From: Vicinamibacterales bacterium
Lineage (GTDB): Bacteria > Acidobacteriota > Vicinamibacteria > Vicinamibacterales > UBA8438
DNA: 64,000 bases
NCBI GenBank assembly: GCA_965206705.1
Contig: CBDBKJ010000004.1
Coordinates: forward strand, 417,810 to 481,809
Direction: 5' to 3'
Shown here: positions 1 through 64,000 of the stretch, in pieces
How positions within the stretch are numbered: the first letter of the stretch is position 1
How the letters are laid out: each line of letters opens with the position of its first letter
Translations under genes and position numbers: made by a program
Notes under the pieces: generated by a model
What the model was told of the DNA's origin: nothing
Database searches by the model: none
Seen by the model: the letters and a program-made list of their open reading frames with translations, nothing else

Positions 1-1256
1 CGGACCGTCTGCACGCTGGGCGGGTTGGCGTCGAATCGCACCGCGATCGGCGGCCGTTTCTCGTGGACGAACTGGAGGAGCGACTTCAGCGAGCCGCTGC
101 GCCCGGCCTTGACCACGATCGGCACGATCCAGTCCCGGTGCGCGATCACGTAGTCGATCTCCGCGTTGCCCCGCCGTGCGTGCCGCAGCCAGTAGTGGAG
201 TTCGGGCGGGCCGTCGCCGCCGCTCAGCGAAGTCAGCTGCTGTCCGACGTACTGTTGGCCATGCCCCCTTCGTTCACCAGCCGGGTGGTGTCCAGCGCCT
301 CGATCTCCGGCAGATGCAGACCGCACAGGTGGTTCATCAGCCCGACGTCCATGAACAGCAGCTTTCTCGCGTGGTTGCCGGCGTCGGCGGCGAGGGGCAG
401 TCCCGAACAGTGGCTGTGGGAGATCCGGTGGCAGACGCGCGCCTTGACCAGCAGATCGATCGCGTGGCTCACTTCCGCCGCGCGCGCATCCGGGTCGAGG
501 CGGCGGTAGCTCACGGGATGCCCGACGGATCGAGGCACGATGCGGAACAGCCGTTGGAGGCGGGCGAGCGGCGTCCGTCGCGCGTACTTGGCGAAGTCGT
601 CCTCATAGGTCGACGCGATGGAACGGTGCACGGCCGCCACCTCCACCGGCGAACCCGACTCGCAGTACGCCAGCACCGCCTCGGGCAAGCCGCCGACCAC
701 GAGGTACTCTCGAAGCCGCCGCCCGAGTCGACGGTGCGCAGCGTCGGTCGGTGGCGCGTCCGGGTCGAGGTCGGCGGCCGAGTCGTCGGCGGCCGGGTCG
801 ACGGCGGCGAGGAACTCTCGAAACGTCAGCGGTCCCAGGTGCAGGTACTGAATGCGCCCTACCGGCATCGAGAATCCGTGCTCGGCGAGGGTGAACTCCA
901 GCAGCGACCCCGCCGCCACCACCGGCAGGTCCGGCCGGTCCTCGTAGAGGTAGCGCAGGGCGGGCAGGGCCCGCGGTGTCGCCTGTATCTCGTCCAGGAA
1001 CAGTATTGCCCGGTCCAGCCGGGTACCCCCGAGCATCTCCAGCTCGCGGAGGATACGCCCCGTATCCAGGCTCTCGAACACCCGGTCGAGGTAGATGCCG
1101 CTCCAGGTTCACCTCGCACAGCGCCATTCCGGCCGCCGCCGCGAACTGACGAACCAGGGTCGTTTTTCCGACCTGCCGCGCCCCGCGCAGCACCAGCGGC
1201 TTCCGGCGCCGTGCCGTCAGCCATCGATGCAACGTATCTTCAGCGAGTCTCTTCAT
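1..1256 (-). pseudogene. AAA+ ATPase with DUF4143-type C-terminal region, broken by at least two frameshifts; runs off the left edge
   Basis: The N-terminus MKRLAEDTLHRWL..LRGARQVGKTTLVRQF (Walker A) lies in ORF 603..1256. Homology continues as IYLDRVFESLDTGRILRELE..LDEIQ in ORF 233..1081 after a shift near 1093-1100. It continues again as (E)QYVGQQL..ELHYWLRHARRGNAEIDYVIA..VKAGRSGSLKSL in a third frame after a shift near 255-260. Confidence 0.75.
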
Positions 1257-1324
1257 GGCATATATACCTCAAAAATATCATTTTATATATTAAAACGTAC
1301 GTCTTATAACTCAATGCTCTTGAC
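1257..1324. other. AT-rich patch (about 25-30% GC) in a roughly 70% GC context; upstream region of the ATPase gene and junction to a truncated gene
   Basis: Sequence catatatacctcaaaaatatcattttatatattaaaacgtacgtcttataactcaatgctcttgac. It contains TATAAT-like hexamers on the minus strand directly upstream of the ATG at 1256. Confidence 0.6.
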
Positions 1325-1339
1325 TTGACGCTGGCCCGG

Positions 1340-1543
1340 GGCGGACCCGGGCTGTTCCGGTCGAGCCGCCCTACCATCACCGCCCGCCACAAGGACACCG
1401 GCGTCTGTCTGGGGGGACTGCCCGCCTTCCCTTGCGGCAATCCGATCACCCACTTGTACGAAGGGAAGCAGTACATAGTCGTCGCCGTCGGCACGTCGAG
1501 CGCGGCGGGCGGCGCCGAGCTGATCGCGCTCGCCCTGCCCTGA
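1340..1543 (+). pseudogene. C-terminal fragment (about 65 aa) of a PQQ-dependent dehydrogenase / beta-propeller protein; the 5' part is missing
   Basis: The translation ..ARHKDTGVCLGGLPAFPCGNPITHLYEGKQYIVVAVGTSSAAGGAELIALALP* matches the typical last blade and tail of quinoprotein dehydrogenases (..G.P.TY..GKQY..V..G). There is no upstream coding continuation, and the fragment abuts the AT-rich patch. Confidence 0.5.
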
Positions 1544-1691
1544 CGCTGCGCGGAACTCCGTGAGGGTGGTTCCACGGTGCTCGGGGGCCGTAGAATACGA
1601 CCGTCGCAGCTTCAACCGCGTGGATGGTGCAGTATTGGTCAGCTTGGGAAGATCCCGCGGTGCTCCGGCGGCGGCGGAGGAGGTAGGTCGA

Positions 1692-3083
1692 ATGGACAAT
1701 CTCGAATCGCACGGCGTGTCACGGGCGGTTGCCCGGCTACGGGGCTGGGCCCTCGTCGGCGCCCTGGCGGTGGCGGCCGCGGCGTGCGCCCCGGCCGATG
1801 AAGAGCCGGAGGCGGCGCCGAACGCGACGTGGTTCGAGGGGGCCACGCTCATCGACGGCAGCGGCGGCCCGCCCGTCGCGGGCTCCGCGTTTCTCGTCGA
1901 GGACGGTGTCTTCGCCTGGGTGGGACAGGCGGGCGAGCGGGAGGCTCCCGACGGCGCCGCGCAGGTCGACCTGTCGGGGAAGACGGTGATCCCCGCGCTG
2001 ATCGACGCGCACCAGCACCTCGGGTTGACGAACGTGAAGGATGGCTCGCACAGCCCCGACAACTACACGCGGGCCAACCTCGTCGAGCATCTGGAGCGGT
2101 CGGCCTATCACGGGGTCGCGGCCACGATGAGCCTGGGGCTCGAGTTCGACGAGGCGCTGGCGTTCGACCTGCGGAGCGCCGTCATTCCGGACGCGGCGCG
2201 TTTCCTGACGTCCGGCCGGGGAATCGCCGCCACGCCGACGGCCGGCCCGCAGCAGGAATACCGGCTGGGCATACCGCGGGGGGCGCAGACCGAGACGGAG
2301 GGGCGCGCGGCGGTCGAAGAGCTGCACGGGCACGGCGTCGACATCATCAAGATCTGGGTCGACGATCGGGGCGGCGCCGTCCCGAAGCTCGAGCCGGAGG
2401 TCTACCGGGCGATCATCGACGAGGCGCATGCCCGCGGCATGCGGGTGGCCTCGCACCTCGGCTCGACGAGCGGCCTCGCCGACGCCAAGGACCTGCTGCG
2501 CGCGGGCATCGACGGCTTCGCGCACACGGTACGCGACCGCGACGTCGACGAGGAGTACATGGCGCTGGTTCGCGAACTTCCCGACGTCTGGACCATCCCG
2601 AACCTCCCGGGCTCGCCGGTGAGGCAGGACGACCTGCCGTGGCTGAGCGAGACCCTGCCGCCGTTCGAGGTCGAGAGCCTGCGTGCGCAGGCCGAGCGTC
2701 TGGAGGAGGAGGGCCCCGGCGAGTCCTTCGAGCTGCAGTGCCGCAACCTGGCCCGCAATCGCGAGGCGGGGATGAGCATCGGCATGGGCACCGACTCGGG
2801 CGTCAGCGTCGCCTGGACCACCCACACCGAGATGCGCGACATGGCGGGCTGCGGGCTCACGCCGATGGAGGCGATCGAGGCGGCGACGCGGGTCAACGCC
2901 GAGATCCTGGGGCTGGAAGACCTAGGTACGGTGGCCGTGGGCAAGAGTGCCTCGTTCGTGGTGCTCGAGGCGAACCCCCTGGACGACATCGACAACACGC
3001 GGCGAATCGACAGCGTCCATCTCGGGGGCGAGCGGGTGGACCGAGAGGCGCTGCGGGCGAGGTTCATGAACGGCGTGCGCTAG
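1692..3083 (+). CDS. secreted amidohydrolase family protein (imidazolonepropionase-like metal hydrolase)
   Basis: ATG at 1692 is in frame with ORF 1560..3083. It has a signal or lipoprotein-like N-terminus (LVGALAVAAAAC), the HxH motif IDAHQHLG, and amidohydrolase-type C-terminal motifs (GTDSGV, ...DPLDDI). Confidence 0.85.
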   Translation: MDNLESHGVSRAVARLRGWALVGALAVAAAACAPADEEPEAAPNATWFEGATLIDGSGGPPVAGSAFLVEDGVFAWVGQAGEREAPDGAAQVDLSGKTVIPALIDAHQHLGLTNVKDGSHSPDNYTRANLVEHLERSAYHGVAATMSLGLEFDEALAFDLRSAVIPDAARFLTSGRGIAATPTAGPQQEYRLGIPRGAQTETEGRAAVEELHGHGVDIIKIWVDDRGGAVPKLEPEVYRAIIDEAHARGMRVASHLGSTSGLADAKDLLRAGIDGFAHTVRDRDVDEEYMALVRELPDVWTIPNLPGSPVRQDDLPWLSETLPPFEVESLRAQAERLEEEGPGESFELQCRNLARNREAGMSIGMGTDSGVSVAWTTHTEMRDMAGCGLTPMEAIEAATRVNAEILGLEDLGTVAVGKSASFVVLEANPLDDIDNTRRIDSVHLGGERVDREALRARFMNGVR

Positions 3084-3170
3084 GAGTCTGCGCCGTGGAA
3101 ACGGTGCCGACTCCTGGCCGGGTTGGTTGGGCGGCAAACGGGGCCGCAGGCGACGCTTTCCGGCGAGGCG
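3082..3170 (+). repeat. intergenic repeat family, copy 1: 34-nt hairpin (3082-3115) plus a GGTTGGTTGGGCGG module
   Basis: aggagtctgcgccgtggaaacggtgccgactcct followed by ggccgggttggttgggcggcaaacggggccgcaggcgacgctttccggcgagg. This is homologous to 11249..11398. Confidence 0.7.
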
Positions 3171-3215
3171 GCGGATGGATCCCGGTCGTTCACCCGGTCA
3201 CGAAGGAGGTTCCCC

Positions 3216-3686
3216 GTGGAAGGCATCATTTCCAATCTCTTGAGCCGATTCGAGCAGGGCCGCGTCTCTCGGCGGGATCTGGTGCGAAGCCTGGCGATGT
3301 TGGCGGCAGCCGGCGCCGGTGCGGCCGGCGCGTCGGCGCGTCAGCGAACGCCGTTCAGCTCCAGCCGGATCGACCACATCAGCATTCAGGTGACGGATCT
3401 CCCACGCTCGATCGCCTTCTACCAGGAGGTCTTCGGCCTGTCGATTCTGAACGAGGATCGGGCCAACGAGATCGTCCGCATGGGGACGAGCGGCATCCTC
3501 GTCTCGCTCCACCGCAAGCCGCCCACCGGCATCGTCGACCACTTCGCGATAGCCATCGACGGGTTCGACCGCGAGTCCGTGACCCTGGCGCTCGAGCAGC
3601 GTGGGCTGACCCCGGATCAGAACCTGGACTACGGATTCCATGTTCGGGACCCCGAGGGCATACCGGTCCAGATCGTCGCGACGTGA
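3216..3686 (+). CDS. VOC (glyoxalase/bleomycin-resistance/dioxygenase) family protein with a Tat-type signal
   Basis: GTG at 3216 is preceded by the RBS gaaggagg (3202-3209). The SRRDLVRSLAMLAAAGAGA twin-arginine signal is followed by a VOC fold signature (IDHISIQVTDLPRSIAFYQEVFGL ... HFAIAI). Confidence 0.8.
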   Translation: MEGIISNLLSRFEQGRVSRRDLVRSLAMLAAAGAGAAGASARQRTPFSSSRIDHISIQVTDLPRSIAFYQEVFGLSILNEDRANEIVRMGTSGILVSLHRKPPTGIVDHFAIAIDGFDRESVTLALEQRGLTPDQNLDYGFHVRDPEGIPVQIVAT

Positions 3687-3883
3687 TACGGATTGAGCTG
3701 GTCGCTGCCGGCGTGCCAAGCTACTGCATCCGGCCCAGCCTGTCGCGGCGGTTGTCGAAGCCGCGGGCGACGCCCGTGCTTGAACCGGTGAGGCTCCAAT
3801 GCGCCAAGCCTCGGCTACGTCCGTCACCGGCCGGGTGACAGGCTTCGCGGGTGGATGGGTCGGCGGCCTGCCTGGACTCCGGC

Positions 3884-5332
3884 TCAGAGCGGCGGGCCGC
3901 GCCAGAGGTCGCGGCGAACCAGCTCGCCGCTGCCCGCGGCGCCCAGCACCTCGCCGTCGCGATAGACGATCTCGCCGCGCCGCAGGGTCAGCGTCGGCCA
4001 GCCGGTCACTTCCCGTCCCGCGTGCACCGAGTAGCCGCTGCCCGAGAACATGTCCTCGTTGCGGATCGTCCGCGTCTCGTCCGGATCCCACAGCACCAGG
4101 TCCGCGTCGGACCCCACCGCGATCGTTCCCTTCCGCGGGTACAGCCCGAACAGCTTGGCGGGGTTGGTCGACGTGACCTCGACGAAACGCTCCAGGGTGA
4201 TGCGGCCGGCCCGGACGCCCTCGGAGTAGATCATCGGCAGCATCACCTGAAGATTGCTCATTCCCGCGCGGTGCTGCACGACGTTCTGCGCCGGGTCGAG
4301 CTTCTGCTCGCGGGTATAGGCGACGTGGTCGGTGGCCACGACGTGGATGGTTCCGTCGGCGATCCCGCCCCAGAGGGCGTCGAGGTCGCTCTGCTCCCGC
4401 AGCGGCGGCTGCCCGATGTACAGGCCCGGCGTGGGACCGTCGAACCGCTCGCGCGTCAGGTGCAGGTAGATGGGGCGCGTCTCCACGTATACCGGCAGAC
4501 CGCGCGCCTGCGCCGCCTCGGCGACCCGCAGGGCGCGTTCCGATGACAGGTGGACGATGTAGATCGCCGCTCCCGTCGCCTCGGCCATCGCCACCGCGCG
4601 CTGCGTGGCCGCGACCTCCGCCGCCACCGGCCGGGCGTCGGCGAAGTGCTCGAGCCCGCCCCGTCCCTCGGCCGCCATCCGCTCCGACGTGATCTGCACG
4701 AGCGCCGCGTCCTCGCAGTGCATCATCATCAGCACGCCGGTCTCGCGGGCCGCGTGCATCGTCGAGACGAAGCCGGGGGCGTTGGCGTCGAACGTGGGCC
4801 GAACCATGAACACCTTGATGGTGGTCTGCCCGGTGTCGGCGAGGGCCGCGAGGGTCTCGGGGGTGGCGGTGGCGGGGTCGGAGACGATGGGGTGGAAGAT
4901 GACGTCGGCGATCGACCGCGCTTCCACATCCGTCGCCGCGCGCGCCACCGTCTCGGCCGGCGTCTCGCCGACGCCCACGCCGCCGAAGTTCGAGATGGTG
5001 GTGATGCCCCCGGCGAGGGCCGCGGCCGAGCCGGACGTGTAGTCGTCCATGCGGACGCCGCCGAGGTGCACGTGGGGGTCGATGCCCCCCGGCAGCACCA
5101 GCCGCCCGCTCGCGTCGATCTCCCGGGTGTTCTCGTCGCGGGCGGCGAGTCCGGTGCCGATCTCGGCGATTGTGGAGCCGACGACCCGGATGTCGGCCGG
5201 CCGACGTCCGCCCGCCGTGAAGACCTCGCCGCCGCGGATGATCGTCTCGGGCTCCGGCTGGGCCGCGGCCACGAGGGCGGTCAGCGCGAGTGCAACGAGG
5301 GGAACCAAGCTTCGTAATGCCTTCATCACCAC
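3884..5332 (-). CDS. cyclic amidohydrolase (dihydropyrimidinase / D-hydantoinase family) with an N-terminal signal peptide
   Basis: 482 aa. Contains GGIDPHVHLGG, the carboxylated-Lys context TTIKVFM, HCED, and VATDH. N-terminus is MVMKALRSLVPLVALALTALVAAAQ. Confidence 0.85.
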   Translation of the reverse strand: MVMKALRSLVPLVALALTALVAAAQPEPETIIRGGEVFTAGGRRPADIRVVGSTIAEIGTGLAARDENTREIDASGRLVLPGGIDPHVHLGGVRMDDYTSGSAAALAGGITTISNFGGVGVGETPAETVARAATDVEARSIADVIFHPIVSDPATATPETLAALADTGQTTIKVFMVRPTFDANAPGFVSTMHAARETGVLMMMHCEDAALVQITSERMAAEGRGGLEHFADARPVAAEVAATQRAVAMAEATGAAIYIVHLSSERALRVAEAAQARGLPVYVETRPIYLHLTRERFDGPTPGLYIGQPPLREQSDLDALWGGIADGTIHVVATDHVAYTREQKLDPAQNVVQHRAGMSNLQVMLPMIYSEGVRAGRITLERFVEVTSTNPAKLFGLYPRKGTIAVGSDADLVLWDPDETRTIRNEDMFSGSGYSVHAGREVTGWPTLTLRRGEIVYRDGEVLGAAGSGELVRRDLWRGPPL

Positions 5333-5559
5333 ACCTCCGGATTGGCTTCCTCGTGCGACGCGGGCGGAAGCACCCCATTATCGCATCCGGAGGCTTCGCC
5401 GGGGGTGTCGCGGTCCGGACTGTCGAGCAGAGCTGTCAGCGGCGGCGCCGGTCCCGAGTGGGGGAGTGCGGAGTCCGGCCTGAAATCCTCTGTTCCGCCG
5501 AGGACTGCCGGGTCTGTCCGGGGGAGCCGCCGAAGGAGCGTAACGCGCCCGGCGGGTAC

Positions 5560-5718
5560 CCTTGCGGTGGCCGTACAGAACAGCCCCGCCGCCATCCCCC
5601 GGCGGCATCAGCCGTAGTTGGCGTGATGCGGTCGGCGAATGCGGCGGGGCGTTCGAACCGGCGGCCCGCCGGAGCGGGCCTGACCGGAGACTGGACGGAC
5701 CAGAAGCCTGCGCCGTAG
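5560..5718 (+). pseudogene. decayed remnant of a histidine-kinase 3' end (HATPase_c tail)
   Basis: One frame reads ..GGISRSWRDAVGECGGAFEPAARRSG.., resembling G.GL.I.R.IVE.HGG.I.V.S..G.G. The last codons (K)PAP-TAG and about 45 nt downstream match the 3' end of the large kinase gene at 56643. Confidence 0.35.
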
Positions 5719-5768
5719 AAGTCTCGCGCCAGCGAAACTTCCAACGCAACCGTAAGGTCGCGCTGGTG
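5701..5768 (+). repeat. about 62-nt 3'-end / post-stop element, copy 1 (partner in inverted orientation at 56590..56655)
   Basis: cctgcgccgtagaagtctcgcgccagcgaaacttccaacgcaaccgtaaggtcgcgctgg compared with the reverse complement of 56590-56655, cctgcgccgtagaggtttcgcgccagcgaacttccaacgcaaccgtagggtcgcgctgg. Confidence 0.7.
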
Positions 5769-5782
5769 CTGGGCCGGATTGG

Positions 5783-6412
5783 CTAGTGCTGGGCCGGCCA
5801 GCCCTCATCGAGCGGCTGGGACTCGTCGGCGGTGATCTGCAGGTGGGCGCAGTGGTGATAGCTGTAGGCGCCCGGGTTGTTGTACGCGTGCTCCGCCATC
5901 CACTGGATGACCTGCAGCGTGCACTTGTCGCAGTTGATGTTGGGAACGCGGACCTCCGTCTCGAACTCGATCGGCGTCGGCTCCCGCGTGTGGTGGATGA
6001 ACAGGCCGTCAGCGAGCAGCGGGGGCTGCGCCGGGACCTCAACCATCGCGGCCAGCGACCACGGCCGGTCCCACTCTCCGCGGTGGCTCGGTCGGGTCTT
6101 GGTCTCCGGATCGGGCGGCAGCTCGGTCGGCGAGTTGACCGCCAGGGCCACGCGGTAGTGCCCCGGATGGTAGATGGTCTCGAGAATCTTGAGAGGCAGC
6201 ATCGAACCGCCCACGACCTTGGTGACGATGTTGCTCGCCGTGCCCCAATCCGCGTTCGAGCCGCCGCAGGGGCCGGCCTTCTGCGGATCGCCGCGCTCGT
6301 TCTCGACGATCCACGAGGCTGGCTCGACCAGCTTGAAGTGGGCATGGGTCACAGTCGGCGCCACCAGCACGACCGCCCCGACCAACAGAAGAAACCGGAC
6401 AACATGCGGCAT
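5783..6412 (-). CDS. secreted protein with an N-terminal His after the predicted signal cleavage; lytic polysaccharide monooxygenase-like (copper histidine-brace candidate)
   Basis: ATG at 6412 (MPHVVRFLLLVGAVVLVAPTVTHA|HFKLVEPASW). The mature His1, later His residues (YHPGHY, IHH), paired Cys and a beta-sandwich-like composition resemble the AA10 / SCE4755-type families. The function is inferred. Confidence 0.6.
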   Translation of the reverse strand: MPHVVRFLLLVGAVVLVAPTVTHAHFKLVEPASWIVENERGDPQKAGPCGGSNADWGTASNIVTKVVGGSMLPLKILETIYHPGHYRVALAVNSPTELPPDPETKTRPSHRGEWDRPWSLAAMVEVPAQPPLLADGLFIHHTREPTPIEFETEVRVPNINCDKCTLQVIQWMAEHAYNNPGAYSYHHCAHLQITADESQPLDEGWPAQH

Positions 6413-6652
6413 GCCAACGCTCCTTGTTTCAACAGAGTGGACTCGACCGTCCATCGGTAACGCCCCACCTTATCAACTCCCCGCGAGCCGTTCAATGGGC
6501 GCATGCCGTGCGGCTCCGGCGCCTGCTCGGGCATCGCGCCCGGCGACGGAAGGCTCGGTCGTGACAGCCGTGTGAGAATGGTCCGCGCCGGCTCGGCGTG
6601 GGCCCGCAAGCGGCGGGACCCGAGCGGCCGATCATTGGAGGTCAGAGCGGTG

Positions 6653-7168
<516 letters not shown>

Positions 7169-7180
7169 TCGTGCCGGGGG

Positions 7181-7236
7181 CGTGCCGGCCGTTCCCGGCG
7201 TCAGCCGCGACAGGGGCCGCGGGAACGGCACGCACG
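7181..7236. terminator. long GC hairpin between convergent genes (terminator-like, no U-tract)
   Basis: cgtgc-cg-gccgttcccg (7181-7197) pairs with cgggaacggc-ac-gcacg (7220-7236), giving a 10-bp plus 5-bp stem. Confidence 0.4.
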
Positions 7237-7246
7237 CCGGCCGAGT

Positions 7247-8284
7247 TCAGTGGTCCCCGGCATCCTCGGCGCGGGCGCCGGTCAGGATGTTCAACAGGCC
7301 GTAGTTGCCTTCGTGGCAGGCGTACTCGAACATCGGTTCGGCCGAGCGCCGCATCGGCACCGCGACAGTGAACGGCCGGGTGAAGATGACCGGGTCGTCC
7401 ACCGTGTACTCGTAGACCAGGGTGTCGTCGTCGAGACGGGTGAACCGTTCGGTCAGGGTGACGGTCAGGCCGGTTCCGATGGCGGTGGTCGCCGACGGCT
7501 CGAAGCTGCCGGTCTTGTCCGTCATGTTGGTGGTCTGGACCACCAACGTGTCGCCCTCCCAGTGCCCCCGCGAGCTCCCGGCCCACTGGCGGATGCCCGC
7601 CGGCAGCTGCGGGCGGCCGTCGAGCGGAATGACCCGCAGGTCGTGCACCATCTCGTTCAGGATCGCGACGGTGTCGGCGGTCTGAAAGAGCTGCATGTTG
7701 TTGTTGTAGCCGCTCGGCATCATCGGCGGGCCGCTGTTGAAACCCAGGATGCAGCGTTCGGCGAGGCCGCGGTCCTCGGGCCGATCCGCGCCGGTGCCGG
7801 CGCTTCGGACCCGCACCGGCAACGTGATCGGCAGGTCTTCGAGCAGCGATCCCACCTGCCGGAGAGATTCGCCTTCGGGGGTCAACGCGGGCAGCCGGCC
7901 GTCCGGCGGATCGACGATCAGCGACGTCCGGCGATCCTCGACGAACGTCGTGCCGTAGTCGAGCCAGAAGTCGTTGTATCCGCCCACCGCGCGGCCGCCG
8001 CCCCCGGCCGGCAACGGTTCGGACCGCACCTCGCTGGGCTCCAGCAGCCGGGCGCGGCGCGCCGCGACCTGGGTCTCCTGGGCCGCCGCTTCCTCCTCCG
8101 TCAGGAACTCCCGTTCGGCAAGGGCCTCTGGCCGCTGCAGCGGCGTCATGGTGCGAAAGTCCCACACCCCCTGCAGATCCGGCCGGCCGTCGGGCAGCCG
8201 CGGCGGCGTCTGTCCGTCAACCGGGCCTGCGATGAGCGAGAGGATGACGATCGCGCTGAGCGAAACGATGGGACGTGCCCGCAT
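7247..8284 (-). CDS. secreted protein of an uncharacterized family, paralog 1 (C-terminal FEYACHEGNYG motif)
   Basis: Has a signal peptide, then PDLQGVWDFRTMTPLQRP, RTSLIVDPPDGRLPAL, ERCILGFNSGPPM, NEMVHDLRVIPLDG, SRGHWEGDTLVV, ERFTR and FEYACHEGNYGLLNILTGAR. Confidence 0.85.
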   Translation of the reverse strand: MRARPIVSLSAIVILSLIAGPVDGQTPPRLPDGRPDLQGVWDFRTMTPLQRPEALAEREFLTEEEAAAQETQVAARRARLLEPSEVRSEPLPAGGGGRAVGGYNDFWLDYGTTFVEDRRTSLIVDPPDGRLPALTPEGESLRQVGSLLEDLPITLPVRVRSAGTGADRPEDRGLAERCILGFNSGPPMMPSGYNNNMQLFQTADTVAILNEMVHDLRVIPLDGRPQLPAGIRQWAGSSRGHWEGDTLVVQTTNMTDKTGSFEPSATTAIGTGLTVTLTERFTRLDDDTLVYEYTVDDPVIFTRPFTVAVPMRRSAEPMFEYACHEGNYGLLNILTGARAEDAGDH

Positions 8285-8431
8285 TCGAACCTCCCGTGGT
8301 GCAACGAGAAACCGCAGAATCCGCCAATCGAACTGTCAGGGGGGGAACAGTATACCCGCGGGATCGTCGGCGGGCATTCACGCCGCGGCCGGGGACGCCC
8401 GGGCGCTCGCGGGGACGAGGGCGTCCACGGC

Positions 8432-8839
8432 TCACGCCTGGTCGAACCGGACTACGCTCAGGCTGGGAATCCGCCGGAAGTGCTCGTCGCTGGTGAGGAT
8501 CGGTTCCCCTGCGCAGACGCACAGCGTGCCGATCAGGAGATCCATCGTCGGGATCATCATGCCGCGGCTGCGCAGAGCCCACTCGATCTCGCCGTAACGC
8601 GGCGCAAAATCAGGCCCCGGCAGCGCGAGCTCCATGAAGTCGGTCAGTCGAGCCACGCGGTCGAGCTCCCGTTCCGGGTCCCGAGACCGGCGGGCGCCGG
8701 CTTCCAGCTCGCACCGTACGAAGACCGGCATGCGCAGCTTGACGGCGCCGTGCGCGCGCACTGTCCGCGTCGCTCCACCGATCTGTCCGCGACGGCGTTC
8801 GTGCATGAGATCGATCACGAACGAGGTGTCCACGAACAC
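8432..8839 (-). CDS. vapC: type II toxin, PIN-domain ribonuclease VapC
   Basis: GTG at 8839, 2 nt after the antitoxin stop. Sequence VFVDTSFVIDLM...TMDLLIGTLCVCAGEPILTSDEHFRRIP shows PIN acidic residues and a TxD motif. 135 aa. Confidence 0.85.
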   Translation of the reverse strand: MFVDTSFVIDLMHERRRGQIGGATRTVRAHGAVKLRMPVFVRCELEAGARRSRDPERELDRVARLTDFMELALPGPDFAPRYGEIEWALRSRGMMIPTMDLLIGTLCVCAGEPILTSDEHFRRIPSLSVVRFDQA

Positions 8840-8841
8840 GG

Positions 8842-9084
8842 CTACTTCTCCAGCACGACGGGATCCGGCCGATCGCGCTCGCGCTCGTCCACCACCGTCT
8901 CGAGGACGGCGACCGTGTCCCCGGCCAGCAGGACGTCGTCGATGTGGTCGAGGAGGTGCGACGCCGTGTATCGTTCGTCCCGGAGCGTGCGCTTGATTAC
9001 GCGGCTGAACGATTCGCCGGGCCGCTTGCGCGCGGCGAGCAGCTCGTACGATTCCAGGTCGATCGTGATTGTCTTGACGGCCAT
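8842..9084 (-). CDS. vapB: type II antitoxin, VapB-like (MAVKTITIDLESYELL.. family)
   Basis: MAVKTITIDLESYELLAARKRPGESFSRVIKRTL matches the conserved N-terminus of the DUF217/VapB antitoxin family. It lies immediately upstream of vapC. Confidence 0.8.
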   Translation of the reverse strand: MAVKTITIDLESYELLAARKRPGESFSRVIKRTLRDERYTASHLLDHIDDVLLAGDTVAVLETVVDERERDRPDPVVLEK

Positions 9085-9231
9085 GCACTTAGCATACACT
9101 TTTGTGGCCCGTCTTCACGCCCTTCCGCCGTGTCCTCCCCCGGCCGGGTTGACGGCGGCGGGCATCGGAGCGATCATGCGCTGATCGACAGTTTGAAGGG
9201 GACCCGGAAGCAGAGCGAAGGAGGAAGGTCC

Positions 9232-10257
9232 GTGACCATCCAACGATACGCGGCGGCGACGTGTGCGGTGCTCGTTCTCGCGGCAGGCGTTCTCGCGCCG
9301 GTTTCGGCATACGCCCAGCCGGCGGCGACCGCGGCCGATGCCATGCCCCGGACCGCCTGGGGCGCCCCGGACCTCAACGGCGTCTGGGACTTCCGCACCC
9401 TGACGCCGTTCGAACGGCCCGATTCCCTCGCCGATCAGGCCGTGTTCACGGCCGAGGAGGCGGCTCAGTTCGAGGCCGACCGTCTCGCGGCGTTCGCGGT
9501 GCGCGACGACCAGGAGCCGGCGGACGTTGTCGGCAACTACAACCAGTTCTGGTTCGACCCGGGCAACAAGCTCAGCGAGACCCGCCAGACGTCGCTGGTG
9601 ATCGACCCGCCCGACGGCCGCGTGCCGCCCCTGTCGGCCGCCGCGACCACGAGGCAGGAGGCTCAGCGAGAGGCGCGGGCCGGCGTCAATCGCCACTCGC
9701 CGACCTACGGCGGCTGGGTCGAGGACCTCGGGGCGGGCATGTTCGCGGTCCGCTGTCTCCTCGGCTTCAATTCCGGCCCGCCGATGACCCCCGGGGGCTA
9801 CAACCAGAATCTCCAGGTGCTCCAGACGCAGGACCACGTGGTCCTGGTCAACGAGATGGTGCACAGCTCGCGGGTGATCCCGCTCGACGGCCGCGCGCAT
9901 CTCGAAGATGGGGTGCGGCAGTGGATGGGCGATTCGCGCGGCCACTGGGAGGGGGACACGCTGGTCGTGGAGACCAGGAACTTCCTGCGCGAGACCAGCT
10001 TCCGGGGCGGCGTGACCACCGCAGATCTGCACCTCGTCGAGCGGTTCACCCGGGTATCCGACGGCACGTTGATGTATCGGGTGACGGTCGACGACCCGAA
10101 CGCCTGGGATCAGCCCTGGACCTACCAGATTCCCATGACGAAGAACCCGCAGCCGCTGTTCGAGTACGCGTGCCACGAAGGCAACTACGGGCTCTACAAC
10201 ATCCTGGCCGGCGCGCGGTTGCAGGAAGACGAGGCGGATGCGGCGGCCCGCGACTGA
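9232..10257 (+). CDS. secreted protein of the uncharacterized family, paralog 2
   Basis: GTG at 9232 follows the RBS gaaggaggaagg. It has a signal peptide and the same motif series (PDLNGVWDFRTLTPFERP ... FEYACHEGNYGLYNILAGAR). Confidence 0.85.
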   Translation: MTIQRYAAATCAVLVLAAGVLAPVSAYAQPAATAADAMPRTAWGAPDLNGVWDFRTLTPFERPDSLADQAVFTAEEAAQFEADRLAAFAVRDDQEPADVVGNYNQFWFDPGNKLSETRQTSLVIDPPDGRVPPLSAAATTRQEAQREARAGVNRHSPTYGGWVEDLGAGMFAVRCLLGFNSGPPMTPGGYNQNLQVLQTQDHVVLVNEMVHSSRVIPLDGRAHLEDGVRQWMGDSRGHWEGDTLVVETRNFLRETSFRGGVTTADLHLVERFTRVSDGTLMYRVTVDDPNAWDQPWTYQIPMTKNPQPLFEYACHEGNYGLYNILAGARLQEDEADAAARD

Positions 10258-10339
10258 AGGGCCGGAACCGGCGGTGGAGCGGTTGCCGGAGCGACGACGA
10301 ACGCACTCGACAATCGTCGACGATGACAGGTGGGAATCG

Positions 10340-11248
10340 ATGCTGACGAGAAGAACCCTTCTGCTGGCGCCCTTGGCGGTTCCGCTCGCGCGGCTCGCCG
10401 GTGCGCAGTCGGCCGAGCCCGGCCGGATGCTGCTGTCGATGCACCAGAACACCTCCCGCGCCGCCGGCTATCGCGGCTCGCTCGAGGGCTGGGCGCGGGC
10501 GGGCATCCGGTACGTCGAGCTGAGTGACCGGCTGCTGTTGGACTTCCTCGCCAACGACACGCTGCCGGCGGCGCGGCGCGTCCTGACCGACGCGGGGTTG
10601 ACGCCGGTCTCCGCTGCGGTGGTGCTGCCGGACCTGTGGATTCCGGGGCCGGCCCGGGAGGCCTCGCTCGACACCTGGCGGCGCCGCTGCGAGCAGTTCG
10701 CCAGCCTGGGGCTGCAGAAGATCTACTCGCCGTCGGTGACGAATCGGCGGGTCACCGCGGACGACTTCGACGCGACCCCGGCGTGCATCCACGAGGTGGG
10801 GGAGATCACCGCCGAGTTCGACCTCACCGCGATGATCGAGTTCACGCGGACGTCGACGCACCTGTCCACGCTGACGTCGTCGCTGGCGATGATTCGGGCC
10901 GCCGCCCATCCCGCCGTCCGGCCCATGATCGACTTCTTCCACTTCTGGTCGGGTCTGAGCAAGTTCGAGGACCTCGACCTGCTCGAGCCGGGCGAGCTGG
11001 CCCATACCCACTTTCAGGACCTGCTCGATACGCCGCGGGAGCTGATCGACAACGACTCGCGGCTGATTCCCGGTGACGGCATCGCCCCCGTCGTCCGCAT
11101 CCTCGAGAAGCTGGCCGAAAAGCAGTTCACCGGCGCGCTCTCGGTCGAGCTGTTCCGGGCCGAGCTCGTGCAGGGGGACCCCTTCGAGGTGGCCACCGAG
11201 ATCCGCGGGAAGTGCGAGGCGGTGATGCGGCAGGCCCAGGTTCTGTAG
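10340..11248 (+). CDS. sugar phosphate isomerase/epimerase (xylose-isomerase-like TIM barrel) with a Tat-like signal
   Basis: MLTRRTLLLAPLAVPLARLAGA, followed by TIM-barrel AP-endonuclease-2-type sequence (..IRYVELS.., ..IEFTR.., ..HFQD.., ..LSVELF). Confidence 0.75.
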   Translation: MLTRRTLLLAPLAVPLARLAGAQSAEPGRMLLSMHQNTSRAAGYRGSLEGWARAGIRYVELSDRLLLDFLANDTLPAARRVLTDAGLTPVSAAVVLPDLWIPGPAREASLDTWRRRCEQFASLGLQKIYSPSVTNRRVTADDFDATPACIHEVGEITAEFDLTAMIEFTRTSTHLSTLTSSLAMIRAAAHPAVRPMIDFFHFWSGLSKFEDLDLLEPGELAHTHFQDLLDTPRELIDNDSRLIPGDGIAPVVRILEKLAEKQFTGALSVELFRAELVQGDPFEVATEIRGKCEAVMRQAQVL

Positions 11249-11398
11249 CGGACTCGTGGCGGGTTGGTTGGGCGGGAAGCGGTGCCGCAAGGTGGCGATT
11301 CCCGGGCGAGGAGTCCGGGCCGTAGAACGGCGCGGACTCCTGACGGATTGGTTTGGCGGGGAGCGGAGCCGCGGGGCGACGATTCCCGGGCGAGGAGG
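11249..11398 (+). repeat. intergenic repeat family, copies 2 and 3: module - 33-nt hairpin (11309-11341) - module
   Basis: gactcgtggcgggttggttgggcgggaagcggtgccgcaaggtggcgattcccgggcgaggag, then aggagtccgggccgtagaacggcgcggactcct (14 of 15 bp stem), then gactcctgacggattggtttggcggggagcggagccgcggggcgacgattcccgggcgaggag. Confidence 0.75.
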
Positions 11399-11402
11399 TG
11401 GC

Positions 11403-12356
11403 ATGCGCCGGAGGCATCACGTGAGGTGGATCGGCGTGGCCGCCGCGGTCGTTCTGGCGTCGGGGATCGGCGGACCGGCGGTCGCGCAGACCGACCGGGT
11501 CGTTCAGATGGACACCCTGAACGTCCGGGACGTCCTCTACCACCTCGGGGGCGGCGGCGGGAACGGTCTCGCCCTCATCGACGAGATCAACGGCGGCGTG
11601 GTGTTGATCGACACCAAGCCTCCCGGTTGGGGCGAGGCGGTTCGAGAGGTCGTCGAGCAGGTGACCGACCTCCCGGTGACCACCATCATCAACACCCACG
11701 CCCACGAGGAGCATGCGGGTAGCAACGCCGAGTTCCCCGGCGCGGTCACGATCGTCGCGCATGCCAACGCCCGGGCGGCGATGCTGCGCGACGGCCTGTA
11801 CGCCGAAGACGGTCCGGGGCTGCCCACGACCACGTTCACCGATCGCTTCTCGCTGCTCGAAGACCTCGATCGCATCGAGCTGTACCACTTCGGTCCCGCC
11901 CATACCGACGGAGACGTCGTGGTGGTCTTTCCCGAGAAGGGCGTTGCCTACGTGGGCGGCCTGTTTCCCACGAAGGCGGTCCCGGTCATCGATCTCGAGC
12001 GGGGCGGCAGCGGGCTGGCCTTCCCGGACGCGCTGGATCGCGCCGTCGCGGCGACCGAGGGAGTCGCCCGCGTCATCACCGGGCACGGACCGTTCCCCAC
12101 GACCTACGCGGGCCGGGGGCGCCGGGACCGGGGCGCGGCTCGCGCGTGGAGCGGGTTCCTGACCTGGGACGACCTGGCCGAGTACGCCGAGTTCACCCGG
12201 GACCTCGTGACCGCGGTCGAGCGCGAGTTCTCGGCCGGGAGCAGCGCCGGGGATGCGGCGGCGGCGCTGCAGATGCCGGATCGGTATGCCGGCTACGACC
12301 TGACGGGCCTGCAGGCCGCCGTGGATGCGCTGTACGCCGAGCTGGCCGCGCGCTGA
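11403..12356 (+). CDS. secreted MBL-fold metallo-hydrolase
   Basis: The signal MRRRHHVRWIGVAAAVVLASG is followed by LIDTKPPGW and the metal motif NTHAHEEHAG, then HTDGD. Confidence 0.8.
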   Translation: MRRRHHVRWIGVAAAVVLASGIGGPAVAQTDRVVQMDTLNVRDVLYHLGGGGGNGLALIDEINGGVVLIDTKPPGWGEAVREVVEQVTDLPVTTIINTHAHEEHAGSNAEFPGAVTIVAHANARAAMLRDGLYAEDGPGLPTTTFTDRFSLLEDLDRIELYHFGPAHTDGDVVVVFPEKGVAYVGGLFPTKAVPVIDLERGGSGLAFPDALDRAVAATEGVARVITGHGPFPTTYAGRGRRDRGAARAWSGFLTWDDLAEYAEFTRDLVTAVEREFSAGSSAGDAAAALQMPDRYAGYDLTGLQAAVDALYAELAAR

Positions 12357-12427
12357 CCGACCCGGCTTTCGTTCTTCTCGCGGACGCGCAACGGTTCACG
12401 CAAGCCTTCGATTGGGGATACGCACGC

Positions 12428-13771
12428 ATGACAAGCTCGAAACTGACCGCGGCGCTGGCCTGTGCGGCCTGCCTGGCCGGGGGCGCGGCAGAGGTGGCCG
12501 CCGACGACTGGCCCGAGTTCCGCGGGGCAGGGCGCCTCGGGGTGTGGACCGAGACCGGGATCGTCCGCGCGTTTCCGGACGACGGTCTCAAGGTGCGCTG
12601 GCGCACCCCGATCAAGGCCGGCTACTCCGGACCGTCGGTCGTCGACGGCCGCGTGTTCATCACCGACTGGGAGCCGCAGCAGGGCATGCGCGGGGTCGAG
12701 CGGGCGCTCGCCCTCGACGAGGCGACGGGCGAGATACTGTGGACGCAGACCTGGGAAGCGGACTACGCGGGCATCCAATGGGAGATCGGACCGGGAGCGA
12801 CGCCGACCGTCGACGGCGACCGGGTCTACTTCCTGGGCCGCACCGGCATGCTGTCGGCCCTGGCCGCCGACACCGGCGAGATCCTCTGGCGGAAGCACTA
12901 TGGCGAGGACTACGGCGTCGACCGCATGCAGTGGGGCTTCGATTGGGGCTTCGCCAGCGCCCCGCTCGTCGACGGCGAGCGGCTCATCTGCCTGGTCGGC
13001 GCCTCGCCGGACGCCCGGGTCGTCGCCTTCGACAAGATGACGGGGGAAGAGCTGTGGCGGGCCCTGCCGAGCGAGGCGGATCTCGGGGTGGCGCAGCCCA
13101 TCATCATCGAGGCGGGCGGGGCCCGGCAGCTCATCGTCTGGAACCCCGAGGAGGTCGCCTCGCTCGACCCGGTGACCGGAGAGACCTATTGGCGGCAGCC
13201 GTACATCGTGGGCGGCGCGATGACCGTGGCGGTGCCGGTGCAGGTGGGCGCCAGGCTCTTCTTCACCACGTTCTACGACGGTCCGATGATGCTGACCCTC
13301 AACCAGGACCGTCCGGGGGCGACCATCGCCTGGAAGGGCGGCAGCAACAGCGAGATCCGTACCGAGGGCCTGCACGCGGTGCTTGCCACGCCGATCATCG
13401 ACGGCGGCTACATCTACGGCATCTGCAGCTACGGCCAGCTCCGGTGCCTGGACGCGGAGACCGGCGAGCGCATCTGGGAGACCCAGGAGGCCACGGTGGA
13501 ACGCCGCCGCTGGGTCTCCGGGTTCATGGTCAAGAACCGGGACCGCGTATTCATCAACAACGACCGGGGCGAGCTGATCATCGCCGCGCTGAGCCCCGCC
13601 GGCTACGAGGAGATCAGCCGCACCCAATTGATTGCACCGACCTCCGCCCCCGGCAATCGGCGGGAGCTGCGCAGCGTCAGCTGGGTCCATCCCGCCTACG
13701 CCAACCGGCATGTCTACACCCGGAACGACGAGGAGATCGTCAGTTTTTCGCTGGATGCGGCCGACTACTGA
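12428..13771 (+). CDS. secreted PQQ-like beta-propeller repeat protein
   Basis: ATG at 12428. Signal LTAALACAACLAGGAAEVAA, then DWPEFRG. Contains repeated ..G..LW.. blades (ATGEILWTQTW, DTGEILWRKHY, MTGEELWRAL, VTGETYWRQPY, ETGERIWETQ). Confidence 0.8.
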   Translation: MTSSKLTAALACAACLAGGAAEVAADDWPEFRGAGRLGVWTETGIVRAFPDDGLKVRWRTPIKAGYSGPSVVDGRVFITDWEPQQGMRGVERALALDEATGEILWTQTWEADYAGIQWEIGPGATPTVDGDRVYFLGRTGMLSALAADTGEILWRKHYGEDYGVDRMQWGFDWGFASAPLVDGERLICLVGASPDARVVAFDKMTGEELWRALPSEADLGVAQPIIIEAGGARQLIVWNPEEVASLDPVTGETYWRQPYIVGGAMTVAVPVQVGARLFFTTFYDGPMMLTLNQDRPGATIAWKGGSNSEIRTEGLHAVLATPIIDGGYIYGICSYGQLRCLDAETGERIWETQEATVERRRWVSGFMVKNRDRVFINNDRGELIIAALSPAGYEEISRTQLIAPTSAPGNRRELRSVSWVHPAYANRHVYTRNDEEIVSFSLDAADY

Positions 13772-13871
13772 AGCGGTGGGTGTCCGCACCGACGGGGCCC
13801 GCGGCGTCTTGCGCCCGGTCGGGGAAGTGGACCATCATGCATGTGTCGTGCAGGTGGACGAGGAGAGTGAG

Positions 13872-14924
13872 ATGAACCATCGATATCGCGCTGGGACGGG
13901 TCGGGCGATCGTGATCGCGGTCGCTTTCGGAATGCTGGCGCCGGCCGTCGCGGCCGGGCAGGCCGCGGACGAGTCCGTGCCGCGGACGGCGTGGGGCGCG
14001 CCCGATTTGCAGGGCGTGTGGGACTTCCGCTCCATCACGCCGATGGAACGTCCCGACGAGCTGGCGGACCAGGCGTTTCTGACCGAGGAGGAGGCCGCGA
14101 ACCTGGAGCAGGAGACCGTGGCCCGCAACGAAGACCTCCTGAGTCGTCCCGCCGTGAGAACGACGGTCACCGCGAGCGTGGATCGCGGGGAGGAAGGCGC
14201 CCCCGGCTTCTACAACAACTTCTGGCTCGACCGGGGCACCACCATCGTCGACACCCGGCGCACGTCGCTGGTCGTCGACCCGCCGGACGGGAAGATCCCG
14301 GCGCTGGTGTCCGAGGCGGCCGAGCGGCAGGCGCGGTTGCGCGCGGCGCGGGATGGCGTCGCCAACCACGAGCCGACGCCGGGCGGCTGGGTCGAGGACC
14401 TCGGGGCCAACGGTCTGCAGCTGCGCTGCATCACCGGCTTCAACGCCGGCCCGCCGATGACACCGGGCGGCTACAACAACAACGTGCAGATCTTCCAGAC
14501 CCCCGGCCACGTGGTCCTCCTCAACGAGATGAACCACAACGCGCGCGTCGTCCCCCTGGACGGGCGTCCCGCCATCGACATCCCGCAGTGGACCGGGGAC
14601 TCGCGCGGCCACTGGGAGGGAGACACCCTGGTCGTCGAGACCGGCAACTTCCTGCGCGAGACGAGCTTCCGGTCGGGGTCGGCCGACGCGAACCTGCGTC
14701 TCACCGAGCGCTTTACGCGGGTGTCCCCGCAGGTCCTGATGTACGAGGCGACCATCGACGACCCCACCGTGTGGTCGAGGCCGTGGACCTACGAGGTGCC
14801 GATGGTGTGGAACGACCAGCCGGTCTTCGAGTACGCCTGTCACGAGGGCAACTACGGCCTGTACAACATCCTCGCCGGTGCGCGGGTGGCGGAAGCGGCC
14901 GCCGCGGCCGAGGCGGCGAAGTAG
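13872..14924 (+). CDS. secreted protein of the uncharacterized family, paralog 3
   Basis: ATG at 13872 (MNHRYRAGTGRAIVIAVAFGMLAPAVAAGQ), with the same motif series ending in FEYACHEGNYGLYNILAGAR. Confidence 0.85.
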   Translation: MNHRYRAGTGRAIVIAVAFGMLAPAVAAGQAADESVPRTAWGAPDLQGVWDFRSITPMERPDELADQAFLTEEEAANLEQETVARNEDLLSRPAVRTTVTASVDRGEEGAPGFYNNFWLDRGTTIVDTRRTSLVVDPPDGKIPALVSEAAERQARLRAARDGVANHEPTPGGWVEDLGANGLQLRCITGFNAGPPMTPGGYNNNVQIFQTPGHVVLLNEMNHNARVVPLDGRPAIDIPQWTGDSRGHWEGDTLVVETGNFLRETSFRSGSADANLRLTERFTRVSPQVLMYEATIDDPTVWSRPWTYEVPMVWNDQPVFEYACHEGNYGLYNILAGARVAEAAAAAEAAK

Positions 14925-15011
14925 GTCGGTTTGCAACTGAAGCCGTTTGAATCCCCCCTGAGCGGCCCCGGTGTACGGGTAGCCGCTCATTCTCATCGAG
15001 GTGCAAGGACC

Positions 15012-16028
15012 ATGATCATTCGAACAGTCGCCGTGCTCGCGGGCAGCGCCGTGCTCGCGCTGTCGCTCTCGACCCCGGCCGCCGCCCAGTCGGGAACCGA
15101 GACCTCCGCCATGCGCACCGCCGACGGGCACCCCAACCTCAGCGGTATCTGGGATTTTCGGACCGTGACCCCGCTGGAGCGCCCGGAAGAGTTCGCCGAG
15201 CAGGAGTTCCTCTCCGAGGAGGAGGTGGCCTCGTATGCCGCCGAAAGGGTGCAGTCGAGCAACGCCGACCGGGATCGGGAGGCCAGGAAGCTGGAGACGA
15301 CGGACCGGGGACTGGTGAACGGCACGCGCGAGAGCCGCGACCTCGCCCTCGCCTACAACGATTTCTGGTGGGACCGCGGCGACTCCGTCGTCGAGACCCG
15401 CCGGACCTCCCTGGTCGTCGATCCCCCGAACGGCCGGGTGCCGGCGTTGACGGACGCGGGGGCGGCCCGGGCCGCGGAACGCCTGCGCATCAACCAGCGG
15501 CCGACCGAGGGCCCCGAAGATCGCCCGCTCGGCGAGCGGTGCATCACCGGCTTCAATTCGGGACCGCCGATGCTGCCGGCCGCCTACAACATGAACGTCC
15601 AGATCTTCCAGACCGCCGATCACGTCGTGCTGCTCAACGAGATGGTGCACAACGCCCGGATCATCCCCCTCGACGGCAGTGACCATGGTGCCGTGCCCTT
15701 GTGGACCGGCGACTCCCGCGGCCATTGGGACGGGGACACCCTGGTCGTCGAGACCAGGAACTTCCTGCGGGAGACCAGCTTCCGGAACTCGAGCAGGAAC
15801 CTCCACCTCGTCGAACGGTTCCGGCGCATGAGCGAGGACGTGCTGCTCTACAGCTTCACGGTGACGGACCCGACGACGTGGGCCCGGCCGTGGTCGGTGG
15901 AGCTGCCGATGCGCCAGAGCGATCTCCCGATATTCGAGTACGCGTGCCACGAGGGCAACTACGGCATGGACGGCACGCTGACCGGGGCTCGGGCGATCGA
16001 GAAGGCGGCGGCGAACGATGGGCAGTAG
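15012..16028 (+). CDS. secreted protein of the uncharacterized family, paralog 4
   Basis: ATG at 15012 (MIIRTVAVLAGSAVLALSLSTPAAAQ). Motifs include PNLSGIWDFRTVTPLERP, RTSLVVDPPNGRVPAL, ERCITGFNSGPPM and FEYACHEGNYGMDGTLTGAR. Confidence 0.85.
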   Translation: MIIRTVAVLAGSAVLALSLSTPAAAQSGTETSAMRTADGHPNLSGIWDFRTVTPLERPEEFAEQEFLSEEEVASYAAERVQSSNADRDREARKLETTDRGLVNGTRESRDLALAYNDFWWDRGDSVVETRRTSLVVDPPNGRVPALTDAGAARAAERLRINQRPTEGPEDRPLGERCITGFNSGPPMLPAAYNMNVQIFQTADHVVLLNEMVHNARIIPLDGSDHGAVPLWTGDSRGHWDGDTLVVETRNFLRETSFRNSSRNLHLVERFRRMSEDVLLYSFTVTDPTTWARPWSVELPMRQSDLPIFEYACHEGNYGMDGTLTGARAIEKAAANDGQ

Positions 16029-16359
16029 GGTCGACTGGTACTACCACCGATCCGGTTGAACGAGCTGCGCAAGAGCCTCCAGGTTCCTGGAAGCCAACGG
16101 GATCGACGTCGCGGAACGGGTGCCCGCGAGCCGCAAGCTCGACCGGTCGGACGCCCGCGAGCTGGCAGCGGCGGCGTCGCGCGTCATCGTGGCCAAGGGC
16201 CGGAAGGTCCAGCGCTTCGAGCCGCGCGGCGCCCCCGACGACGCGGTGCTCGACGCGATGGTCGGGGCTACCGGCAACCTGCGGGCGCCGCTCCTGCGGG
16301 TCGGCAAGACCCTGCTGGTCGGTTTCGACGCCGACAGCTACGCCGGCGTGCTCGGCTGA
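16018..16359 (+). CDS. ArsC/Spx/YffB-family thioredoxin-fold protein with an in-frame TGA (16057-16059) at the CxxC position; candidate selenoprotein (UxxC)
   Basis: From ATG 16018 the frame reads MGSRVDWYYHRSG-TGA-TSCARASRFLEANGIDVAERVPASRKLD... and continues into tracked ORF 16120..16359 (..VAKGRKVQRFEPRG..GNLRAPLLRVGKTLLVGFD). The 113-codon length fits the family. A weak SD (gaagg) lies 12 nt upstream of the ATG. Confidence 0.6.
16075..16094 (+). promoter_or_regulatory. SECIS-like hairpin downstream of the in-frame UGA
   Basis: GCCUCCAG[GUUC]CUGGAAGC forms a 5-bp upper stem, a C.A mismatch and 2 more bp. The apical loop starts with G-U. The hairpin base is 16 nt and the loop about 24-26 nt from the UGA. 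Confidence 0.45.
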
Positions 16360-16413
16360 GCACCGGCCGCCGCAGCGCGGTTGACATCACGTCGGCCTCT
16401 GCCTGAGGAGCCC

Positions 16414-17070
16414 GTGGCGAAGTCCCGCGCGGCGACGGCCCTTTGCCGCCGGCTCTTCCCGGCCGTGGTTCTCTGTGGCGCGTTCGCCGGCTGTCGGTTC
16501 GATTCGGGCCCGGCGGCTGGCGGCCCCACCAATCCGGCGCCGGCCGCCGATTCGGCCTTGGCCGCTGTTCCTGCGCCGCAGACAGCCGACTCACGACCGA
16601 TTGAGGGTCCGGAGGGCAACGCTGTCCCCGATGGGCGCGCCGACGTGCCCGAGTCGAGCCGCCCGATTGTCTACCACATCGTGAAGGGCGCCCGTTTCTT
16701 CGACATCCTCGTCGCTCGCATCGGCAACCGCGAGCACGTCGTGCTCGGGGAGACGGACGACATGTGTCTCGATCTCCCGGACCAGCGCGACTTCGACGGC
16801 GACGGCAACCAGGACGCCCTGGTGTTCCGGAGTCCCGCCTGCCGGGGCGACGCGGCCCCCGGCCTGCTCTTCTTCGTGTCCGGCGACATCGCCTTTCGCC
16901 GCTCCAACCCGTTTCCCGGGCATCGCCCCCGCATCGAGCGGTGGAACGGAGGCTGGAGCGTTCTAACCGGCGCGGCCCGGCACGTGTTGCGGGACGGGCG
17001 CGCGGTACCGGTCGAGCGGATCGAGCCCGCGGGGGCGCAGGCACAGGCGCCCCGTCAATCTCGTCGTTGA
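16414..17070 (+). CDS. hypothetical lipoprotein
   Basis: GTG at 16414 follows the RBS gaggag. It has the lipobox-like sequence VVLCGAFAGC and an FG-GAP-like DFDGDGNQD motif. No confident family assignment. Confidence 0.6.
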   Translation: MAKSRAATALCRRLFPAVVLCGAFAGCRFDSGPAAGGPTNPAPAADSALAAVPAPQTADSRPIEGPEGNAVPDGRADVPESSRPIVYHIVKGARFFDILVARIGNREHVVLGETDDMCLDLPDQRDFDGDGNQDALVFRSPACRGDAAPGLLFFVSGDIAFRRSNPFPGHRPRIERWNGGWSVLTGAARHVLRDGRAVPVERIEPAGAQAQAPRQSRR

Positions 17071-17201
17071 CACGGCCAGCCGGTGTCAGGCATGTTGTCG
17101 AGTTGGCGCGCTGATTCGCCGGCTGGCGGCTGGTCGATACGATGTCCGGTGTTGACGGGCGAGCCCGCGCTTTGTCATCCTGCAGGCCCGTTGTATTCGC
17201 C

Positions 17202-18416
17202 ATGACTCCGTCTTCCACCGCGGCGCAGGCCCTGAGCGCCCGGCGCCCGGCCGAGGCGGTGGCCGCTCCGGGGCGGCACTTCCTCGTGGGGTGGACGGCG
17301 TCGTGGCTCGCGGTCGGCGTCGTGTTCGCGGCCGGCGTGTCGTTCGGGGCCGGCGCCGACCTCGGCCCCGTCCTGCGGCTGAGCGTGCTGTTCGCCGAGG
17401 TCGTCGGATACAGCGCGTACATCTCGGCGCGGCTCGTGTTCCCGCTCCTGGCGCGGTTGCCGGGGGCGCTGCGCCTGGCGCTCGACGCGTTGATCGTGGT
17501 GTCGGGCACGATCTTCGGCTCGATCCTCGTCATCCTCGTCGATCCCTTCTACGTTCTCGCGCAGCCCCGGGCCGCCCTCCTCCTCGTCGCGTTCAACGCG
17601 GTGCTCGCGGCGGGGGTCGCGGTGGCCCTCGGCGCCTACGACCGGATGCGCCGCCAGATCGAGGCGTCCTACCGCATCCTCCGGGAACGGGACGCGCTCG
17701 AGCGCGAGCTGACCGTGGCCCGCGAGGTGCAGCGCGAGCTGCTGCCGCGTGAAGCGCCCCCCATCCCGGGGCTGGAGCTGGCGGGGGTCTGCCGGCCCGC
17801 CATCGCGGTGGGCGGCGACTACTACGACTACCTGCTGGACGGGGACGGCCGGCTGGGTCTGGTCATCGCTGACGTGTCCGGCAAGGGGGTGCCCGCGGCC
17901 CTCCTCATGGCGAGCCTGCAGGCTTCCATGCGCAGCCGCTTCCCCACCGCGGGGACGCCGGGATCGCTCGCGGCGGGTCTGAACGAGGCGCTGTTCGGCG
18001 CGTCCTCCGCCGCGCGCTACGCCACCGCGTTTCTCGCCACCTTCGATCGCGAAACCCGCCGCATGTCCTACACCAACGCCGGGCACCTGCCGGCGATCCT
18101 CGTCCGGGAGGGCGACACCGAGCGTTGCGAGGATGGCGGCATGCCCATCGGGTTGTTCGAGGGCGCGGCCTACGAGACCGGCGCCCTGACCCTGGCCCCG
18201 GGAGACCTGCTGGCGCTGTTCACCGACGGCGTGACCGAGTCGCCGGCGCCGGACGGCGAAGAGTTCGGGGCGGCGAGGCTCGCCGATCTGCTGCGCGCCC
18301 ACCGCGCGCGTCCCCTCGAGGCGGTCATCGACACCGTGTTCGACGCCCTCCTGCAGTGGAGCGGCCCCGTCGACGCCCACGACGACGTTACCCTCGTCCT
18401 CGCGAGGGTGCGGTGA
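17202..18416 (+). CDS. membrane-anchored PP2C-family (SpoIIE/RsbU-type) serine phosphatase
   Basis: Has N-terminal TM helices, then LPREAP..GLELAGVCRPAIAVGGDYYDY..VIADVSGKGVPAALLMA..DGVTE..DDVTLV. The start is uncertain (ATG 17142 or 17202). Confidence 0.8.
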   Translation: MTPSSTAAQALSARRPAEAVAAPGRHFLVGWTASWLAVGVVFAAGVSFGAGADLGPVLRLSVLFAEVVGYSAYISARLVFPLLARLPGALRLALDALIVVSGTIFGSILVILVDPFYVLAQPRAALLLVAFNAVLAAGVAVALGAYDRMRRQIEASYRILRERDALERELTVAREVQRELLPREAPPIPGLELAGVCRPAIAVGGDYYDYLLDGDGRLGLVIADVSGKGVPAALLMASLQASMRSRFPTAGTPGSLAAGLNEALFGASSAARYATAFLATFDRETRRMSYTNAGHLPAILVREGDTERCEDGGMPIGLFEGAAYETGALTLAPGDLLALFTDGVTESPAPDGEEFGAARLADLLRAHRARPLEAVIDTVFDALLQWSGPVDAHDDVTLVLARVR

Positions 18417-19519
18417 ACCGCTCGCGCACGAACGGAGGTCTGGGCCGCCAGGCCCGACTGTGGATCACGGCCAGCAGCCTCGCCGGTCTCGCCGTCGGCC
18501 TCGGCTCGAGCGTGTTCCTGGGCGACGGCGTCGAGCGTCCCATCCTCGTGATCTCCGTGCTCTTCGCCAACGTGGTCGGCCTCACCGCGATGGTCGGCTC
18601 GGTCTGGCTGTTCCCGCGGCTGCGGGGTCGCTCGGGCCTGCTCCGGTTCCCCCTGCTCGTCCTCGCGCTGCTGTCGGGGGCGGTCCTCGGCAGCGTGGCG
18701 GTGCTCGGCGCCTATCCGCTGTTCGTCTTCCGCGAGCCCCGGCTCGCGGTCGCGGTGGTCGCTCTCAACAGCGTCCTCGCCCTGGTGGTCGGAGGGGTCG
18801 TGCTCGGCTACGAGGAGATGCGGCTGCGGCTGCAGGACGCCCTGCGCGAGATGCGGGAGGTTCGGCTGGTCGAGGCTCGGCTGCGCGAGGAGGCCGCGCG
18901 GGCCGAGCTGGCCGCGCTGCAGGCGCGCATCAACCCGCATTTCTTCTTCAACACCCTCAACACCATCGCGTCCCTGCTGGAAGAGGACGCGCGCCAGGCC
19001 GAGGAGTTGCTGGAGACCTTCGCGCAGCTGTTCCGCTATGCGTTCGACGCCGCCGACGCCGCCCCTGTCCCTCTCCGCGACGAGATCGCCTTCACACGGG
19101 GCTACCTGCGGATCGAGCACGCCCGTTTCGGCGATCGGTTGCGGGTGAGCTGGGACGTCGATCCGGCGTCGCTGGCGCTGCCCGTGCCCGGCCTGATCCT
19201 CCAGCCCCTGATCGAGAACGCGGTGGGACACGGGCTCGCGCCGCGGGCGCGGGGAGGAAGCATCGCCATCTCGACCGCCCTCGACGAAGGGGCGCTGCGC
19301 ATCGACGTCGTCGACGACGGGGTGGGACTCTCCGCCCCGGGAGAGCGCCTGATCCGCAACGGCCACGGGCTGGGCAACATCGCCCGCCGGCTCCAGACCG
19401 CGTACGGCGGCCGCGCGGTCATCGCGCTCGCCGCCGCCCCCGGGGGCGCGGGCGCCCGCGCCCGACTCGTTCTGCCGGGCGAACCGGCTCTCTCCGGTCG
19501 CGCGGAGGCCGCGCCATGA
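18413..19519 (+). CDS. sensor histidine kinase, LytS/YehU-type (His_kinase PF06580-like plus HATPase)
   Basis: GTG at 18413 overlaps the upstream stop (GTGA). Has about 5 TM helices, a coiled linker, INPHFFFNTLNTIASL, then LILQPLIENAVGHG and DDGVG. Confidence 0.8.
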   Translation: MNRSRTNGGLGRQARLWITASSLAGLAVGLGSSVFLGDGVERPILVISVLFANVVGLTAMVGSVWLFPRLRGRSGLLRFPLLVLALLSGAVLGSVAVLGAYPLFVFREPRLAVAVVALNSVLALVVGGVVLGYEEMRLRLQDALREMREVRLVEARLREEAARAELAALQARINPHFFFNTLNTIASLLEEDARQAEELLETFAQLFRYAFDAADAAPVPLRDEIAFTRGYLRIEHARFGDRLRVSWDVDPASLALPVPGLILQPLIENAVGHGLAPRARGGSIAISTALDEGALRIDVVDDGVGLSAPGERLIRNGHGLGNIARRLQTAYGGRAVIALAAAPGGAGARARLVLPGEPALSGRAEAAP

Positions 19520-20280
19520 GGCATCGCTGCGCCGTCGTCGACGACGAGAAGCCGGCCCGCGACCGGTTGAAGCGGCTGCTCGCCGTACATCCGGACTTCG
19601 AGCTGGCGGGCGAGGCCGCCGACGCCGGGACCGCGGTCCGGTTGATCGACGAGACCACGCCGGACCTGTGCTTCCTCGACGTGCAGATGCCCGAGGGCAC
19701 CGGCTTCGACGTCCTGCAGCGGGTCAGTCACGTCCCGCACGTCATCTTCGTCACCGCCTACGACCGCTACGCGGTGCCCGCGTTCGAGGTGCGGTCGATC
19801 GACTACCTCCTGAAGCCGGTCGGCCGGGAGCGGTTCGCCCTGGCCCTCGACCGCGCCCGCGAACGGATCGAAGCCGCCCTCTCGAGCCGGCGAATCCTCG
19901 ACGAGATCGAGGCGCTGCGACAGGTGGTCGGCGGCGGTGCGGCCGCATCGCCCCAGCTGGACCGCGTCAGCGTCCGGCGCGGGTCGGGGGTTCTCCTGCT
20001 CGACCCCGACGAGATCGTCTGGTTCGAGGCGGACGAGACGCTGGTCTTCGCGAGGACCGCCACGGGGCGGTTCCTCGTCGACCGCAGCCTGTCCGATCTC
20101 GAAGCGCAGCTCCGGGGCCGGTTCTTTCGGGCGCACCGGAGCTGCCTCGTCAACCTCGGACGGATCGTCGAGGTCCGGCCGGCCGATGCGGGCGCCTGGA
20201 CGATCGTGTGTCCCGGCGCGGGCACGGTGCCCCTGTCCCGCCGGCAGGCCCGGCGGTTGCGCGAAATCTTCCCGTGGTGA
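19516..20280 (+). CDS. LytR/AlgR-family response regulator (REC plus LytTR DNA-binding domain)
   Basis: ATG at 19516 overlaps the kinase stop (ATGA). VVDDEKPARDRL..DLCFLDVQMPEGTGFD..YLLKP is followed by LytTR sequence (..VWFEADETLVFART..FFRAHRSCLVNL). Confidence 0.85.
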   Translation: MRHRCAVVDDEKPARDRLKRLLAVHPDFELAGEAADAGTAVRLIDETTPDLCFLDVQMPEGTGFDVLQRVSHVPHVIFVTAYDRYAVPAFEVRSIDYLLKPVGRERFALALDRARERIEAALSSRRILDEIEALRQVVGGGAAASPQLDRVSVRRGSGVLLLDPDEIVWFEADETLVFARTATGRFLVDRSLSDLEAQLRGRFFRAHRSCLVNLGRIVEVRPADAGAWTIVCPGAGTVPLSRRQARRLREIFPW

Positions 20281-20594
20281 GCCGGGCGGTCCGCGGCAGA
20301 ACCCGCGTCGCACCGCGGCCCGCGGGCCGCGGGCCGCGGCGGCTGAAGGGCGCCCGTGCGACTCGGGCGTGACGAGAGAGCATATCGGGTCTGGGGTGAC
20401 CGCGAAGCAACCGCGGGCACAATGCAGTCAGGCGGGGCGCACCGCCCGATCGACTCCGGCGGAGCCTCTCGCCACCGGCCGCCAACCGGCCATCGGCGGT
20501 TCCCGACCGCTGGCGCGCCCCGGACGACCGCCGATCGCAATCGGGTTGCTTCCGGCGGCGCAGAGACGACACCATCCCGACAGGAGGACGACAC

Positions 20595-21728
20595 ATGGCT
20601 CGAATGGCATCGATGGGGTTGCTTCTGACCGCGGCTTTCGCGGCGGCGCCGGCGCCGGCCGGCGCGCAGGAGACCGAGGCGGGCGCGGTGGTGACCATCC
20701 CGAGCGGCGAGGTCCGCGAGGGCGACTTCTACACCGTGGGCGAGGCGGTCCGCGTCAGCGGGCGGTTGGCCGGAGACCTGGTGGCGGCGGCCCAGCGCGT
20801 GTTCGTGGACGGGCAGGTCGACGGGGATCTCTTCGCGGCGGGCCGGGTTATCGATCTGCGCGGCCCCGTAGGAGACTCCACGCGGATAGCCGGGGATCAG
20901 ATGATCGTGAATGCCACGATCGACGGCGATCTGATCGCGGCGGGCAACCAGCTGCAGTTGCTCGACGGCGCCGTAATTCGGGGAGGAGTCGCGGCCGCCG
21001 GCAGCAACGTGGAGATTGAGGGGACGGTCGAGGAAGACCTTCGCGTGGCGGCGGGGCAGATCGTCATCCGCGGCACGGTGCTCGGCGATGCGAACGTCAT
21101 CACCGACCGTCTCGAACTGGGCCCCGGCGCGCGCATCGACGGCGACCTCGACTACCGCGCGCGCATCCCCCTGACTCCGGAAGCGGCGGCCCGGGTGGCG
21201 GGGACGGTGCGCTACGAGGAGCCGGCCGACGAGGACGATTCCGACGGCAGCGCGGCGGGAAGCGTTCTCTTCTGGAGTTGGCAGGCCGGCGCCGCGCTGC
21301 TGGCGGGCATGCTGGCGGTCGCGCTGTTCCGGCGCATCGTGCAGCAGCTGGTCGCGGCCATCGCGGGAGAGACCACCCTCGGCGCGCTGCTCGGGTTCGG
21401 CGCGTTCCTGATCGTCCCCGTCGCGGCCGTCGTCGTGATGGTGACCGTGGTGGGACTGCCGATCGGCATCATCGTCGGGCTCCTGTTCGGCGTGGCCCTG
21501 TACGTGGCCAAGCTCCCGATCGCGGTCTGGGCCGGGGGGCGGCTGCTCGCCCGCGCCGGCCGCCCCGGCGCCTCGCCGTACGCGGCGATGGCCGTCGGCG
21601 TCCTGGCGCTGTATCTGCTGTTCGAGATCCCCTGGCTCGGGGGGCTGTTCTGGCTCGCGGCCACGTGGCTGGGCCTCGGCGCGATGGTCCTGTCCGGCCG
21701 CCGGTATCTGACCGCAAACGCCGGTTAG
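20595..21728 (+). CDS. bactofilin-repeat (polymer-forming cytoskeletal-like) protein with a signal peptide and a C-terminal multi-TM domain
   Basis: The N-terminal signal is followed by repeated V.G.V.GDL beta-helix units (GRLAGDLVAA.., GQVDGDLFAA.., ATIDGDLIAA.., GTVEEDLRVA..) and 4-5 hydrophobic helices in the last 150 aa. Confidence 0.65.
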   Translation: MARMASMGLLLTAAFAAAPAPAGAQETEAGAVVTIPSGEVREGDFYTVGEAVRVSGRLAGDLVAAAQRVFVDGQVDGDLFAAGRVIDLRGPVGDSTRIAGDQMIVNATIDGDLIAAGNQLQLLDGAVIRGGVAAAGSNVEIEGTVEEDLRVAAGQIVIRGTVLGDANVITDRLELGPGARIDGDLDYRARIPLTPEAAARVAGTVRYEEPADEDDSDGSAAGSVLFWSWQAGAALLAGMLAVALFRRIVQQLVAAIAGETTLGALLGFGAFLIVPVAAVVVMVTVVGLPIGIIVGLLFGVALYVAKLPIAVWAGGRLLARAGRPGASPYAAMAVGVLALYLLFEIPWLGGLFWLAATWLGLGAMVLSGRRYLTANAG

Positions 21729-21880
21729 GACGGTGATCGATCGTCCGACTGGTGTCCCGGGGGGAAGCTCTCTTCGCGCTGGTTTCCTGCCTTGAGTCGA
21801 CCGATGTTGCGGCCGTCAGACGGACGTCACCCGTGGAAACCCCGTGGCGGCGTGCGCGCGCCCCGCCAACGACCGACTAG

Positions 21881-21988
21881 CTAGTGGACCGTCCTGCATG
21901 AAAGCTGTCCATGCCGCTACCCCATTTCTTCAGCAATTGCGGGTGCGCGGCGCCGGCCGGACGGAAAAGCTCGTTCCAGAACAGTCAA
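21881..21988 (+). mobile_element. MITE-like 108-bp unit 1, starting at a CTAG
   Basis: Imperfect terminal inverted repeats: ctagtggaccgtcctgc versus the reverse complement of its end, ctagttgactgttctgg (13 of 17). About 92% identical to unit 2. Confidence 0.55.
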
Positions 21989-22096
21989 CTAGTGGACCGT
22001 CCTGCATGAAAGCCGTCCAACCCGCTACCCCGTCTCTTCAGCAATTGCGGGTGCGCGTCGGCGGCCGGACGGAAAAGCTTGTTCCAGGACAGTCAA
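21989..22096 (+). mobile_element. MITE-like 108-bp unit 2, in tandem with unit 1
   Basis: ctagtggaccgtcctgc ... ggacagtcaa (TIR 15 of 17). It is followed directly by the CTAG that flanks IS copy A. Confidence 0.55.
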
Positions 22097-23829
22097 CTAG
22101 CCCGGATTTCTCACAGCTCGTCGAGATCGGGCCTGATGCGGCGCGGCTGGGGTTCCGGGCGGCCATATCGGACGCCGGCGGTGGTCTGGATGTGGGCGAC
22201 GACGTGCGCGTGGCGCCAAAATCGGCCCGGTTAGCACACCACACGCGAAAGGACCCCGTGTCCCCCTGCAGTCGTGAACGTATGCCGCCACCTGGCCGAC
22301 CGTCAGGCCGGGTCGGGCGGCGAGCGCAAACGTTGAGCGGCCATGATGAACAGATCGGCGTCGGGCGCCAGCTCGGACAGCGCCACCCAGATGCACCGCA
22401 CGGTGACGCGGACGTGGGCGCCGATCTTGAGCAGCCGCAGCCGTAGCGTATCGCATTGGGCGCGGGCGAGCCGGGTGCCCGCCAGCCCCCGGTCGCGGAG
22501 CTGCTGGAGCAGGACATAGGCCAACGTGGCCCAGTACAGGCGCAGTTGGTTGGCGCGCAGCGTCGCACTGCTGGTCCGGTCGGCAAACAGCGCCAGTTGC
22601 TGTTCCTTGATGCGGTTCTCCATGTCCCCGCGGGCACAGTAGAAATCCTCATACAACGCCTGCGCCGCCAAGGTGTCCGGCGGCAGCGATGTCACCACGA
22701 AGCGTGGATTGGCGCCCGCGGGCAGATGCTCGGCCTTGCCGACCACCCGGCGCTCCCGGCTCCAGCTCTTGCGCGTGCGATAGCGGAAGTCCGCAAACAC
22801 CCGCGCGGCCACCCCGGTTTCCTCGCACTGCGCCTGGGCCTGCGCCAGTTCGGGCGCGATTTGTTCCTTCAACCGAACGTTCTTCGCCAAGCCGATGACG
22901 TAGTCCACCGCATGCTCTTCGCACCAGTTCAGCAGCTCGTCTCGGCAGAACCCCGAGTCCCCCCGAACCACGATGGGGACCGACGGCCATGCCTGCCGCA
23001 CCCGCTCCACAATCCGCGCCAACTCGTCCACCACGCCCGCCGCCCCGTCGATGTTCGAGGGCCGCAACCGCGAGCAGAGCACATGCGCCCCGCAGAAGAT
23101 ATACAGAGGCAGATAGCAGTAGTTCCCGTAGTACCCGTGGAAGAACCGTCCTTCCTGCTGACCGTGCAGCGGATCGTCCGTCGCATCGACATCCAGCACG
23201 ATGCGCGCCGGCGGCGTCGGGTGCGACTCGATGAACACGTCTACCAGCAGGGCGTCGAGCGCCGCTTCGTCATAGGTCACCTTCTTGTACCGGTCAGCCT
23301 CGGCGTCCTTCGGCCCGACCAGTTCCAGCCGGTTCAGCGTGCTCTTCCCCGCCAGCGCGGCCCCCCGGTCTGACGGCCGCACCCGGTTCTCGCCCGTCGG
23401 GTCCGCCTTGCCCACGACAGCCGCCAACAGCGGGTCCCGCCGCAGGGTGTCATGGTCGTTCAGATCTTCGTAGCCCAACGCGACGGCCATCACACGCTGG
23501 GTCACCAAGTCCTCGACCGTGTGTTCGATCAAGCTTGGGTCCCGGTAGTCCTGGAAGCACTGCGCCGCGCGTCGGCACACGTCGGTGCACCTTTCAACCG
23601 CCCGCAGCAGCAATGCCCCGGCATTGGAAGTGATCGTTCCGCCCTCGAAGCTGGCGACCAGCCGACGACGACCGACCCGAGGAAACTCCAGCTGGATTGG
23701 TGGCTTACTTCGCGTACACTGTGTCGACAAGGGGCTGCCTCCGTGCATGGCTTGAAGTTATTGCCACAACAACACTTTACGCCATTACGGGCAGTCTCTT
23801 GTTCACCACCGGTGAGAAATCCGGGCTAG
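22097..23829 (-). mobile_element. IS1380-family insertion sequence, copy A (IS proper 22101..23825, flanked by CTAG direct repeats)
   Basis: Perfect terminal IRs cccggatttctcac / gtgagaaatccggg, with CTAG at 22097-22100 and 23826-23829. It is identical to copy B except for one substitution (t at about 22232 versus a at about 51131). Confidence 0.9.
22303..23748 (-). CDS. IS1380-family DDE transposase
   Basis: 481 aa. GGTITSNAGALLLRAVE.., FFHGYYGNYCYLPLYIF, ..VRGDSGFCRDELLNWCE.. are typical of IS1380-family transposases. Confidence 0.9.
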   Translation of the reverse strand: MHGGSPLSTQCTRSKPPIQLEFPRVGRRRLVASFEGGTITSNAGALLLRAVERCTDVCRRAAQCFQDYRDPSLIEHTVEDLVTQRVMAVALGYEDLNDHDTLRRDPLLAAVVGKADPTGENRVRPSDRGAALAGKSTLNRLELVGPKDAEADRYKKVTYDEAALDALLVDVFIESHPTPPARIVLDVDATDDPLHGQQEGRFFHGYYGNYCYLPLYIFCGAHVLCSRLRPSNIDGAAGVVDELARIVERVRQAWPSVPIVVRGDSGFCRDELLNWCEEHAVDYVIGLAKNVRLKEQIAPELAQAQAQCEETGVAARVFADFRYRTRKSWSRERRVVGKAEHLPAGANPRFVVTSLPPDTLAAQALYEDFYCARGDMENRIKEQQLALFADRTSSATLRANQLRLYWATLAYVLLQQLRDRGLAGTRLARAQCDTLRLRLLKIGAHVRVTVRCIWVALSELAPDADLFIMAAQRLRSPPDPA

Positions 23830-25258
23830 ACGGCGAGGCCGGGCAGCGGGCCGCTGACGTCGATGAAGTCGCCGCGCTGCCCGCGCGCGTGCTTCAGGCC
23901 GACTTGGTCGACGTCCAGCCCCATCGCGCCGGCGACGCTCACCAGCATGTGCTGGTGGGGGAGGCCCGAGAACCGCGTGGCGCCGCCCGTCAGGACCTGG
24001 GACGGCACGCGCATCTCCGCCGGCGTCTCGTGCGGCCAGTACAAGTAGCGCCCGGTCCTGAGATAGCAGTAGTTCCCGTAGTACCCGTGAACGCCCAGGC
24101 GCCGCCGATGAGCACCGGACAGTAGTGACAGTATCCGTGCCACCCGTCGCCGAGCTCCGAGCCCCAGACGATGAGGGTGTTGTCCATGACCGACTGTCCG
24201 CCGGCGTCCGGAATCGCCTCGAGGGTGCTCACGAGGCGTGCGACCTGGCTGGCGTGACGGCGGACGTAGTCGCTCATCGCGCCGTACTTGGCCGGGTCCT
24301 CGTGGATGTAGTGCGCGATGCCCTTGTGCACCTTGTCGCTGATGTGGTCGGCGCCGAACTCCGCCGTGGGCATCTCGCCGAGCGACAGCGAGACCACCCG
24401 GGTGATGTCGCAGCTGAATGCGGCCGCGATGACGTCGGTGAAGGCGTCGAACCGCAGGTCGTACCGCTCGAACTCCGCCGCGGGGCGCGCCGGGGCCTCG
24501 CAAGCGAGGGTGGCGAGGCTCTCCAGCCGATGACCCAACCGCTCGACCAGTCCGAAATGCGTCTCGAGCCGGGCGCGTTCGCCGGCCGTGAAACGGGGCG
24601 CCAGCTCTCGATACTCGCGATAGGCGAAGTCCAGCGTCGTGCGGCGGCGTCTGCCCACCGCGTCGCCGGACGAAGCCGGCCCGAAGACCCGGTTCCAGGC
24701 CCCCAGCGGCGACCGCTCGGCCGGCAGCCGCATGCCCCCCAGGCTGTAGCTGATGGGCCGGCCCGCCTCGAGGGCGGCGTCGAGCGACAGCTCGAGCGAG
24801 GGAAGCCGGTCGGCTCTCGCGATGCGCGCGGCGACGAGCTGATCGAGGGACGGCGATACGGCCCGCGTATCCCGCGCCGCGAAATCGGCGTTGTCGCCGG
24901 TCCAGGCGTGAATCCAGCCCCGGTCGTGGCGGTTGCCCCCGGTGTCGAGCTCGGCGGTGGCGAGCGACAACCCATCGAGCGCGAGCAGGCGCTGCCGGTG
25001 CGCGTGCAGCGGGGCGAGCGGCCGGCTGAGGTCACCCTCGGCGAGCGGGGCCAAGTCGAGCGTCCAGGGCCCGGCCGTGGACCGGCCGGGGGGCTGCATC
25101 CGCCAGGCCTCGTAGGGCCAGCCGTGGCAGTGGCTGATGACGACGAGGCGCCGCGGCGGCAAGGCGGCCGGGGCCAACGCCCGCAGCGCGGCATCGGGAA
25201 TCGCCGCGCCGAGGGCGGTGAGTCCCCCCAACTCCAACAGGTGTCGTCGCGAGATCAT
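23826..25258 (-). pseudogene. DUF1552-family protein gene, frameshifted by a 29-nt insertion
   Basis: Starts at ATG 25258 (MISRRHLLELGGLTALGAAIP) and reads to ..GDGWHGYCHYCPVLIGGAWAF. A 29-nt insert then shifts the frame. The C-terminus RTGRYLYWPHETP..FIDVSGPLPGLAV* continues in ORF 23826..24503. Confidence 0.8.
24061..24089. repeat. 29-nt segment identical to an internal part of the IS1380 transposase gene (23111-23139 and 52010-52038)
   Basis: agatagcagtagttcccgtagtacccgtg occurs at 24061-24089 and inside both IS copies, where it encodes HGYYGNYCYL. Removing it restores the DUF1552 frame (..AWAF-RTGRY..). Confidence 0.9.
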
Positions 25259-27101
25259 TCGTGCCCTCCCGGCGCGCCGCCCGGCCGCCGTCGGAAGAGG
25301 TCGCTGCCGACAATCGAGGCCAGCAACGTCTTGATGGAATCGTCGGCGCGGAAACCGGCCTGCAGCGCGTCGAGCCCGGGGGGCGCCGCGTCGAGCCGAT
25401 CGCCGAGGGCGTAGCGCGCCCAGTGCAGCACGTAACAGTCCCTCACCCGGCCGCTGGCCGCAAGCTGGCGCGCGAAGTCGACGCCGTCGGTGAACGTGAT
25501 CCGTTCCCCGCCGGCCAGCGCCAGCGATCCGCTCGCATCGACCGGCTGCCCGTTGTCGTGCGACCGCCACCGGCCGACAGCATCGTAGTGCTCGAACGCG
25601 AATCCCGGCGGGTTGATCGTCCGGTGGCAGGTGTTGCAGGTCCCCGGACGGGTGGCGGAGGCGGTGCGCTCGCGGTTGGTCCTCTCCGCGGCGAGGGTGT
25701 CGGGGGGCAGCGCCGTCTCCGCGCCCTGGACCGGCGTGCCGAGGTGCATGCAGGCGAGCCGCTCGAGCACCCGCACGCCGCGCAGGATGGGCCCCGGCTG
25801 CACCGCGTAGGCGCCGAGGGCGAGCACCGACGGCAGGGTCAGCACCCCCGCCCGCTCCTCGGAAGGGAAGCTCGCCGGATAGAGGGTCAGAGGCTTCCGT
25901 CGCCCGATCGAGGCCACCACGAGATCGATCGTCCGGGTCACCTCGGGGCCCTCGATGCGCTTCGCGTTCTCTCCGTAGATCGGCGCGGTGGCCTCCGACA
26001 TGTAGCCGTGGTGGTCGGTCATCAGGGCCGTGAACGTGCCGGCGCCGTCGAAGAGGGTCTGTTCGACGAACAGCTCGGTCTCGATCTTCGGCGAGTGGCG
26101 CACCGGCCCCATGATGGCCGGCCACTCCACGTCGTCGTCGCGCGCGGTGGCGAGGCGCGGCTCGACCCCGAACAGCGGCCCGAAGGCCCGGCGGCCGGCG
26201 CGACCAGCAGGACGTCGTCGGTGCCGAGCCACTGGTGGTGGAAGCGCACAAGGGCGGGGCGGGCCTTCGGGTCGTCGAGCATCCGGCGGGCCTGGGCCTC
26301 GATGCCGGCCCGGGTGGCGAGCTCGCCCGTTTCCGCGGCCGCGAACAGCGCCTCGTCGGGCATCGAGTCCCACAGGAAGTAGGAGAGGCGCGACGCCAGC
26401 TCCCACCGGCTCAGGGGCGCAGAGACGGCGCCGTCCGCCCCCCGGCGCGGGTCGATTCTGAAATGGAACGTGGGCGTCTGCAGAACCCCGGCCACCGTCA
26501 GCGCGACCGCCTCGTCGAGCCGTCCGGCCGCCGCATTGGCCTGCCAGAAGCGCTCGAGGCGGCGGATCTCCCCGGCGTCGAGAGGCCGGCGGTAGGCCCG
26601 CCGGGCGAAGCGCTCGAGGCTCGTCCACGCACAGTTCCTTTGCTCGGCGGCGGGCAGGGAGGTCCACGCCTCGCAGGCGAAAAACGCCGGCGAGACCAGG
26701 GCGAACGATGCGAAGTGCATCGCCGCGAGGTGCAGCTCTTCCACCTGGTAGGACGACGGCGCCTGCCCCTGCGCGATGCCCGCGAATCCGTTGGAGCCGG
26801 CCTCCGTCGGAAACCGCCAGGGCCAGACCGGCGGGGGCGGCGGCGCGAAGACGCCCTTGCTCGGCTCGCGCCGGGGACTGATGCGGTCGGCGAGGGCGGG
26901 ACGCGCCGGCCACTGGTCGCCGTCCCGGGGAAAGCCGAGCAGGTCCGCGATGGTGTTGTTGTACTCGGCCGGGGTCAGGGCCAAGGGGGCGGCCACGGGG
27001 GGAGCGCCCACGGCTGGGATCGTCTGGCCGGCGGCGGACCAGGATGCCGCGACCCCGGAAAGAACCGAGGCCAGCGTCGCCGCTGCGATTCGGTTTCTCA
27101 T
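25255..27101 (-). pseudogene. DUF1592/DUF1588/DUF1595-family protein gene (usual partner of DUF1552), with one frameshift
   Basis: ATG at 27101 (MRNRIAAATLASV..) reads to ..VRFHHQWLGTDDVLLV in ORF 26022..27608. Homology continues as ..RRAFGPLFGVEP..CNTCHRTINPPGFAFEHYD.. in ORF 25255..27198. The shift is near 26190-26205. The stop overlaps the DUF1552 start (ATGA). Confidence 0.75.
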
Positions 27102-27589
27102 GACGCGCGTTCTGCACTCGTCCGGAACGCCGGCGGCCCAGTGCGCGGCAGCTTCCGCGTCTCCGCTCCTTGAATCCGACCCGAGCGTTCCCGCGCATTT
27201 TGAACTTGGCCGCGCGGGCGTCAAAAAGGTTACCACGCGGCGTCGGGGCAACTCCCGCCCCTCCGCACGCAGGCGCGAGCCGAGGCGATTCGCGACCGCG
27301 TCGTGAGCCGGTTCTCGGTCGGTCTGCGCATTGCTGTCCGAGGGAGAGGGAAACGACCGGTCGGTCTCACTCTCGCTGCGTATCGAGAATAGCCGGCCCG
27401 TGTAATATGCAGCGCGACGCCTAGCTAGACCCGGCATCGACCACGCATCGCAGCCCCGGACGTCATGGAGTTGCGCCATCGTGGCGCGGCGTGACCTGGA
27501 CTCGCCATGAGGGAGGCTCGCCGAATGAGGACGGCGGGGGAGCACGGTCCGCCCCGGCCGGCGGCGGCAGTGGCGAGGACCCGCCGGCC

Positions 27590-27775
27590 CGCGCCGACGG
27601 TTCGACAATCGACATGATCATCTTCTACACGCCCGAGGCGAGGCGGCGTTCACGAGGCGATCTTTGCGGGTCTCTTCGGCCTGAAACGGCTGCTCCTCAG
27701 CGGCAACAACCTGACCACCCTGCCAGAAGGGCTCTTTGCCGGTCTCGATAACCCGCAAGCGCCTATTTTTCAGTG
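27590..27775 (+). pseudogene. mosaic of short gene fragments: a metalloprotease-like piece and a leucine-rich-repeat piece in different frames
   Basis: ..DGSTIDMIIFYTPEARR.. resembles the conserved start of reprolysin/M12B-like bacterial zinc proteases. FAGLFGLKRLLLSGNNLTTLPEGLFAGLDN is a canonical LRR unit. Neither lies in a complete ORF. Confidence 0.4.
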
Positions 27776-27967
27776 GATTAGAGGAGCGCCGGGTTCTTAC
27801 CACGGTCAACCTGGCCGTAGAGCATCGGGCGAAGCGGGTGTCGACCTCGGTCGCAATCTGCAGGAACAGGACTGCGGCCGGGGCGTTCAACGTCGGCCCC
27901 GACGACGGCCGCGCCCGGTCCTCACCCAGACCCTCACGATTGTTCGGGAACGGGCGAAAAGGGTGGG

Positions 27968-28043
27968 TGGCGTCCCCAACGGGATTCGAACCCGTGTCTC
28001 AGCCTTGAAAGGGCTGAATCCTAGGCCTCTGGACGATGGGGAC
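27968..28043 (-). tRNA. tRNA-Glu (anticodon UUC), CCA encoded
   Basis: The reverse complement is GTCCCCATCGTCCAGAGGCCTAGGATTCAGCCCTTTCAAGGCTGAGACACGGGTTCGAATCCCGTTGGGGACGCCA. It has a 7-bp acceptor stem, the anticodon loop CTTTCAA, and a GGTTCGAATCC T-arm. Confidence 0.92.
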
Positions 28044-28104
28044 GCGAAGGGAACGCACCGGGACACCGGGAGGGTCAGCCCCTCAGGGCATCAGGCAACA
28101 CTTC

Positions 28105-28133
28105 AGCATACGCCACTCGTTCTCCCTGCACAA
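28105..28133 (-). promoter_or_regulatory. candidate sigma70-type promoter for tRNA-Glu
   Basis: Minus strand TTGTGC-N17-TATGCT, about 60 nt upstream of the tRNA 5' end. Confidence 0.3.
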
Positions 28134-28225
28134 CGTCGGGGCGCGACGGGGGTGCACGTCAGGAAAGTGAGGGGATTCGTTCCGGGGTATAGGACAAGGC
28201 TTGATCGGCCGACATCTATCAGTAG

Positions 28226-28654
28226 ATGGACTGTCAGCACGAGGACCCGATCATGCCCGATGAACAGATTGCGGCGCTTGAACGGCAACACGCACACCTT
28301 CGCAGTCAATTCGCCTCCATCGGCGAGATGCGCTCCGGTTCGCTGGCCGAGCGCTTCCGACCATGCGGCAAGGCTGGGTGTCATTGCGCCAAGCCAGACG
28401 ACCCCGGGCACGGTCCGGTCCTGTCCCTGACACGCAAGCAGGCTGGCAAGACGGTCACACGCATCATCCCGGCCCAGGCCGGACCGGAGACGCAGGCGCG
28501 GCTCGCCGAGTATCGCCGCTTCCGGCAATTGTCGAAGATGTTCATCGAGGTCAACGATGCACTGAGCGAGGCGCGCCTGGCGACCGGCAGTGCAGCAAAA
28601 AAAACCGCAGACGGCGGTGACCGCCGAGTCGCTGGCGGCCGAAGCGGCACGTGA
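28226..28654 (+). CDS. IS ORF1: DUF6788-like zinc-ribbon N-terminal part of the ISKra4 transposase
   Basis: ..GSLAERFRPCGKAGCHCAKPDDPGHGPVLSLTRKQAGKTVTRII.. The frame is separated from ORF2 at the A8 tract 28597-28604. Confidence 0.7.
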   Translation: MDCQHEDPIMPDEQIAALERQHAHLRSQFASIGEMRSGSLAERFRPCGKAGCHCAKPDDPGHGPVLSLTRKQAGKTVTRIIPAQAGPETQARLAEYRRFRQLSKMFIEVNDALSEARLATGSAAKKTADGGDRRVAGGRSGT

Positions 28655-29960
28655 GGTCGAGCGGCTGCTGGGGGCCGACGCGGCGCAGACGCTGGGCGAC
28701 TTCGAGGCGGCCGAGACCGCGCTGCGCACTGCCGTCCTGGCGGTGGCGGCTCGTTTCGTTGCCGAGCGGCTCAACGCCGACCACAGTGACCAGCACGCCG
28801 CCGGCCTGCCCTGCGGGTGCGGACAAACGGCCCGCTACGCCGGCCGGCGTGCAAAGACGATCCGCACGGCCCTGGGCGCCATGACCCTGGAGCGGGCCTA
28901 CTACCATTGCGCGTCCTGCCGAACCGGGTTCTGTCCGCGTGACCGGACCCTGGGCATCGACGAGACGACGTTGTCGCCCGCGGCGACCCGCATGACGGCG
29001 GCGGCCGCCGCCCGAGTCAGCTTCAAAGAGGCCAGCACGCTGCTGGACGAACTGGCCGGACTCGCCATCGGCCCCAAGCAGGTCGAGCGGACCGCCGAAG
29101 CGCTGGGGCGCGTGATCGCAGCCGACGAACGCCAAGCCGTCGAGCCGGAGGCGCACCGCGTAAAACCTACCCTGTATCTCGGCGTGGACGGTACGGGCAT
29201 TCCCGTGCGCAAGGCCGAAACCGCGCAGCGCCAGGGCAAGCAGCCCGACGGTTCGGCCAAAACCCGCGAGGTCAAGCTCGCGGTCGCCTGGACGGCCGAA
29301 CGCCGTCACCCCAAGACCGGCATCCCGATGCGCGACCCGGACTCAGTCTCCTACACGGCCGCCATCGAGACGGCCGCCAGTCGCGATACCGACCGCGAAC
29401 CCTCCCCCTTCGCCCAGCGCGTCTGCCGCGAAGCCGAACGCCGCCGTTTCGCCGATGCCGACCGCAGGGTCATCCTCGGCGACGGCGCGCCCTGGATCTG
29501 GACCCTCGCCGACGAGTGTTTCCCCGATGCGATCCAGATCGTCGACATCTTCCACGCCAAAAGCCACCTCTGGGACGTCGCCAAGGCCATCTACACACCC
29601 GGGTCCGACCTCGCCGCGCAGTGGGCGAAGCAACGACGCGACGAACTCGATGCCGGTCGCATCAGCGCCATCGTCGCCGCCCTCGCCCACCACGCCCCAA
29701 CCTGCGACGAGGCCCGCAAATGCATCGCCTATCTCAGCCGCAACCGTAAGCGCATGCGCTATCCCGCGTTCCGGGCCAGGGGCCTGTGCGTCGCCACCGG
29801 CGTCGTCGAGGCTGGCTGCAAACATGCCGTCGGGGCGCGCCTCAAGCGCGCCGGCATGCACTGGTCCGTCAACGGCGCCAATGCCATCCTCGCCCTGCGC
29901 TGCTGCATCCTCAGCGGCCGCTTCGAAGGCTTCTGGGAACGACGAAACGCCGCCGCATAA
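28590..29960 (+). CDS. IS ORF2: ISKra4-family transposase catalytic part
   Basis: ..YYHCASCRTGFCPRDRTLGI.., ..LYLGVDGTGIP.., ..ILGDGAPWIW.., ..IVDIFHAKSHLW.. With A7 instead of A8, ORF1 and ORF2 fuse into one protein of about 577 aa. Confidence 0.8.
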   Translation: MQQKKPQTAVTAESLAAEAAREVERLLGADAAQTLGDFEAAETALRTAVLAVAARFVAERLNADHSDQHAAGLPCGCGQTARYAGRRAKTIRTALGAMTLERAYYHCASCRTGFCPRDRTLGIDETTLSPAATRMTAAAAARVSFKEASTLLDELAGLAIGPKQVERTAEALGRVIAADERQAVEPEAHRVKPTLYLGVDGTGIPVRKAETAQRQGKQPDGSAKTREVKLAVAWTAERRHPKTGIPMRDPDSVSYTAAIETAASRDTDREPSPFAQRVCREAERRRFADADRRVILGDGAPWIWTLADECFPDAIQIVDIFHAKSHLWDVAKAIYTPGSDLAAQWAKQRRDELDAGRISAIVAALAHHAPTCDEARKCIAYLSRNRKRMRYPAFRARGLCVATGVVEAGCKHAVGARLKRAGMHWSVNGANAILALRCCILSGRFEGFWERRNAAA

Positions 29961-30055
29961 CACCGCACTCACAAATCTGACGTGCACCCGCGCGACGGGC
30001 ACGCAGCTGCAGGACGTTCTGCACGAACAGGGCCGACGGATGGTTCAAGCAGGAG

Positions 30056-30391
30056 GTGAGCCACGGCTGGGCGTCCTGCGCCGTCACCCAGAATGGCTGC
30101 ATCCGTATCCTGAGCCAGCCGAGCTATCCCAGTCCCGTGTCGGTCGGAAGGGCGACCCGCCTTCTCGTCGCGGCGACATCGACCGCGCATCACGAGTTCT
30201 GGCGCGGCGCGGTCTCGATTCTCGACGAAGCACTCTTCGATCACTCGCGCATTCACGGTTCGAGACAGCTCGCCGACGTCTACCTGCTCGGCTTGGCGGT
30301 GCGCCCCGGCGGACGCCTCGTTACCTTCGATCAGACGATTGCGCTGGCCGCGGTACGGGGAGCGCGTCCCCACAACATCCTCGTCCTGTGA
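30056..30391 (+). pseudogene. PIN-domain (VapC-type) toxin gene lacking a recognizable N-terminal catalytic segment; lies immediately downstream of the IS
   Basis: GWASCAVTQNGCIRILSQPSYP..HEFW..SRQLADVYLLGLAVRPGGRLVTFDQTI matches the C-terminal two-thirds of a VapC subfamily. No LLD.NV-type N-terminus, start codon or antitoxin gene is found upstream. Confidence 0.55.
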
Positions 30392-30850
30392 GCCTGTCCG
30401 GTCGGGGCGCTTGCTACCCGTCGGGCGCGAGTCTTGGCGCGGCCCGGTGACCGCGCCGACTCCATCCGTGCTATGCAGCCGCTGGGGCCGGGCATGTCAA
30501 CTCGCGGTGTCTGCCCGGGATCTCCGGTTGACGGCGCAGAATCCGGGTTGTCGGGCCGGGACGTAGACCAGGGGTTGCGCCCCAGAGGCCTGGGACGTCT
30601 CACCCTTGTCGTCCCTGCGCATACGTCCGGCTGCAAGTTACTGAAAACGAGGAAGTTGACGGCGCCTTTTCGGTCGACGCGGGGCAGTGGCCGGTTTCTT
30701 GCTGTGTTCTCCGTGGCTCCGCCGCCACGCGGTGGCGTGCGTGCCCGACCTGGCCTTTGGGCCATCGCACCGGCGGCGGGGTCGCGAAACCGGTTACCGA
30801 GCCCAGAGGGGCTGGTGGCCACGAGTCCATTGCAGCAAAGGGAGAAAACG

Positions 30851-31186
30851 ATGCGACGAATTCTGTGGGGTGTGGCGATGGTGCTGGCGTTGTGCGCCGG
30901 CCAGACGGGCGCGGCCGGCGTGCAGGAGACGGCGGCCACCGGCGCGCAGGGCATGCAGTCGGAGCTGATCGACCTGAATGCCGCGACGTCCATGGAGCTC
31001 GAGACGCTGCCGGGCGTCGGGCCGCGCACCGCCGAGCGAATCCTGGAGTACCGGCGCGAGCACGGCGGCTTCGAGAGAATCGAGGATCTGATGGACGTGC
31101 GCGGCATCGGCGAGCGCACCTTCCTGAGGTTGCGGCCACTGGTCACCGTCACGGCCTCCGAGCCCGATGCCGGCGAACGTCCATAG
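30851..31186 (+). CDS. comEA: ComEA-family helix-hairpin-helix DNA-binding protein
   Basis: A signal peptide is followed by IDLNAATSMELETLPGVGPRTAERILEYRREHGGFERIEDLMDVRGIGERTF. Confidence 0.85.
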   Translation: MRRILWGVAMVLALCAGQTGAAGVQETAATGAQGMQSELIDLNAATSMELETLPGVGPRTAERILEYRREHGGFERIEDLMDVRGIGERTFLRLRPLVTVTASEPDAGERP

Positions 31187-31862
31187 CTCCCGCGTCCGGC
31201 GCGTCCTGGAGACCGGCCTCCGGGGCGCGCCGGCACGGCCGACGGGGCGTTCCGGACGGGTTCGTGCCGATCGGCCCGTTCGCGCCGCCGGCTTCTCGCT
31301 GGTCGAACTCAGTGTCGTGCTGTTGCTGCTCGGGGCCTCGGCAACGCTTGCGCTTCCCTCGATACGAACCGGACTGGACGGCATGCGCGGCGTTGCCGCC
31401 GCCCGGTATCTCGCGGCCCTGGCGCAGTCGACGCGGGTGCGGGCGGCGATGCAGTCGGTTCACGTCGGATTGCGGTTCGAACGGGACGGCGACGGTTATC
31501 GATACGCGGTGTACGCGGACGGGAATGGCAACGGCCTGCGCGCCCGGGACGTCCGGAGCGGGATAGATGCACCGTTGGCGGCTTTCGAACGCATCGGGGA
31601 TCGATTTCCGGGAGTCGCCATCGGCATCGCGGCGCGAGTGCCGGGGATATCGAACCGCGACGCTCTGCCGGCCGGTGCGGATCCGATTCGGTTCGGCGCC
31701 TCGGATACGTTGACGTTCTCTCCGTTGGGGACCGCGACGAGCGGCACCCTGTATCTGCACCATCGGTCGGGACGGCAGTTCGCGGTTCGCGTACTCGGCG
31801 CCACCGGGCGGACCCGGATCCTCGAGTTCAGAGAGGCCACCGCCTCGTGGGTGCCCCGGTGA
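31167..31862 (+). CDS. GspH/FimT-like pseudopilin (prepilin-type N-terminal cleavage/methylation domain)
   Basis: ..AAGFSLVELSVVLLLLGASATLALP.. has Glu at +5, followed by a GspH-like beta domain. The start codon is uncertain because of an unusually long leader. Confidence 0.7.
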   Translation: MPANVHSSRVRRVLETGLRGAPARPTGRSGRVRADRPVRAAGFSLVELSVVLLLLGASATLALPSIRTGLDGMRGVAAARYLAALAQSTRVRAAMQSVHVGLRFERDGDGYRYAVYADGNGNGLRARDVRSGIDAPLAAFERIGDRFPGVAIGIAARVPGISNRDALPAGADPIRFGASDTLTFSPLGTATSGTLYLHHRSGRQFAVRVLGATGRTRILEFREATASWVPR

Positions 31863-32182
31863 CGGGCGGGCGGACCGTCGAGCGCCGCCGCGCCGCTCGC
31901 CGGCCGGCGGCCGATCTCGCCTGGGTGCGGGCGGCGCGACTGCGGCCCGGTCACGGTGCGGTGCTGATCGACCTCTCGTCCGGAGGCGCGCTGGTCGAAA
32001 CGCCGACCCGTCTTCGGCCCGGCATGAAGACGGTGCTGCAGCTGACGGGTAGCGGCGGTGACCTGAAGGTATCCGGTGAGGTGGTGCGCGCCTGGGTGTC
32101 CGCCATCGTGCCCCATCGGGGCGTCCTCTATCGGGGAGCGATGCGGTTCGAGCGGCGGATGGACCTGCCGGGAAGCCCGTAG
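31847..32182 (+). CDS. PilZ domain protein
   Basis: An RRRAARR (RxxxR) motif and a DLSSGG (DxSxxG) motif are present in a protein of about 110 aa. Confidence 0.7.
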   Translation: MGAPVTGGRTVERRRAARRPAADLAWVRAARLRPGHGAVLIDLSSGGALVETPTRLRPGMKTVLQLTGSGGDLKVSGEVVRAWVSAIVPHRGVLYRGAMRFERRMDLPGSP

Positions 32183-32608
32183 AGGGCCGCACGGAGCTGC
32201 AGGGCCACGATTCTATCGGGACGATCTCCGCCCGGGACCGCCGCCCGCGGGGCGCCGGCGGAGCCGCCGCAGGCGCCATATCGCGAGCGCAACCCCGGCC
32301 AGCAACAGCAGTGTCGTCGGCGATCCGAGAATCGGCATCATGGATGGACGTCCCGGGCGTCGTCTCGATGTCCGGATTGTCTCACGCCCGGATGGATCGC
32401 ACGGGAAGGCGTCAAGCAACCCGGGCGGTAGGCGCGTCCGCGTCCCGGTGCAGGTGGCCGAATCTGCCGCCACGTGCAATCACGTTGGCATCGAGGTGTT
32501 ATTTTCATATGATCCGAACGTTTTCAGTGATGGAGCCCGATAGCCTTCCGTTCTACAAGCACCCCGGAGCCTTTGGGGGCAACTGCGTCGCGAATGCGGA
32601 TTTCAACC

Positions 32609-34060
32609 ATGGCTGACCTGTCGATGTCGTGTCCCGACCCCGTTGAGCACCACAGTGATTACCTCGAGCGCCGCCAGCGGTTCTCCGAGTTTCTCACCGT
32701 ACTCGAGTCCCGGACCACGGGAGGAACGAAGATCAGCGTCCTGGAAGCCGCGGTGGCGGCCGCGGTGGAGTGTCTGGTTCCGATTCGCGGCGCCCGACTG
32801 ACGACGGCCCCCGCTCCGCCGCTGGCCGCGCGCGAGGGGCCGGCCGTGTCGTCTCTGCGGTTCCCGGTGCCGGTTCCCTCGCGCGCGAATCTCGCCCTCG
32901 AGGTGAAGATCGATTCCAGCTTCACGCTCGATGCATGGGACCGGCAGGCGCTGCGCCAGGCGGCCCGGGTCGTCGGCCTGCTGATCGCGTCCCGGAACCA
33001 AGCGTCACCGCTCCCTCCGGGTCAGCCGCCCGATCCGGCCGAGCCGCTGATCGGAACGAGTGGTCCGATGCGCCGGTTGCGGTACGAAATCCAGCGTGTG
33101 GCGGTGACCGATTTCACGGTCCTGATCGAAGGAGAATGCGGTTCCGGCAAGGAACTGGTGGCGCGCCAGGTGCATGGCCTCAGTCGACGGCATGCGGGAC
33201 CCTTCGTCGCCGTGAATTGTGCCGCCCTGGTCGAGACGCTGCTCGAAGCCGAACTGTTCGGCATCGAAGACCGGGTCGCGACCGGGGTGCGAGCCCGCCG
33301 CGGCAAGTTCGAGCTGGCCGATCAGGGCACCCTGTTCCTCGACGAGGTCGCCGACCTGTCGCCGGCCGCCCAGGCCAAGCTGTTGCGGGCGATTCAGGAG
33401 CTGTCGGTGGAGCGGGTCGGCGGACACGAGGCACGAGCCGTGGACATCCGCATCGTCGTCGCCACGAACCAGCGGCTCCGCGGTCTGGCGCAGGCCGGGC
33501 GGTTTCGCACCGATCTCTACTATCGCCTGGCCGGCGTCGAGCTGAACGTGCCGCCGCTTCGACAGCGCCGCGAGGACATCATGGAGCTCGCCCACTATTT
33601 CCTGGGCCGGCATCATGGACTGCGCCGGCTGACCCTGTCGGAGAGCGCCGCCGATGCTCTGCGAACCCACGACTGGCCGGGCAACGTGCGGGAGCTGCAA
33701 CGGGTCGTCGAACGGGCCGTGGCCCTGGCGACCAGCGACGTCATCGGCCTGCCGGATCTGCCGGCCGAGCTGACCCGAGACCACGCAGCGGTGCTGCAGC
33801 CGTCGGTTGCCCGCGCCGAGTCGATGCGCGCGTGGGGGAGCCGCTATGCACGGCTGATGCTGGAGAAGTGCGGCCACAACAAGCGGCGTACCTGCGAGGT
33901 GCTGGGCATCAGCTACCATACGCTGCAGTCGTACCTGCGCCACCCGGTCTGCGCCACCGGCGAGCGCCAACGGGACCGGCCGCCCCGGGACGTCGAGGAC
34001 GGCGATGCGGGACCGGTCAAGGGCCGGGAGGAACCACGGCGGGATGACGGTACGTCTTGA
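32609..34060 (+). CDS. AAA+ enhancer-binding-protein-type transcriptional regulator (sensory N-domain, AAA+ domain, Fis-type HTH) with a degenerate GAFTGA loop
   Basis: Walker A GECGSGKE, ..TLFLDEV.., ..RIVVATN.., DLYYRL, WPGNVRELQ and a C-terminal HTH (RRTCEVLGISYHTLQSYL). The GAFTGA position reads ELFGIEDRVATGV. Confidence 0.8.
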   Translation: MADLSMSCPDPVEHHSDYLERRQRFSEFLTVLESRTTGGTKISVLEAAVAAAVECLVPIRGARLTTAPAPPLAAREGPAVSSLRFPVPVPSRANLALEVKIDSSFTLDAWDRQALRQAARVVGLLIASRNQASPLPPGQPPDPAEPLIGTSGPMRRLRYEIQRVAVTDFTVLIEGECGSGKELVARQVHGLSRRHAGPFVAVNCAALVETLLEAELFGIEDRVATGVRARRGKFELADQGTLFLDEVADLSPAAQAKLLRAIQELSVERVGGHEARAVDIRIVVATNQRLRGLAQAGRFRTDLYYRLAGVELNVPPLRQRREDIMELAHYFLGRHHGLRRLTLSESAADALRTHDWPGNVRELQRVVERAVALATSDVIGLPDLPAELTRDHAAVLQPSVARAESMRAWGSRYARLMLEKCGHNKRRTCEVLGISYHTLQSYLRHPVCATGERQRDRPPRDVEDGDAGPVKGREEPRRDDGTS

Positions 34061-34199
34061 CCCCTTGCAGGTCCCATAGTACGTTTACGCCGTTTTGCGG
34101 CGTCCTGGCGGCTGGTCGCGGCCACGCCCGCAGTCGGACCTCTCTCCGCGAGCCGGCGTTCCCGGCAGGGCTGCCCGCCACGGCCAACCTGATCGTGTC

Positions 34200-35315
34200 A
34201 TGACCGACGCTTCCGCTCCCACCCCGTTCAGGACGCCCCTGCATGGACGCCACGTCGCCATGGGCGCGAAGATGGTGCCGTTCGGGGGGTGGGAGATGCC
34301 CGTCCAGTACGCCGGCATCACCGAGGAGCATCTCGCGGTCCGGCGGGCGGCCGGGCTGTTCGACGTCAGCCACATGGGGGAGATAGAGGTGGCGGGGACG
34401 GACGCCCTCGCCGCCGTGCAGCGGATCTCGACCAACGACGCGAGCCGTCTTGAGATCGGTCAGGCCCAGTACTCGGCCCTCGCCACGCCGGACGGCACGT
34501 TCGTCGACGATCTGCTGGTGTACCGGCTGGCCGGTGACCACTTCCTGCTGGTGGTCAACGCCGCCAACATCGCCACCGGTTTCCGGTGGATTCGGGACGG
34601 CATCGCCGGGGTCGGCGACGCCGTGGCCGTCAACACCAGCTCGCGCTACGCCCTGCTCGCGGTGCAGGGGCCGCGGGCTCTCGACGTCGTGCAGTCGCTG
34701 ACCGACGTCGACCTCGCGGCCATCGGGTACTACCGGTTCGCCACCGGCGAGGTGGCGGGCATCCGGGCCACCATCTCCCGCACCGGTTACACTGGCGAGG
34801 ACGGGTTCGAGATCTTCGTGACCCCGCAGACGGCCGAGAGGCTCTGGACGACGCTTCTGTCGGCGGGCCAGCCGCACGGCCTGCAGCCCGCGGGGCTGGG
34901 CGCGCGCGACACGTTGCGTCTCGAGGCGGCCATGCGGCTCAGCGGCCAGGACATCGACGGGACGACGACGGTGCTCGAGGCCGGCCTCGGCTGGATCGTG
35001 GGGTGGGAGAAGCCCGACTTCATCGGGCGCAGCGCCTTGGTCCGGCAGCGGGAGGCCGGGGTCGATCGCAAGCTCGTCGGGTTCGAGATGGTCGGATCGG
35101 GCATCGCGCGCCACGGCTACGCGGTCCATGCCGGCGGCGAGCAGGTCGGCGTGGTGACCAGCGGCACCCGGACCCCGTTCATCGAGAAGGCGATCGGTCT
35201 GGCCTATGTGCCCGCGGCGGGGGCCGCGCCGGGGACCGAGTACGACGTGGACATTCGCGGGCGCCGGGTCGCGGCTCGGGTCGTGCCGCTGCCGTTCTAC
35301 AAGCGGCCGAGATGA
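34200..35315 (+). CDS. gcvT: glycine cleavage system aminomethyltransferase T
   Basis: TPLHGRHVAMGAKMVPFGGWEMPVQY..FDVSHMGEIEV.. Length is 371 aa. Confidence 0.93.
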   Translation: MTDASAPTPFRTPLHGRHVAMGAKMVPFGGWEMPVQYAGITEEHLAVRRAAGLFDVSHMGEIEVAGTDALAAVQRISTNDASRLEIGQAQYSALATPDGTFVDDLLVYRLAGDHFLLVVNAANIATGFRWIRDGIAGVGDAVAVNTSSRYALLAVQGPRALDVVQSLTDVDLAAIGYYRFATGEVAGIRATISRTGYTGEDGFEIFVTPQTAERLWTTLLSAGQPHGLQPAGLGARDTLRLEAAMRLSGQDIDGTTTVLEAGLGWIVGWEKPDFIGRSALVRQREAGVDRKLVGFEMVGSGIARHGYAVHAGGEQVGVVTSGTRTPFIEKAIGLAYVPAAGAAPGTEYDVDIRGRRVAARVVPLPFYKRPR

Positions 35316-35321
35316 GCAGCG

Positions 35322-35693
35322 ATGTATCCGAGTGACCGGCTCTACACGAAGGACCACGAGTGGATCGCGATCTCCGGGGCGACCGCCCGGGTCGGCATCA
35401 CCGATTACGCGCAGCGCCAGCTCGGTGACGTGGTGTTCGTCGATCTGCCCGAGGTCGGACAGCTCTTCGAGCAGGGAGCCCAGTTCGGGTCGATCGAGTC
35501 GGTCAAGGCGGTGTCGGATCTGTACTCCCCCCTGGCGGGACGCGTGACCGAGGTGAACGCGGCGCTCGCGACAGCCCCCGAGACGGTGAACGCGGACCCG
35601 CACGGAACCTGGATGATGGTGATCGAGCTGACGGACCCCGCCGCAACCACCGGACTCCTGGACTCGGCCGCCTATGCCGAGTTGGTGAAGTAG
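35322..35693 (+). CDS. gcvH: glycine cleavage system protein H
   Basis: YTKDHEWI..GITDYAQ..LGDVVFVDLP.., with the lipoyl-Lys context ESVKAVSDLYSP. Confidence 0.93.
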   Translation: MYPSDRLYTKDHEWIAISGATARVGITDYAQRQLGDVVFVDLPEVGQLFEQGAQFGSIESVKAVSDLYSPLAGRVTEVNAALATAPETVNADPHGTWMMVIELTDPAATTGLLDSAAYAELVK

Positions 35694-35704
35694 GCGGACG
35701 CCGC

Positions 35705-38578
<2,874 letters not shown>

Positions 38579-38745
38579 AGCTCCCGGGCTCCAAGGGGTC
38601 GGCTCGACACCGCGGGGCAGCGGCGGCGCGGCGCGGGTCACCCGGCGACGCAGGCCGCACGCGATGCCGGCGGCGGGGCCGGATCCGATCACCGCGCAGA
38701 ATCGGCCCGCCATGCGGGATCAGCCTGTCGTGCGGAATCGGGTCA

Positions 38746-38925
38746 GCGCGGCGGCATCAGCCCGCGGTGCGGGTCATGGCACCGGCCCGCTCGCGCAATC
38801 GCGCCAGCGGGCGTCCGGTCGCCGGCCGCATCCGACGGCGGCCGCGCGGCGGCATCAGCCCGCGGTGCGGGTCATGGCATCGGCCCGCTCTCGCAACCGC
38901 GCCAGCAGGCGTCCGGTCACCGGCC
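38746..38925. repeat. tandem duplication (period 98 bp) of the 3' end, including the stop codon, of the aminotransferase gene; a more decayed third piece lies at about 38716-38750
   Basis: 38746-38827 and 38844-38925 share about 82 nt with 5 mismatches. Both encode ..TGR(P/L)LARLRERA(G/D)AMTRTAG* on the minus strand (stops at 38757 and 38855). Confidence 0.85.
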
Positions 38926-39811
38926 CCGGCACGCCGGATCCGATCACCCGATCGCCCACCCGGACCACCGGAACCACCTCGCGGGTGGTGCTGGTGATGA
39001 ACATCTCGTCGACGGCCGGCAGGTCCGACTCGCGGAGCACCGCGTCCCGGACTGGCACCCCCATGTCGGCGCCCACCTCGAACAGCAGGTTCCGCGTCAC
39101 CCCTTCGAGCAGCCCGGCATCGAGCGGCGGGGTCAGGACGACGCCGTCCCGCACCACGAACAGGTTCGACTGCGAGCATTCGGCGAGCTCGCCGCGGTGG
39201 TTGAGGAGTATGGCCTCGTACGCGCCGTCGCGCACCGCCTCCTGCATCGCCAGCACGTTGTTCAGCAGGTTGTTGGACTTGATGACGGGATCGACGCTGC
39301 GGGGGTGGTTGCGCACGACGCTGGCGACGAGCAGCCGCACCCCGTCCCGCTGCACCGGGTCCGGCGACTCCCGATGCGCGCGGGCGATCATGACGATGGT
39401 CGGCGTCCGGCAGACGGCGGGGTCGTAGCCGAGATCGCCGACCCCCCGCGTGACGAGTATCCGGAGGGTCACCTCGCCGTGCGGGTGGACGCCGCGCATG
39501 GTGTCGCGCATGCGGCCCTCCAGCTCCCGATCCGTCGGCGGGATCGCCAGGGACAGGCGCGCCGCCGAGGCGCGGAGCCGGGCGAGGTGCCGATCCGGCA
39601 GGAAGGGCTGGCGGTTGTAGGTGCGGAGGGTCTCGTAGACGCCGTCGCCGTAGAGAAAGCCGTGGTCGAAGACCGAGACCACCGCCCGGTCGCCGGACGT
39701 CACGACCCCGTTCACGCTCACGGTGGCCTCGGCGATGCCGGAGGACGCGGCGGGATGCGCGTCGACAGGGTTCGGATTCACGCCGTCCACGGTACCATAC
39801 GCGCAGGCCAT
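38855..39811 (-). CDS. class IV aminotransferase (branched-chain amino acid aminotransferase / aminodeoxychorismate lyase family)
   Basis: ..VSVFDHGFLYGDGVYETLR.., ..HLARLRASA.., ..IKSNNLLNNVLA.., ..GVTR.. Length is 318 aa. Confidence 0.85.
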   Translation of the reverse strand: MACAYGTVDGVNPNPVDAHPAASSGIAEATVSVNGVVTSGDRAVVSVFDHGFLYGDGVYETLRTYNRQPFLPDRHLARLRASAARLSLAIPPTDRELEGRMRDTMRGVHPHGEVTLRILVTRGVGDLGYDPAVCRTPTIVMIARAHRESPDPVQRDGVRLLVASVVRNHPRSVDPVIKSNNLLNNVLAMQEAVRDGAYEAILLNHRGELAECSQSNLFVVRDGVVLTPPLDAGLLEGVTRNLLFEVGADMGVPVRDAVLRESDLPAVDEMFITSTTREVVPVVRVGDRVIGSGVPGPVTGRLLARLRERADAMTRTAG

Positions 39812-39990
39812 CGGTGATGGGGCCGGCGCGCGCGGGGGCGGGAGCAGGCCCCCCCGACGGCGGTGGGGCAGCGGCGGCCCGGGGTGCGGAATGCGGCGCT
39901 CACCGAGAGCACCGGTTGCATGCCGGCTACTTCGCCGAGAGCCGACGGTTCCCCGGATTGGAGAACGCAGTCATTGGGGCGGGACACGGG

Positions 39991-41586
39991 ATGCGGGTGC
40001 TGAACACGGCCCAGATGCGCGAGGCGGATCGGCGGGCGATCACCGATCTCGGCGTGCCGTCGCTGGTGTTGATGGAGCATGCCGGCCGGCAGGTGGTCTC
40101 GGTTCTCGCGTCGCGCCGGCTGCCCCGGCCGGGGGGCCGCGTCGCGGTGGTGTGCGGGAAGGGGAACAACGGCGGCGACGGATTCGTCGTGGCGCGAATC
40201 CTCTCGGCCCGCGGCGCCGCCGTGCAGGTGTACCTGGCGGCGCCGGCGGCGGAGATCGGAGGAGACGCGGAGATCAACCTGTCGGTGCTCCGGCGGTCGG
40301 GGGTTCCGGTGGTCGACGTCTCGATGCCGTCAGCCTGGACGGCGGCGCGGGGGGATCTCGGCCGATGCGACGTGGTCGTCGATGCCCTGTTCGGCACCGG
40401 GCTGACGCGACCCCTGGCGGGGCACTGGCGGTCCGTCGTCGCCGACCTCGATGCCTCGGATGTTCCGGTGGTGTCGATCGACCTGCCGTCCGGGCTGTCG
40501 GCAGATACGCCGGGGATGATCGGCGAGGCAGTCGCGGCCGAGCTCACGGTCACCCTCGGCGCCCCGAAGCTGCCGTTGCTGCTGGGCCTGGCGGAAGCCC
40601 GGGCCGGCGCCGTCGTGGTCGCCGACATCGGCATTCCGGCCGCGGTCGTGGACGCGGTGGCGGGGCCGCGCGTGACCGTCATCACCCGGGCCTGGGCCCG
40701 AAAGCAGGTCCCGCGCCGGCCCCGGGAGACCCACAAGGGAGACTATGGACGGGTGGTCGTCGCCGCCGGGTCGACGGGCAAGAGCGGCGCCGCCGGTCTC
40801 GCCGCGCTCGGCGCCCTGCGCTCCGGGGCGGGTCTGGTGACGGTCGCCACGCCGCGCGCCTGCCAGCCCGCGGTGGCCGCCCTCGCGCCCGAGTACATGA
40901 CCCTGGGGCTCGACCACGACGGCGAGGGTCTCGTCCGAGCCGACGCGGCCGGCGCGGTCCTCGCCGAACGGTGCGACGTGCTCGCCGTCGGGCCTGGTCT
41001 CGGACGGGGAGCCGGCGTCACCCGGTTCGTGCGCGAGCTGGTGGACCGCGCGGCGGCCCCGATGGTGCTCGACGCCGACGCCCTGAACGTGTTCGCCGGC
41101 GACGCCGCCGGACTCCAGGGGCGTCCCGACCGCGGGCTGGTCATCACCCCCCATGCCGGCGAGATGGGGCGCATCATCGGCAAGCCGGCCGATTTCGTGG
41201 TCGCCCACCGCCTCGACGTGGCCCGCGACCTGGCGGTGGACCGGAGCATCTTCGTCGTCCTCAAGGGCCCGCGGACCCTCGTGGCGACGCCGGCGGGGGC
41301 GGTGTGGATCAACGTGACCGGCAATCCGGGCATGGCGACCGGCGGCGCCGGCGACGTGCTCACCGGGGTCCTGGCCGCCTGGATGGCGCAGCTGCCGGAC
41401 ATCGAGACCGCGTGCGGGCTGGGGGTGTGCCTGCACGGGCTCGCGGGCGACCTCGCGGCCAGCGAGCAGGGCCAGGCCGGGCTCATCGCCACTGACCTGG
41501 CGCGCCATCTCGGCCTGGCCCTGCTCGCCCTCGACGACGGCAGGCTCGACCGTCATGACCGGGAACCGGAGCTCCTGCCGCTCTGA
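39991..41586 (+). CDS. nnr: bifunctional NAD(P)H-hydrate repair enzyme (epimerase / ADP-dependent dehydratase)
   Basis: YjeF_N motif VVCGKGNNGGDGFVVAR. The C-terminal carbohydrate-kinase part contains HKGDYGRV.. and ..TGGAGDVLTGV. Confidence 0.9.
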   Translation: MRVLNTAQMREADRRAITDLGVPSLVLMEHAGRQVVSVLASRRLPRPGGRVAVVCGKGNNGGDGFVVARILSARGAAVQVYLAAPAAEIGGDAEINLSVLRRSGVPVVDVSMPSAWTAARGDLGRCDVVVDALFGTGLTRPLAGHWRSVVADLDASDVPVVSIDLPSGLSADTPGMIGEAVAAELTVTLGAPKLPLLLGLAEARAGAVVVADIGIPAAVVDAVAGPRVTVITRAWARKQVPRRPRETHKGDYGRVVVAAGSTGKSGAAGLAALGALRSGAGLVTVATPRACQPAVAALAPEYMTLGLDHDGEGLVRADAAGAVLAERCDVLAVGPGLGRGAGVTRFVRELVDRAAAPMVLDADALNVFAGDAAGLQGRPDRGLVITPHAGEMGRIIGKPADFVVAHRLDVARDLAVDRSIFVVLKGPRTLVATPAGAVWINVTGNPGMATGGAGDVLTGVLAAWMAQLPDIETACGLGVCLHGLAGDLAASEQGQAGLIATDLARHLGLALLALDDGRLDRHDREPELLPL

Positions 41587-41611
41587 GACCCTATCGGGAC
41601 GACATCACACC

Positions 41612-42106
41612 GTGGACACGCGCTACCAGAGTCACTCGGAACGGGAGACCGCGGACATCGCGGCCGATCTCGCCCGCCGGCTTCCCGGCGGCACGGTGGT
41701 CCTGCTGTTCGGCGACCTCGGGGCCGGGAAGACCGCGTTCGTGCGAGGGTTCGTCGAGGGCGTCGGGATCGACCCCGACGAGGTCAGCAGCCCCACGTTC
41801 ACCCTCGTCCAGGCCTACGGCGGGGGACGGGTCCAGCACGTCGATCTGTACCGGCTCGCACCGGAGGAGACCGACGACCTCGGCCTCGAAGAGCTGCCGG
41901 AAGCTGGCGCGCTGGTCTGCATCGAGTGGGCCGACCGGCTGCCGCGCCCGGTGCAGGGCGCGGTGTCGGTCCGGATTGACGACGGGGGAGGCGATTCACG
42001 CGAGCTCGTCATCGAGATGCCGGACGGGGTCGAGCCCTTCTCGCACCAAGGAACCCGCGTCACGACCTCGATGATCGTGCAGGCCCGTGACGCGGACCGC
42101 AAATGA
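41612..42106 (+). CDS. tsaE: tRNA threonylcarbamoyladenosine biosynthesis ATPase TsaE
   Basis: GTG at 41612. ..VVLLFGDLGAGKTAFVRGF.., ..SPTFTLVQAY.., ..HVDLYRL.., ..IEWADR. Confidence 0.85.
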   Translation: MDTRYQSHSERETADIAADLARRLPGGTVVLLFGDLGAGKTAFVRGFVEGVGIDPDEVSSPTFTLVQAYGGGRVQHVDLYRLAPEETDDLGLEELPEAGALVCIEWADRLPRPVQGAVSVRIDDGGGDSRELVIEMPDGVEPFSHQGTRVTTSMIVQARDADRK

Positions 42107-42180
42107 TCGCCGGAACCTGAAAGAACCGCGTGAATCCGCGCGCGTCGAACACGCGACGGATGGGCCCGCTCTCCGGCGGC

Positions 42181-46600
<4,420 letters not shown>

Positions 46601-46739
46601 CAGTCGAGTCCAGTGGACCGTATCGAGGGCAATCTACCCGACGTTCGGGCCGGGCAGAACCCTCCTGGAGTTACGCTGTCGATGTGATGACCCAAGGCGG
46701 GTGTCGATCCGGAACACGGATATTGATCGATTGTAGGGA

Positions 46740-46768
46740 AGGGGTCTATACGCGTCAAGGTGGCCCGA
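46740..46768 (-). promoter_or_regulatory. candidate sigma70 promoter upstream of secA
   Basis: Minus strand TTGACG-N17-TACAAT (-35 at 46768-46763, -10 at 46745-46740), about 140 nt upstream of the secA ATG. Confidence 0.45.
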
Positions 46769-46909
46769 GAGTTCGTGGCGAACCCCATTCGTGCGCGAGA
46801 ACCGCGAAGTGCCCCCGGCGCAGGCCCCGCCAAGAGTGACGCCGGGTCACCAGACAGCCGACGGAAGTTGCCGAACAAGGGAGGACGCCGTCCGATCCGG
46901 GTGGGGGAT

Positions 46910-47872
46910 TCAGTCGGCCGAGACCGAGCCGGACGCGAACACCAGCCGCAGGGGGTTCATCCGGCGGGTGCCGACGAGAACCTCGTAGTGGACGTGGGAC
47001 CCGGTGGCGCGGCCGGTGGCGCCGGCATAGCCGATGACCTGGCCGCGTTCGACATTCTCGCCGACGGCAGTCGCGAACTCCGACAGATGACCGTATCGGG
47101 TGCGCCGGCCGAAGCCGTGATCGATCTCGATCATCTTGCCGAGATTGCCGTTTCGCCCGGCTTCCGCGACCCGGCCGTCGGCCGTTGCCCGGACCGGTTG
47201 TCCATATCCGGTCGAGATGTCCAGAGCCGGGTGGAAGGTTCGCTCCTTGGTGAACGGATCGCGCCGGTACCCGTACCGGGCGGTGATGCGGCCGGGGGTC
47301 GGCAGGTCGAACGGCGTCGCCGCGGCCAGATCCTGTCGGAGACCGATACTGTCGCGGGCGACCGCGAGCTCCATTTCCAGCACGTCGAGCAGATCGTGCA
47401 GCATTTCGAGGGTCTCGGTCGGCGCCGCCTGCGCCACCGCCCGCAGGGTCGACGCGGTGCGGGAGCGATCCACTTCGGCCAACTGCGTCATGGCCCGCCG
47501 AAGACCGGGGGTGACGACGGACTCATCGCGCAGGGCCTCGACGACGGCCTGCAAGGCGGTCACTCGACGGGAGAGATCGATCGTGTCGGAGCTGAATTGC
47601 CGAACCTCGGTCTGGAGCAGGGCATTGAACGAACGCAATCGGTCGTTCACGGTCCAGCGAGGCGAAGCGAGCCATTCGGCCGGATCGAACCGCGACCCGT
47701 CGAGCCAAGCGGCGTGCGCCCCCCATCCGAGCGGCAGGGCGACCAGCAGGGCGAGCACCAGCTTCGGGCGCAAACTCAGCGCGAAGCGGTGAACGACTCC
47801 GGTCGAACGGTCGGCGACGATGAAGGAATATCGTTTGACCAGCGTCCACCTCGCAGGCCGGAATCCTACCAT
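46910..47872 (-). CDS. M23 family metallopeptidase (LytM-type) with an N-terminal anchor and coiled region
   Basis: ..FHPALDIS..G.PV.A.ADG.V..AG..G.LG..I.IDHG.G..T.YGHL..GATGRATGSHVHYEV. The start is uncertain (47872 preferred; 47953 is possible but would overlap the divergent gene). Confidence 0.85.
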   Translation of the reverse strand: MVGFRPARWTLVKRYSFIVADRSTGVVHRFALSLRPKLVLALLVALPLGWGAHAAWLDGSRFDPAEWLASPRWTVNDRLRSFNALLQTEVRQFSSDTIDLSRRVTALQAVVEALRDESVVTPGLRRAMTQLAEVDRSRTASTLRAVAQAAPTETLEMLHDLLDVLEMELAVARDSIGLRQDLAAATPFDLPTPGRITARYGYRRDPFTKERTFHPALDISTGYGQPVRATADGRVAEAGRNGNLGKMIEIDHGFGRRTRYGHLSEFATAVGENVERGQVIGYAGATGRATGSHVHYEVLVGTRRMNPLRLVFASGSVSAD

Positions 47873-47939
47873 GGCGACCGCGATTCGGAAAGAGACAACT
47901 TCGGCCCCGGGCCGAACGGTGTACGATCCGGCGGGAGAC

Positions 47940-49517
47940 ATGTCGTGCCGCATGTACTTGCTCGACCCGACGCACTCTGCCGCCAGAATCGCGTCCCGGC
48001 TTGCAGATCGCTTTCCGACTCGCCGCGAAGGGGGAGGGGCCGCCGCCCGCGCCTATCTCGACACCTTCGACTGGCGTCTCTATCGCGATTCCGGCACCGT
48101 CCTGTCCGATGCGCGGGACGGGTCCTGCCTCGTGCGCTGGGACAGCTTCGATGGCCGGCGCCGTCACCGCGCGACCCTTCCGGGGCCGCCCGGCTTCGCC
48201 CGCGAGCTGCCCCCGGGGGGCTTCCGGGACGAGCTGCTCGCGGTGACCGGCATCCGTCGGCTCCTGCCGATCGTCCGGATCGAGCGCCGCAGCGAACGAC
48301 TCTCGGTGGTCGACCACCGGGACAAGGCGGTCGTGCGCCTGTCGCTCGATCGCGGGACCGCCACCGGCCGGACGGGGCGGCGCCGGCGGCTGCCCTCGAC
48401 CCTGCGCCTCACCCGGATGACCGGGTACGAGCGCGCCTACGCCGGCGTTCGCCGCTTTCTCGAGCAGGACCTCGGCCTGGCGCAGGGACCGGAGGGCGAG
48501 CTCGATCTGGCTCTGGCCGCGGTCGGCCGGCAACCGGGTGACTACACCGGGAAGGTCGAGCTGAACCTCGAGTCGGCGGGTCGCACCGACCGCACGATGA
48601 AGCGCATCCTGGCCGCGCTGTGGGAGATGATGCAGGTCAACGAGGACGGTCTCCGCCAGGATCTCGATCCGGAGTTCCTGCATGATTTCCGCGTCGCGGT
48701 GCGGCGGACCCGTTCCTGTCTCGGCCAGGTCGGGGAGGTGTTCGACGAGAACGTGACCCGTCGGTTCGCCGGCGAGTTCGCCTGGCTCGGACAATTGACC
48801 GGTCCGTCTCGGGACCTCGACGTCCATCTGCTCAACCTGCGCGCCTGGGAAGCCGAAATGCCGGCCCTGGCGGGCGGCGGTCTGGCCCCGCTGGCCGACC
48901 ACCTGGAGGGCCGGAGACAGGCTGCCCACGCGCAACAGATCGCGGGTCTCGACTCGGCCCGATACAAGCGGCTGAAGCGGGAATGGAGCCGTTTCCTCGA
49001 GGCCGAAGCGGGGGGGGCGGGCGCGAACGCCGCCCGTCCGGTCGGGGAGGTGGCGGCCGAGCGTATCGATCGCGCCCATGCACGGGTGCGCAAGCGCGGG
49101 CGCGACCTGTCGGCGGAGACCCCGGCCGAGACCATCCACGAGCTGCGCATCGCCTGCAAGAAGCTGCGGTACCTGATCGAGTTCTTCCGGAGCCTGTTCG
49201 CGGCCGGCCGGGTGAATGCGTTCGTCCGTGCGCTCAAACGGCTGCAGGACGACCTCGGCGAGTACAACGACCTCCAGATCCAGCAGCGCGAGCTCCAGGA
49301 CACGGCGCAGGAGCTGTTGTCGGCGGGCGGGGCGAACGCGCCGTCGCTCCTGACGATGGGACGGCTGGTGGACCGTCTGGAATCGCGGCAGGAGGCCGCG
49401 CGACGGCGTCTCGTCGAGCAGGTCGGCCGGTTCGTCACCGCGCGCACCGCGGCAGAGCTCGGCGAGCTCCTGGCGACCCGTTCGGAGACCTCGATCTCGA
49501 ACCGCGGTGCATCGTGA
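47940..49517 (+). CDS. CHAD domain protein with an N-terminal CYTH-like region (polyphosphate-granule-associated protein type)
   Basis: The C-terminal half has CHAD helices with conserved His/Arg (HDFRVAVRRTRSCL, HELRIACKKLRYLIEFF). The N-terminal 200 aa are CYTH-sized but lack a clear ExExK motif. Start is at 47940 or 47952. Confidence 0.75.
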   Translation: MSCRMYLLDPTHSAARIASRLADRFPTRREGGGAAARAYLDTFDWRLYRDSGTVLSDARDGSCLVRWDSFDGRRRHRATLPGPPGFARELPPGGFRDELLAVTGIRRLLPIVRIERRSERLSVVDHRDKAVVRLSLDRGTATGRTGRRRRLPSTLRLTRMTGYERAYAGVRRFLEQDLGLAQGPEGELDLALAAVGRQPGDYTGKVELNLESAGRTDRTMKRILAALWEMMQVNEDGLRQDLDPEFLHDFRVAVRRTRSCLGQVGEVFDENVTRRFAGEFAWLGQLTGPSRDLDVHLLNLRAWEAEMPALAGGGLAPLADHLEGRRQAAHAQQIAGLDSARYKRLKREWSRFLEAEAGGAGANAARPVGEVAAERIDRAHARVRKRGRDLSAETPAETIHELRIACKKLRYLIEFFRSLFAAGRVNAFVRALKRLQDDLGEYNDLQIQQRELQDTAQELLSAGGANAPSLLTMGRLVDRLESRQEAARRRLVEQVGRFVTARTAAELGELLATRSETSISNRGAS

Positions 49518-49566
49518 CGACGCGAAGTCCCGCACGGCCGCCTCGACGCGCCGGAGAGGCGTCTCG

Positions 49567-50325
49567 ATGAGGGTGCTGGCCACCTACAACATCAAGGGGG
49601 GCGTGGGGAAGACGGCGGCCGCCGTCAATCTCGCCTGGCTCGCCGCCGCCTCCGGGTCGCGGACCCTTGTCTGCGATCTGGATCCGCAGGGCGCGGCCAC
49701 CTACTGCTTCCGGATCAAGATGAAGGTGCGCGGCGGGGGGAAGAAGCTGGTCCGGGGCAAGCGTCCGCTCGCCCGCTACGTCCGCGAGACCGACTACGAA
49801 GGGCTCGACCTGCTCCCGGCCGACTTCTCGTATCGCCATCTCGACCTGCTGCTCGACAACCCGAAGTACGTCCGTCGTCTGATCCGCAAGATCCGGGTGC
49901 TCGGCGGCGACTACGACTACGTCTTTCTGGACTGCGCCCCGAGCATCTCGCTCGTCTCGGAGGCTGTCTTCGCCGTCGCCGACGCCCTGATCGTGCCGAC
50001 GATTCCGACGACGCTGTCGCGACGGACGCTCGGCCAGCTCGCCCGGCACCTGCGGCAGCAGAGGACGACCGTGCAGGTGCTGCCGTTCTATTCCATGGTC
50101 GACCGGCGCCGGACCCTGCATCGGCGGATTTGCGACGCCCCCGACGAGATGCCGTGCCCCGTGCTCGCGACGGAGATTCCGTATTCCAGCATCGTGGAGC
50201 AGATGAGCGCGCGGCGGGCGCCCTTGTGCGGGTTCTCGAAGACGAGTCCGGCCGCTCGCGCCTATGCCGGCCTGTGGGGCGAGCTGGTCCGAAGGCTCCA
50301 GGATCGCCCGCCGGACGCTTCATGA
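49567..50325 (+). CDS. ParA/MinD-family P-loop ATPase (orphan, no ParB partner in the window)
   Basis: MRVLATYNIKGGVGKTAAAVNLA (deviant Walker A), LVCDLDPQG, and VFLDCAPS. Confidence 0.85.
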   Translation: MRVLATYNIKGGVGKTAAAVNLAWLAAASGSRTLVCDLDPQGAATYCFRIKMKVRGGGKKLVRGKRPLARYVRETDYEGLDLLPADFSYRHLDLLLDNPKYVRRLIRKIRVLGGDYDYVFLDCAPSISLVSEAVFAVADALIVPTIPTTLSRRTLGQLARHLRQQRTTVQVLPFYSMVDRRRTLHRRICDAPDEMPCPVLATEIPYSSIVEQMSARRAPLCGFSKTSPAARAYAGLWGELVRRLQDRPPDAS

Positions 50326-50825
50326 AGACGATTCTCCTGCTCCGTCACGGCAAGTCGAGCTGGGAGGCCGGACCGATCCCGGATCGCGAGCGGCCACTGG
50401 CCCCCCGCGGCGTGAAGGCGGCGCGCTGCATGGGCCGGTTTCTGGGGCGGACGGGGCCGGCCCCCGACCGCATTCTGTGCTCGCCGGCGGTACGCGCGGC
50501 CGAGACGCTGCGGCATGCCGCCGATTCGGGAGCCTGGCCGGCATCGGCGGATATCGTTCCCGAGCTGTACGGAGCCTCGTCGGGCGGCGTGCTGGCCTGT
50601 CTCTCGGCCGTTGCCGCCCCCGTCGAGACGCTCCTGGTGGTGGCCCACGAACCGGGCTGCTCGGAGACGGCGTCGGCGCTCATCGGCGGCGGCGGGGTGC
50701 GGTTTCCCACCGCCGCGCTCGCGTGCATCCGGCTGGACGTGGTCAGGTGGGACGAGGTCCGACCCGCCTGCGGCGAGCTGCTCTGGCTCGTCACCCCGCG
50801 CCTGCTGGCCCGGCTTGCCGTGTAG
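50322..50825 (+). CDS. SixA-type histidine phosphatase family protein
   Basis: ATG at 50322 overlaps the parA-like stop (ATGA). MKTILLLRHGKS (the RHG catalytic motif), ..ERPLAPRG.., and ..VVAHEPG. Confidence 0.8.
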   Translation: MKTILLLRHGKSSWEAGPIPDRERPLAPRGVKAARCMGRFLGRTGPAPDRILCSPAVRAAETLRHAADSGAWPASADIVPELYGASSGGVLACLSAVAAPVETLLVVAHEPGCSETASALIGGGGVRFPTAALACIRLDVVRWDEVRPACGELLWLVTPRLLARLAV

Positions 50826-50860
50826 CCGGCCGGCTCGACGTGTAGCCGGCCGGCTCGACG
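50821..50860. repeat. perfect 20-bp tandem duplication spanning the stop codon of the SixA-like gene
   Basis: tgtagccggccggctcgacg is present twice (50821-50840 and 50841-50860). Confidence 0.9.
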
Positions 50861-50975
50861 ATTGATCTGAAGCGGTGCAGACTCCCAGCCCGAAAGCCGT
50901 CGGCCGGCGCCTCCGCCTGCCGCCCAACCGACCCTCGAGGTGTTCACGCCGTCCTGCGGCGCAGAGCCCTGGCTC

Positions 50976-50997
50976 CTAGCCCGGATTTCTCACCGGT
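50976..50997. mobile_element. solo IS1380 end: CTAG plus 18 nt matching the right-end IR in inverted orientation, abutting copy B
   Basis: ctagcccggatttctcaccggt equals the reverse complement of the IS right end (..accggtgagaaatccgggctag). It extends 4 nt beyond the sequence shared by both IRs, so it is the right-end type. Confidence 0.7.
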
Positions 50998-52728
50998 AGC
51001 CCGGATTTCTCACAGCTCGTCGAGATCGGGCCTGATGCGGCGCGGCTGGGGTTCCGGGCGGCCATATCGGACGCCGGCGGTGGTCTGGATGTGGGCGACG
51101 ACGTGCGCGTGGCGCCAAAATCGGCCCGGTAAGCACACCACACGCGAAAGGACCCCGTGTCCCCCTGCAGTCGTGAACGTATGCCGCCACCTGGCCGACC
51201 GTCAGGCCGGGTCGGGCGGCGAGCGCAAACGTTGAGCGGCCATGATGAACAGATCGGCGTCGGGCGCCAGCTCGGACAGCGCCACCCAGATGCACCGCAC
51301 GGTGACGCGGACGTGGGCGCCGATCTTGAGCAGCCGCAGCCGTAGCGTATCGCATTGGGCGCGGGCGAGCCGGGTGCCCGCCAGCCCCCGGTCGCGGAGC
51401 TGCTGGAGCAGGACATAGGCCAACGTGGCCCAGTACAGGCGCAGTTGGTTGGCGCGCAGCGTCGCACTGCTGGTCCGGTCGGCAAACAGCGCCAGTTGCT
51501 GTTCCTTGATGCGGTTCTCCATGTCCCCGCGGGCACAGTAGAAATCCTCATACAACGCCTGCGCCGCCAAGGTGTCCGGCGGCAGCGATGTCACCACGAA
51601 GCGTGGATTGGCGCCCGCGGGCAGATGCTCGGCCTTGCCGACCACCCGGCGCTCCCGGCTCCAGCTCTTGCGCGTGCGATAGCGGAAGTCCGCAAACACC
51701 CGCGCGGCCACCCCGGTTTCCTCGCACTGCGCCTGGGCCTGCGCCAGTTCGGGCGCGATTTGTTCCTTCAACCGAACGTTCTTCGCCAAGCCGATGACGT
51801 AGTCCACCGCATGCTCTTCGCACCAGTTCAGCAGCTCGTCTCGGCAGAACCCCGAGTCCCCCCGAACCACGATGGGGACCGACGGCCATGCCTGCCGCAC
51901 CCGCTCCACAATCCGCGCCAACTCGTCCACCACGCCCGCCGCCCCGTCGATGTTCGAGGGCCGCAACCGCGAGCAGAGCACATGCGCCCCGCAGAAGATA
52001 TACAGAGGCAGATAGCAGTAGTTCCCGTAGTACCCGTGGAAGAACCGTCCTTCCTGCTGACCGTGCAGCGGATCGTCCGTCGCATCGACATCCAGCACGA
52101 TGCGCGCCGGCGGCGTCGGGTGCGACTCGATGAACACGTCTACCAGCAGGGCGTCGAGCGCCGCTTCGTCATAGGTCACCTTCTTGTACCGGTCAGCCTC
52201 GGCGTCCTTCGGCCCGACCAGTTCCAGCCGGTTCAGCGTGCTCTTCCCCGCCAGCGCGGCCCCCCGGTCTGACGGCCGCACCCGGTTCTCGCCCGTCGGG
52301 TCCGCCTTGCCCACGACAGCCGCCAACAGCGGGTCCCGCCGCAGGGTGTCATGGTCGTTCAGATCTTCGTAGCCCAACGCGACGGCCATCACACGCTGGG
52401 TCACCAAGTCCTCGACCGTGTGTTCGATCAAGCTTGGGTCCCGGTAGTCCTGGAAGCACTGCGCCGCGCGTCGGCACACGTCGGTGCACCTTTCAACCGC
52501 CCGCAGCAGCAATGCCCCGGCATTGGAAGTGATCGTTCCGCCCTCGAAGCTGGCGACCAGCCGACGACGACCGACCCGAGGAAACTCCAGCTGGATTGGT
52601 GGCTTACTTCGCGTACACTGTGTCGACAAGGGGCTGCCTCCGTGCATGGCTTGAAGTTATTGCCACAACAACACTTTACGCCATTACGGGCAGTCTCTTG
52701 TTCACCACCGGTGAGAAATCCGGGCTAG
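50996..52728 (-). mobile_element. IS1380-family insertion sequence, copy B (IS proper 51000..52724)
   Basis: Same 1725-bp element as copy A, in the same orientation. Flanks are gTAG (50996-50999) and CTAG (52725-52728). Confidence 0.9.
51202..52647 (-). CDS. IS1380-family DDE transposase (copy B)
   Basis: The 481-aa translation is identical to the copy A transposase. Confidence 0.9.
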   Translation of the reverse strand: MHGGSPLSTQCTRSKPPIQLEFPRVGRRRLVASFEGGTITSNAGALLLRAVERCTDVCRRAAQCFQDYRDPSLIEHTVEDLVTQRVMAVALGYEDLNDHDTLRRDPLLAAVVGKADPTGENRVRPSDRGAALAGKSTLNRLELVGPKDAEADRYKKVTYDEAALDALLVDVFIESHPTPPARIVLDVDATDDPLHGQQEGRFFHGYYGNYCYLPLYIFCGAHVLCSRLRPSNIDGAAGVVDELARIVERVRQAWPSVPIVVRGDSGFCRDELLNWCEEHAVDYVIGLAKNVRLKEQIAPELAQAQAQCEETGVAARVFADFRYRTRKSWSRERRVVGKAEHLPAGANPRFVVTSLPPDTLAAQALYEDFYCARGDMENRIKEQQLALFADRTSSATLRANQLRLYWATLAYVLLQQLRDRGLAGTRLARAQCDTLRLRLLKIGAHVRVTVRCIWVALSELAPDADLFIMAAQRLRSPPDPA

Positions 52729-54227
52729 CCGAACGACAGCCGGTAGCCGGCCTCTTCGAGACAGGCCGCCTCGGTCTCCAGATCGGCGCGGGTCAACGGG
52801 TGCTCGTCGAGCCACCCCGGGGGAAAGCGCAGGTCGAGGGTCTTCTTCGCGGCGGTGAGCTCGATCGGGGGCAGGGACAGGGGGCTGCGGCTCCGGTGCA
52901 GGACCACCGAGAGGCGGAGCGGCATTGCCAGCCGCTCCGTCCACACCGACCAGTTTCGCGGCAGGGCGGCGATGACCGCGGTCGGGAACTTGCGCCGGTG
53001 CGACCGCACCAGCGTCGCCAGCACCTGCTGCTCGGGCAGCGAGAATCCCGGCAGGTCGGCGTGCGCGACGATGTACTCGCCGTGGCGATGGTAGTGGTTG
53101 TGAGCGATGTCCAGACCTATCTCGTGCAGATTCGCGGCCCAGGACAGGAACTGCCGGGCGTTGCGGGCCTCGAGATCCCAGCTCGCGGCCACCTGCGCCA
53201 GAAGGGTCAGGCTCGTCTGCTCCACCCGCGCCGCCTGCTTCCGATCGACGTGCGCGCGGTCGGCGAGGGCCTCGACCCCCCGCGCACGGACGTCGTGATC
53301 GCGAATGCGGCCGAGAAAGTCGTAGAGCAGGCCTTCCCGCAGGGCGCCCTCCGAACGGCGAATCACGTCGATGCCGAGCGCCTCGAACACTGCGGAGAGG
53401 ATGGCGGTTCCGCCGGCGATCGTGGTCTTGCGTCTGGGGTTCAACCCTTCGAGCCGCAGCCGGCCGATGCGCCCCGCCTTCAGCAGCGTGTCCCGCAGCC
53501 GGCCGAGGGCCTGGGCGGTGATCCCCTTCCGGCCCCACCCGTAGGTGCGGACCAGGCCGTCGATGGCCCGGATGGTCCCCGACGCGCCGACCGCCTCCTC
53601 CCAGTCGAAGGCCCGAAAGCGCTCGGCAACCGGTTCCAGCTCCTGCAGGGCGGCGAGCTCCGCCCGCCTCCAGTTCTCGGCGGTCAGCCGGCCGTCGCCG
53701 AAATGGGCCCGACTGAACGTGATGCAGCCCATGTACAGGCTCTCCATGTGCCGGGGCGCCTCGTCACCCACGATCAGCTCGGTGCTCCCGCCGCCGATGT
53801 CGACGACCAGTCTCCGGCGCCGCGGTCCGGACAGGGTCTGCGTCACCCCGAGAAAGATCAGGCGGGCCTCCTCTATCCCGGATATCGTCTCGATGGAGTG
53901 CCCCAGCGCCCGTTCCGCGTCGAGCAGGAACTCGCCGGCATCCTCCGCCGCCCGCAACGTGTTGGTGCCCACCGCGCGCACGTCGCTCGGCGCCATGTGG
54001 CGGAGCCTCTGCCCGAAACGCCGCAGGCATTCGATGGCCCGGTCGCGGGATTCCGGACTGAGACGGTTGTGGGCGTCGAGCCCCGATGCGAGCTGCACCA
54101 TTTCACGCAGGCGATCGACGAGGACCGGCTCGCCCCCCTTGGTGCGGGCGACCAGCATGTGGAAACTGTTGGAGCCGAGGTCGACGGCGGCGATGTTCTC
54201 GGGAAGGGTGTCAATCGGGTTCGGCAC
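52725..54227 (-). CDS. ppx: exopolyphosphatase / guanosine pentaphosphate phosphohydrolase family (Ppx/GppA)
   Basis: ..IAAVDLGSNSFHMLVA.., ..VGTNTLR.., ..VVDIGGGSTEL.., with a C-terminal HD-like region. Start is GTG 54227 (or TTG 54260). The TAG stop lies inside the CTAG flanking IS copy B. Confidence 0.88.
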   Translation of the reverse strand: MPNPIDTLPENIAAVDLGSNSFHMLVARTKGGEPVLVDRLREMVQLASGLDAHNRLSPESRDRAIECLRRFGQRLRHMAPSDVRAVGTNTLRAAEDAGEFLLDAERALGHSIETISGIEEARLIFLGVTQTLSGPRRRRLVVDIGGGSTELIVGDEAPRHMESLYMGCITFSRAHFGDGRLTAENWRRAELAALQELEPVAERFRAFDWEEAVGASGTIRAIDGLVRTYGWGRKGITAQALGRLRDTLLKAGRIGRLRLEGLNPRRKTTIAGGTAILSAVFEALGIDVIRRSEGALREGLLYDFLGRIRDHDVRARGVEALADRAHVDRKQAARVEQTSLTLLAQVAASWDLEARNARQFLSWAANLHEIGLDIAHNHYHRHGEYIVAHADLPGFSLPEQQVLATLVRSHRRKFPTAVIAALPRNWSVWTERLAMPLRLSVVLHRSRSPLSLPPIELTAAKKTLDLRFPPGWLDEHPLTRADLETEAACLEEAGYRLSFG

Positions 54228-54315
54228 GAGGCATGTCCTATACTCGAAGACTTCACGCAAGCGGAGATTCCCCGCGAGATATTAACAGTGCGCTCCCGAA
54301 TCGAAAGGGGAGGCG

Positions 54316-56436
54316 GTGTCCACTAGAGCACGTCTCGCCGCCCTCGGACCGGCCCGGGCGTTCGTCAGCCGCGAGCTGAGCTGGCTGGGGTTCGCCCGCA
54401 GGGTCCTGCACCTGGTCGGTCGTACCGACCTGCCTCTCCTCGAACGCGTCAAGTTCGCGGGCATCATCGGCATGCTCCACGACGAGTTCTTCATGAAGCG
54501 CATGAGCGGTCTGAAGCGCGAGATCGCCAATCGCGCCAAGAAGCTGTCCATCGACGGCCGGAAGCCGGCCGACGAGCTCGCGGCGTGCCGCGCCCAGCTG
54601 CTGTCCCAGGTGACCGAGCTCAGCCGGCTGTGGCGCGAGGAGCTGGTGCCGGAGCTGGCCCGGGCGGGGTTGCCGATCCTGGCTCACGAGGAGCTGAATC
54701 GGGACGAGCGTGCGGCGCTGCGCGCCTACTTCGCCCGCAACATCCAGCCGATCCTGACCCCGCTCGCGGTCGATTCCGAGCATCCGTTTCCGTTCATCAG
54801 CAACGTCGGGCTCAACCTCGCGGTCTCCATCCCGCAGGGGGGCGACACCCGCTTCGTGCGCATCAAGGTGCCCGGCAACCGCCCGCGGTGGATTCCCCTG
54901 GAGGCTCGCCCGGGCGTCGTGCCGATCGAGCAGGTCATCGCCGCCAACCTCGACCTGATCTATCCCGGCTCGCCGCCCGCCGCGGTCCACGCGTTCCGGG
55001 TCACGCGCGGGGCGGAGGGTGCCGTCGAACCGTCGGACGGCGCCAGCGACGCGCTGTTGATGGAGCCGGGCAGCATCATCCGTCAGGTCAGCTCCGAGCT
55101 GAAGGCCCGCCGGTTCGCCGGCGTGGTGCGGCTGCAGGTGGACAGTGCGATGCCGGAGAGCCAGGTAGAGTGGCTCAGCCGTCAGTTGGGGATCGGCCCG
55201 GACGACGTCTATCCGACACGGGCGCCGCTCGGCGTGAGCGACCTCCAGCGATTCGACGGACAGGGCCGCGACGATCTGCGCCATCCGCCGCATCGGCCGG
55301 TGGACCACCCCCGCCTGCGCAGGCTGCTCCCCAGCTCTGCCGCGATCTTCGACGAGATTGCCCGGGGCGACATTCTGCTGCACCACCCCTACCAGAGCTT
55401 CGACAGCTCAGTGCTGCGGTTCCTGAACTCGGCCGCGGCGGATCCGGCGGTCCTCGCCATCAAGCTGACGATCTATCGCACCAGCCGCGATTCACCGCTG
55501 TTGCGGGCATTGGCGGAGGCCGCGAGACAGGGCAAGCAGGTGGCGGTCCTCGTCGAGATCACCGCGCGATTCGACGAAGCCCCGAACATCGCGTGGGGCA
55601 ACTTCCTGGAGAAGGAGGGCGTGCACGTCTCCTACGGCGTGGAGCGGCTCAAGACGCACGTCAAGCTCGCCCTCGTCGTGCGCGAGGAGCCGGACGGGGT
55701 ACGGCGCTACGCCCACGTGGGAACCGGGAACTACCATTCGGGGACGGCCAAGATCTACGAGGACGTGGGACTCCTGACGTGCAACGAGCCGATCTGCAGC
55801 GACGTCGCCACCGTCTTCAACTCGCTGACCGGCGTCATTCCCTACCCCGAGAGCAGCAAGCTGCTGGTGGCCCCGGTGTCGATGCGGCGCCGCTTCATCG
55901 AGCTCATCCGCCGCGAGGCGGAGCATGCCGGGGCGGGGCGGCCGTCCGGCATCGACGCGAAGATGAACCAGCTCCAGGACGCGGAGATCATCCACGAGCT
56001 CTACGATGCCAGCCGGGCCGGAGTGCCCATCCGGCTCAACGTCCGCGGGCTCTGCTGCCTGCGCCCCGGGGTGGAGGGGTTGTCGGAGACGGTGCGCGTG
56101 TTCAGCGTCGTGGGACGCTTCCTCGAGCACAGCCGGATCTTCCGGTTCGTCAACGGAGGGCAGCCGGAGCACTTCATCGGGTCGGCGGACTGGATGAAAC
56201 GCAACCTGAACGGCCGGGTCGAAACCGTTATCCCGGTCGAGGACTCCGGGTTGAAGCGGCAGCTCGACGACATTCTGGCGGCCTACGAGCAGGACAACTG
56301 CTCGGTGTGGGACTGCGGGTCGGACGGCGAGTACGCCCTCAGGACTCCGGCCGCCGGCCAGCCGCGTCGCGAGGTGCAGGCGGAGTTCATCCGGCGGGGC
56401 CGGACCGTCGCGGAACCCGCCGGCGTGGGGGTCTAG
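54316..56436 (+). CDS. ppk: polyphosphate kinase 1
   Basis: GTG at 54316 follows the RBS aaaggggagg. FVSRELSWLGFARRVL.., ..LERVKFAGI.., ..YHPYQSFD.., ..HVGTGNYH.., ..FLEHSRIF.. Length is 706 aa. Confidence 0.93.
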   Translation: MSTRARLAALGPARAFVSRELSWLGFARRVLHLVGRTDLPLLERVKFAGIIGMLHDEFFMKRMSGLKREIANRAKKLSIDGRKPADELAACRAQLLSQVTELSRLWREELVPELARAGLPILAHEELNRDERAALRAYFARNIQPILTPLAVDSEHPFPFISNVGLNLAVSIPQGGDTRFVRIKVPGNRPRWIPLEARPGVVPIEQVIAANLDLIYPGSPPAAVHAFRVTRGAEGAVEPSDGASDALLMEPGSIIRQVSSELKARRFAGVVRLQVDSAMPESQVEWLSRQLGIGPDDVYPTRAPLGVSDLQRFDGQGRDDLRHPPHRPVDHPRLRRLLPSSAAIFDEIARGDILLHHPYQSFDSSVLRFLNSAAADPAVLAIKLTIYRTSRDSPLLRALAEAARQGKQVAVLVEITARFDEAPNIAWGNFLEKEGVHVSYGVERLKTHVKLALVVREEPDGVRRYAHVGTGNYHSGTAKIYEDVGLLTCNEPICSDVATVFNSLTGVIPYPESSKLLVAPVSMRRRFIELIRREAEHAGAGRPSGIDAKMNQLQDAEIIHELYDASRAGVPIRLNVRGLCCLRPGVEGLSETVRVFSVVGRFLEHSRIFRFVNGGQPEHFIGSADWMKRNLNGRVETVIPVEDSGLKRQLDDILAAYEQDNCSVWDCGSDGEYALRTPAAGQPRREVQAEFIRRGRTVAEPAGVGV

Positions 56437-56589
56437 CCAACGCACCGCCGCCGGCAACCACTTTGGTCGAGCCGACGGTTGCCGAAAGCCCAACCGAACC
56501 TCCAGAATCGACCGCGAACAGGCCGACGTGGTGGCGGATGCCATTCGCACCCGCTGGGGGATTGGGCCTTGTCACCGCGCACGGAACAA

Positions 56590-56655
56590 TGCGAGCCAGC
56601 GCGACCCTACGGTTGCGTTGGAAGTTCGCTGGCGCGAAACCTCTACGGCGCAGGC
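56590..56655 (-). repeat. about 62-nt 3'-end / post-stop element, copy 2 (see 5701..5768)
   Basis: It covers the last codons (EPAP-TAG) of the kinase gene plus a downstream hairpin-containing segment, and is about 90% identical to 5701-5768. Confidence 0.7.
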
Positions 56656-59600
56656 TCCTGGACCAGGGCGGGGACGTCCGTGATCGGCAGCGTCATGGTC
56701 ACGGCGGTGCCTCGGCCCCGTTCGCTGGTGACGGCGATGGTCCCGCCGTTCAGCTCCACGTTGCGCCTCGCAATCGCCATTCCCAGGCCCGTGCCGGTGA
56801 TGCGGGTCGAGAAGTACGGCTCGAAGATGCGGGCCAGCACGTCGGGTTCGAGTCCGACGCCGGTGTCCCGGATGATCAGCTGTACCTGCGCGGCGTGCCG
56901 CACGACGCCGATCGCGAGGGTCCCCTCGTCGGGCATCGCGTGCAGGGCATTGTCGATGATGTTCGTGATGGCCCGCTGTATGAGTACCGCGTCGAGTTGC
57001 AGCCGGGGCAGATCCGGAGGCAGATCGGCCGACAGGGCGATCCGGCCCTGGAGGCCGGGTCGATAGGGGGCGACGACCTCGTTCACGAGGGCCGCCAGAT
57101 CCGCGGGCGCGCGCTTGGCGACGGGGGAGGAGGCGTAGCTCGAGAACTCGGAGGCGATCTGACGCAGGATCCGGACCTGCTTCAGGATCGCGTCGACGCA
57201 CCCCTGCAGCACCGGGGTCAGCGGCGATCCGCGGTCGGCGTGGACGCGGAGCAGATGCTCGGCGTTGAGCTGGACCGGGGTCAGGGGGTTCTTGATCTCG
57301 TGGGCGACCTGACGGGCCATCTCCGTCCAGGCTTCGAGACGGTGGGTGCGCTCGAGCTGGCGTCTCTGGGCGTCGAGCTCGACGGCCATCCGGTTGAAGT
57401 CGGCCTCGAGGATGACGAGCTCGTCGGCCGACCGCGCCGCCACCTGCTTCTCGATGCGGTCCGCCTGGAGATCGGATACGAGCGGACCGAACTCGCCCCG
57501 CGCGACCCGGCTGGTGGCCCGGGTGAGCCGCTTGACGGGATTGGCGATGCCGCGGGCGATGGCCCAGCCGACGAACCCGACGACGGCGGCAAAGAAGAGG
57601 GCGAACCCCAGCACCCGCCGGTTGAGCTCGTCGATCTCCCCCTCGATCTCCTGTTGCCTCGACGCCAACGGCACCGTCAGAATTACGTCGCGTCCCCCGA
57701 CCCGGACCGGCGCCGCCGCCAGCTGATACCGGAGGGACCCGGCCGCGTCCTCGCCCACGAAGCTGGGCAGCTGGTCGAGGGCGATGGCGCGATAGACCCT
57801 GTCCGGCGTGCGCGTCGGCAACACCCCGGACGCGTAGAGGTCGCGGGTGCTCGTGGCGACGAGATGCGGGCCATCGAAGATGTTGACGTCCTGTCCGATC
57901 ACCTGACCGATGCGGACCAGGATGTCGTCGGTGAAGCGGGCGATGATCTGCCCGTCGGGCGACTGGACGGTGACCGACTCCTCGATGACGCTGCGCGCCA
58001 CCGCCGCCACCCGTACCGCGCCGGCCTCGACGTCGGCCCGCAACTGATCGGCGAAGTACCCCTGAATCAGGAGCGCCACCACCACCACCGGAGCCGTCGC
58101 CACCCCCACGAACCAGATCTGCAGCTTGAGGGCGAATCGCGTCCGCACCTCGCGGTAGGGCAACCGCCGCCGGAGCCGCGGAAACACCACGGCGGCGAGG
58201 ACCACCGCCAGCAGCACGAAACCGCCGGCGGCGATGACCAGCACGGCGATCTCGGAGAGATGCAGCAGGTGGTCGAACGCGGTGTGCGCCGGATAGCCAA
58301 TCGCGTAGACGCCGGCGCGGGTATTGGTGAGGAACACCTCGTACCGGCGGGAGTCCTTGACGAGACGCGTCCAGAACGGGCTGCGGGACGCGTAGATCCG
58401 CTCGAACAGGGCATCGTCGATCGGCCACGCGCTCTGGTTCGAGAGGAACGCCGGCTGCCGTCCCCATCCGTAGATGACGAGCTCGACCTCGTGGCCCGGC
58501 GCGCCCGGCGCCGATGCGCTCCGGCCGGTCTCGAACGGCTCCACGTAGGGACTGCGCGAGGCAATGAACGGCAGCGACTCGTAGTCGACCTGCGCGACGT
58601 GGACGACCACGCCGCCGGCAGGGGTTCCACCCGCGCCGCCGCCGGGTCCGCAGAAGCCCCGTTCGGCATGCAGCATGCGGCGCTCTTCGGCGCCGAACGG
58701 CGCAACTTCGCCGAATACCTCCCATTGGCAGCCGGTGCCGGTCCACCGCGAGGCGGTCACCGAGTCGGGGATGTTCAGGGCGAATCGGCTCTGCAGCTCG
58801 CCCGTCGGTCCGAAGATCTCGACGGCCGAGGTCAACCTGGACGCGGCGAGGGCGGTCCGGTTCCAGATGCCGAACGCGGAATCGATGCCGGTTCCGGTCT
58901 GGTCCGGCGCCCCGGACAACGCCTGCAGGGCCGGCCGGGCGCGGAGCTCGGCGTCGATCTCCTCGAGGGTCCGGTCGAGCTGGCGGTTGAGGTCCTGCGG
59001 ATGCTCGGCCGCCCGCACGGCGTAGCCGGTCGCCACGAGATTGCGCTTCGCCTCGTCGCTCAGGGACACGAGCGAGAGATACAGGGGCAGCGCCGGCACC
59101 AGGATGGCGCACAGGGTCGCGAGCAGGCGGGTCACCGGATCGGTGCGGCGGAACCAGTGCATCAACCGCTGCCCGCGGAACGCGAGGACGCTCCCGGCCA
59201 GGCACAACAGCAGCGATGGCGCGAGCGGCGCCCATCCCGCGGCGGCGGCGAGACCGGCGGGGACCAGGATCGACAGCAGCAACCGCCAGGCGCGCCGCGA
59301 GAGCGGCCGGACCGGCCACCGGGCGAGGGCGATGGCCATCAGCAGCGCCGTGGCCCACACCGTCGAGGCGGTTGCGAGGACGAGCGCGAGCTGGAGAGCG
59401 GTTCGGGCCGGGTCGAACGGCTGCAGGGACGTGTGCAGCAGGTCCATCGACGCGCCGGCCACCGTGTCCTGCAGGAACCGGTGGTGGATTCCGAGCAGCG
59501 CGGTCATCAGCACCAACGCGCCCGGGGGCACGGCCCCGAGTCCGGTCTTCGTTTCCGAGCGCCGGGCCGGCCTGAACCACTGTCTGCGGTTGGCGCTCTC

Positions 59601-60644
59601 ACCTGCCAGCACGACCAGCACCGTACCGACGGCGGCGGCCAGCAACAGGTCCACGGCGGTGCGCAGGAGTTGCGGGGCCAGGGCGGAACGATAGGCGGCC
59701 GGCGACAGCAGGCGTCCCGCGAACAGGTCCGGCGGGCCCGCCAGCCACAGCCAGCCCCCCGCGGCCAGCGTCGCGGTGGCCGCGATGACCGACGGCCGCA
59801 GGTGGCCCAGACGTGTTCGCCCCGCCAGCGCGCGGCCGCCGGCGGCGAGGGTGGTTGCCGCCAGCACGACGAGGAAGAGCGCGACGACGCGGCGTCGCCA
59901 GCGGGTGCGCACCCGGTCGATCTCGTCGAGGCTGATCGAGACGCCCATGCGCGCCGCCCCGTCCGCCCCCGCTGCATCGAACCGGTACACGCGGGGGTCG
60001 CCGCCGCGATCGTCGCCGGTACGCAGGACCGCATCGCCGACCGAGGTCCGGGCGATGAAACCCCCATCGGGATCTTCGCTCGCGCGGGCGGACGAGATGA
60101 CGCGCTCGACGACGACCGTCCCGAGCCGGCGGGCCGGCCCGCCAGGTTGAGGGGCCGGCTCGACGATGGGTTCGACGTGGACGAGCCGCAGCCCCGCGGG
60201 GCCGACCTCGGCGAACCCGGTGGGACCGGACTGGAGGCGTTCCGGACTCAGCTCGGCGGGATGACCGTGCCACGCGCGGGGGACCGCACGTGCGTCGTAG
60301 ACGGTGATCGCCAGATCGGCGACGGTCGGGTCGCCGTCGGCGGCGCGCAGGATATCGAAGACCCGCCGGACCGCCGGTGGATCGCCGGCCAGACCGTCCT
60401 GCACCTCGGCACGCCCGGCCAGCCCCTGCGCGGCGCGCGTCAGTGCCGCATCCACCCCGGCGACATGCGTCGTGATCTCGCGGACCGCCCGCGCGGTCGC
60501 GGCGGCGTGGTCGCCGACCAGCCCCCGTTCCAGGGCGGCGCCGAGCAGCAGGACCGCGAGGGCCGCGATTCCGCCGCCGCCGATCAGACGAGACCAGCCG
60601 GAAACGGGCCGCCGCCGGGTTGCCTGTCCTCGCCCCGATTCCAC
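56643..60644 (-). CDS. very large NtrY-like sensor histidine kinase (extended multi-TM / periplasmic N-terminus, HAMP, HisKA, HATPase)
   Basis: The C-terminus has ..ARQVAHEIKNPLTPVQLNAEHL.., ..NIIDNALHAM.., ..DTGVGL.., ..GTGLGMAIARR.. The GTG at 60644 (VESGRGQATRRRPVSGWSRLIGGGGIAALAVLLLG) is chosen as the start. The ORF upstream of it is Arg/Pro-rich noise. Confidence 0.8.
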   Translation of the reverse strand: MESGRGQATRRRPVSGWSRLIGGGGIAALAVLLLGAALERGLVGDHAAATARAVREITTHVAGVDAALTRAAQGLAGRAEVQDGLAGDPPAVRRVFDILRAADGDPTVADLAITVYDARAVPRAWHGHPAELSPERLQSGPTGFAEVGPAGLRLVHVEPIVEPAPQPGGPARRLGTVVVERVISSARASEDPDGGFIARTSVGDAVLRTGDDRGGDPRVYRFDAAGADGAARMGVSISLDEIDRVRTRWRRRVVALFLVVLAATTLAAGGRALAGRTRLGHLRPSVIAATATLAAGGWLWLAGPPDLFAGRLLSPAAYRSALAPQLLRTAVDLLLAAAVGTVLVVLAGESANRRQWFRPARRSETKTGLGAVPPGALVLMTALLGIHHRFLQDTVAGASMDLLHTSLQPFDPARTALQLALVLATASTVWATALLMAIALARWPVRPLSRRAWRLLLSILVPAGLAAAAGWAPLAPSLLLCLAGSVLAFRGQRLMHWFRRTDPVTRLLATLCAILVPALPLYLSLVSLSDEAKRNLVATGYAVRAAEHPQDLNRQLDRTLEEIDAELRARPALQALSGAPDQTGTGIDSAFGIWNRTALAASRLTSAVEIFGPTGELQSRFALNIPDSVTASRWTGTGCQWEVFGEVAPFGAEERRMLHAERGFCGPGGGAGGTPAGGVVVHVAQVDYESLPFIASRSPYVEPFETGRSASAPGAPGHEVELVIYGWGRQPAFLSNQSAWPIDDALFERIYASRSPFWTRLVKDSRRYEVFLTNTRAGVYAIGYPAHTAFDHLLHLSEIAVLVIAAGGFVLLAVVLAAVVFPRLRRRLPYREVRTRFALKLQIWFVGVATAPVVVVALLIQGYFADQLRADVEAGAVRVAAVARSVIEESVTVQSPDGQIIARFTDDILVRIGQVIGQDVNIFDGPHLVATSTRDLYASGVLPTRTPDRVYRAIALDQLPSFVGEDAAGSLRYQLAAAPVRVGGRDVILTVPLASRQQEIEGEIDELNRRVLGFALFFAAVVGFVGWAIARGIANPVKRLTRATSRVARGEFGPLVSDLQADRIEKQVAARSADELVILEADFNRMAVELDAQRRQLERTHRLEAWTEMARQVAHEIKNPLTPVQLNAEHLLRVHADRGSPLTPVLQGCVDAILKQVRILRQIASEFSSYASSPVAKRAPADLAALVNEVVAPYRPGLQGRIALSADLPPDLPRLQLDAVLIQRAITNIIDNALHAMPDEGTLAIGVVRHAAQVQLIIRDTGVGLEPDVLARIFEPYFSTRITGTGLGMAIARRNVELNGGTIAVTSERGRGTAVTMTLPITDVPALVQEPAP

Positions 60645-60756
60645 GATGAGGCCAGCATACCGCAGGAGCCCGGGGGGGCAGGCAGCCCGCCGCCGCGAAC
60701 CTGCTGCATGCAACCGGTGCGACCAGGGATGCCGCCACGGGCGGTCGGGCGGCACC

Positions 60757-62133
60757 TCACCGCGGCGGGGCCGGAGCCGGCAGGTCGGCCGGCGCGGGCG
60801 CGTCCGTCTCCGGGTCGGCCGCACCAGCGGGTGCGGTCTCCCCGTCGGGGGCATCCGCGGTCGTGGTGGTCTCCCCCTCGGAAGCATCCGCAGCCGTGGC
60901 GGTCTCACCCTCAGGGGCATCCGCCGGCTCGGCGGGATCTCCGGCGGCGTCGGTGTCGCCGCCGGAGTCGCTGTCCTCCTCCGCTGCCGCGAAGAACTTC
61001 TCCCAGGCGGTGGTGACGGCCGGATCGAGCCGTTCGGGCCCGCTGGCCCGCCCGATCGCCTGGAGCTCGCCGTCGGCGGTGAGCAGGAGCAGGAGCGATC
61101 CCTCACTCAGGGGGTCGGGGACCGCCAGGGGGGGGAACGCCAGCTCCGAGGAAACGCGCAGCCGATGGTAGACGGTGCCGCCGGTCGGGCCGTAGAGGTT
61201 GAGTTCCTCGCTCAACCCGCCCTGCATGATCAGGTCTTCCGCGTGCCGGGGGCCGGCCGAGGGCCGGACCGGCAGCAGCTCGCGCCACCGTTGCCCACCA
61301 TGCGAGCGATCCAGGGCCCACAGGATGTTGTCGAGCGAGGAGAAGTACACGTGCTCGTCGTCGACGGTGGGGAGGCCGGCGACGTCGCCTCCGGCGCGCC
61401 AGCGCCACCGGAGCGCCCCGTCAAGCCGGGACAGCCGATAGAAGTGATTGTCGGTGGCGCCGACGAACAGGTCGCCGGCCACGAGAATCTCCCGCGGCGC
61501 GCCGCCCAGCGGCCGTTCCCAGATCACCTCGCCCGTCAGGAGCTCCAGGGCCGCGATGCGGCCGCTGTCGAGAGACAGGTACAGGCGATCGCCGGCGATG
61601 GTCGGCCGGACGCTGATGCCGCCGTCGAAGACCTGCCTCCACACCACCCCGCCGATCCCGGCGTGCAGAGCGAGCAGCACGCCGGTCTCGAGCCCGGCGA
61701 TCAGCCACCCGGCCGTCCAGAGCAGGGGCGCGGACACGGACGCCTCCTGGGACGACGCCCACCGGACGTCGCCGGTCTCGGCGTCGAGAGCCACCAGACC
61801 CGCGGGGGTGGCCGCGTGGAACAGCCCGCCGCCGGCGGCGGGCTGGCCGACCACCGGCTGCTCGACCTGCCACAGCTCCGCCCCGTCGACGAGGCTGATC
61901 GCCACCACCCGGCCGTCGAAGAGCGCCGCGAAGAGCCGATCGCCGGACGCCACCGGCGCCGCCGCCGCGGGCGCGGGCAGGGTGACGGTCCATCGGCTGG
62001 CGACGGGCAGGAGCGTCGAAGGCGTCAGCGGTCCGGGCTCCGGGGTCCCGGGCCGCCGCTGGGCGGTCGCCGCGCCCGACAGCAGGGAGGCCGCGAGGAT
62101 GGCCGCCGAGGCGCATCTGATAGAGGTCTTCAT
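60757..62133 (-). CDS. secreted PQQ-like beta-propeller (BamB-like fold) protein with an acidic repetitive C-terminal tail
   Basis: ATG at 62133 (MKTSIRCASAAILAASLLSGAATAQ; no lipobox Cys). It has repeated ..DG..LW/RW.. blades. The tail is ..ADAPEGETATAADASEGETTTTADAPDGETAPAG.. Confidence 0.75.
   Translation of the reverse strand: MKTSIRCASAAILAASLLSGAATAQRRPGTPEPGPLTPSTLLPVASRWTVTLPAPAAAAPVASGDRLFAALFDGRVVAISLVDGAELWQVEQPVVGQPAAGGGLFHAATPAGLVALDAETGDVRWASSQEASVSAPLLWTAGWLIAGLETGVLLALHAGIGGVVWRQVFDGGISVRPTIAGDRLYLSLDSGRIAALELLTGEVIWERPLGGAPREILVAGDLFVGATDNHFYRLSRLDGALRWRWRAGGDVAGLPTVDDEHVYFSSLDNILWALDRSHGGQRWRELLPVRPSAGPRHAEDLIMQGGLSEELNLYGPTGGTVYHRLRVSSELAFPPLAVPDPLSEGSLLLLLTADGELQAIGRASGPERLDPAVTTAWEKFFAAAEEDSDSGGDTDAAGDPAEPADAPEGETATAADASEGETTTTADAPDGETAPAGAADPETDAPAPADLPAPAPPR
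60835..60933 (-). repeat. 3 x 33-bp in-frame tandem repeat within the coding sequence (11-aa acidic units)
   Basis: Units ggtctccccgtcgggggcatccgcggtcgtggt / ggtctccccctcggaagcatccgcagccgtggc / ggtctcaccctcaggggcatccgccggctcggc. Confidence 0.85.
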
Positions 62134-62176
62134 CGCTGGACTACAAGATATGGTGGTGTGCCGGCGAGCGTGTGTC

Positions 62177-62184
62177 ATTATAAT
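62177..62184. promoter_or_regulatory. palindromic ATTATAAT (-10-like on both strands) in the divergent intergenic region
   Basis: This is the only AT-rich octamer between the propeller gene (start 62133, minus) and guaA (start 62279, plus). No clear -35 element was found. Confidence 0.25.
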
Positions 62185-62278
62185 AGGCGTCGGCTGGCCG
62201 GGATCCCGTGCAGCCCCGGCGTTCGAGAATTCGGCGCCGGTCCATCGGTAACGCGTCCCGCATCAATCGGTCGCTCGC

Positions 62279-63817
<1,539 letters not shown>

Positions 63818-63895
63818 GGCTCGCGGCCCGGTCCCGGTGAGGTCCGCCGGCCGCGGTCAGTCGAGGTGAACGGCACGCGAATCGAGCGGCAGCCC

Positions 63896-64000
63896 ATGAC
63901 CGAGTTCGTCCATCTGCACCTGCACACCGAGTACTCGCTGCTCGACGGCGCCTGCCGCATCGGCGAGCTGCTCGACCATGCCCGAAACGCCGGTGCGCCG
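63896..64000 (+). CDS. dnaE: DNA polymerase III alpha subunit, N-terminal PHP domain (partial, runs off the right edge)
   Basis: [33 protein letters not shown]. Confidence 0.85.

What the first reader, a model, noticed from the sequence alone, without database searches (positions are those of the whole stretch)
16018..16359. ArsC/Spx-like thioredoxin-fold gene with an in-frame TGA at the CxxC cysteine, followed by a SECIS-like hairpin: candidate UxxC selenoprotein
The ORF track only reports a 79-aa ORF starting at GTG 16120. The same frame is open back to ATG 16018 except for one TGA at 16057-16059. The full reading is MGSRVDWYYHRSG-[TGA]-TSCARASRFLEANGIDVAERV..VAKGRKVQRFEP..GNLRAPLLRVGKTLLVGFD.

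This is the normal architecture and length (113 codons) of ArsC/Spx/YffB-family proteins. In that family the N-terminal beta-strand is followed by a CxxC or Cxx(S/C) redox motif. Here the TGA occupies the first Cys position, giving UxxC. Sixteen nt after the TGA a hairpin (16075-16094, GCCUCCAG[GUUC]CUGGAAGC) presents a G-U-initiated apical loop about 24-26 nt from the UGA. That geometry matches what is described for bacterial SECIS elements.

Cys-to-Sec replacement in thioredoxin-fold redox motifs, including ArsC-like proteins, is established for other bacteria. This particular gene would be missed by standard callers.
Basis: partly seen in the sequence, partly recalled or inferred. Interest (0 to 1): 0.75.

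Follow-up and report, generated by a model that had tools for sequence, protein, structure and literature searches.

The report
Known ArsC-like selenoprotein gene, miscalled short
This is a real selenocysteine-encoding gene for a small thioredoxin-fold redox protein, but it belongs to a selenoprotein family that is already published and curated, so it is an annotation correction and not a discovery.

Summary
One frame runs from ATG 16018 to the stop at 16357-16359 (113 codons), with a single in-frame TGA at 16057-16059. A hairpin follows at 16075-16094.

With U read as C, the protein scores 109 bits against NCBIfam NF041106 "ArsC family (seleno)protein" (cutoff 85). All 80 best relatives, from Acidobacteriota, Myxococcota, Gammaproteobacteria, Binatia, Spirochaetales and others, carry TGA in the same column. 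Full-length homologues have Cys there.

The hairpin meets all four published bacterial SECIS criteria: 4-nt loop GUUC, 7 bp, 23 nt from the UGA, and -8.0 kcal/mol. It is 96% paired across 81 sequences and shows compensatory changes and invariant wobble bases. The loop G is lost in all three Cys-form controls.

Coding conservation starts sharply 13 codons upstream of the TGA. TGA is otherwise the window's main stop codon.

The motif U-T-S-C aligns with the C-T-S-C redox switch of Spx. The likely function is a selenylsulfide/selenol oxidoreductase with an unknown substrate. Arsenate reductase and Spx membership both fail their curated cutoffs.

Not testable here: selA, selB, selC and selD in the rest of the genome (none lie in the window).

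The family was reported in 2008 and is listed in a 2026 review under NF041106. Novelty: already known. Interest: low.

The parts
16018..16359 (+). Full coding sequence of the ArsC-like selenoprotein: 113 codons including Sec14, plus the terminal TGA
   Evidence: Translation. NCBIfam NF041106 scores 109.3 bits (cutoff 85), covering residues 5-108. Orthologues match residues 1-113.
16018..16020 (+). ATG start codon. It lies 13 codons upstream of the Sec codon and overlaps the end of the upstream gene, whose TAG is at 16026-16028.
   Evidence: Across 81 sequences, codon -13 is M in 64 and V in 9. Conservation and 3-base periodicity begin exactly there, with none further upstream.
16057..16059 (+). 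In-frame UGA read as selenocysteine (U14), the first residue of the U-T-S-C redox motif
   Evidence: TGA in 81/81 sequences. Cys (TGT/TGC) in full-length homologues. Aligns with C10 of the Spx C-T-S-C motif.
16066..16068 (+). TGC codon for Cys17, the resolving cysteine of the UxxC motif
   Evidence: TG[C/T] is invariant in 81/81 at positions 10-12 after the U of UGA. Aligns with Spx C13.
16075..16094 (+). SECIS hairpin inside the coding sequence. The stem pairs 16075-16082 with 16087-16094 and has one C.A mismatch (16077 x 16092).
   Evidence: Folding gives -8.0 kcal/mol. Pair counts: 96.2% paired, and compensatory changes at two pairs. RNAalifold recovers the same helix.
16083..16086 (+). Apical loop GUUC. 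G16083-U16084-U16085 are invariant in the family.
   Evidence: Positions 27-29 are G, U, U in 81/81, although position 27 is a wobble base. The G is absent in all three Cys-form homologues.
16273..16290 (+). Codons for the invariant G-N-L-R-A-P motif (residues 86-91), the family signature. It corresponds to GLLRRP of Spx.
   Evidence: These columns are invariant in alignments A1 and A3. Aligned to Spx.
16120..16359 (+). The 79-aa ORF from GTG 16120 that a standard caller would report. It is an artefactual truncation of the real gene.
   Evidence: Listed. It lacks beta1, the UxxC motif and alpha1, all of which are conserved.
14931..16028 (+). Context: upstream gene for a signal-peptide protein with no known family. 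Its stop overlaps the selenoprotein start, so the two are probably co-transcribed. A paralogue lies at 13632-14924.
   Evidence: No Pfam, NCBIfam or PDB hit. Synteny is kept in L001-L006, and the family is adjacent in L058, L063 and L012.

Best explanation
The gene at 16018-16359 encodes a 113-residue cytoplasmic thioredoxin-fold protein of the ArsC/Spx/YffB superfamily. It is a member of NCBIfam NF041106, 'ArsC family (seleno)protein'. Its active site is U14-T-S-C17.

During translation, the hairpin at 16075-16094 acts as a bacterial SECIS. It presents a G-U loop 23 nt downstream of the UGA. SelB carrying Sec-tRNA(Sec) binds the loop and delivers selenocysteine to UGA 16057-16059, in competition with release factor 2.

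The finished protein most likely cycles between a selenol/thiol state and an intramolecular selenylsulfide (U14-C17). U14 sits at the N-terminal cap of helix alpha1 and would be the attacking nucleophile. That makes the protein a thiol-disulfide-type oxidoreductase or redox sensor with an unknown substrate.

Shown here: the reading frame, family membership, the Sec/Cys pairing, the conserved and covarying SECIS, and the fold of a Cys homologue used as a proxy.

Inferred: actual Sec insertion in this organism, the selenylsulfide chemistry, and the physiological role.
For: - Family membership: NF041106 scores 109.3 bits against a cutoff of 85, E = 1.3e-31.
- Sec/Cys pairing: 80/80 related loci from at least six phyla have TGA at the same codon. 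Full-length homologues have Cys there. The homologues showing 'W' are also TGA.
- Coding upstream of the TGA: conservation with 3-base periodicity starts exactly 13 codons upstream. W, R and G are invariant while their wobble positions vary freely.
- Hairpin conservation: 96.2% paired against 28-36% for slid controls. Pair 33:48 is GC 42, CG 15, GU 6, AU 2, UG 2. There are 21 double-change cells, and 0 of 500 shuffles reach that number.
- RNA-level constraint: wobble positions 24, 27 and 33 are invariant in 81/81, while wobble positions outside the hairpin vary.
- SECIS criteria (quoted from PMC13188914): loop 3-9 nt, stem 4-16 bp, G in the first two loop positions followed by G or U, spacing 16-37 nt, MFE <= -7.5. 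All are met by the window: 4 nt, 7 bp, GU, 23 nt, -8.0.
- Cys-form controls: the loop G is lost in 3/3 and the stem is degraded in 2/3.
- Standard genetic code: TGA is the normal stop for 26 of 40 confident genes in the window.
- Purifying selection: against the close orthologues L001-L005, synonymous codon differences outnumber non-synonymous ones about 2:1.
- Fold: a profile of the family aligns end to end with Spx, and UTSC falls on CTSC. The AF2 proxy model (pLDDT 90.3) places the CxxC at the N-cap of alpha1 after beta1. The top structural matches are Spx, ArsC-related proteins, YffB and glutaredoxins.
[quoted passage not shown] Acidobacteria are recorded as having selenoproteins (PMC1794560).
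Against: - No tRNA-Sec, SelA, SelB or SelD is present in the 64-kb window. The rest of the genome could not be searched, so Sec decoding in this organism is inferred, not shown.
- The window's SECIS carries a C.A mismatch that its closest orthologues lack (-8.0 against -14.6 kcal/mol). Folded alone, the local sequence is not more stable than shuffles.
- No other in-frame-TGA gene was found in the window to corroborate Sec use.
- Pfam ArsC scores below its gathering cutoff (19.7 against 24). The structural match to Spx/ArsC is only TM about 0.55, so function cannot be transferred from either.
- Gene neighbourhood is not conserved across phyla and gives no clue to the substrate.
Confidence: 0.9

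Rival explanations
1. The gene is intact in sequence, but this organism has lost the Sec machinery. Translation then stops at UGA 16057, and the locus is a very young pseudogene.
For: No sel genes and no tRNA-Sec in the window. The window's SECIS stem is uniquely weakened by a C.A mismatch compared with its six closest orthologues.
Against: The frame, start codon, UxxC motif, invariant loop GUU and all family-invariant residues are intact. Mismatches at the same stem pair occur in 12 of 79 distinct family members. Synonymous changes exceed non-synonymous ones against orthologues L001-L005. The hairpin still passes the -7.5 kcal/mol criterion.
Confidence: 0.05
2. The UGA is decoded, but as an amino acid other than Sec. 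One route is Cys insertion by a tRNA-Sec-like tRNA(Cys) (selC*) or by a suppressor allo-tRNA of the kind described in Acidobacteria and Deltaproteobacteria. Another is a reassigned genetic code.
For: PMC5389517 reports tRNA-Sec-like tRNAs that can act as opal suppressors, and allo-tRNAs in Acidobacteria. Some pipelines translated homologues with W at this position.
Against: TGA is the commonest true stop in the window (26 of 40 genes), which excludes reassignment. selC* genes were reported in anaerobic Firmicutes, Thermodesulfobacteria, Nitrospirae and Proteobacteria, not in Acidobacteria. A strictly conserved SelB-type hairpin with a GU loop is the signature of canonical Sec insertion. No such tRNA is in the window.
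Confidence: 0.03
3. The TGA is a nonsense mutation or a sequencing error in an ordinary CxxC gene, and the hairpin is coincidental.
For: A single-base change from TGC or TGT gives TGA. The isolated 54-nt segment folds no better than shuffles.
Against: The same TGA is present in 80/80 independent genomes from several phyla. The hairpin covaries. Wobble positions in the loop and stem are invariant. Cys-form genes lack the loop G.
Confidence: 0.01
4. The real product is the 79-aa protein from GTG 16120, and the upstream 100 nt are a non-coding leader.
For: It is the only ORF that a stop-to-stop caller reports, and many database entries are called this way.
Against: The upstream 13 codons and the stretch from 16060 to 16119 show protein-level conservation with 3-base periodicity across phyla. 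The 79-aa product would lack beta1, the redox motif and alpha1 of the fold. Cys-form homologues are full length.
Confidence: 0.01

Closest known systems
NCBIfam NF041106 'ArsC family (seleno)protein' (ArsC_rel_Se_1). In the literature: 'Arsenate reductase-like protein, UxxC' in PMC13188914, and probably 'Arsenate reductase 2, cd03032, UxxC' of the GOS selenoproteome (PMC2398784).
   Same: Scores above the curated cutoff over the full model. Shares the U-x-x-C motif, the length of about 113 aa, Cys-containing homologues, and a SECIS directly downstream of the UGA.
   Different: Nothing of substance. This copy has one extra stem mismatch in the SECIS. In Vicinamibacterales it sits behind two uncharacterised secreted paralogues.
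Spx / MgsR redox-sensing RNA-polymerase-binding regulators (PDB 1z3e, 6gho; TIGR01617)
   Same: Best sequence and structure match among solved proteins. The tetrapeptide is the same apart from U for C: C-T-S-C in Spx, U-T-S-C here, at the same position after beta1. The G-x-L-R-x-P motif is shared.
   Different: TIGR01617 scores 31 bits against a cutoff of 75. TM is only about 0.55. The proxy model has a beta-hairpin (residues 55-68) where Spx has its helical subdomain. Spx is a Firmicutes regulator with Cys, not Sec. RNAP alpha-CTD binding was not tested.
R773/glutaredoxin-coupled arsenate reductase ArsC (TIGR00014, Pfam PF03960), including its Sec form 'Arsenate reductase, UxxS' from the Sargasso Sea (PMC1088965)
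   Same: Same superfamily fold, with the nucleophile at the first position of the motif after beta1. A Sec-containing branch exists.
   Different: The motif here is UxxC, not UxxS. Pfam ArsC is below its gathering score (19.7 against 24). TIGR00014 is absent from the NCBIfam hit list at E <= 1. No ars operon genes are nearby. Arsenate reduction is therefore not supported.
Bacterial SECIS consensus model (bSECISearch; E. coli fdhF type)
   Same: A stem-loop within the coding sequence directly after the UGA, with a small apical loop whose first bases are G-U. Spacing of 23 nt lies within 16-37, the stem of 7 bp within 4-16, and the MFE is <= -7.5 kcal/mol.
   Different: No lower stem or bulged U could be demonstrated: extension pairs do not covary. 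No Rfam family matches it. That is expected, because bacterial SECIS elements are not captured by one covariance model.

Membership tests
NCBIfam NF041106 ArsC family (seleno)protein | HMM score at or above the curated cutoff (85 bits) over the full model | tested here: met
   109.3 bits, E = 1.3e-31, residues 5-108 on model positions 1-107 of 107 (with U entered as C).
NCBIfam NF041106 ArsC family (seleno)protein | Sec (TGA) or Cys at the first position of the xxC motif after beta1 | tested here: met
   TGA in the window and in 80/80 loci. TGT or TGC in the Cys forms.
Bacterial selenoprotein gene (general) | In-frame UGA aligned with Cys in homologues, with conserved coding sequence on both sides | tested here: met
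Bacterial selenoprotein gene (general) | SECIS hairpin meeting the bSECIS model: loop 3-9 nt, stem 4-16 bp, G in the first two loop positions, 16-37 nt spacing, MFE <= -7.5 kcal/mol | tested here: met
   Criteria quoted. The window has loop GUUC, 7 bp, 23 nt and -8.0 kcal/mol. Covariation.
Bacterial selenoprotein gene (general) | Sec machinery in the same genome: selA, selB, selC (tRNA-Sec) and selD | not testable with these tools
   None in the 64-kb window.
Bacterial selenoprotein gene (general) | Selenium actually incorporated at the UGA position | not testable with these tools
   Needs 75Se labelling or mass spectrometry.
Pfam PF03960 ArsC family | Score at or above the gathering threshold (24 bits) | tested here: not met
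   19.7 bits, although the alignment spans model positions 1-77 of 79. Superfamily relationship is supported by the profile-to-PDB hits to Spx, YffB and ArsC-related proteins.
Arsenate reductase ArsC (TIGR00014, R773 type) | Match to the equivalog model, CxxS-type motif, and ars operon context | tested here: not met
   TIGR00014 is not among the NCBIfam hits at E <= 1. The motif is UxxC. The neighbours are unrelated to ars genes.
Spx/MgsR regulators (TIGR01617) | Score at or above the cutoff (75 bits) | tested here: not met
   31.2 bits. The CxxC position is shared, but TM is only about 0.55.

The most novel reading that the evidence does not exclude
In Vicinamibacterales the selenoprotein may work with the two uncharacterised paralogous signal-peptide proteins encoded directly upstream (13632-16028). 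These have no Pfam, NCBIfam or PDB match and end in a conserved C-terminal FEYACHEGNYG motif. The selenoprotein's start codon overlaps the second gene's stop, and the same family lies next to the selenoprotein gene in three distant genomes (L058, L063, L012). If the link is functional, it would define a new redox system and give this orphan selenoprotein family its first substrate or partner.
Probability: 0.1. Interest if true: 0.45.

Novelty: already known. Interest (0 to 1): 0.15.

Why it matters
It matters mainly for annotation. The gene should be called as a 113-residue selenoprotein with U at residue 14, not as a 79-aa hypothetical protein. Most public homologues (79-99 aa calls) carry the same error.

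It also implies that this Vicinamibacterales-like acidobacterium uses selenocysteine.

The 81-sequence comparison gives an unusually clean family-specific SECIS, with invariant G-U-U in the loop, one strongly covarying pair, and decay of the element in Cys forms. That could serve as a search model.

The biochemical role of the family remains unknown, but that is a known gap and not a new finding.

Tried and rejected
- Single-sequence folding of 16057-16110 and 16040-16130 gave z-scores of +0.9 and -1.1, which is uninformative.
- Rfam at gathering thresholds found only tRNA-Glu and no SECIS or tRNA-Sec family.
- ARAGORN found no tRNA-Sec in the window or in 60 related loci.
- Exact-sequence look-ups to identify the source contig failed for the 79-aa ORF and for the SpoIIE protein.
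- A codon-position GC screen for other in-frame-TGA genes in the window returned only gene ends abutting same-frame neighbours and an antisense frame.
- Possible lower-stem extensions of the SECIS (positions 16-18 with 39-42) do not pair consistently.
- Gene-neighbourhood clustering across 81 loci gave no common partner. The commonest neighbour was an SRAP peptidase in 14 loci, with no evident link.
The Cys homologue P0017 (61% identical) was used as a proxy instead.
- The upstream paralogue has no PDB relative by sequence.
- Arsenate-reductase and Spx assignments were considered and rejected on curated cutoffs.
Full report
**1. The observation**

Translating window 16018-16362 on the + strand gives MGSRVDWYYHRSG*TSCARASRFLEANGIDVAERVPASRKLDRSDARELAAAASRVIVAKGRKVQRFEPRGAPDDAVLDAMVGATGNLRAPLLRVGKTLLVGFDADSYAGVLG*. 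That is 113 sense codons with one internal TGA at 16057-16059 and a terminal TGA at 16357-16359.

The mechanical ORF list reports only the 79-aa ORF from GTG 16120. The ATG at 16018 overlaps the last codons of the upstream gene, whose TAG is at 16026-16028.

The hairpin GCCUCCAG[GUUC]CUGGAAGC occupies 16075-16094.

Folded on its own, the region is not more stable than shuffled sequence (z = +0.9 for 54 nt and -1.1 for 91 nt). The single sequence therefore cannot settle the matter, and the decisive evidence is comparative.

**2. Family membership**

With the TGA entered as Cys, the protein matches NCBIfam NF041106 'ArsC_rel_Se_1, ArsC family (seleno)protein'. The score is 109.3 bits against a curated cutoff of 85 (E = 1.3e-31), over the whole 107-position model.

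Other models all fall below their cutoffs:
- Spx/MgsR TIGR01617: 31 bits against 75.
- Pfam ArsC PF03960: 19.7 bits against 24.
- The true arsenate reductase equivalog TIGR00014 does not appear at all.

**3. The Sec/Cys pair**

A search of 5.8 billion proteins returned 879 relatives. Most are called as 79-99 aa fragments covering only 70-87% of the query, which is the expected signature of genes truncated at a TGA.

The few full-length relatives have G-C-T-x-C at the TGA column, or G-W-T-x-C. The DNA of one 'W' homologue shows that its codon is TGA.

A scan of one genome per species found 587 relatives, and the best 80 loci were kept. They come from Vicinamibacterales and Vicinamibacteria (91-95% identical, the closest group), Marinacidobacterales, Myxococcota, Gammaproteobacteria, Binatia, Spirochaetales, Opitutales and Actinomycetota. 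Every one of the 80 has TGA at exactly this codon.

**4. The upstream 13 codons are coding**

Counting back from the TGA across 81 sequences, per-position entropy is about 1.9 bits at all three codon positions up to codon -14. At codon -13, which is M in 64 sequences and V in 9, it drops sharply. From there the pattern is three-periodic:
- W at codon -7, R at -3 and G at -1 are invariant in 81/81.
- The wobble positions of R and G stay free (1.15 and 1.69 bits).

Against the close orthologues L001-L005, synonymous codon differences outnumber non-synonymous ones about 2:1 (for example 12 against 5 for L005). In the more distant L006 the counts are 17 and 19.

TGA is also the commonest genuine stop codon in the window, used by 26 of 40 confident genes. 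The genetic code is therefore standard, and this UGA is a local exception.

**5. The SECIS**

The 81 sequences align without gaps from 12 nt before the TGA to 57 nt after it. The consensus is UGA-AC.....UG......GAGCGUCCA-AGUUYN-UGGACGC.

Wobble positions inside the element are frozen, while wobble positions outside it vary freely:
- Position 24 is C in 81/81.
- Position 27 is G in 81/81.
- Position 33 is G in 81/81.

For the 7-bp helix (alignment columns 31-37 paired with 44-50):
- 96.2% of cells are standard pairs, against 28-36% when the 3' partners are slid by 1-3 columns.
- 21 cells carry changes on both sides, and 0 of 500 shuffles reach that number.
- Pair 33:48 cycles through GC 42, CG 15, GU 6, AU 2 and UG 2, with 12 distinct sequences unpaired.
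- Pair 31:50 shows GC 76 and UA 2.

Pair 33:48 links the synonymous third base of an Ala codon to the third base of an Asp/Glu codon. The covariation therefore crosses the protein code. RNAalifold recovers the same helix independently.

The published bacterial SECIS model is quoted from the 2026 review PMC13188914. It requires:
- a 3-9 nt apical loop on a 4-16 bp upper stem;
- a G in the first two loop positions, usually followed by G or U;
- 16-37 nt between the UGA and the loop;
- MFE <= -7.5 kcal/mol.

The window has loop GUUC, 7 pairs, 23 nt spacing and -8.0 kcal/mol, so it meets all four. All 81 sequences have the loop G, and 71 of 81 pass the energy criterion.

The window's stem is weaker than that of its closest orthologues (-14.6 kcal/mol) because of a synonymous GAG-to-GAA change at 16092. 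Mismatches at this same pair occur in 12 of 79 distinct family members, so one is evidently tolerated.

**6. Negative control**

Three Cys-containing full-length homologues were fetched as DNA and examined:
- The two with TGC keep only 4/7 and 5/7 stem pairs, and their loops lack the G (CCUUCC and CAUUCC).
- The one with TGT keeps 7/7 stem pairs but has the loop G mutated to A (GAUUCC). It looks like a recent Sec-to-Cys conversion with a decaying SECIS.

The RNA element is therefore tied to the TGA and not simply to the protein sequence.

**7. Protein fold and likely chemistry**

A profile of the family aligns end to end with Spx (1z3e, E = 1.3e-8). It also matches YffB, ArsC-related proteins and glutaredoxins. 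The window's U14-T-S-C17 falls exactly on Spx's redox-switch C10-T-S-C13, and G-N-L-R-A-P falls on GLLRRP.

The window protein could not be submitted for structure prediction because of the U-to-C edit. I modelled the 61%-identical Cys homologue P0017 instead. The model has pLDDT 90.3 and the order beta1 (4-9), loop, alpha1 (15-26). This places the CxxC at the N-cap of alpha1, the classic thioredoxin-fold active-site position.

Foldseek returns Spx, ArsC-related proteins, YffB and glutaredoxins first, but with TM only about 0.55. The model has a beta-hairpin (55-68) where Spx and ArsC carry a helical insert. The family is thus a divergent branch of that superfamily.

The best-supported mechanism is a selenol/thiol to selenylsulfide redox cycle, with U14 as the nucleophile. 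This rests on established knowledge of CxxC and UxxC thioredoxin-fold proteins and is an inference, not something tested here. An arsenate reductase function is not supported: the motif is wrong, the equivalog model does not hit, and there is no ars context.

**8. Genomic context**

The neighbours are:
- Upstream: a PQQ-like beta-propeller gene (12146-13771), then two paralogous signal-peptide genes (13632-14924 and 14931-16028).
- Downstream: an unknown ORF (16381-17070), a SpoIIE-type phosphatase (17142-18416), and a LytS/LytTR-type two-component pair.

The two paralogues have no Pfam, NCBIfam or PDB match.

This arrangement is kept in the six close Vicinamibacterales loci. The upstream family also lies next to the selenoprotein gene in three distant genomes, L058, L063 and L012.

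Across all 81 loci there is no common neighbour. The most frequent is an SRAP peptidase, in 14 loci. The selenoprotein has no signal peptide, so a direct partnership with the secreted upstream proteins is doubtful.

**9. What could not be shown**

The window holds only a tRNA-Glu. None of the roughly 45 proteins scanned with Pfam is SelA, SelB or SelD. No second in-frame-TGA gene was found.

The source contig could not be identified. No related locus carries a nearby tRNA-Sec.

Sec decoding in this particular organism is therefore inferred from two things: the intact, selectively maintained gene and SECIS in this lineage, and the record of selenoproteins in Acidobacteria (PMC1794560).

**10. 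Comparison with what is known**

Sec-containing ArsC-like proteins were first reported from the Sargasso Sea as 'arsenate reductase', UxxS, 14 sequences (PMC1088965).

The GOS analysis then split them in two (PMC2398784):
- 'Arsenate reductase 2', cd03032, UxxC, with 42 Sec and 238 Cys sequences.

The 2022 and 2026 reviews list 'Arsenate reductase-like protein, UxxC', and the 2026 review gives NF041106 as its model. NCBI already names members 'ArsC family (seleno)protein' (P0084).

The finding is therefore a correct identification of a member of an already described and curated selenoprotein family.

**11. Verdict**

- Observation: confirmed.
- Interpretation: supported, with about 0.9 confidence that this is a functional Sec-encoding gene.
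- Novelty: already known.
- Interest: low (0.15).

Its value is in correcting the annotation and in indicating that this Vicinamibacterales-like genome uses selenocysteine.

Noticed in passing
window 22098-23829 and 50997-52728: Two direct copies of a 1732-bp insertion sequence, 99.94% identical (one mismatch). Each encodes a 484-aa DDE_Tnp_1_4 transposase on the minus strand. This points to recent transposition, and recombination between the copies could delete the 29 kb between them.
   Followed up: partly
window 13632-14924 and 14931-16028: Tandem paralogues, about 51% identical, encoding signal-peptide proteins with a conserved C-terminal FEYACHEGNYG motif. They have no Pfam, NCBIfam or PDB match. 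The second gene overlaps the selenoprotein start codon. The family also neighbours the selenoprotein gene in L058, L063 and L012.
   Followed up: partly
L081 154-492 (Logan ERR11443736 contig): A Cys-form (TGT) homologue that still has a perfect 7/7 SECIS stem, but with the invariant loop G changed to A. It looks like a recent Sec-to-Cys conversion with a decaying SECIS.
   Followed up: partly
window 23993-26410 (-) and 26025-27617 (-): A DUF1552 (HXXSHH) protein and a DUF1592/DUF1595/DUF1587 (PSD) protein lie side by side, as the stop-to-stop frames scanned. The short high-GC3 ORFs at 23830-25810 on the + strand look like antisense artefacts of the first gene.
   Followed up: no
window 32531-38578: A sigma-54 activator is followed by the glycine-cleavage genes gcvT, gcvH and gcvP. 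The gcvT stop TGA at 35313-35315 is followed in the same frame by the gcvH start, which my screen first flagged as an in-frame-TGA candidate. It is an ordinary gene boundary.
   Followed up: yes
proxy model of P0017, residues 55-68, equivalent to window 16183-16224: The AF2 model shows a beta-hairpin where Spx and ArsC have a helical subdomain. The best PDB matches reach only TM about 0.55. The NF041106 family may therefore be structurally distinct within the ArsC/Spx superfamily.
   Followed up: partly
window 16381-17070: The 229-aa ORF directly downstream has no family hit. It is in the same reading frame as the selenoprotein gene and is conserved (64-77% identity) in the Vicinamibacterales loci.
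   Followed up: no

Follow-up and report, generated by a model that had tools for sequence, protein, structure and literature searches.

A 29-nt fragment of an IS1380-family transposase gene within a DUF1552 pseudogene of an uncultured Vicinamibacterales bacterium: a possible templated filler of DNA break repair

Introduction

Templated microinsertions have been studied well in eukaryotes, where they mark the error-prone repair of breaks; from bacteria, in which no polymerase theta homologue is known, they have been described almost solely in selected laboratory revertants. In E. coli, template switching is an established source of mutations at quasi-palindromes. In eukaryotes, end joining mediated by polymerase theta, like SD-MMEJ (PMC2943611, PMC2895639, PMC11724301), leaves fillers of tens of nucleotides copied from near the break. 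Synthesis is primed by 1-4 nt of microhomology, is abortive and is followed by rejoining, and the orientation of the copy is set by the template strand.

Several bacterial systems come close to this. SPDIR of Acinetobacter baylyi (Harms et al. 2016; bioRxiv 10.1101/2023.11.22.568220, 10.1101/2024.07.02.601687) is a rare, non-programmed mutation that places an ectopic intragenomic patch of 3 to ~100 bp in an unrelated gene. Its donor can be identified by sequence; the process depends on cytoplasmic single-stranded DNA (ssDNA) and is suppressed by RecA, DprA, RecJ and ExoX. Bacterial NHEJ, which relies on Ku and LigD, joins ends with little or no homology and is able to insert DNA into genomic breaks, as was demonstrated in Sinorhizobium meliloti (PMC6379672). 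Acidobacteria, as well as genomes that are large and GC-rich, are enriched for the conventional form of the pathway (PMC7719229). The spontaneous insertions reported for NHEJ comprise either a small number of nucleotides, untemplated or from fill-in, or large cassettes that had been supplied, and in the literature on bacterial NHEJ we found no report of a 29-nt copy of nearby genomic sequence. Finally, polymerase theta-like end-joining and template-switching activities have been reported for a bacterial polymerase, the G2L4 group II intron-like reverse transcriptase (bioRxiv 10.1101/2022.03.14.484287).

Here, we describe a naturally occurring 29-nt insertion in the genome of a Vicinamibacterales bacterium. 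It had been noticed in an earlier note, made by inspection of the DNA, which attributed it to a template switch or a templated filler and called such footprints rarely documented in bacteria. The latter statement has to be qualified by SPDIR in A. baylyi and by NHEJ capture in S. meliloti, both cited above. Throughout the text, the window is the whole 64,000-nt stretch of DNA that was analyzed, and all coordinates refer to it.

Results

Two IS copies and an isolated fragment of their transposase gene

The elements that are relevant to the insertion are as follows.

22101..23825, minus strand: IS copy A, IS1380 family, 1725 bp; terminal inverted repeats CCCGGATTTCTCAC (14 bp, perfect), with the duplicated CTAG target at 22097-22100 and 23826-23829
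51000..52724, minus strand: IS copy B, IS1380 family, 1725 bp, different from copy A at one nucleotide (position 22232, T vs A)
23111..23139, minus strand: nearest donor 29-mer, in the transposase gene of copy A, encoding HGYYGNYCYL; direct orientation, 921 bp from the insertion point
52010..52038, minus strand: second possible donor, in copy B, an exact match in direct orientation ~28 kb away
24061..24089, minus strand: ectopic 29-nt insert within the DUF1552 gene, coding sense CACGGGTACTACGGGAACTACTGCTATCT; an exact match whose boundaries are ambiguous by 3 nt (TCA)
23826..25258, minus strand: DUF1552 (HXXSHH) gene, now a pseudogene (PF07586), on the same strand as the transposase ORF

Each of the two IS copies is bounded by perfect terminal inverted repeats of 14 bp, and its CTAG target is duplicated. 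The transposase is the single ORF of the IS (22303-23748, minus strand, 481 aa) and matches the PF13701 profile with 511 bits and the NF033539 profile of the IS1380 family with 398 bits, the cut-off of the latter being 180. Exact matching confirmed the starting observation of the earlier note, namely that the 29 nt at 24061-24089 are identical to a stretch in each IS copy: AGATAGCAGTAGTTCCCGTAGTACCCGTG has exactly three exact occurrences in the window, all on one strand, at 23111-23139, 24061-24089 and 52010-52038. As the note had stated, the donor stretch lies inside the transposase ORF; it is IS-internal, 686-714 nt away from the nearest IS end. The boundaries of copy A also bear out that the insert starts 236 bp past the IS end. 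By coordinate arithmetic, which is post hoc here, ~1.6% of non-IS window positions fall within 236 bp of an end of an IS.

None of 100 dinucleotide-preserving shuffles matched the 29-mer, even when up to 3 mismatches were tolerated. Self-comparison of the window revealed the 29-mer as the sole exact repeat of that length beyond the IS copies, paralogous genes and tandem duplications. When the two IS copies were excluded, the next longest exact matches between the IS and the window were an 18-nt IS-end fragment and then matches of at most 14 nt, which is the level of chance. Scanning of GTDB representative genomes and JGI metagenomes with the 29-mer returned nothing, and a gap-tolerant pattern that covers both alleles had zero matches in JGI metagenomes. 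Neither the frameshifted product nor a neighbouring protein was retrieved by exact look-up; the allele and the species were not met a second time in these searches. The Rfam scan of the window retrieved one tRNA and nothing else.

Related IS copies were then compared at the donor position. All 17 of them (88-93% identical) carry CACGGGTATTACCGGCACTACTGCTATCT, which is 3 positions off the 29-mer, and at this level of identity the related IS1380 transposases keep the motif as HGYYRHYCYL. Among IS copies, the exact 29-mer is present only in copies A and B and in the L004 copy, which is 99.8% identical and comes from another sample and an unrelated context. These three differences identify the resident IS variant as the donor. 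Nearly all related copies examined are flanked on both sides by CTAG or by a one-base variant of it, and the flanks of 18 related IS copies (~260 kb) contain no comparable IS fragment. Secondary structure at the donor site was unremarkable.

The insert disrupts a DUF1552 gene that is intact in orthologous loci

Copy A has entered the DUF1552 gene precisely at its TAG stop codon, which forms part of the CTAG target. The present DUF1552 ORF consists of 390 native residues and a 32-aa out-of-frame tail and ends at 23990, while the last 77 native residues lie in another frame that runs to the stop at 23826-23828. The earlier note had held the 29 nt responsible for the frameshift and had found the frame to be restored by their deletion; both claims are correct. 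The insert causes a +2 frameshift that truncates DUF1552 after residue 390, and removal of the 29 nt yields a 467-aa protein that aligns over 100% of its length with orthologues of 465-467 aa, at an identity of at most 90%.

The orthologous gene in relatives, which the note had named as the comparison to make, is free of the insert: with up to 5 mismatches allowed, the 29-mer was found in none of 80 orthologous loci from GTDB, which derive from MAGs of Vicinamibacterales and other Acidobacteriota, and the 4 closer metagenome loci lack the insert as well. The uninterrupted motif GGxWAFxTGRY is present in 78 of the 80 loci. Nucleotide alignments with the five closest orthologous loci (L001, L002, L003, L005 and L006; identity to the locus of 87-90% where measured) contain a clean 29-column gap with perfect register of both flanks. 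Among 70 aligned sequences, the 29 nt are the only rare insertion of at least 8 nt in the DUF1552 coding region, and no rare insertion having a local second copy was detected in these orthologous loci.

Judging from the aligned sequences, the transfer proceeded from the IS to the gene and took place in this lineage. The insertion is recent, because the 29 nt are 100% identical to the donor and the DUF1552 gene carries no further lesion. It is a mutational scar and not a system, and it has no function of its own.

Frameshifts of other kinds occur in the DUF1552 gene of relatives. These are 1-nt indels and one 8-nt deletion, and all of them are located in low-coverage long-read contigs.

Junctions and the site of insertion

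Two features of the host sequence lie at or near the insertion site.

24048..24102, minus strand: pre-insertion hairpin on the coding-sense strand, GCGCCTGG-GCGTTCAGGA-CCGGGCGC, with the insertion point between GCGTT and CAGGA; stems 24095-24102 and 24048-24055, loop halves 24090-24094 and 24056-24060
24120..24139, minus strand: homeologous host stretch CACGGATACTGTCACTACTG, encoding HGYCHYC, 27-50 nt upstream of the junction and resembling the donor

The host sequence before the insertion was GCGTTCAGGAC, i.e., GCGT-TCA-GGAC. The window allele reads GCGT-TCA-CGGGTACTACGGGAACTACTGCTATC-TCA-GGAC, and the donor context is CTTC-CA-CGGG...TATC-T-GCC. As can be seen, the junctions overlap with the donor by 2 nt (CA) on one side and by 1 nt (T) on the other. 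Outward of these bases, host and donor match at 4 of 10 positions on the left and at 0 of 12 on the right, as read from the sequence. Alignment with the five closest orthologous loci shows the host sequence to be complete at the junction. Following the coding sense, the nearest donor comes 921 bp after the insertion point, and the copy has the same (direct) orientation. The insertion splits the 10-nt loop of the hairpin, whose stem is 8 bp long, exactly in the middle; of the junctions in the window, only 2.35% fall into a loop of this class when both strands are considered, a figure that was calculated post hoc.

The earlier note had described the insert as not flanked by IS ends or repeats. 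IS ends are indeed absent, but the 3-nt TCA is repeated at the boundaries, and 2 and 1 nt of the junction bases are shared with the donor. The term "microhomology-guided", which the note had used, therefore applies only in the minimal meaning that it has for end joining (2 nt and 1 nt), with no extended microhomology beyond these bases. The guide proposed in the note was the upstream host sequence encoding GWHGYCHYCP. Its homeology to the donor is real: with the 29-mer, the stretch CACGGATACTGTCACTACTG has a Smith-Waterman score of 10, which is in the top 0.85% of 80-nt windows (also a post hoc figure). A guiding role, however, is not supported, since the stretch is 27-50 nt off the junction, was left unaltered by the event and is conserved in orthologues. 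Models anchored on this HGYCHYC stretch were not retained because a simple template-switch or annealing geometry would replace it or leave a non-extendable 3' flap, and neither was seen.

Several other origins of the insert were considered and discarded. In agreement with the note, it is not a product of transposition: it has no IS ends and no inverted repeat, there is no CTAG at the site, and the only ambiguity at its boundaries is the 3-nt TCA. A remnant of a third IS copy was dismissed on the grounds that the fragment is IS-internal and lacks IS ends, and that the site lacks CTAG. Capture of a native sequence by the IS lineage does not account for a motif that is conserved in related IS1380 transposases and present in no orthologous DUF1552 gene. 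No sign of a recurrent property of the IS family was seen, the ~260 kb of flanks (18 copies) and the 70 aligned loci being free of a comparable case. An off-target CRISPR spacer would have been accompanied by a repeat-length duplication (~28 bp) rather than one of 3 nt, and the window contains no CRISPR array or cas gene.

A second IS-derived fragment and a lesion in the neighbouring gene

Two further irregularities were detected in the window.

50976..50997, plus strand: CTAGCCCGGATTTCTCACCGGT, a second short piece derived from the IS; it repeats the transposase-proximal IS end together with CTAG in inverted form and directly adjoins the other end of copy B on the outside
26190..26200, minus strand: loss of one C from a run (CCC to CC, ~26195) in the upstream partner gene (PSD/DUF1588 family), detected in an alignment with 9 orthologues

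The second fragment is the sole other IS fragment above background in the comparison of the IS with the window (E = 0.003), and its net extra sequence is 20 nt. Templated synthesis primed on the palindromic CTAG would explain it, as would an inverted tandem IS copy that was later deleted for the most part. In the former case, the window would house two IS-templated fillers, and a repair signature specific to the lineage would become more likely.

The C-run deletion frameshifts the PSD/DUF1588-family gene as well, and a GC3 phase scan showed that this gene and the DUF1552 gene hold the only intragenic frame changes of the window. Either the two-gene operon is decaying, or the C-run deletion is a residual homopolymer error.

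Discussion

The template switch or templated filler that the earlier note put forward is the best available class of explanation for the 29-nt insert. Within this class, we tentatively favour the possibility that the 29 nt are a one-off short templated filler, which arose when a DNA break in DUF1552 was rejoined and synthesis was primed on the nearby IS. The break would have occurred at the apex of the small hairpin GCGCCTGG-GCGTTCAGGA-CCGGGCGC, between GCGTT and CAGGA. Resection of ~1 kb of the 5' strand on the IS side would have made the transposase region single-stranded, and the 3' end of the other side (...GCGTTCA) could then have paired by 2 nt (CA) with the exposed strand 921 nt from the break. 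A polymerase would have copied ~27 nt (CGGG...TATCT), whereupon the short product would have dissociated and been rejoined to the true break end with an overlap of 1 nt (T) or zero. The enzymes may have been LigD and Ku of NHEJ or another end-joining polymerase together with a ligase, and the template may have been either IS copy; like the break and the resection, they are inferred.

We favour a templated end-joining filler because no host sequence was lost, the overlaps are 2 nt and 1 nt, the donor is in cis, and the orientation of the copy fits the resected opposite end as a template. In line with such fillers, there is a single junction without loss of the flanks, the template is near the break, and the copy starts at the priming CA. 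The position of the insert at the centre of the hairpin loop and its closeness to an IS end count in the same direction, as do the ability of bacterial NHEJ to place DNA into breaks (PMC6379672) and its enrichment in Acidobacteria (PMC7719229). The second short insert, at copy B (net 20 nt, junction overlap of at most 2 nt), if it is IS-templated, would count for the filler as well. On the other hand, this is a single event, and the statistics of proximity, orientation and hairpin position are all post hoc. The ~260 kb of related-IS flanks without a similar fragment mean that nothing favours a recurrent process, and rival mechanisms fit the junction data nearly as well. No Ku, LigD or other end-joining gene is present within the 64-kb window. 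The bacterial LigD polymerase is poorly processive, so templated synthesis of 27 nt would be unusual for it.

A rival that comes with an experimental precedent in a soil bacterium is an SPDIR-type microindel, in which stray ssDNA of the IS, originating e.g. from degradation or repair near the IS, would anneal to DUF1552 while the latter is transiently single-stranded at the fork and be incorporated like an Okazaki fragment. The patches obtained experimentally are 3 to ~100 bp long and have an intragenomic donor (bioRxiv 10.1101/2023.11.22.568220; 10.1101/2024.07.02.601687), and a 29-nt patch with a donor traceable to the resident IS variant only is what one would expect. The hairpin loop would be exposed in a single-stranded lagging-strand template, and the upstream homeology (27-50 nt, top 0.85%) could have aided annealing; yet the homeologous stretch is away from any joint and unchanged. 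The joints of SPDIR are expected in (extended) microhomologies with favourable hybridisation energy, whereas here only 2 nt and 1 nt are available, with outward matches of 4/10 on the left and 0/12 on the right. Published events are mostly replacements and ours is a pure insertion, and a cis donor at 921 bp is not predicted. We consider an SPDIR-type origin somewhat unlikely. The near, same-strand donor in direct orientation would suit an intramolecular jump, as in a replicative double template switch: the polymerase would stall at the hairpin, which is a known type of stalling point, the nascent end would jump 921 nt ahead into the IS, copy 29 nt and return. Both jumps, however, would rely on pairing of 1-2 nt, which is poorly extended by replicative polymerases, and the return jump would have essentially no complementarity at all, which leaves this route improbable in our view.

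Joining could also have proceeded without templated synthesis, by capture of a free double-stranded 29-bp IS fragment through blunt NHEJ ligation. NHEJ does ligate heterologous fragments into genomic breaks (PMC6379672), and the absence of lost host bases and the near-zero junction overlaps agree with it. A stable 29-bp duplex is an unlikely intermediate, though; capture predicts random orientation and makes a nearby donor unnecessary, and the 3 donor-shared junction bases would be a coincidence with a probability of ~1/64. We regard this origin as improbable. A different kind of explanation is that the 29 nt never existed in the cell and were made in vitro, by template switching during amplification or in a chimeric molecule, or when a low-coverage long-read metagenome contig was assembled or polished. 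Database relatives are indeed long-read metagenome assemblies, some of them with 2-12x coverage according to contig names, and carry the 1-nt indels and the 8-nt deletion in DUF1552; the neighbouring gene has its 1-nt homopolymer deletion, and no independent assembly of the species was found in the collections searched. Long-read errors, however, are small homopolymer indels and not exact 29-nt copies from 950 bp away. Both flanks are in perfect register with orthologues, the rest of the window is free of other intragenic frame changes, and the insert occupies the centre of a hairpin loop, its junction overlaps being of the kind that joining in vivo typically leaves. These points argue, short of proof, against an artefact, which we consider quite improbable.

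The filler that we favour resembles those of polymerase theta-mediated end joining and SD-MMEJ in its length of tens of nucleotides and in the short priming microhomology, but its template is ~0.9 kb off, which is farther than typical, and only one event is at hand. It shares with SPDIR the size of the ectopic patch in an unrelated gene and a donor that can be identified; it differs in having only 2-nt and 1-nt microhomology, in being a pure insertion with a cis donor at 921 bp, and in being a natural event in an uncultured Vicinamibacterales genome, while SPDIR cases are selected revertants. Joining with little or no homology and insertion at a break are in common with bacterial NHEJ, the known insertions of which are, as noted above, of other kinds. 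Nothing connects G2L4 to the 29-nt event, and there is no reverse transcriptase gene in the window.

A broader reading is that end joining in this Vicinamibacterales lineage is active, performs polymerase theta-like templated synthesis and copies nearby IS DNA into fillers of 20-29 nt where breaks occur beside IS copies; the 29-nt insert near copy A and the net 20-nt inverted IS-end copy at copy B would be two such scars. We find it rather unlikely. If true, the lineage would possess a natural bacterial equivalent of the end joining with templated insertions known from eukaryotes, with transposase- or hairpin-induced breaks as a possible trigger.

The 29-nt scar is a well-resolved natural example of a known rare kind of mutation; it is a single unreplicated event, and it changes no model. 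Pseudogene callers and scans for IS fragments would take it for an IS remnant, which is of relevance for annotation. As the donor, the polarity, the junctions and the allele before insertion could all be reconstructed, it presents a clean natural case from an uncultured soil acidobacterium, from which it follows that such events inactivate genes in wild bacteria and that multicopy IS DNA, besides being a mobile element, can serve as a template.

A second IS-derived fragment beside copy B

In a comparison of the IS1380-family element with the window, only one IS-derived fragment besides the 29-nt insert in the DUF1552 pseudogene stood above background:

50976-50997: 22-nt inverted copy of the IS end nearest the transposase, together with CTAG; it borders copy B (51000) on the outside of its other end

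The extra sequence amounts to a net 20 nt (CCCGGATTTCTCACCGGTAG). This fragment could be templated filler, or what is left of an inverted tandem IS after most of it was deleted.

Disruption of the gene upstream of DUF1552

The DUF1552 gene is immediately preceded by the following gene:

~27100-25255, minus strand: PSD/DUF1588-family gene

Its C run at ~26195 is one nucleotide shorter than in nine orthologues, which results in a frameshift. Since the neighboring DUF1552 gene is also broken, both members of this gene pair are disrupted. No intragenic frame changes other than those in these two genes were seen across the window.

Other repeats and mobile elements in the window

The window also contains the following features:

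5697-5766 and 56596-56664: pair of inverted repeats of ~70 nt, 51 kb apart, 90-97% complementary
21881-22100: intergenic tandem duplication, 108 nt x2, each unit beginning with CTAG
27971-28043, minus strand: tRNA gene adjoining the ISKra4-family IS
28566-29960: third IS, unrelated to copies A and B, with an ISKra4-family transposase (NF033572, 300 bits)
38746-38925: intergenic tandem duplication, 98 nt x1.8
50810-50860: intergenic tandem duplication, 20 nt x2.5, where a phosphohistidine-phosphatase-like ORF has its stop codon

Copy A sits at the end of the 108-nt tandem duplication. Both copies of the ~70-nt inverted repeat are apparently intergenic, and the repeat had no match in Rfam.

Target sites of the IS and a probable IS-mediated rearrangement

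The CTAG targets of both copies overlap TAG stop codons of co-oriented upstream genes, namely DUF1552 for copy A (23826-23829) and a Ppx/GppA gene for copy B (52725-52728). The examined related copies (loci L004 and L007-L023) are flanked by CTAG or by its one-base variants CTAA, TTAG and ATAG, and these sites frequently lie at the termini of other IS elements, themselves ending in CTAG. In a relative with one of the closest orthologous DUF1552 loci (L005, 6.2-Mb contig), the intergenic space downstream of DUF1552 is occupied at L005 7557-10391 by two other IS elements, an ISAZ013-type element and an IS5-like DDE_Tnp_1 element. This intergenic space thus looks like a place where IS elements land repeatedly.

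Among the loci with related IS copies, L019 carries the left flank of the L016 copy joined to the right flank of the L018 copy. This pattern indicates that the IS mediated a rearrangement between related genomes, which come from different samples.

Follow-up and report, generated by a model that had tools for sequence, protein, structure and literature searches.

A widespread TTM-like/CHAD and ParA-like gene pair as a candidate module for the placement of polyphosphate granules

The genome of a Vicinamibacterales bacterium encodes a two-domain TTM-like/CHAD protein next to a ParA-like ATPase that has no ParB partner. This pair occurs in 69 of 79 informative loci and in at least seven phyla, a distribution that suggests a system, not described before, that uses ATP to place or partition polyphosphate (polyP) granules. 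From sequence and structure comparisons, we consider it on balance probable that the two genes form a module that places or partitions polyP granules, with a ParA-type ATPase and the TTM-like/CHAD protein as the adaptor. According to reviews from 2025 and 2026, it is unknown whether the localization of polyP granules uses energy (PMC13052382), and the mechanism of their positioning is undefined (PMC13556221).

Gene Order and Insertion Sequence

The locus lies in the window, the whole stretch of 64,000 nt that was analyzed. The initial annotation placed six features here, and a check against the ORF list, Pfam, NCBIfam, and start and stop codons recovered all of them at the same coordinates or a few bases off (Table 1). 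Its gene order was also borne out, running from the TTM-like/CHAD gene through the ParA-like ATPase, the SixA-like phosphatase, and an IS1380 copy to a convergent ppx and a divergent ppk1. The flanks are housekeeping genes (SecA and M23 peptidase), a chromosomal context beside secA, and the IS-free relatives L004–L007 keep the order SecA-M23-CHAD-ParA-SixA-<ppx-ppk1>.

Table 1. Features of the locus, in window coordinates
Feature	Position	Strand	Details
Two-domain TTM-like/CHAD protein	47940 (ATG)-49517 (TGA)	+	525 aa; Pfam CHAD PF05235 E=3.7e-61
N-terminal domain, aa 1-200 of TTM-like/CHAD protein	47940-48539	+	CYTH/TTM fold, divergent sequence, no ExExK
CHAD domain, aa 204-512; polyP-binding helical bundle (by homology)	48549-49475	+	phmmer vs PDB, Foldseek
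ParA/MinD-family ATPase, Soj-like, without ParB	49567 (ATG)-50325 (TGA)	+	252 aa; Pfam AAA_31 E=2.3e-29, CbiA
SixA-like histidine phosphatase	50322 (ATG)-50825 (TAG)	+	167 aa; His_Phos_1 E=1.9e-8
CTAG and 17-nt solo copy of IS right-end inverted repeat	50977-50996	.	Direct sequence reading
IS1380-family IS, copy B	50997-52728	-	Transposase ORF 51202-52647, minus; NF033539 398 bits
ppx, exopolyphosphatase, intact	52725-54227	-	GTG start, 500 aa; Ppx-GppA and domain III (Pfam)
ppk1, polyphosphate kinase	54316-56436	+	GTG start, 706 aa; all four PPK1 domains; TIGR03705 710 bits

The cluster had been described as split by an IS. IS1380 copy B does lie inside it, but between the convergent 3' ends of sixA and ppx, where no ORF is broken. 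Over 1732 nt, this copy shares 99.94% identity with copy A (22098-23829); it carries the terminal inverted repeats CCCGGATTTCTCAC and is flanked by CTAG. A solo repeat, the reverse complement of 52709-52728, abuts its left end. On the right, the ppx stop codon falls within the flanking CTAG, and the C-terminus LSFG* is the same as in IS-free relatives; over residues 1-500 the protein is 92% identical to that of the IS-free relative L004. Copy B is a recent, neutral insertion.

Conservation of the CHAD-ParA Pair

We compared 80 genome loci with this ParA subfamily (47-86% identity), 79 of which were informative. In 69 of these, a full-length TTM-like/CHAD gene stands directly upstream of the ParA-like gene in the same orientation, and this adjacency across phyla exceeds what chance would produce. 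The arrangement extends well beyond the present genome, to Acidobacteriota, Pseudomonadota, Actinomycetota, Planctomycetota, Desulfuromonadota-type lineages, Dormiibacterota, and Gemmatimonadota. In 58 of 68 pairs of separate genes, the end of the first gene and the beginning of the second share 4 or 1 nt, and in 66 the spacing is at most 20 nt, which implies co-translation at a fixed stoichiometry. The 49-nt gap in the window, where most relatives have an overlap, counts against the proposed module. At locus L080, the two genes read as one fused ORF of 782 aa, an apparent fusion that could also be an assembly indel.

The pairing is not obligatory. At 10 informative loci the ATPase has no adjacent CHAD gene, and in some of them its neighbor is glycogen phosphorylase or MgtE, which counts against the proposed module. 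These exceptions fall mostly in two clades (a Methylococcales clade, and L063 with L070), with L008 and L015 apart, and such a concentration suggests few loss events. Viewed from the CHAD side, L087, L089, and L090 have the ATPase after a CHAD homologue of 44-46% identity, but one CHAD homologue adjoins ppx and ppk1 without an ATPase.

The initial annotation took the whole polyP cluster as the module. Its central idea, a dedicated granule module built on a ParA-like ATPase that lacks ParB and lies among polyP genes, withstands the two refuting conditions that were checked, lack of conservation outside this genome and membership of a partition locus in relatives. The conserved unit is narrower, however, and consists of the TTM-like/CHAD and ParA-like gene pair only. 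Either ppk1 or ppx occurs within 8 kb at only 9 of the 80 loci, and SixA-like genes do so at 8. These three are recurrent yet optional neighbors, which tie the module to polyP metabolism. In the window, the ATPase stop and the sixA start share ATGA, but across relatives it is CHAD and ParA whose coupling is conserved, not ParA and SixA. The SixA-like translation has the RHG motif and the AHEP histidine and scores 68.2 bits against TIGR00249, below the cut-off of 74.5. SixA takes the position after the ATPase only in L002, L004–L007, and L082, and directly follows it in 4 of 38 downstream ORFs scanned; homologues at approximately 50% identity are found in unrelated gene contexts. It is a lineage-restricted accessory gene. 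The suggestion that SixA may act on Ppk1 finds little comparative support because it follows the ATPase so rarely and its relatives lie in unrelated contexts.

The TTM-Like/CHAD Protein

Although first described simply as a CHAD protein, the product of the upstream gene has two domains, and its conserved residues 1-200 are not recognized by Pfam. Homologues at 81-93% identity are also 525 aa long. The AlphaFold model (pLDDT 91.2) matches full-length E. coli YgiF (5a60) in Foldseek with E=1.8e-11. In 10 family members, the N-terminal domain had no Pfam match even at E≤1, CYTH included, whereas Foldseek matched it to the CYTH/TTM structures 2gfg, 3bhd, and 7ns8 (E 3e-5 to 1e-3). The ExExK motif defines catalytically active TTMs and was found in none of 40 aligned sequences, in which the invariant motif of this domain is YxDTFDWRL. 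The domain family comprises 1185 clusters at 50% identity (E≤1e-3).

The CHAD half is close to the CHAD protein of Chlorobium tepidum in sequence (phmmer against the PDB; 3e0s, E=1.1e-45; 6qv7, E=1.5e-45) and in structure to the CtCHAD-polyP complex 6qva (Foldseek E=4e-16, TM 0.91). In the alignment, the basic residues R251, R255, R256, R258, K407, and R410 are invariant and K408 nearly so. PMC6537752, together with Tumlirsch & Jendrossek 2017 as cited in it, describes CHAD proteins as binding polyP and decorating granules, and by homology the protein in the window probably binds polyP as well. On the other hand, the protein's N-terminus is short and variable, and a disordered basic N-terminal peptide of the ParB or McdB type was not found on it, which counts against the proposed module.

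The ParA-Like ATPase

Across 87 ATPase sequences, the signature lysine K10, the Walker A residues K15 and T16, and D37, D39, and D122 are invariant. This conservation of the deviant Walker A motif and the catalytic aspartates indicates selection for activity. The model (pLDDT 84.8) is nearest in fold to chromosomal Soj/ParA (Foldseek TM 0.86-0.87 to ParA 8ray and Soj 2bek/1wcv), followed by McdA, and chromosomal Soj/ParA also gives the best sequence matches (E=6.6e-32 to ParA 8ray). Position 181 is arginine in 85 of the 87 sequences and aligns with the arginine of the "MYDGRT" segment of T. thermophilus Soj; we take it to correspond to the nsDNA-binding arginine of B. subtilis Soj. However, where Soj has its second arginine ("NVR"), the aligned residue of this family is hydrophobic, and DNA binding by the ATPase is putative. 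A basic loop (aa 46-70, "FRIKxKVKGGGKKLxRGKR") is specific to the family, in which its median Lys/Arg count is 7, and is flexible in the model (pLDDT 60-70), whereas the aligned segment of Soj and 8ray is not basic.

The initial description of a ParA-like gene without ParB holds throughout: no ParB or other centromere-binding gene was present at any relative's locus inspected, and the gene never lay within a ParAB or plasmid partition locus. A search of 72,556 plasmids gave 11 matches, all below 48% identity and on replicons of 92 kb to 1.8 Mb; a CHAD gene was present in each of the three Paracoccus plasmid regions inspected.

Proposed Mechanism and Alternatives

The proposed mechanism is modeled on ParABS and McdAB. 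The first gene would encode the granule adaptor, whose C-terminal CHAD domain would bind polyP granules; its N-terminal domain has a triphosphate-tunnel fold in which the ExExK motif needed for catalysis has been lost. The second encodes a small Soj-like ParA/MinD ATPase, and the nucleoid would be the most probable polyanionic matrix for binding of its ATP-bound dimer. Contact with the granule-bound TTM-like/CHAD protein would stimulate ATP hydrolysis and release of the dimer, and the resulting depletion zones would move granules apart, which would keep them separate and at even distances and let both daughter cells inherit them. The model builds directly on the genes present, the folds of their domains, conserved motifs, and synteny across phyla; we infer that the CHAD protein and the ATPase make physical contact, which matrix is bound, and that granules become positioned. 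Two findings from other organisms count against the model: deleting phosins affects granules mildly, and S. elongatus does not depend on its sole ParA-family ATPase to space its polyP (PMC13556221).

A possible, less probable reading is that the two proteins work jointly on polyP granules with the ATPase as a nucleotide-dependent switch, like FlhG, BcsQ, or MipZ, and not as a motor. The switch would control the site or time of granule nucleation, granule size, or whether the adaptor, and via it Ppk1 or Ppx, engages the polymer. The same synteny and motif data fit this reading; BcsQ, FleN, and MinD are among the structural neighbors of the ATPase, the downstream genes vary and are often phosphohydrolases (SixA-like, CYTH, NUDIX, and Ppx), and no partner-type stimulatory peptide was recognized on the CHAD protein. 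However, the nearest folds are nucleoid-binding Soj/ParA and McdA, not regulatory members, the ATPase has neither a membrane-targeting C-terminal helix nor a regulatory partner gene, and the conserved unit contains no enzyme because its TTM domain lacks ExExK. It is unlikely that polyP is itself the matrix, with the ATP-bound dimer held on the granule surface by the basic loop and turned over by the CHAD protein, so that the pair coats, shapes, or separates granules independently of DNA. PolyP is a polyanion, as is DNA, and the loop is basic and flexible here and not basic in Soj or 8ray, but the Soj-type Arg181 is kept. Moreover, we know of no ParA/MinD member with a matrix besides DNA or membrane, the only two that reviews name.

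More doubtful still is a signaling or enzymatic unit apart from granule placement, in which the TTM domain would be a class IV adenylate cyclase or triphosphatase regulated by polyP and the ATPase. The TTM-like fold of the N-terminal domain is consistent with such a role, E. coli YgiF, of the same two-domain architecture, was crystallized with tripolyphosphate and Mg2+ (title of 5a60), and an Acidithiobacillus CYTH-CHAD gene ("ACAci") beside ppk and parA has been read as a cyclase (PMC6416229). The missing ExExK and Pfam CYTH match argue against it, as does the Paracoccus operon of CHAD, ATPase, CYTH, and NUDIX genes, in which the bona fide CYTH protein beside the pair carries EIERKF, which suggests that catalytic function is supplied separately. 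It is very improbable that the ParA-like gene is left over from, or an accessory to, DNA partition of a chromosome, plasmid, or integrated element and lies next to polyP genes by chance. The fold and best sequence matches are to chromosomal Soj/ParA, source databases label the gene "chromosome partitioning protein," and IS elements are nearby; against this stand the absence of ParB or centromere-binding genes in relatives, the CHAD adjacency across phyla, the housekeeping flanks, and the near absence of close homologues from plasmids.

Comparison With Known Systems

The same neighborhood has been drawn in Acidithiobacillus as a folD-ppk-parA-CHAD cluster (PMC6416229, 2019; PMC10892726, 2024). 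Both papers note its conservation, one calling ParA a plasmid-partition protein and the other reading CYTH-CHAD as a cyclase, and they contain neither a granule-positioning proposal nor a cross-phylum distribution. Only one protein, AlgP of Pseudomonas aeruginosa, has so far been linked to how polyP granules are spaced evenly along the nucleoid (PMC9239181, PMC13052382). AlgP is a histone H1-like DNA-binding tether without an ATPase and is unrelated in sequence and architecture to both proteins of the pair.

E. coli YgiF (5a60) shares the two-domain architecture of a TTM fold with CHAD, but its CYTH domain is Pfam-recognizable and catalytically active, whereas the N-terminal domain described here has neither ExExK nor a Pfam CYTH signal. 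To our knowledge, YgiF has no adjacent ParA. Other TTM-CHAD proteins and the phosins PptA and PptB are further points of comparison, with polyP binding and granule decoration by CHAD proteins as the proposed likeness. The ATPase resembles chromosomal ParA/Soj in its deviant Walker A motif, catalytic aspartates, size, and lack of an N-terminal extension. It differs in sequence (26-30% identity), in having no parB or parS, in its own basic loop, and in its conserved neighbor, a putative polyP-binding protein.

The McdA/McdB system is alike in being a two-gene module, with a small ParA-type ATPase beside a cargo-specific adaptor and no centromere or ParB, and in having a non-DNA cytoplasmic body as cargo on the nucleoid, as proposed here. 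McdA (6non, 6nop) is also a structural neighbor of the ATPase (TM ~0.8). Unlike the small, disordered McdB, the candidate adaptor is a folded TTM-like/CHAD protein; its gene comes first, the cargo would be an inorganic polymer granule, and the ATPase, in which the signature lysine is retained, lies nearer to Soj than to McdA.

Gene content and organization of the polyphosphate cluster

The polyphosphate (polyP) gene cluster reported in the initial annotation was recovered in full by ORF listing, Pfam and NCBIfam searches, and direct inspection of the start and stop codons (see table). The same inspection placed a shared ATGA at the stop codon of the ParA/MinD-family ATPase gene and the start codon of sixA, and 49 nt between the CHAD stop codon and the ATPase start codon. 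PPK1 contains all four domains (TIGR03705, 710 bits), and PPX contains both the Ppx-GppA domain and domain III. Genes for SecA and an M23 peptidase are located upstream of the cluster and a gene for a 1487-aa sensor histidine kinase downstream, all on the minus strand. The kinase ORF (56643-61106, minus strand) is convergent with ppk1 and has HAMP-HisKA-HATPase_c domains at its C-terminus only, leaving ~1180 N-terminal residues with no Pfam match; this ORF is missing from the corresponding position in the close relatives L004-L006. The G+C content is ~65-74% across the region with no compositional break. There were no Rfam matches at E ≤ 0.1 across 46500-57500, and a scan for promoters and terminators gave no signal above shuffled expectation. 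A role in anti-phage defense was considered and rejected, as the PADLOC match was to a P-loop only (27 bits).

Genes of the polyP cluster in the window
Gene	Position	Strand	Identified by
CHAD protein	47940-49517	+	ORF list, Pfam, NCBIfam
ParA/MinD-family ATPase	49567-50325	+	ORF list, Pfam, NCBIfam
SixA-like histidine phosphatase	50322-50825	+	ORF list, Pfam, NCBIfam
IS1380-family transposase	51202-52647	-	ORF list, Pfam, NCBIfam
ppx	52725-54227	-	ORF list, Pfam, NCBIfam
ppk1	54316-56436	+	ORF list, Pfam, NCBIfam

Insertion sequence and local repeats

The cluster had also been described as split by an insertion sequence (IS), which is too strong a description, as the element (copy B, 50997-52728) lies where the 3' ends of sixA and ppx converge and leaves every gene and operon unbroken. 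The right-flank CTAG of copy B contains the stop codon of ppx, and the PPX C-terminus (…LSFG*) is unchanged compared to IS-free relatives. Copy B is 99.94% identical to copy A (22098-23829) across 1732 nt; both are bordered by CTAG, and the IS1380 inverted repeats are CCCGGATTTCTCAC. The transposase is of the IS1380 DDE type (NF033539, 398 bits). In relatives with an ATPase identity of 86-92%, the gene order is SecA-M23-CHAD-ParA-SixA-<ppx-ppk1> and the IS is absent; in one of them (L004), the sixA-ppx spacing is 13 nt, compared to ~150 nt plus the IS in the window. A metagenome-assembled genome of Vicinamibacterales gave the best genome match, and the window accordingly probably derives from this order of Acidobacteriota.

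Several repeats were observed near the two copies. At 50977-50996, a CTAG followed by a 17-nt solo IS1380 right-end inverted repeat adjoins the left end of copy B, and could be left over from an earlier insertion or mark a preferred target. A 20-nt exact tandem duplication (GTGTAGCCGGCCGGCTCGAC twice) extends across the sixA stop codon (50819-50858), and a 108-nt unit is present twice in tandem, at 92% identity, directly left of copy A (21881-22096). Elsewhere, an 82-nt sequence occurs twice at 38746-38925 (94% identical, 98 nt between copies), and repeats in direct and inverted orientation (80-180 nt, 65-80% identity) are found at 7255-7978, 9720-10234, 14211-14726, and 15506-15839; the latter suggest that the first quarter of the window contains a repeated element or a family of paralogous genes. 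In L095, a related locus with 60% SixA identity (1388-8376), an ISAZ013-type transposase splits the ParA-like gene and ppx is cut down to a 134-aa fragment, with CHAD, SixA, and ppk1 retained. This transposase is a second, independent IS insertion in the same gene cluster.

Conservation of the CHAD-ATPase gene pair

The ATPase belongs to a tight subfamily: 33 diverse members are 58-92% identical to the window protein, with a mean column identity of 66%. A genome scan with one genome per species identified 80 loci of this subfamily in Acidobacteriota, Gamma- and Alphaproteobacteria, Nitrotoga, Actinomycetota, Planctomycetota, Desulfuromonadota-type lineages, and Dormiibacterota, and a Gemmatimonadota member was found in a separate homologue set. 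Synteny was examined by tblastn and with HMMs built from its matches. In 69 of the 80 loci, a full-length CHAD gene, including its N-terminal domain, directly precedes the ATPase gene on the same strand; the figure becomes 69 of 79 informative loci once L031, which is truncated by a contig end, is excluded. Conservation of this pair reaches far beyond the present genome and across many phyla. Among the 68 pairs encoded as separate genes, stop and start codons overlap by 4 or 1 nt in 58, and the spacing is ≤20 nt in 66. In the Actinomycetes metagenome-assembled genome at L080 (6423-8771), the TTM-like/CHAD and ParA-like proteins form a single 782-aa ORF with the junction in frame (…RALTGGRPRMKVLATYNIK), which may reflect a genuine gene fusion or an indel introduced during assembly. 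Judged from gene order, functional coupling between the CHAD protein and the ATPase is strongly supported.

The loci with no adjoining CHAD gene fall mostly into two clades, one of Methylococcales and one of L063 and L070, with L008 and L015 elsewhere in the tree. In the Methylococcales clade (L018, L037, L041, and L043; ~8000-11300), the ATPase gene is followed by a gene for glycogen phosphorylase or the Mg2+ transporter MgtE; the cargo in this clade may differ, or the partner gene may lie elsewhere. In L063 and L015, ppk1 adjoins the ATPase gene. Two of three more distant CHAD homologues are followed by the ATPase gene, and the third lies beside ppx and ppk1 with no ATPase gene.

The wider cluster proposed as a module is far less constant than the pair at its core, as ppk1 or ppx occurs within 8 kb in only 9 of the 80 loci and SixA-like genes in only 8. 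Neighbor-ORF clustering and a Pfam scan of the 38 ORFs directly downstream of the ATPase identified no conserved third gene around the pair; these ORFs included His_Phos_1 in four cases and CYTH in two, and the remainder were unrelated or spurious. In Paracoccus, the operon order is small ORF, CHAD, ATPase, CYTH, and NUDIX. This operon is carried on large plasmids (296 and 369 kb; L091 4299-7651 and L092 3288-6653), where the upstream ORF is 62 aa; the CYTH protein, encoded downstream together with the NUDIX hydrolase, is canonical (EIERKF motif).

The ATPase had been noted as an orphan ParA-like protein with no ParB, and no parB or other centromere-binding gene was found in the window or in 12 loci searched through precomputed Pfam tables (L001-L006 and L087-L090) or RefSeq annotation (L091 and L092). 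A plasmid-partition origin of the ATPase was also rejected, as only 11 of 72,556 plasmids had a match, all at <48% identity and all on large replicons.

The SixA-like phosphatase

The gene product previously named a SixA-type phosphatase belongs to histidine-phosphatase branch 1 (PF00300, E = 1.9e-8) and has the RHG motif and the second catalytic His (‘LLLRHGKS’ and ‘VVAHEPG’ in the translation). The score for the SixA equivalog TIGR00249, however, is below the cut-off (68.2 compared to 74.5 bits), and the protein is SixA-like. A SixA-like gene follows the ATPase gene only in Vicinamibacterales-type loci, L002/L003, L082, and L095. A polyP-specific SixA subfamily was not supported, as three homologues at ~50% identity are in unrelated contexts and only a 60% relative has a polyP context. 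Histidine phosphatases are among the genes common downstream of ppk (PMC8003754), and accordingly, an accessory role in polyP metabolism is plausible. Action on phospho-Ppk1, as proposed initially, is purely conjectural.

Sequence and structural features of the ATPase and the adaptor

The ATPase has a deviant Walker A motif (K10-G-G-V-G-K15-T16, including the signature lysine K10), Walker A'/switch aspartates D37 and D39, and Walker B D122, all invariant in 87 of 87 sequences. Its predicted model (pLDDT 84.8) matches chromosomal ParA/Soj structures (8ray, 2bek, and 1wcv; Foldseek TM 0.86-0.87), followed by McdA, MinD, FlhG, and BcsQ. The protein lacks an N-terminal extension, and no membrane helix is obvious at its C-terminus. 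Arg181, kept in 85 of the 87 sequences, aligns with the Arg of the ‘MYDGRT’ segment of Thermus thermophilus Soj, a position which we take to be that of the nsDNA-binding arginine of Bacillus subtilis Soj; where Soj has its second arginine, this family has a hydrophobic residue. Residues 46-70 form a family-specific basic loop (median of 7 Lys/Arg), flexible in the predicted model, where Soj has a non-basic segment.

The N-terminal domain of the TTM-like/CHAD protein (the adaptor) is strongly conserved, with DTFDxR invariant inside the motif ‘YxDTFDWRL’. Pfam found nothing at E ≤ 1 in the N-terminal 200 residues of 10 family members, including CYTH (PF01928), which is also absent from the precomputed Pfam annotation of 120 homologues, and alignment A2, compared as a profile with a genuine CYTH protein of Paracoccus, gave no match. 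The identity of the domain is thus known through fold search only: in the AlphaFold model (pLDDT 91.2), it adopts the eight-stranded CYTH/triphosphate-tunnel fold, matching 2gfg, 3bhd, 7ns8, and 5a60, and Escherichia coli YgiF aligns with the model over its full length. The first-strand ExExK, the catalytic signature of TTM enzymes, is missing in all 40 aligned adaptors, and the stand-alone CYTH protein of the Paracoccus operon carries EIERKF. Because ExExK is missing from every aligned member, the N-terminal domain is read as a probably catalytically dead TTM, which would be free to bind a ligand or mediate interactions. At E ≤ 1e-3, the family of this domain contains 1185 clusters at 50% identity, with almost every member 510-545 aa long.

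The CHAD half (aa 204-512; PF05235, E = 3.7e-61) matches Chlorobium tepidum CHAD in sequence (E = 1e-45), and its predicted model matches the CHAD-polyP complex 6qva (TM 0.91). Residues H248, R251, R255, R256, R258, H400, R403, K407, and R410 are invariant in the 40 aligned adaptors. CHAD domains are polyP-binding modules (Lorenzo-Orts et al., PMC6537752), and by homology to CtCHAD the adaptor probably binds polyP and localizes to granules. The 40 adaptors show no conserved basic peptide at the N-terminus of the kind with which partner proteins stimulate the ATPase in ParABS and McdAB, and the C-terminal tail is disordered in the model and variable in sequence. In one homologue (P0193, 683 aa), the TTM-like/CHAD architecture is preceded by a helix-hairpin-helix domain (PF14520), which would tie the adaptor directly to DNA.

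A candidate system for positioning polyP granules

The best-supported reading is that the pair constitutes a ParA-type cargo system with the polyP granule as its cargo. The adaptor would attach to the granule through its CHAD domain, the ATPase dimer would bind the nucleoid, and the adaptor would trigger ATP hydrolysis by the ATPase. As in ParABS and McdAB, the resulting gradients could space and partition granules. We infer all three activities of the pair, namely polyanion binding, stimulation of the ATPase, and granule positioning. Alternatively, the ATPase may be a nucleotide switch that controls granule nucleation or size, a possibility we consider rather unlikely. It is improbable that the polyP granule itself serves as the matrix in place of DNA or membrane; if it did, the Lys/Arg-rich family loop of the ATPase would bind the polymer and the TTM-like/CHAD protein would be a turnover factor. 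If true, polyP would be a third type of matrix for ParA/MinD ATPases, and the pair would use ATP to keep an inorganic condensate dispersed.

A cyclase or triphosphatase signaling unit would make use of the tunnel fold of the adaptor, but the missing ExExK weakens this idea, and we give it a slightly smaller chance still. That the ATPase is a remnant of DNA partition is scarcely credible given the absence of ParB from the window and the 12 searched loci, the persistence of the CHAD pairing across phyla, and the near absence of its relatives from 72,556 plasmids.

The placement and partitioning of polyP granules is an explicit open question in bacteria. A 2025 review of organelle positioning states that energy use in polyP granule localization “remains to be seen” and lists only AlgP (PMC13052382), and according to an August 2026 mBio paper (PMC13556221), the mechanism has yet to be defined in E. 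coli, Caulobacter, and cyanobacteria. Neither of these, nor a 2024 ParA/MinD review, a study of seven ATPases in Halothiobacillus, or a 2025 review of polyP and bacterial chromatin structure, includes a ParA-type polyP system. No description was found in open-access texts and preprints, and an account may exist in a subscription journal. In Acidithiobacillus, two papers draw ppk-parA-CHAD as a conserved cluster, and neither proposes a granule function for ParA.

A polyP-binding adaptor paired with a ParA-type ATPase in many phyla is a concrete, testable candidate for granule placement. If confirmed, polyP granules would join the cargo list of the ParA/MinD family, and a large CHAD subfamily (~1,200 clusters at 50% identity) would gain a role for its putatively catalytically dead TTM domain. 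Cultured carriers of the module include Paracoccus, Thalassobaculum, and Sedimenticola, as well as Acidithiobacillus according to published gene maps, and therefore genetics and imaging are feasible.

Compared to known systems, the arrangement resembles ParABS and McdAB in that the gene of the cargo partner adjoins that of the ATPase, here as the CHAD gene directly upstream in 69 of 79 informative loci. It differs from ParABS DNA partition loci, which have an adjacent parB and centromere, in that the window and the 12 loci have no centromere-binding gene.
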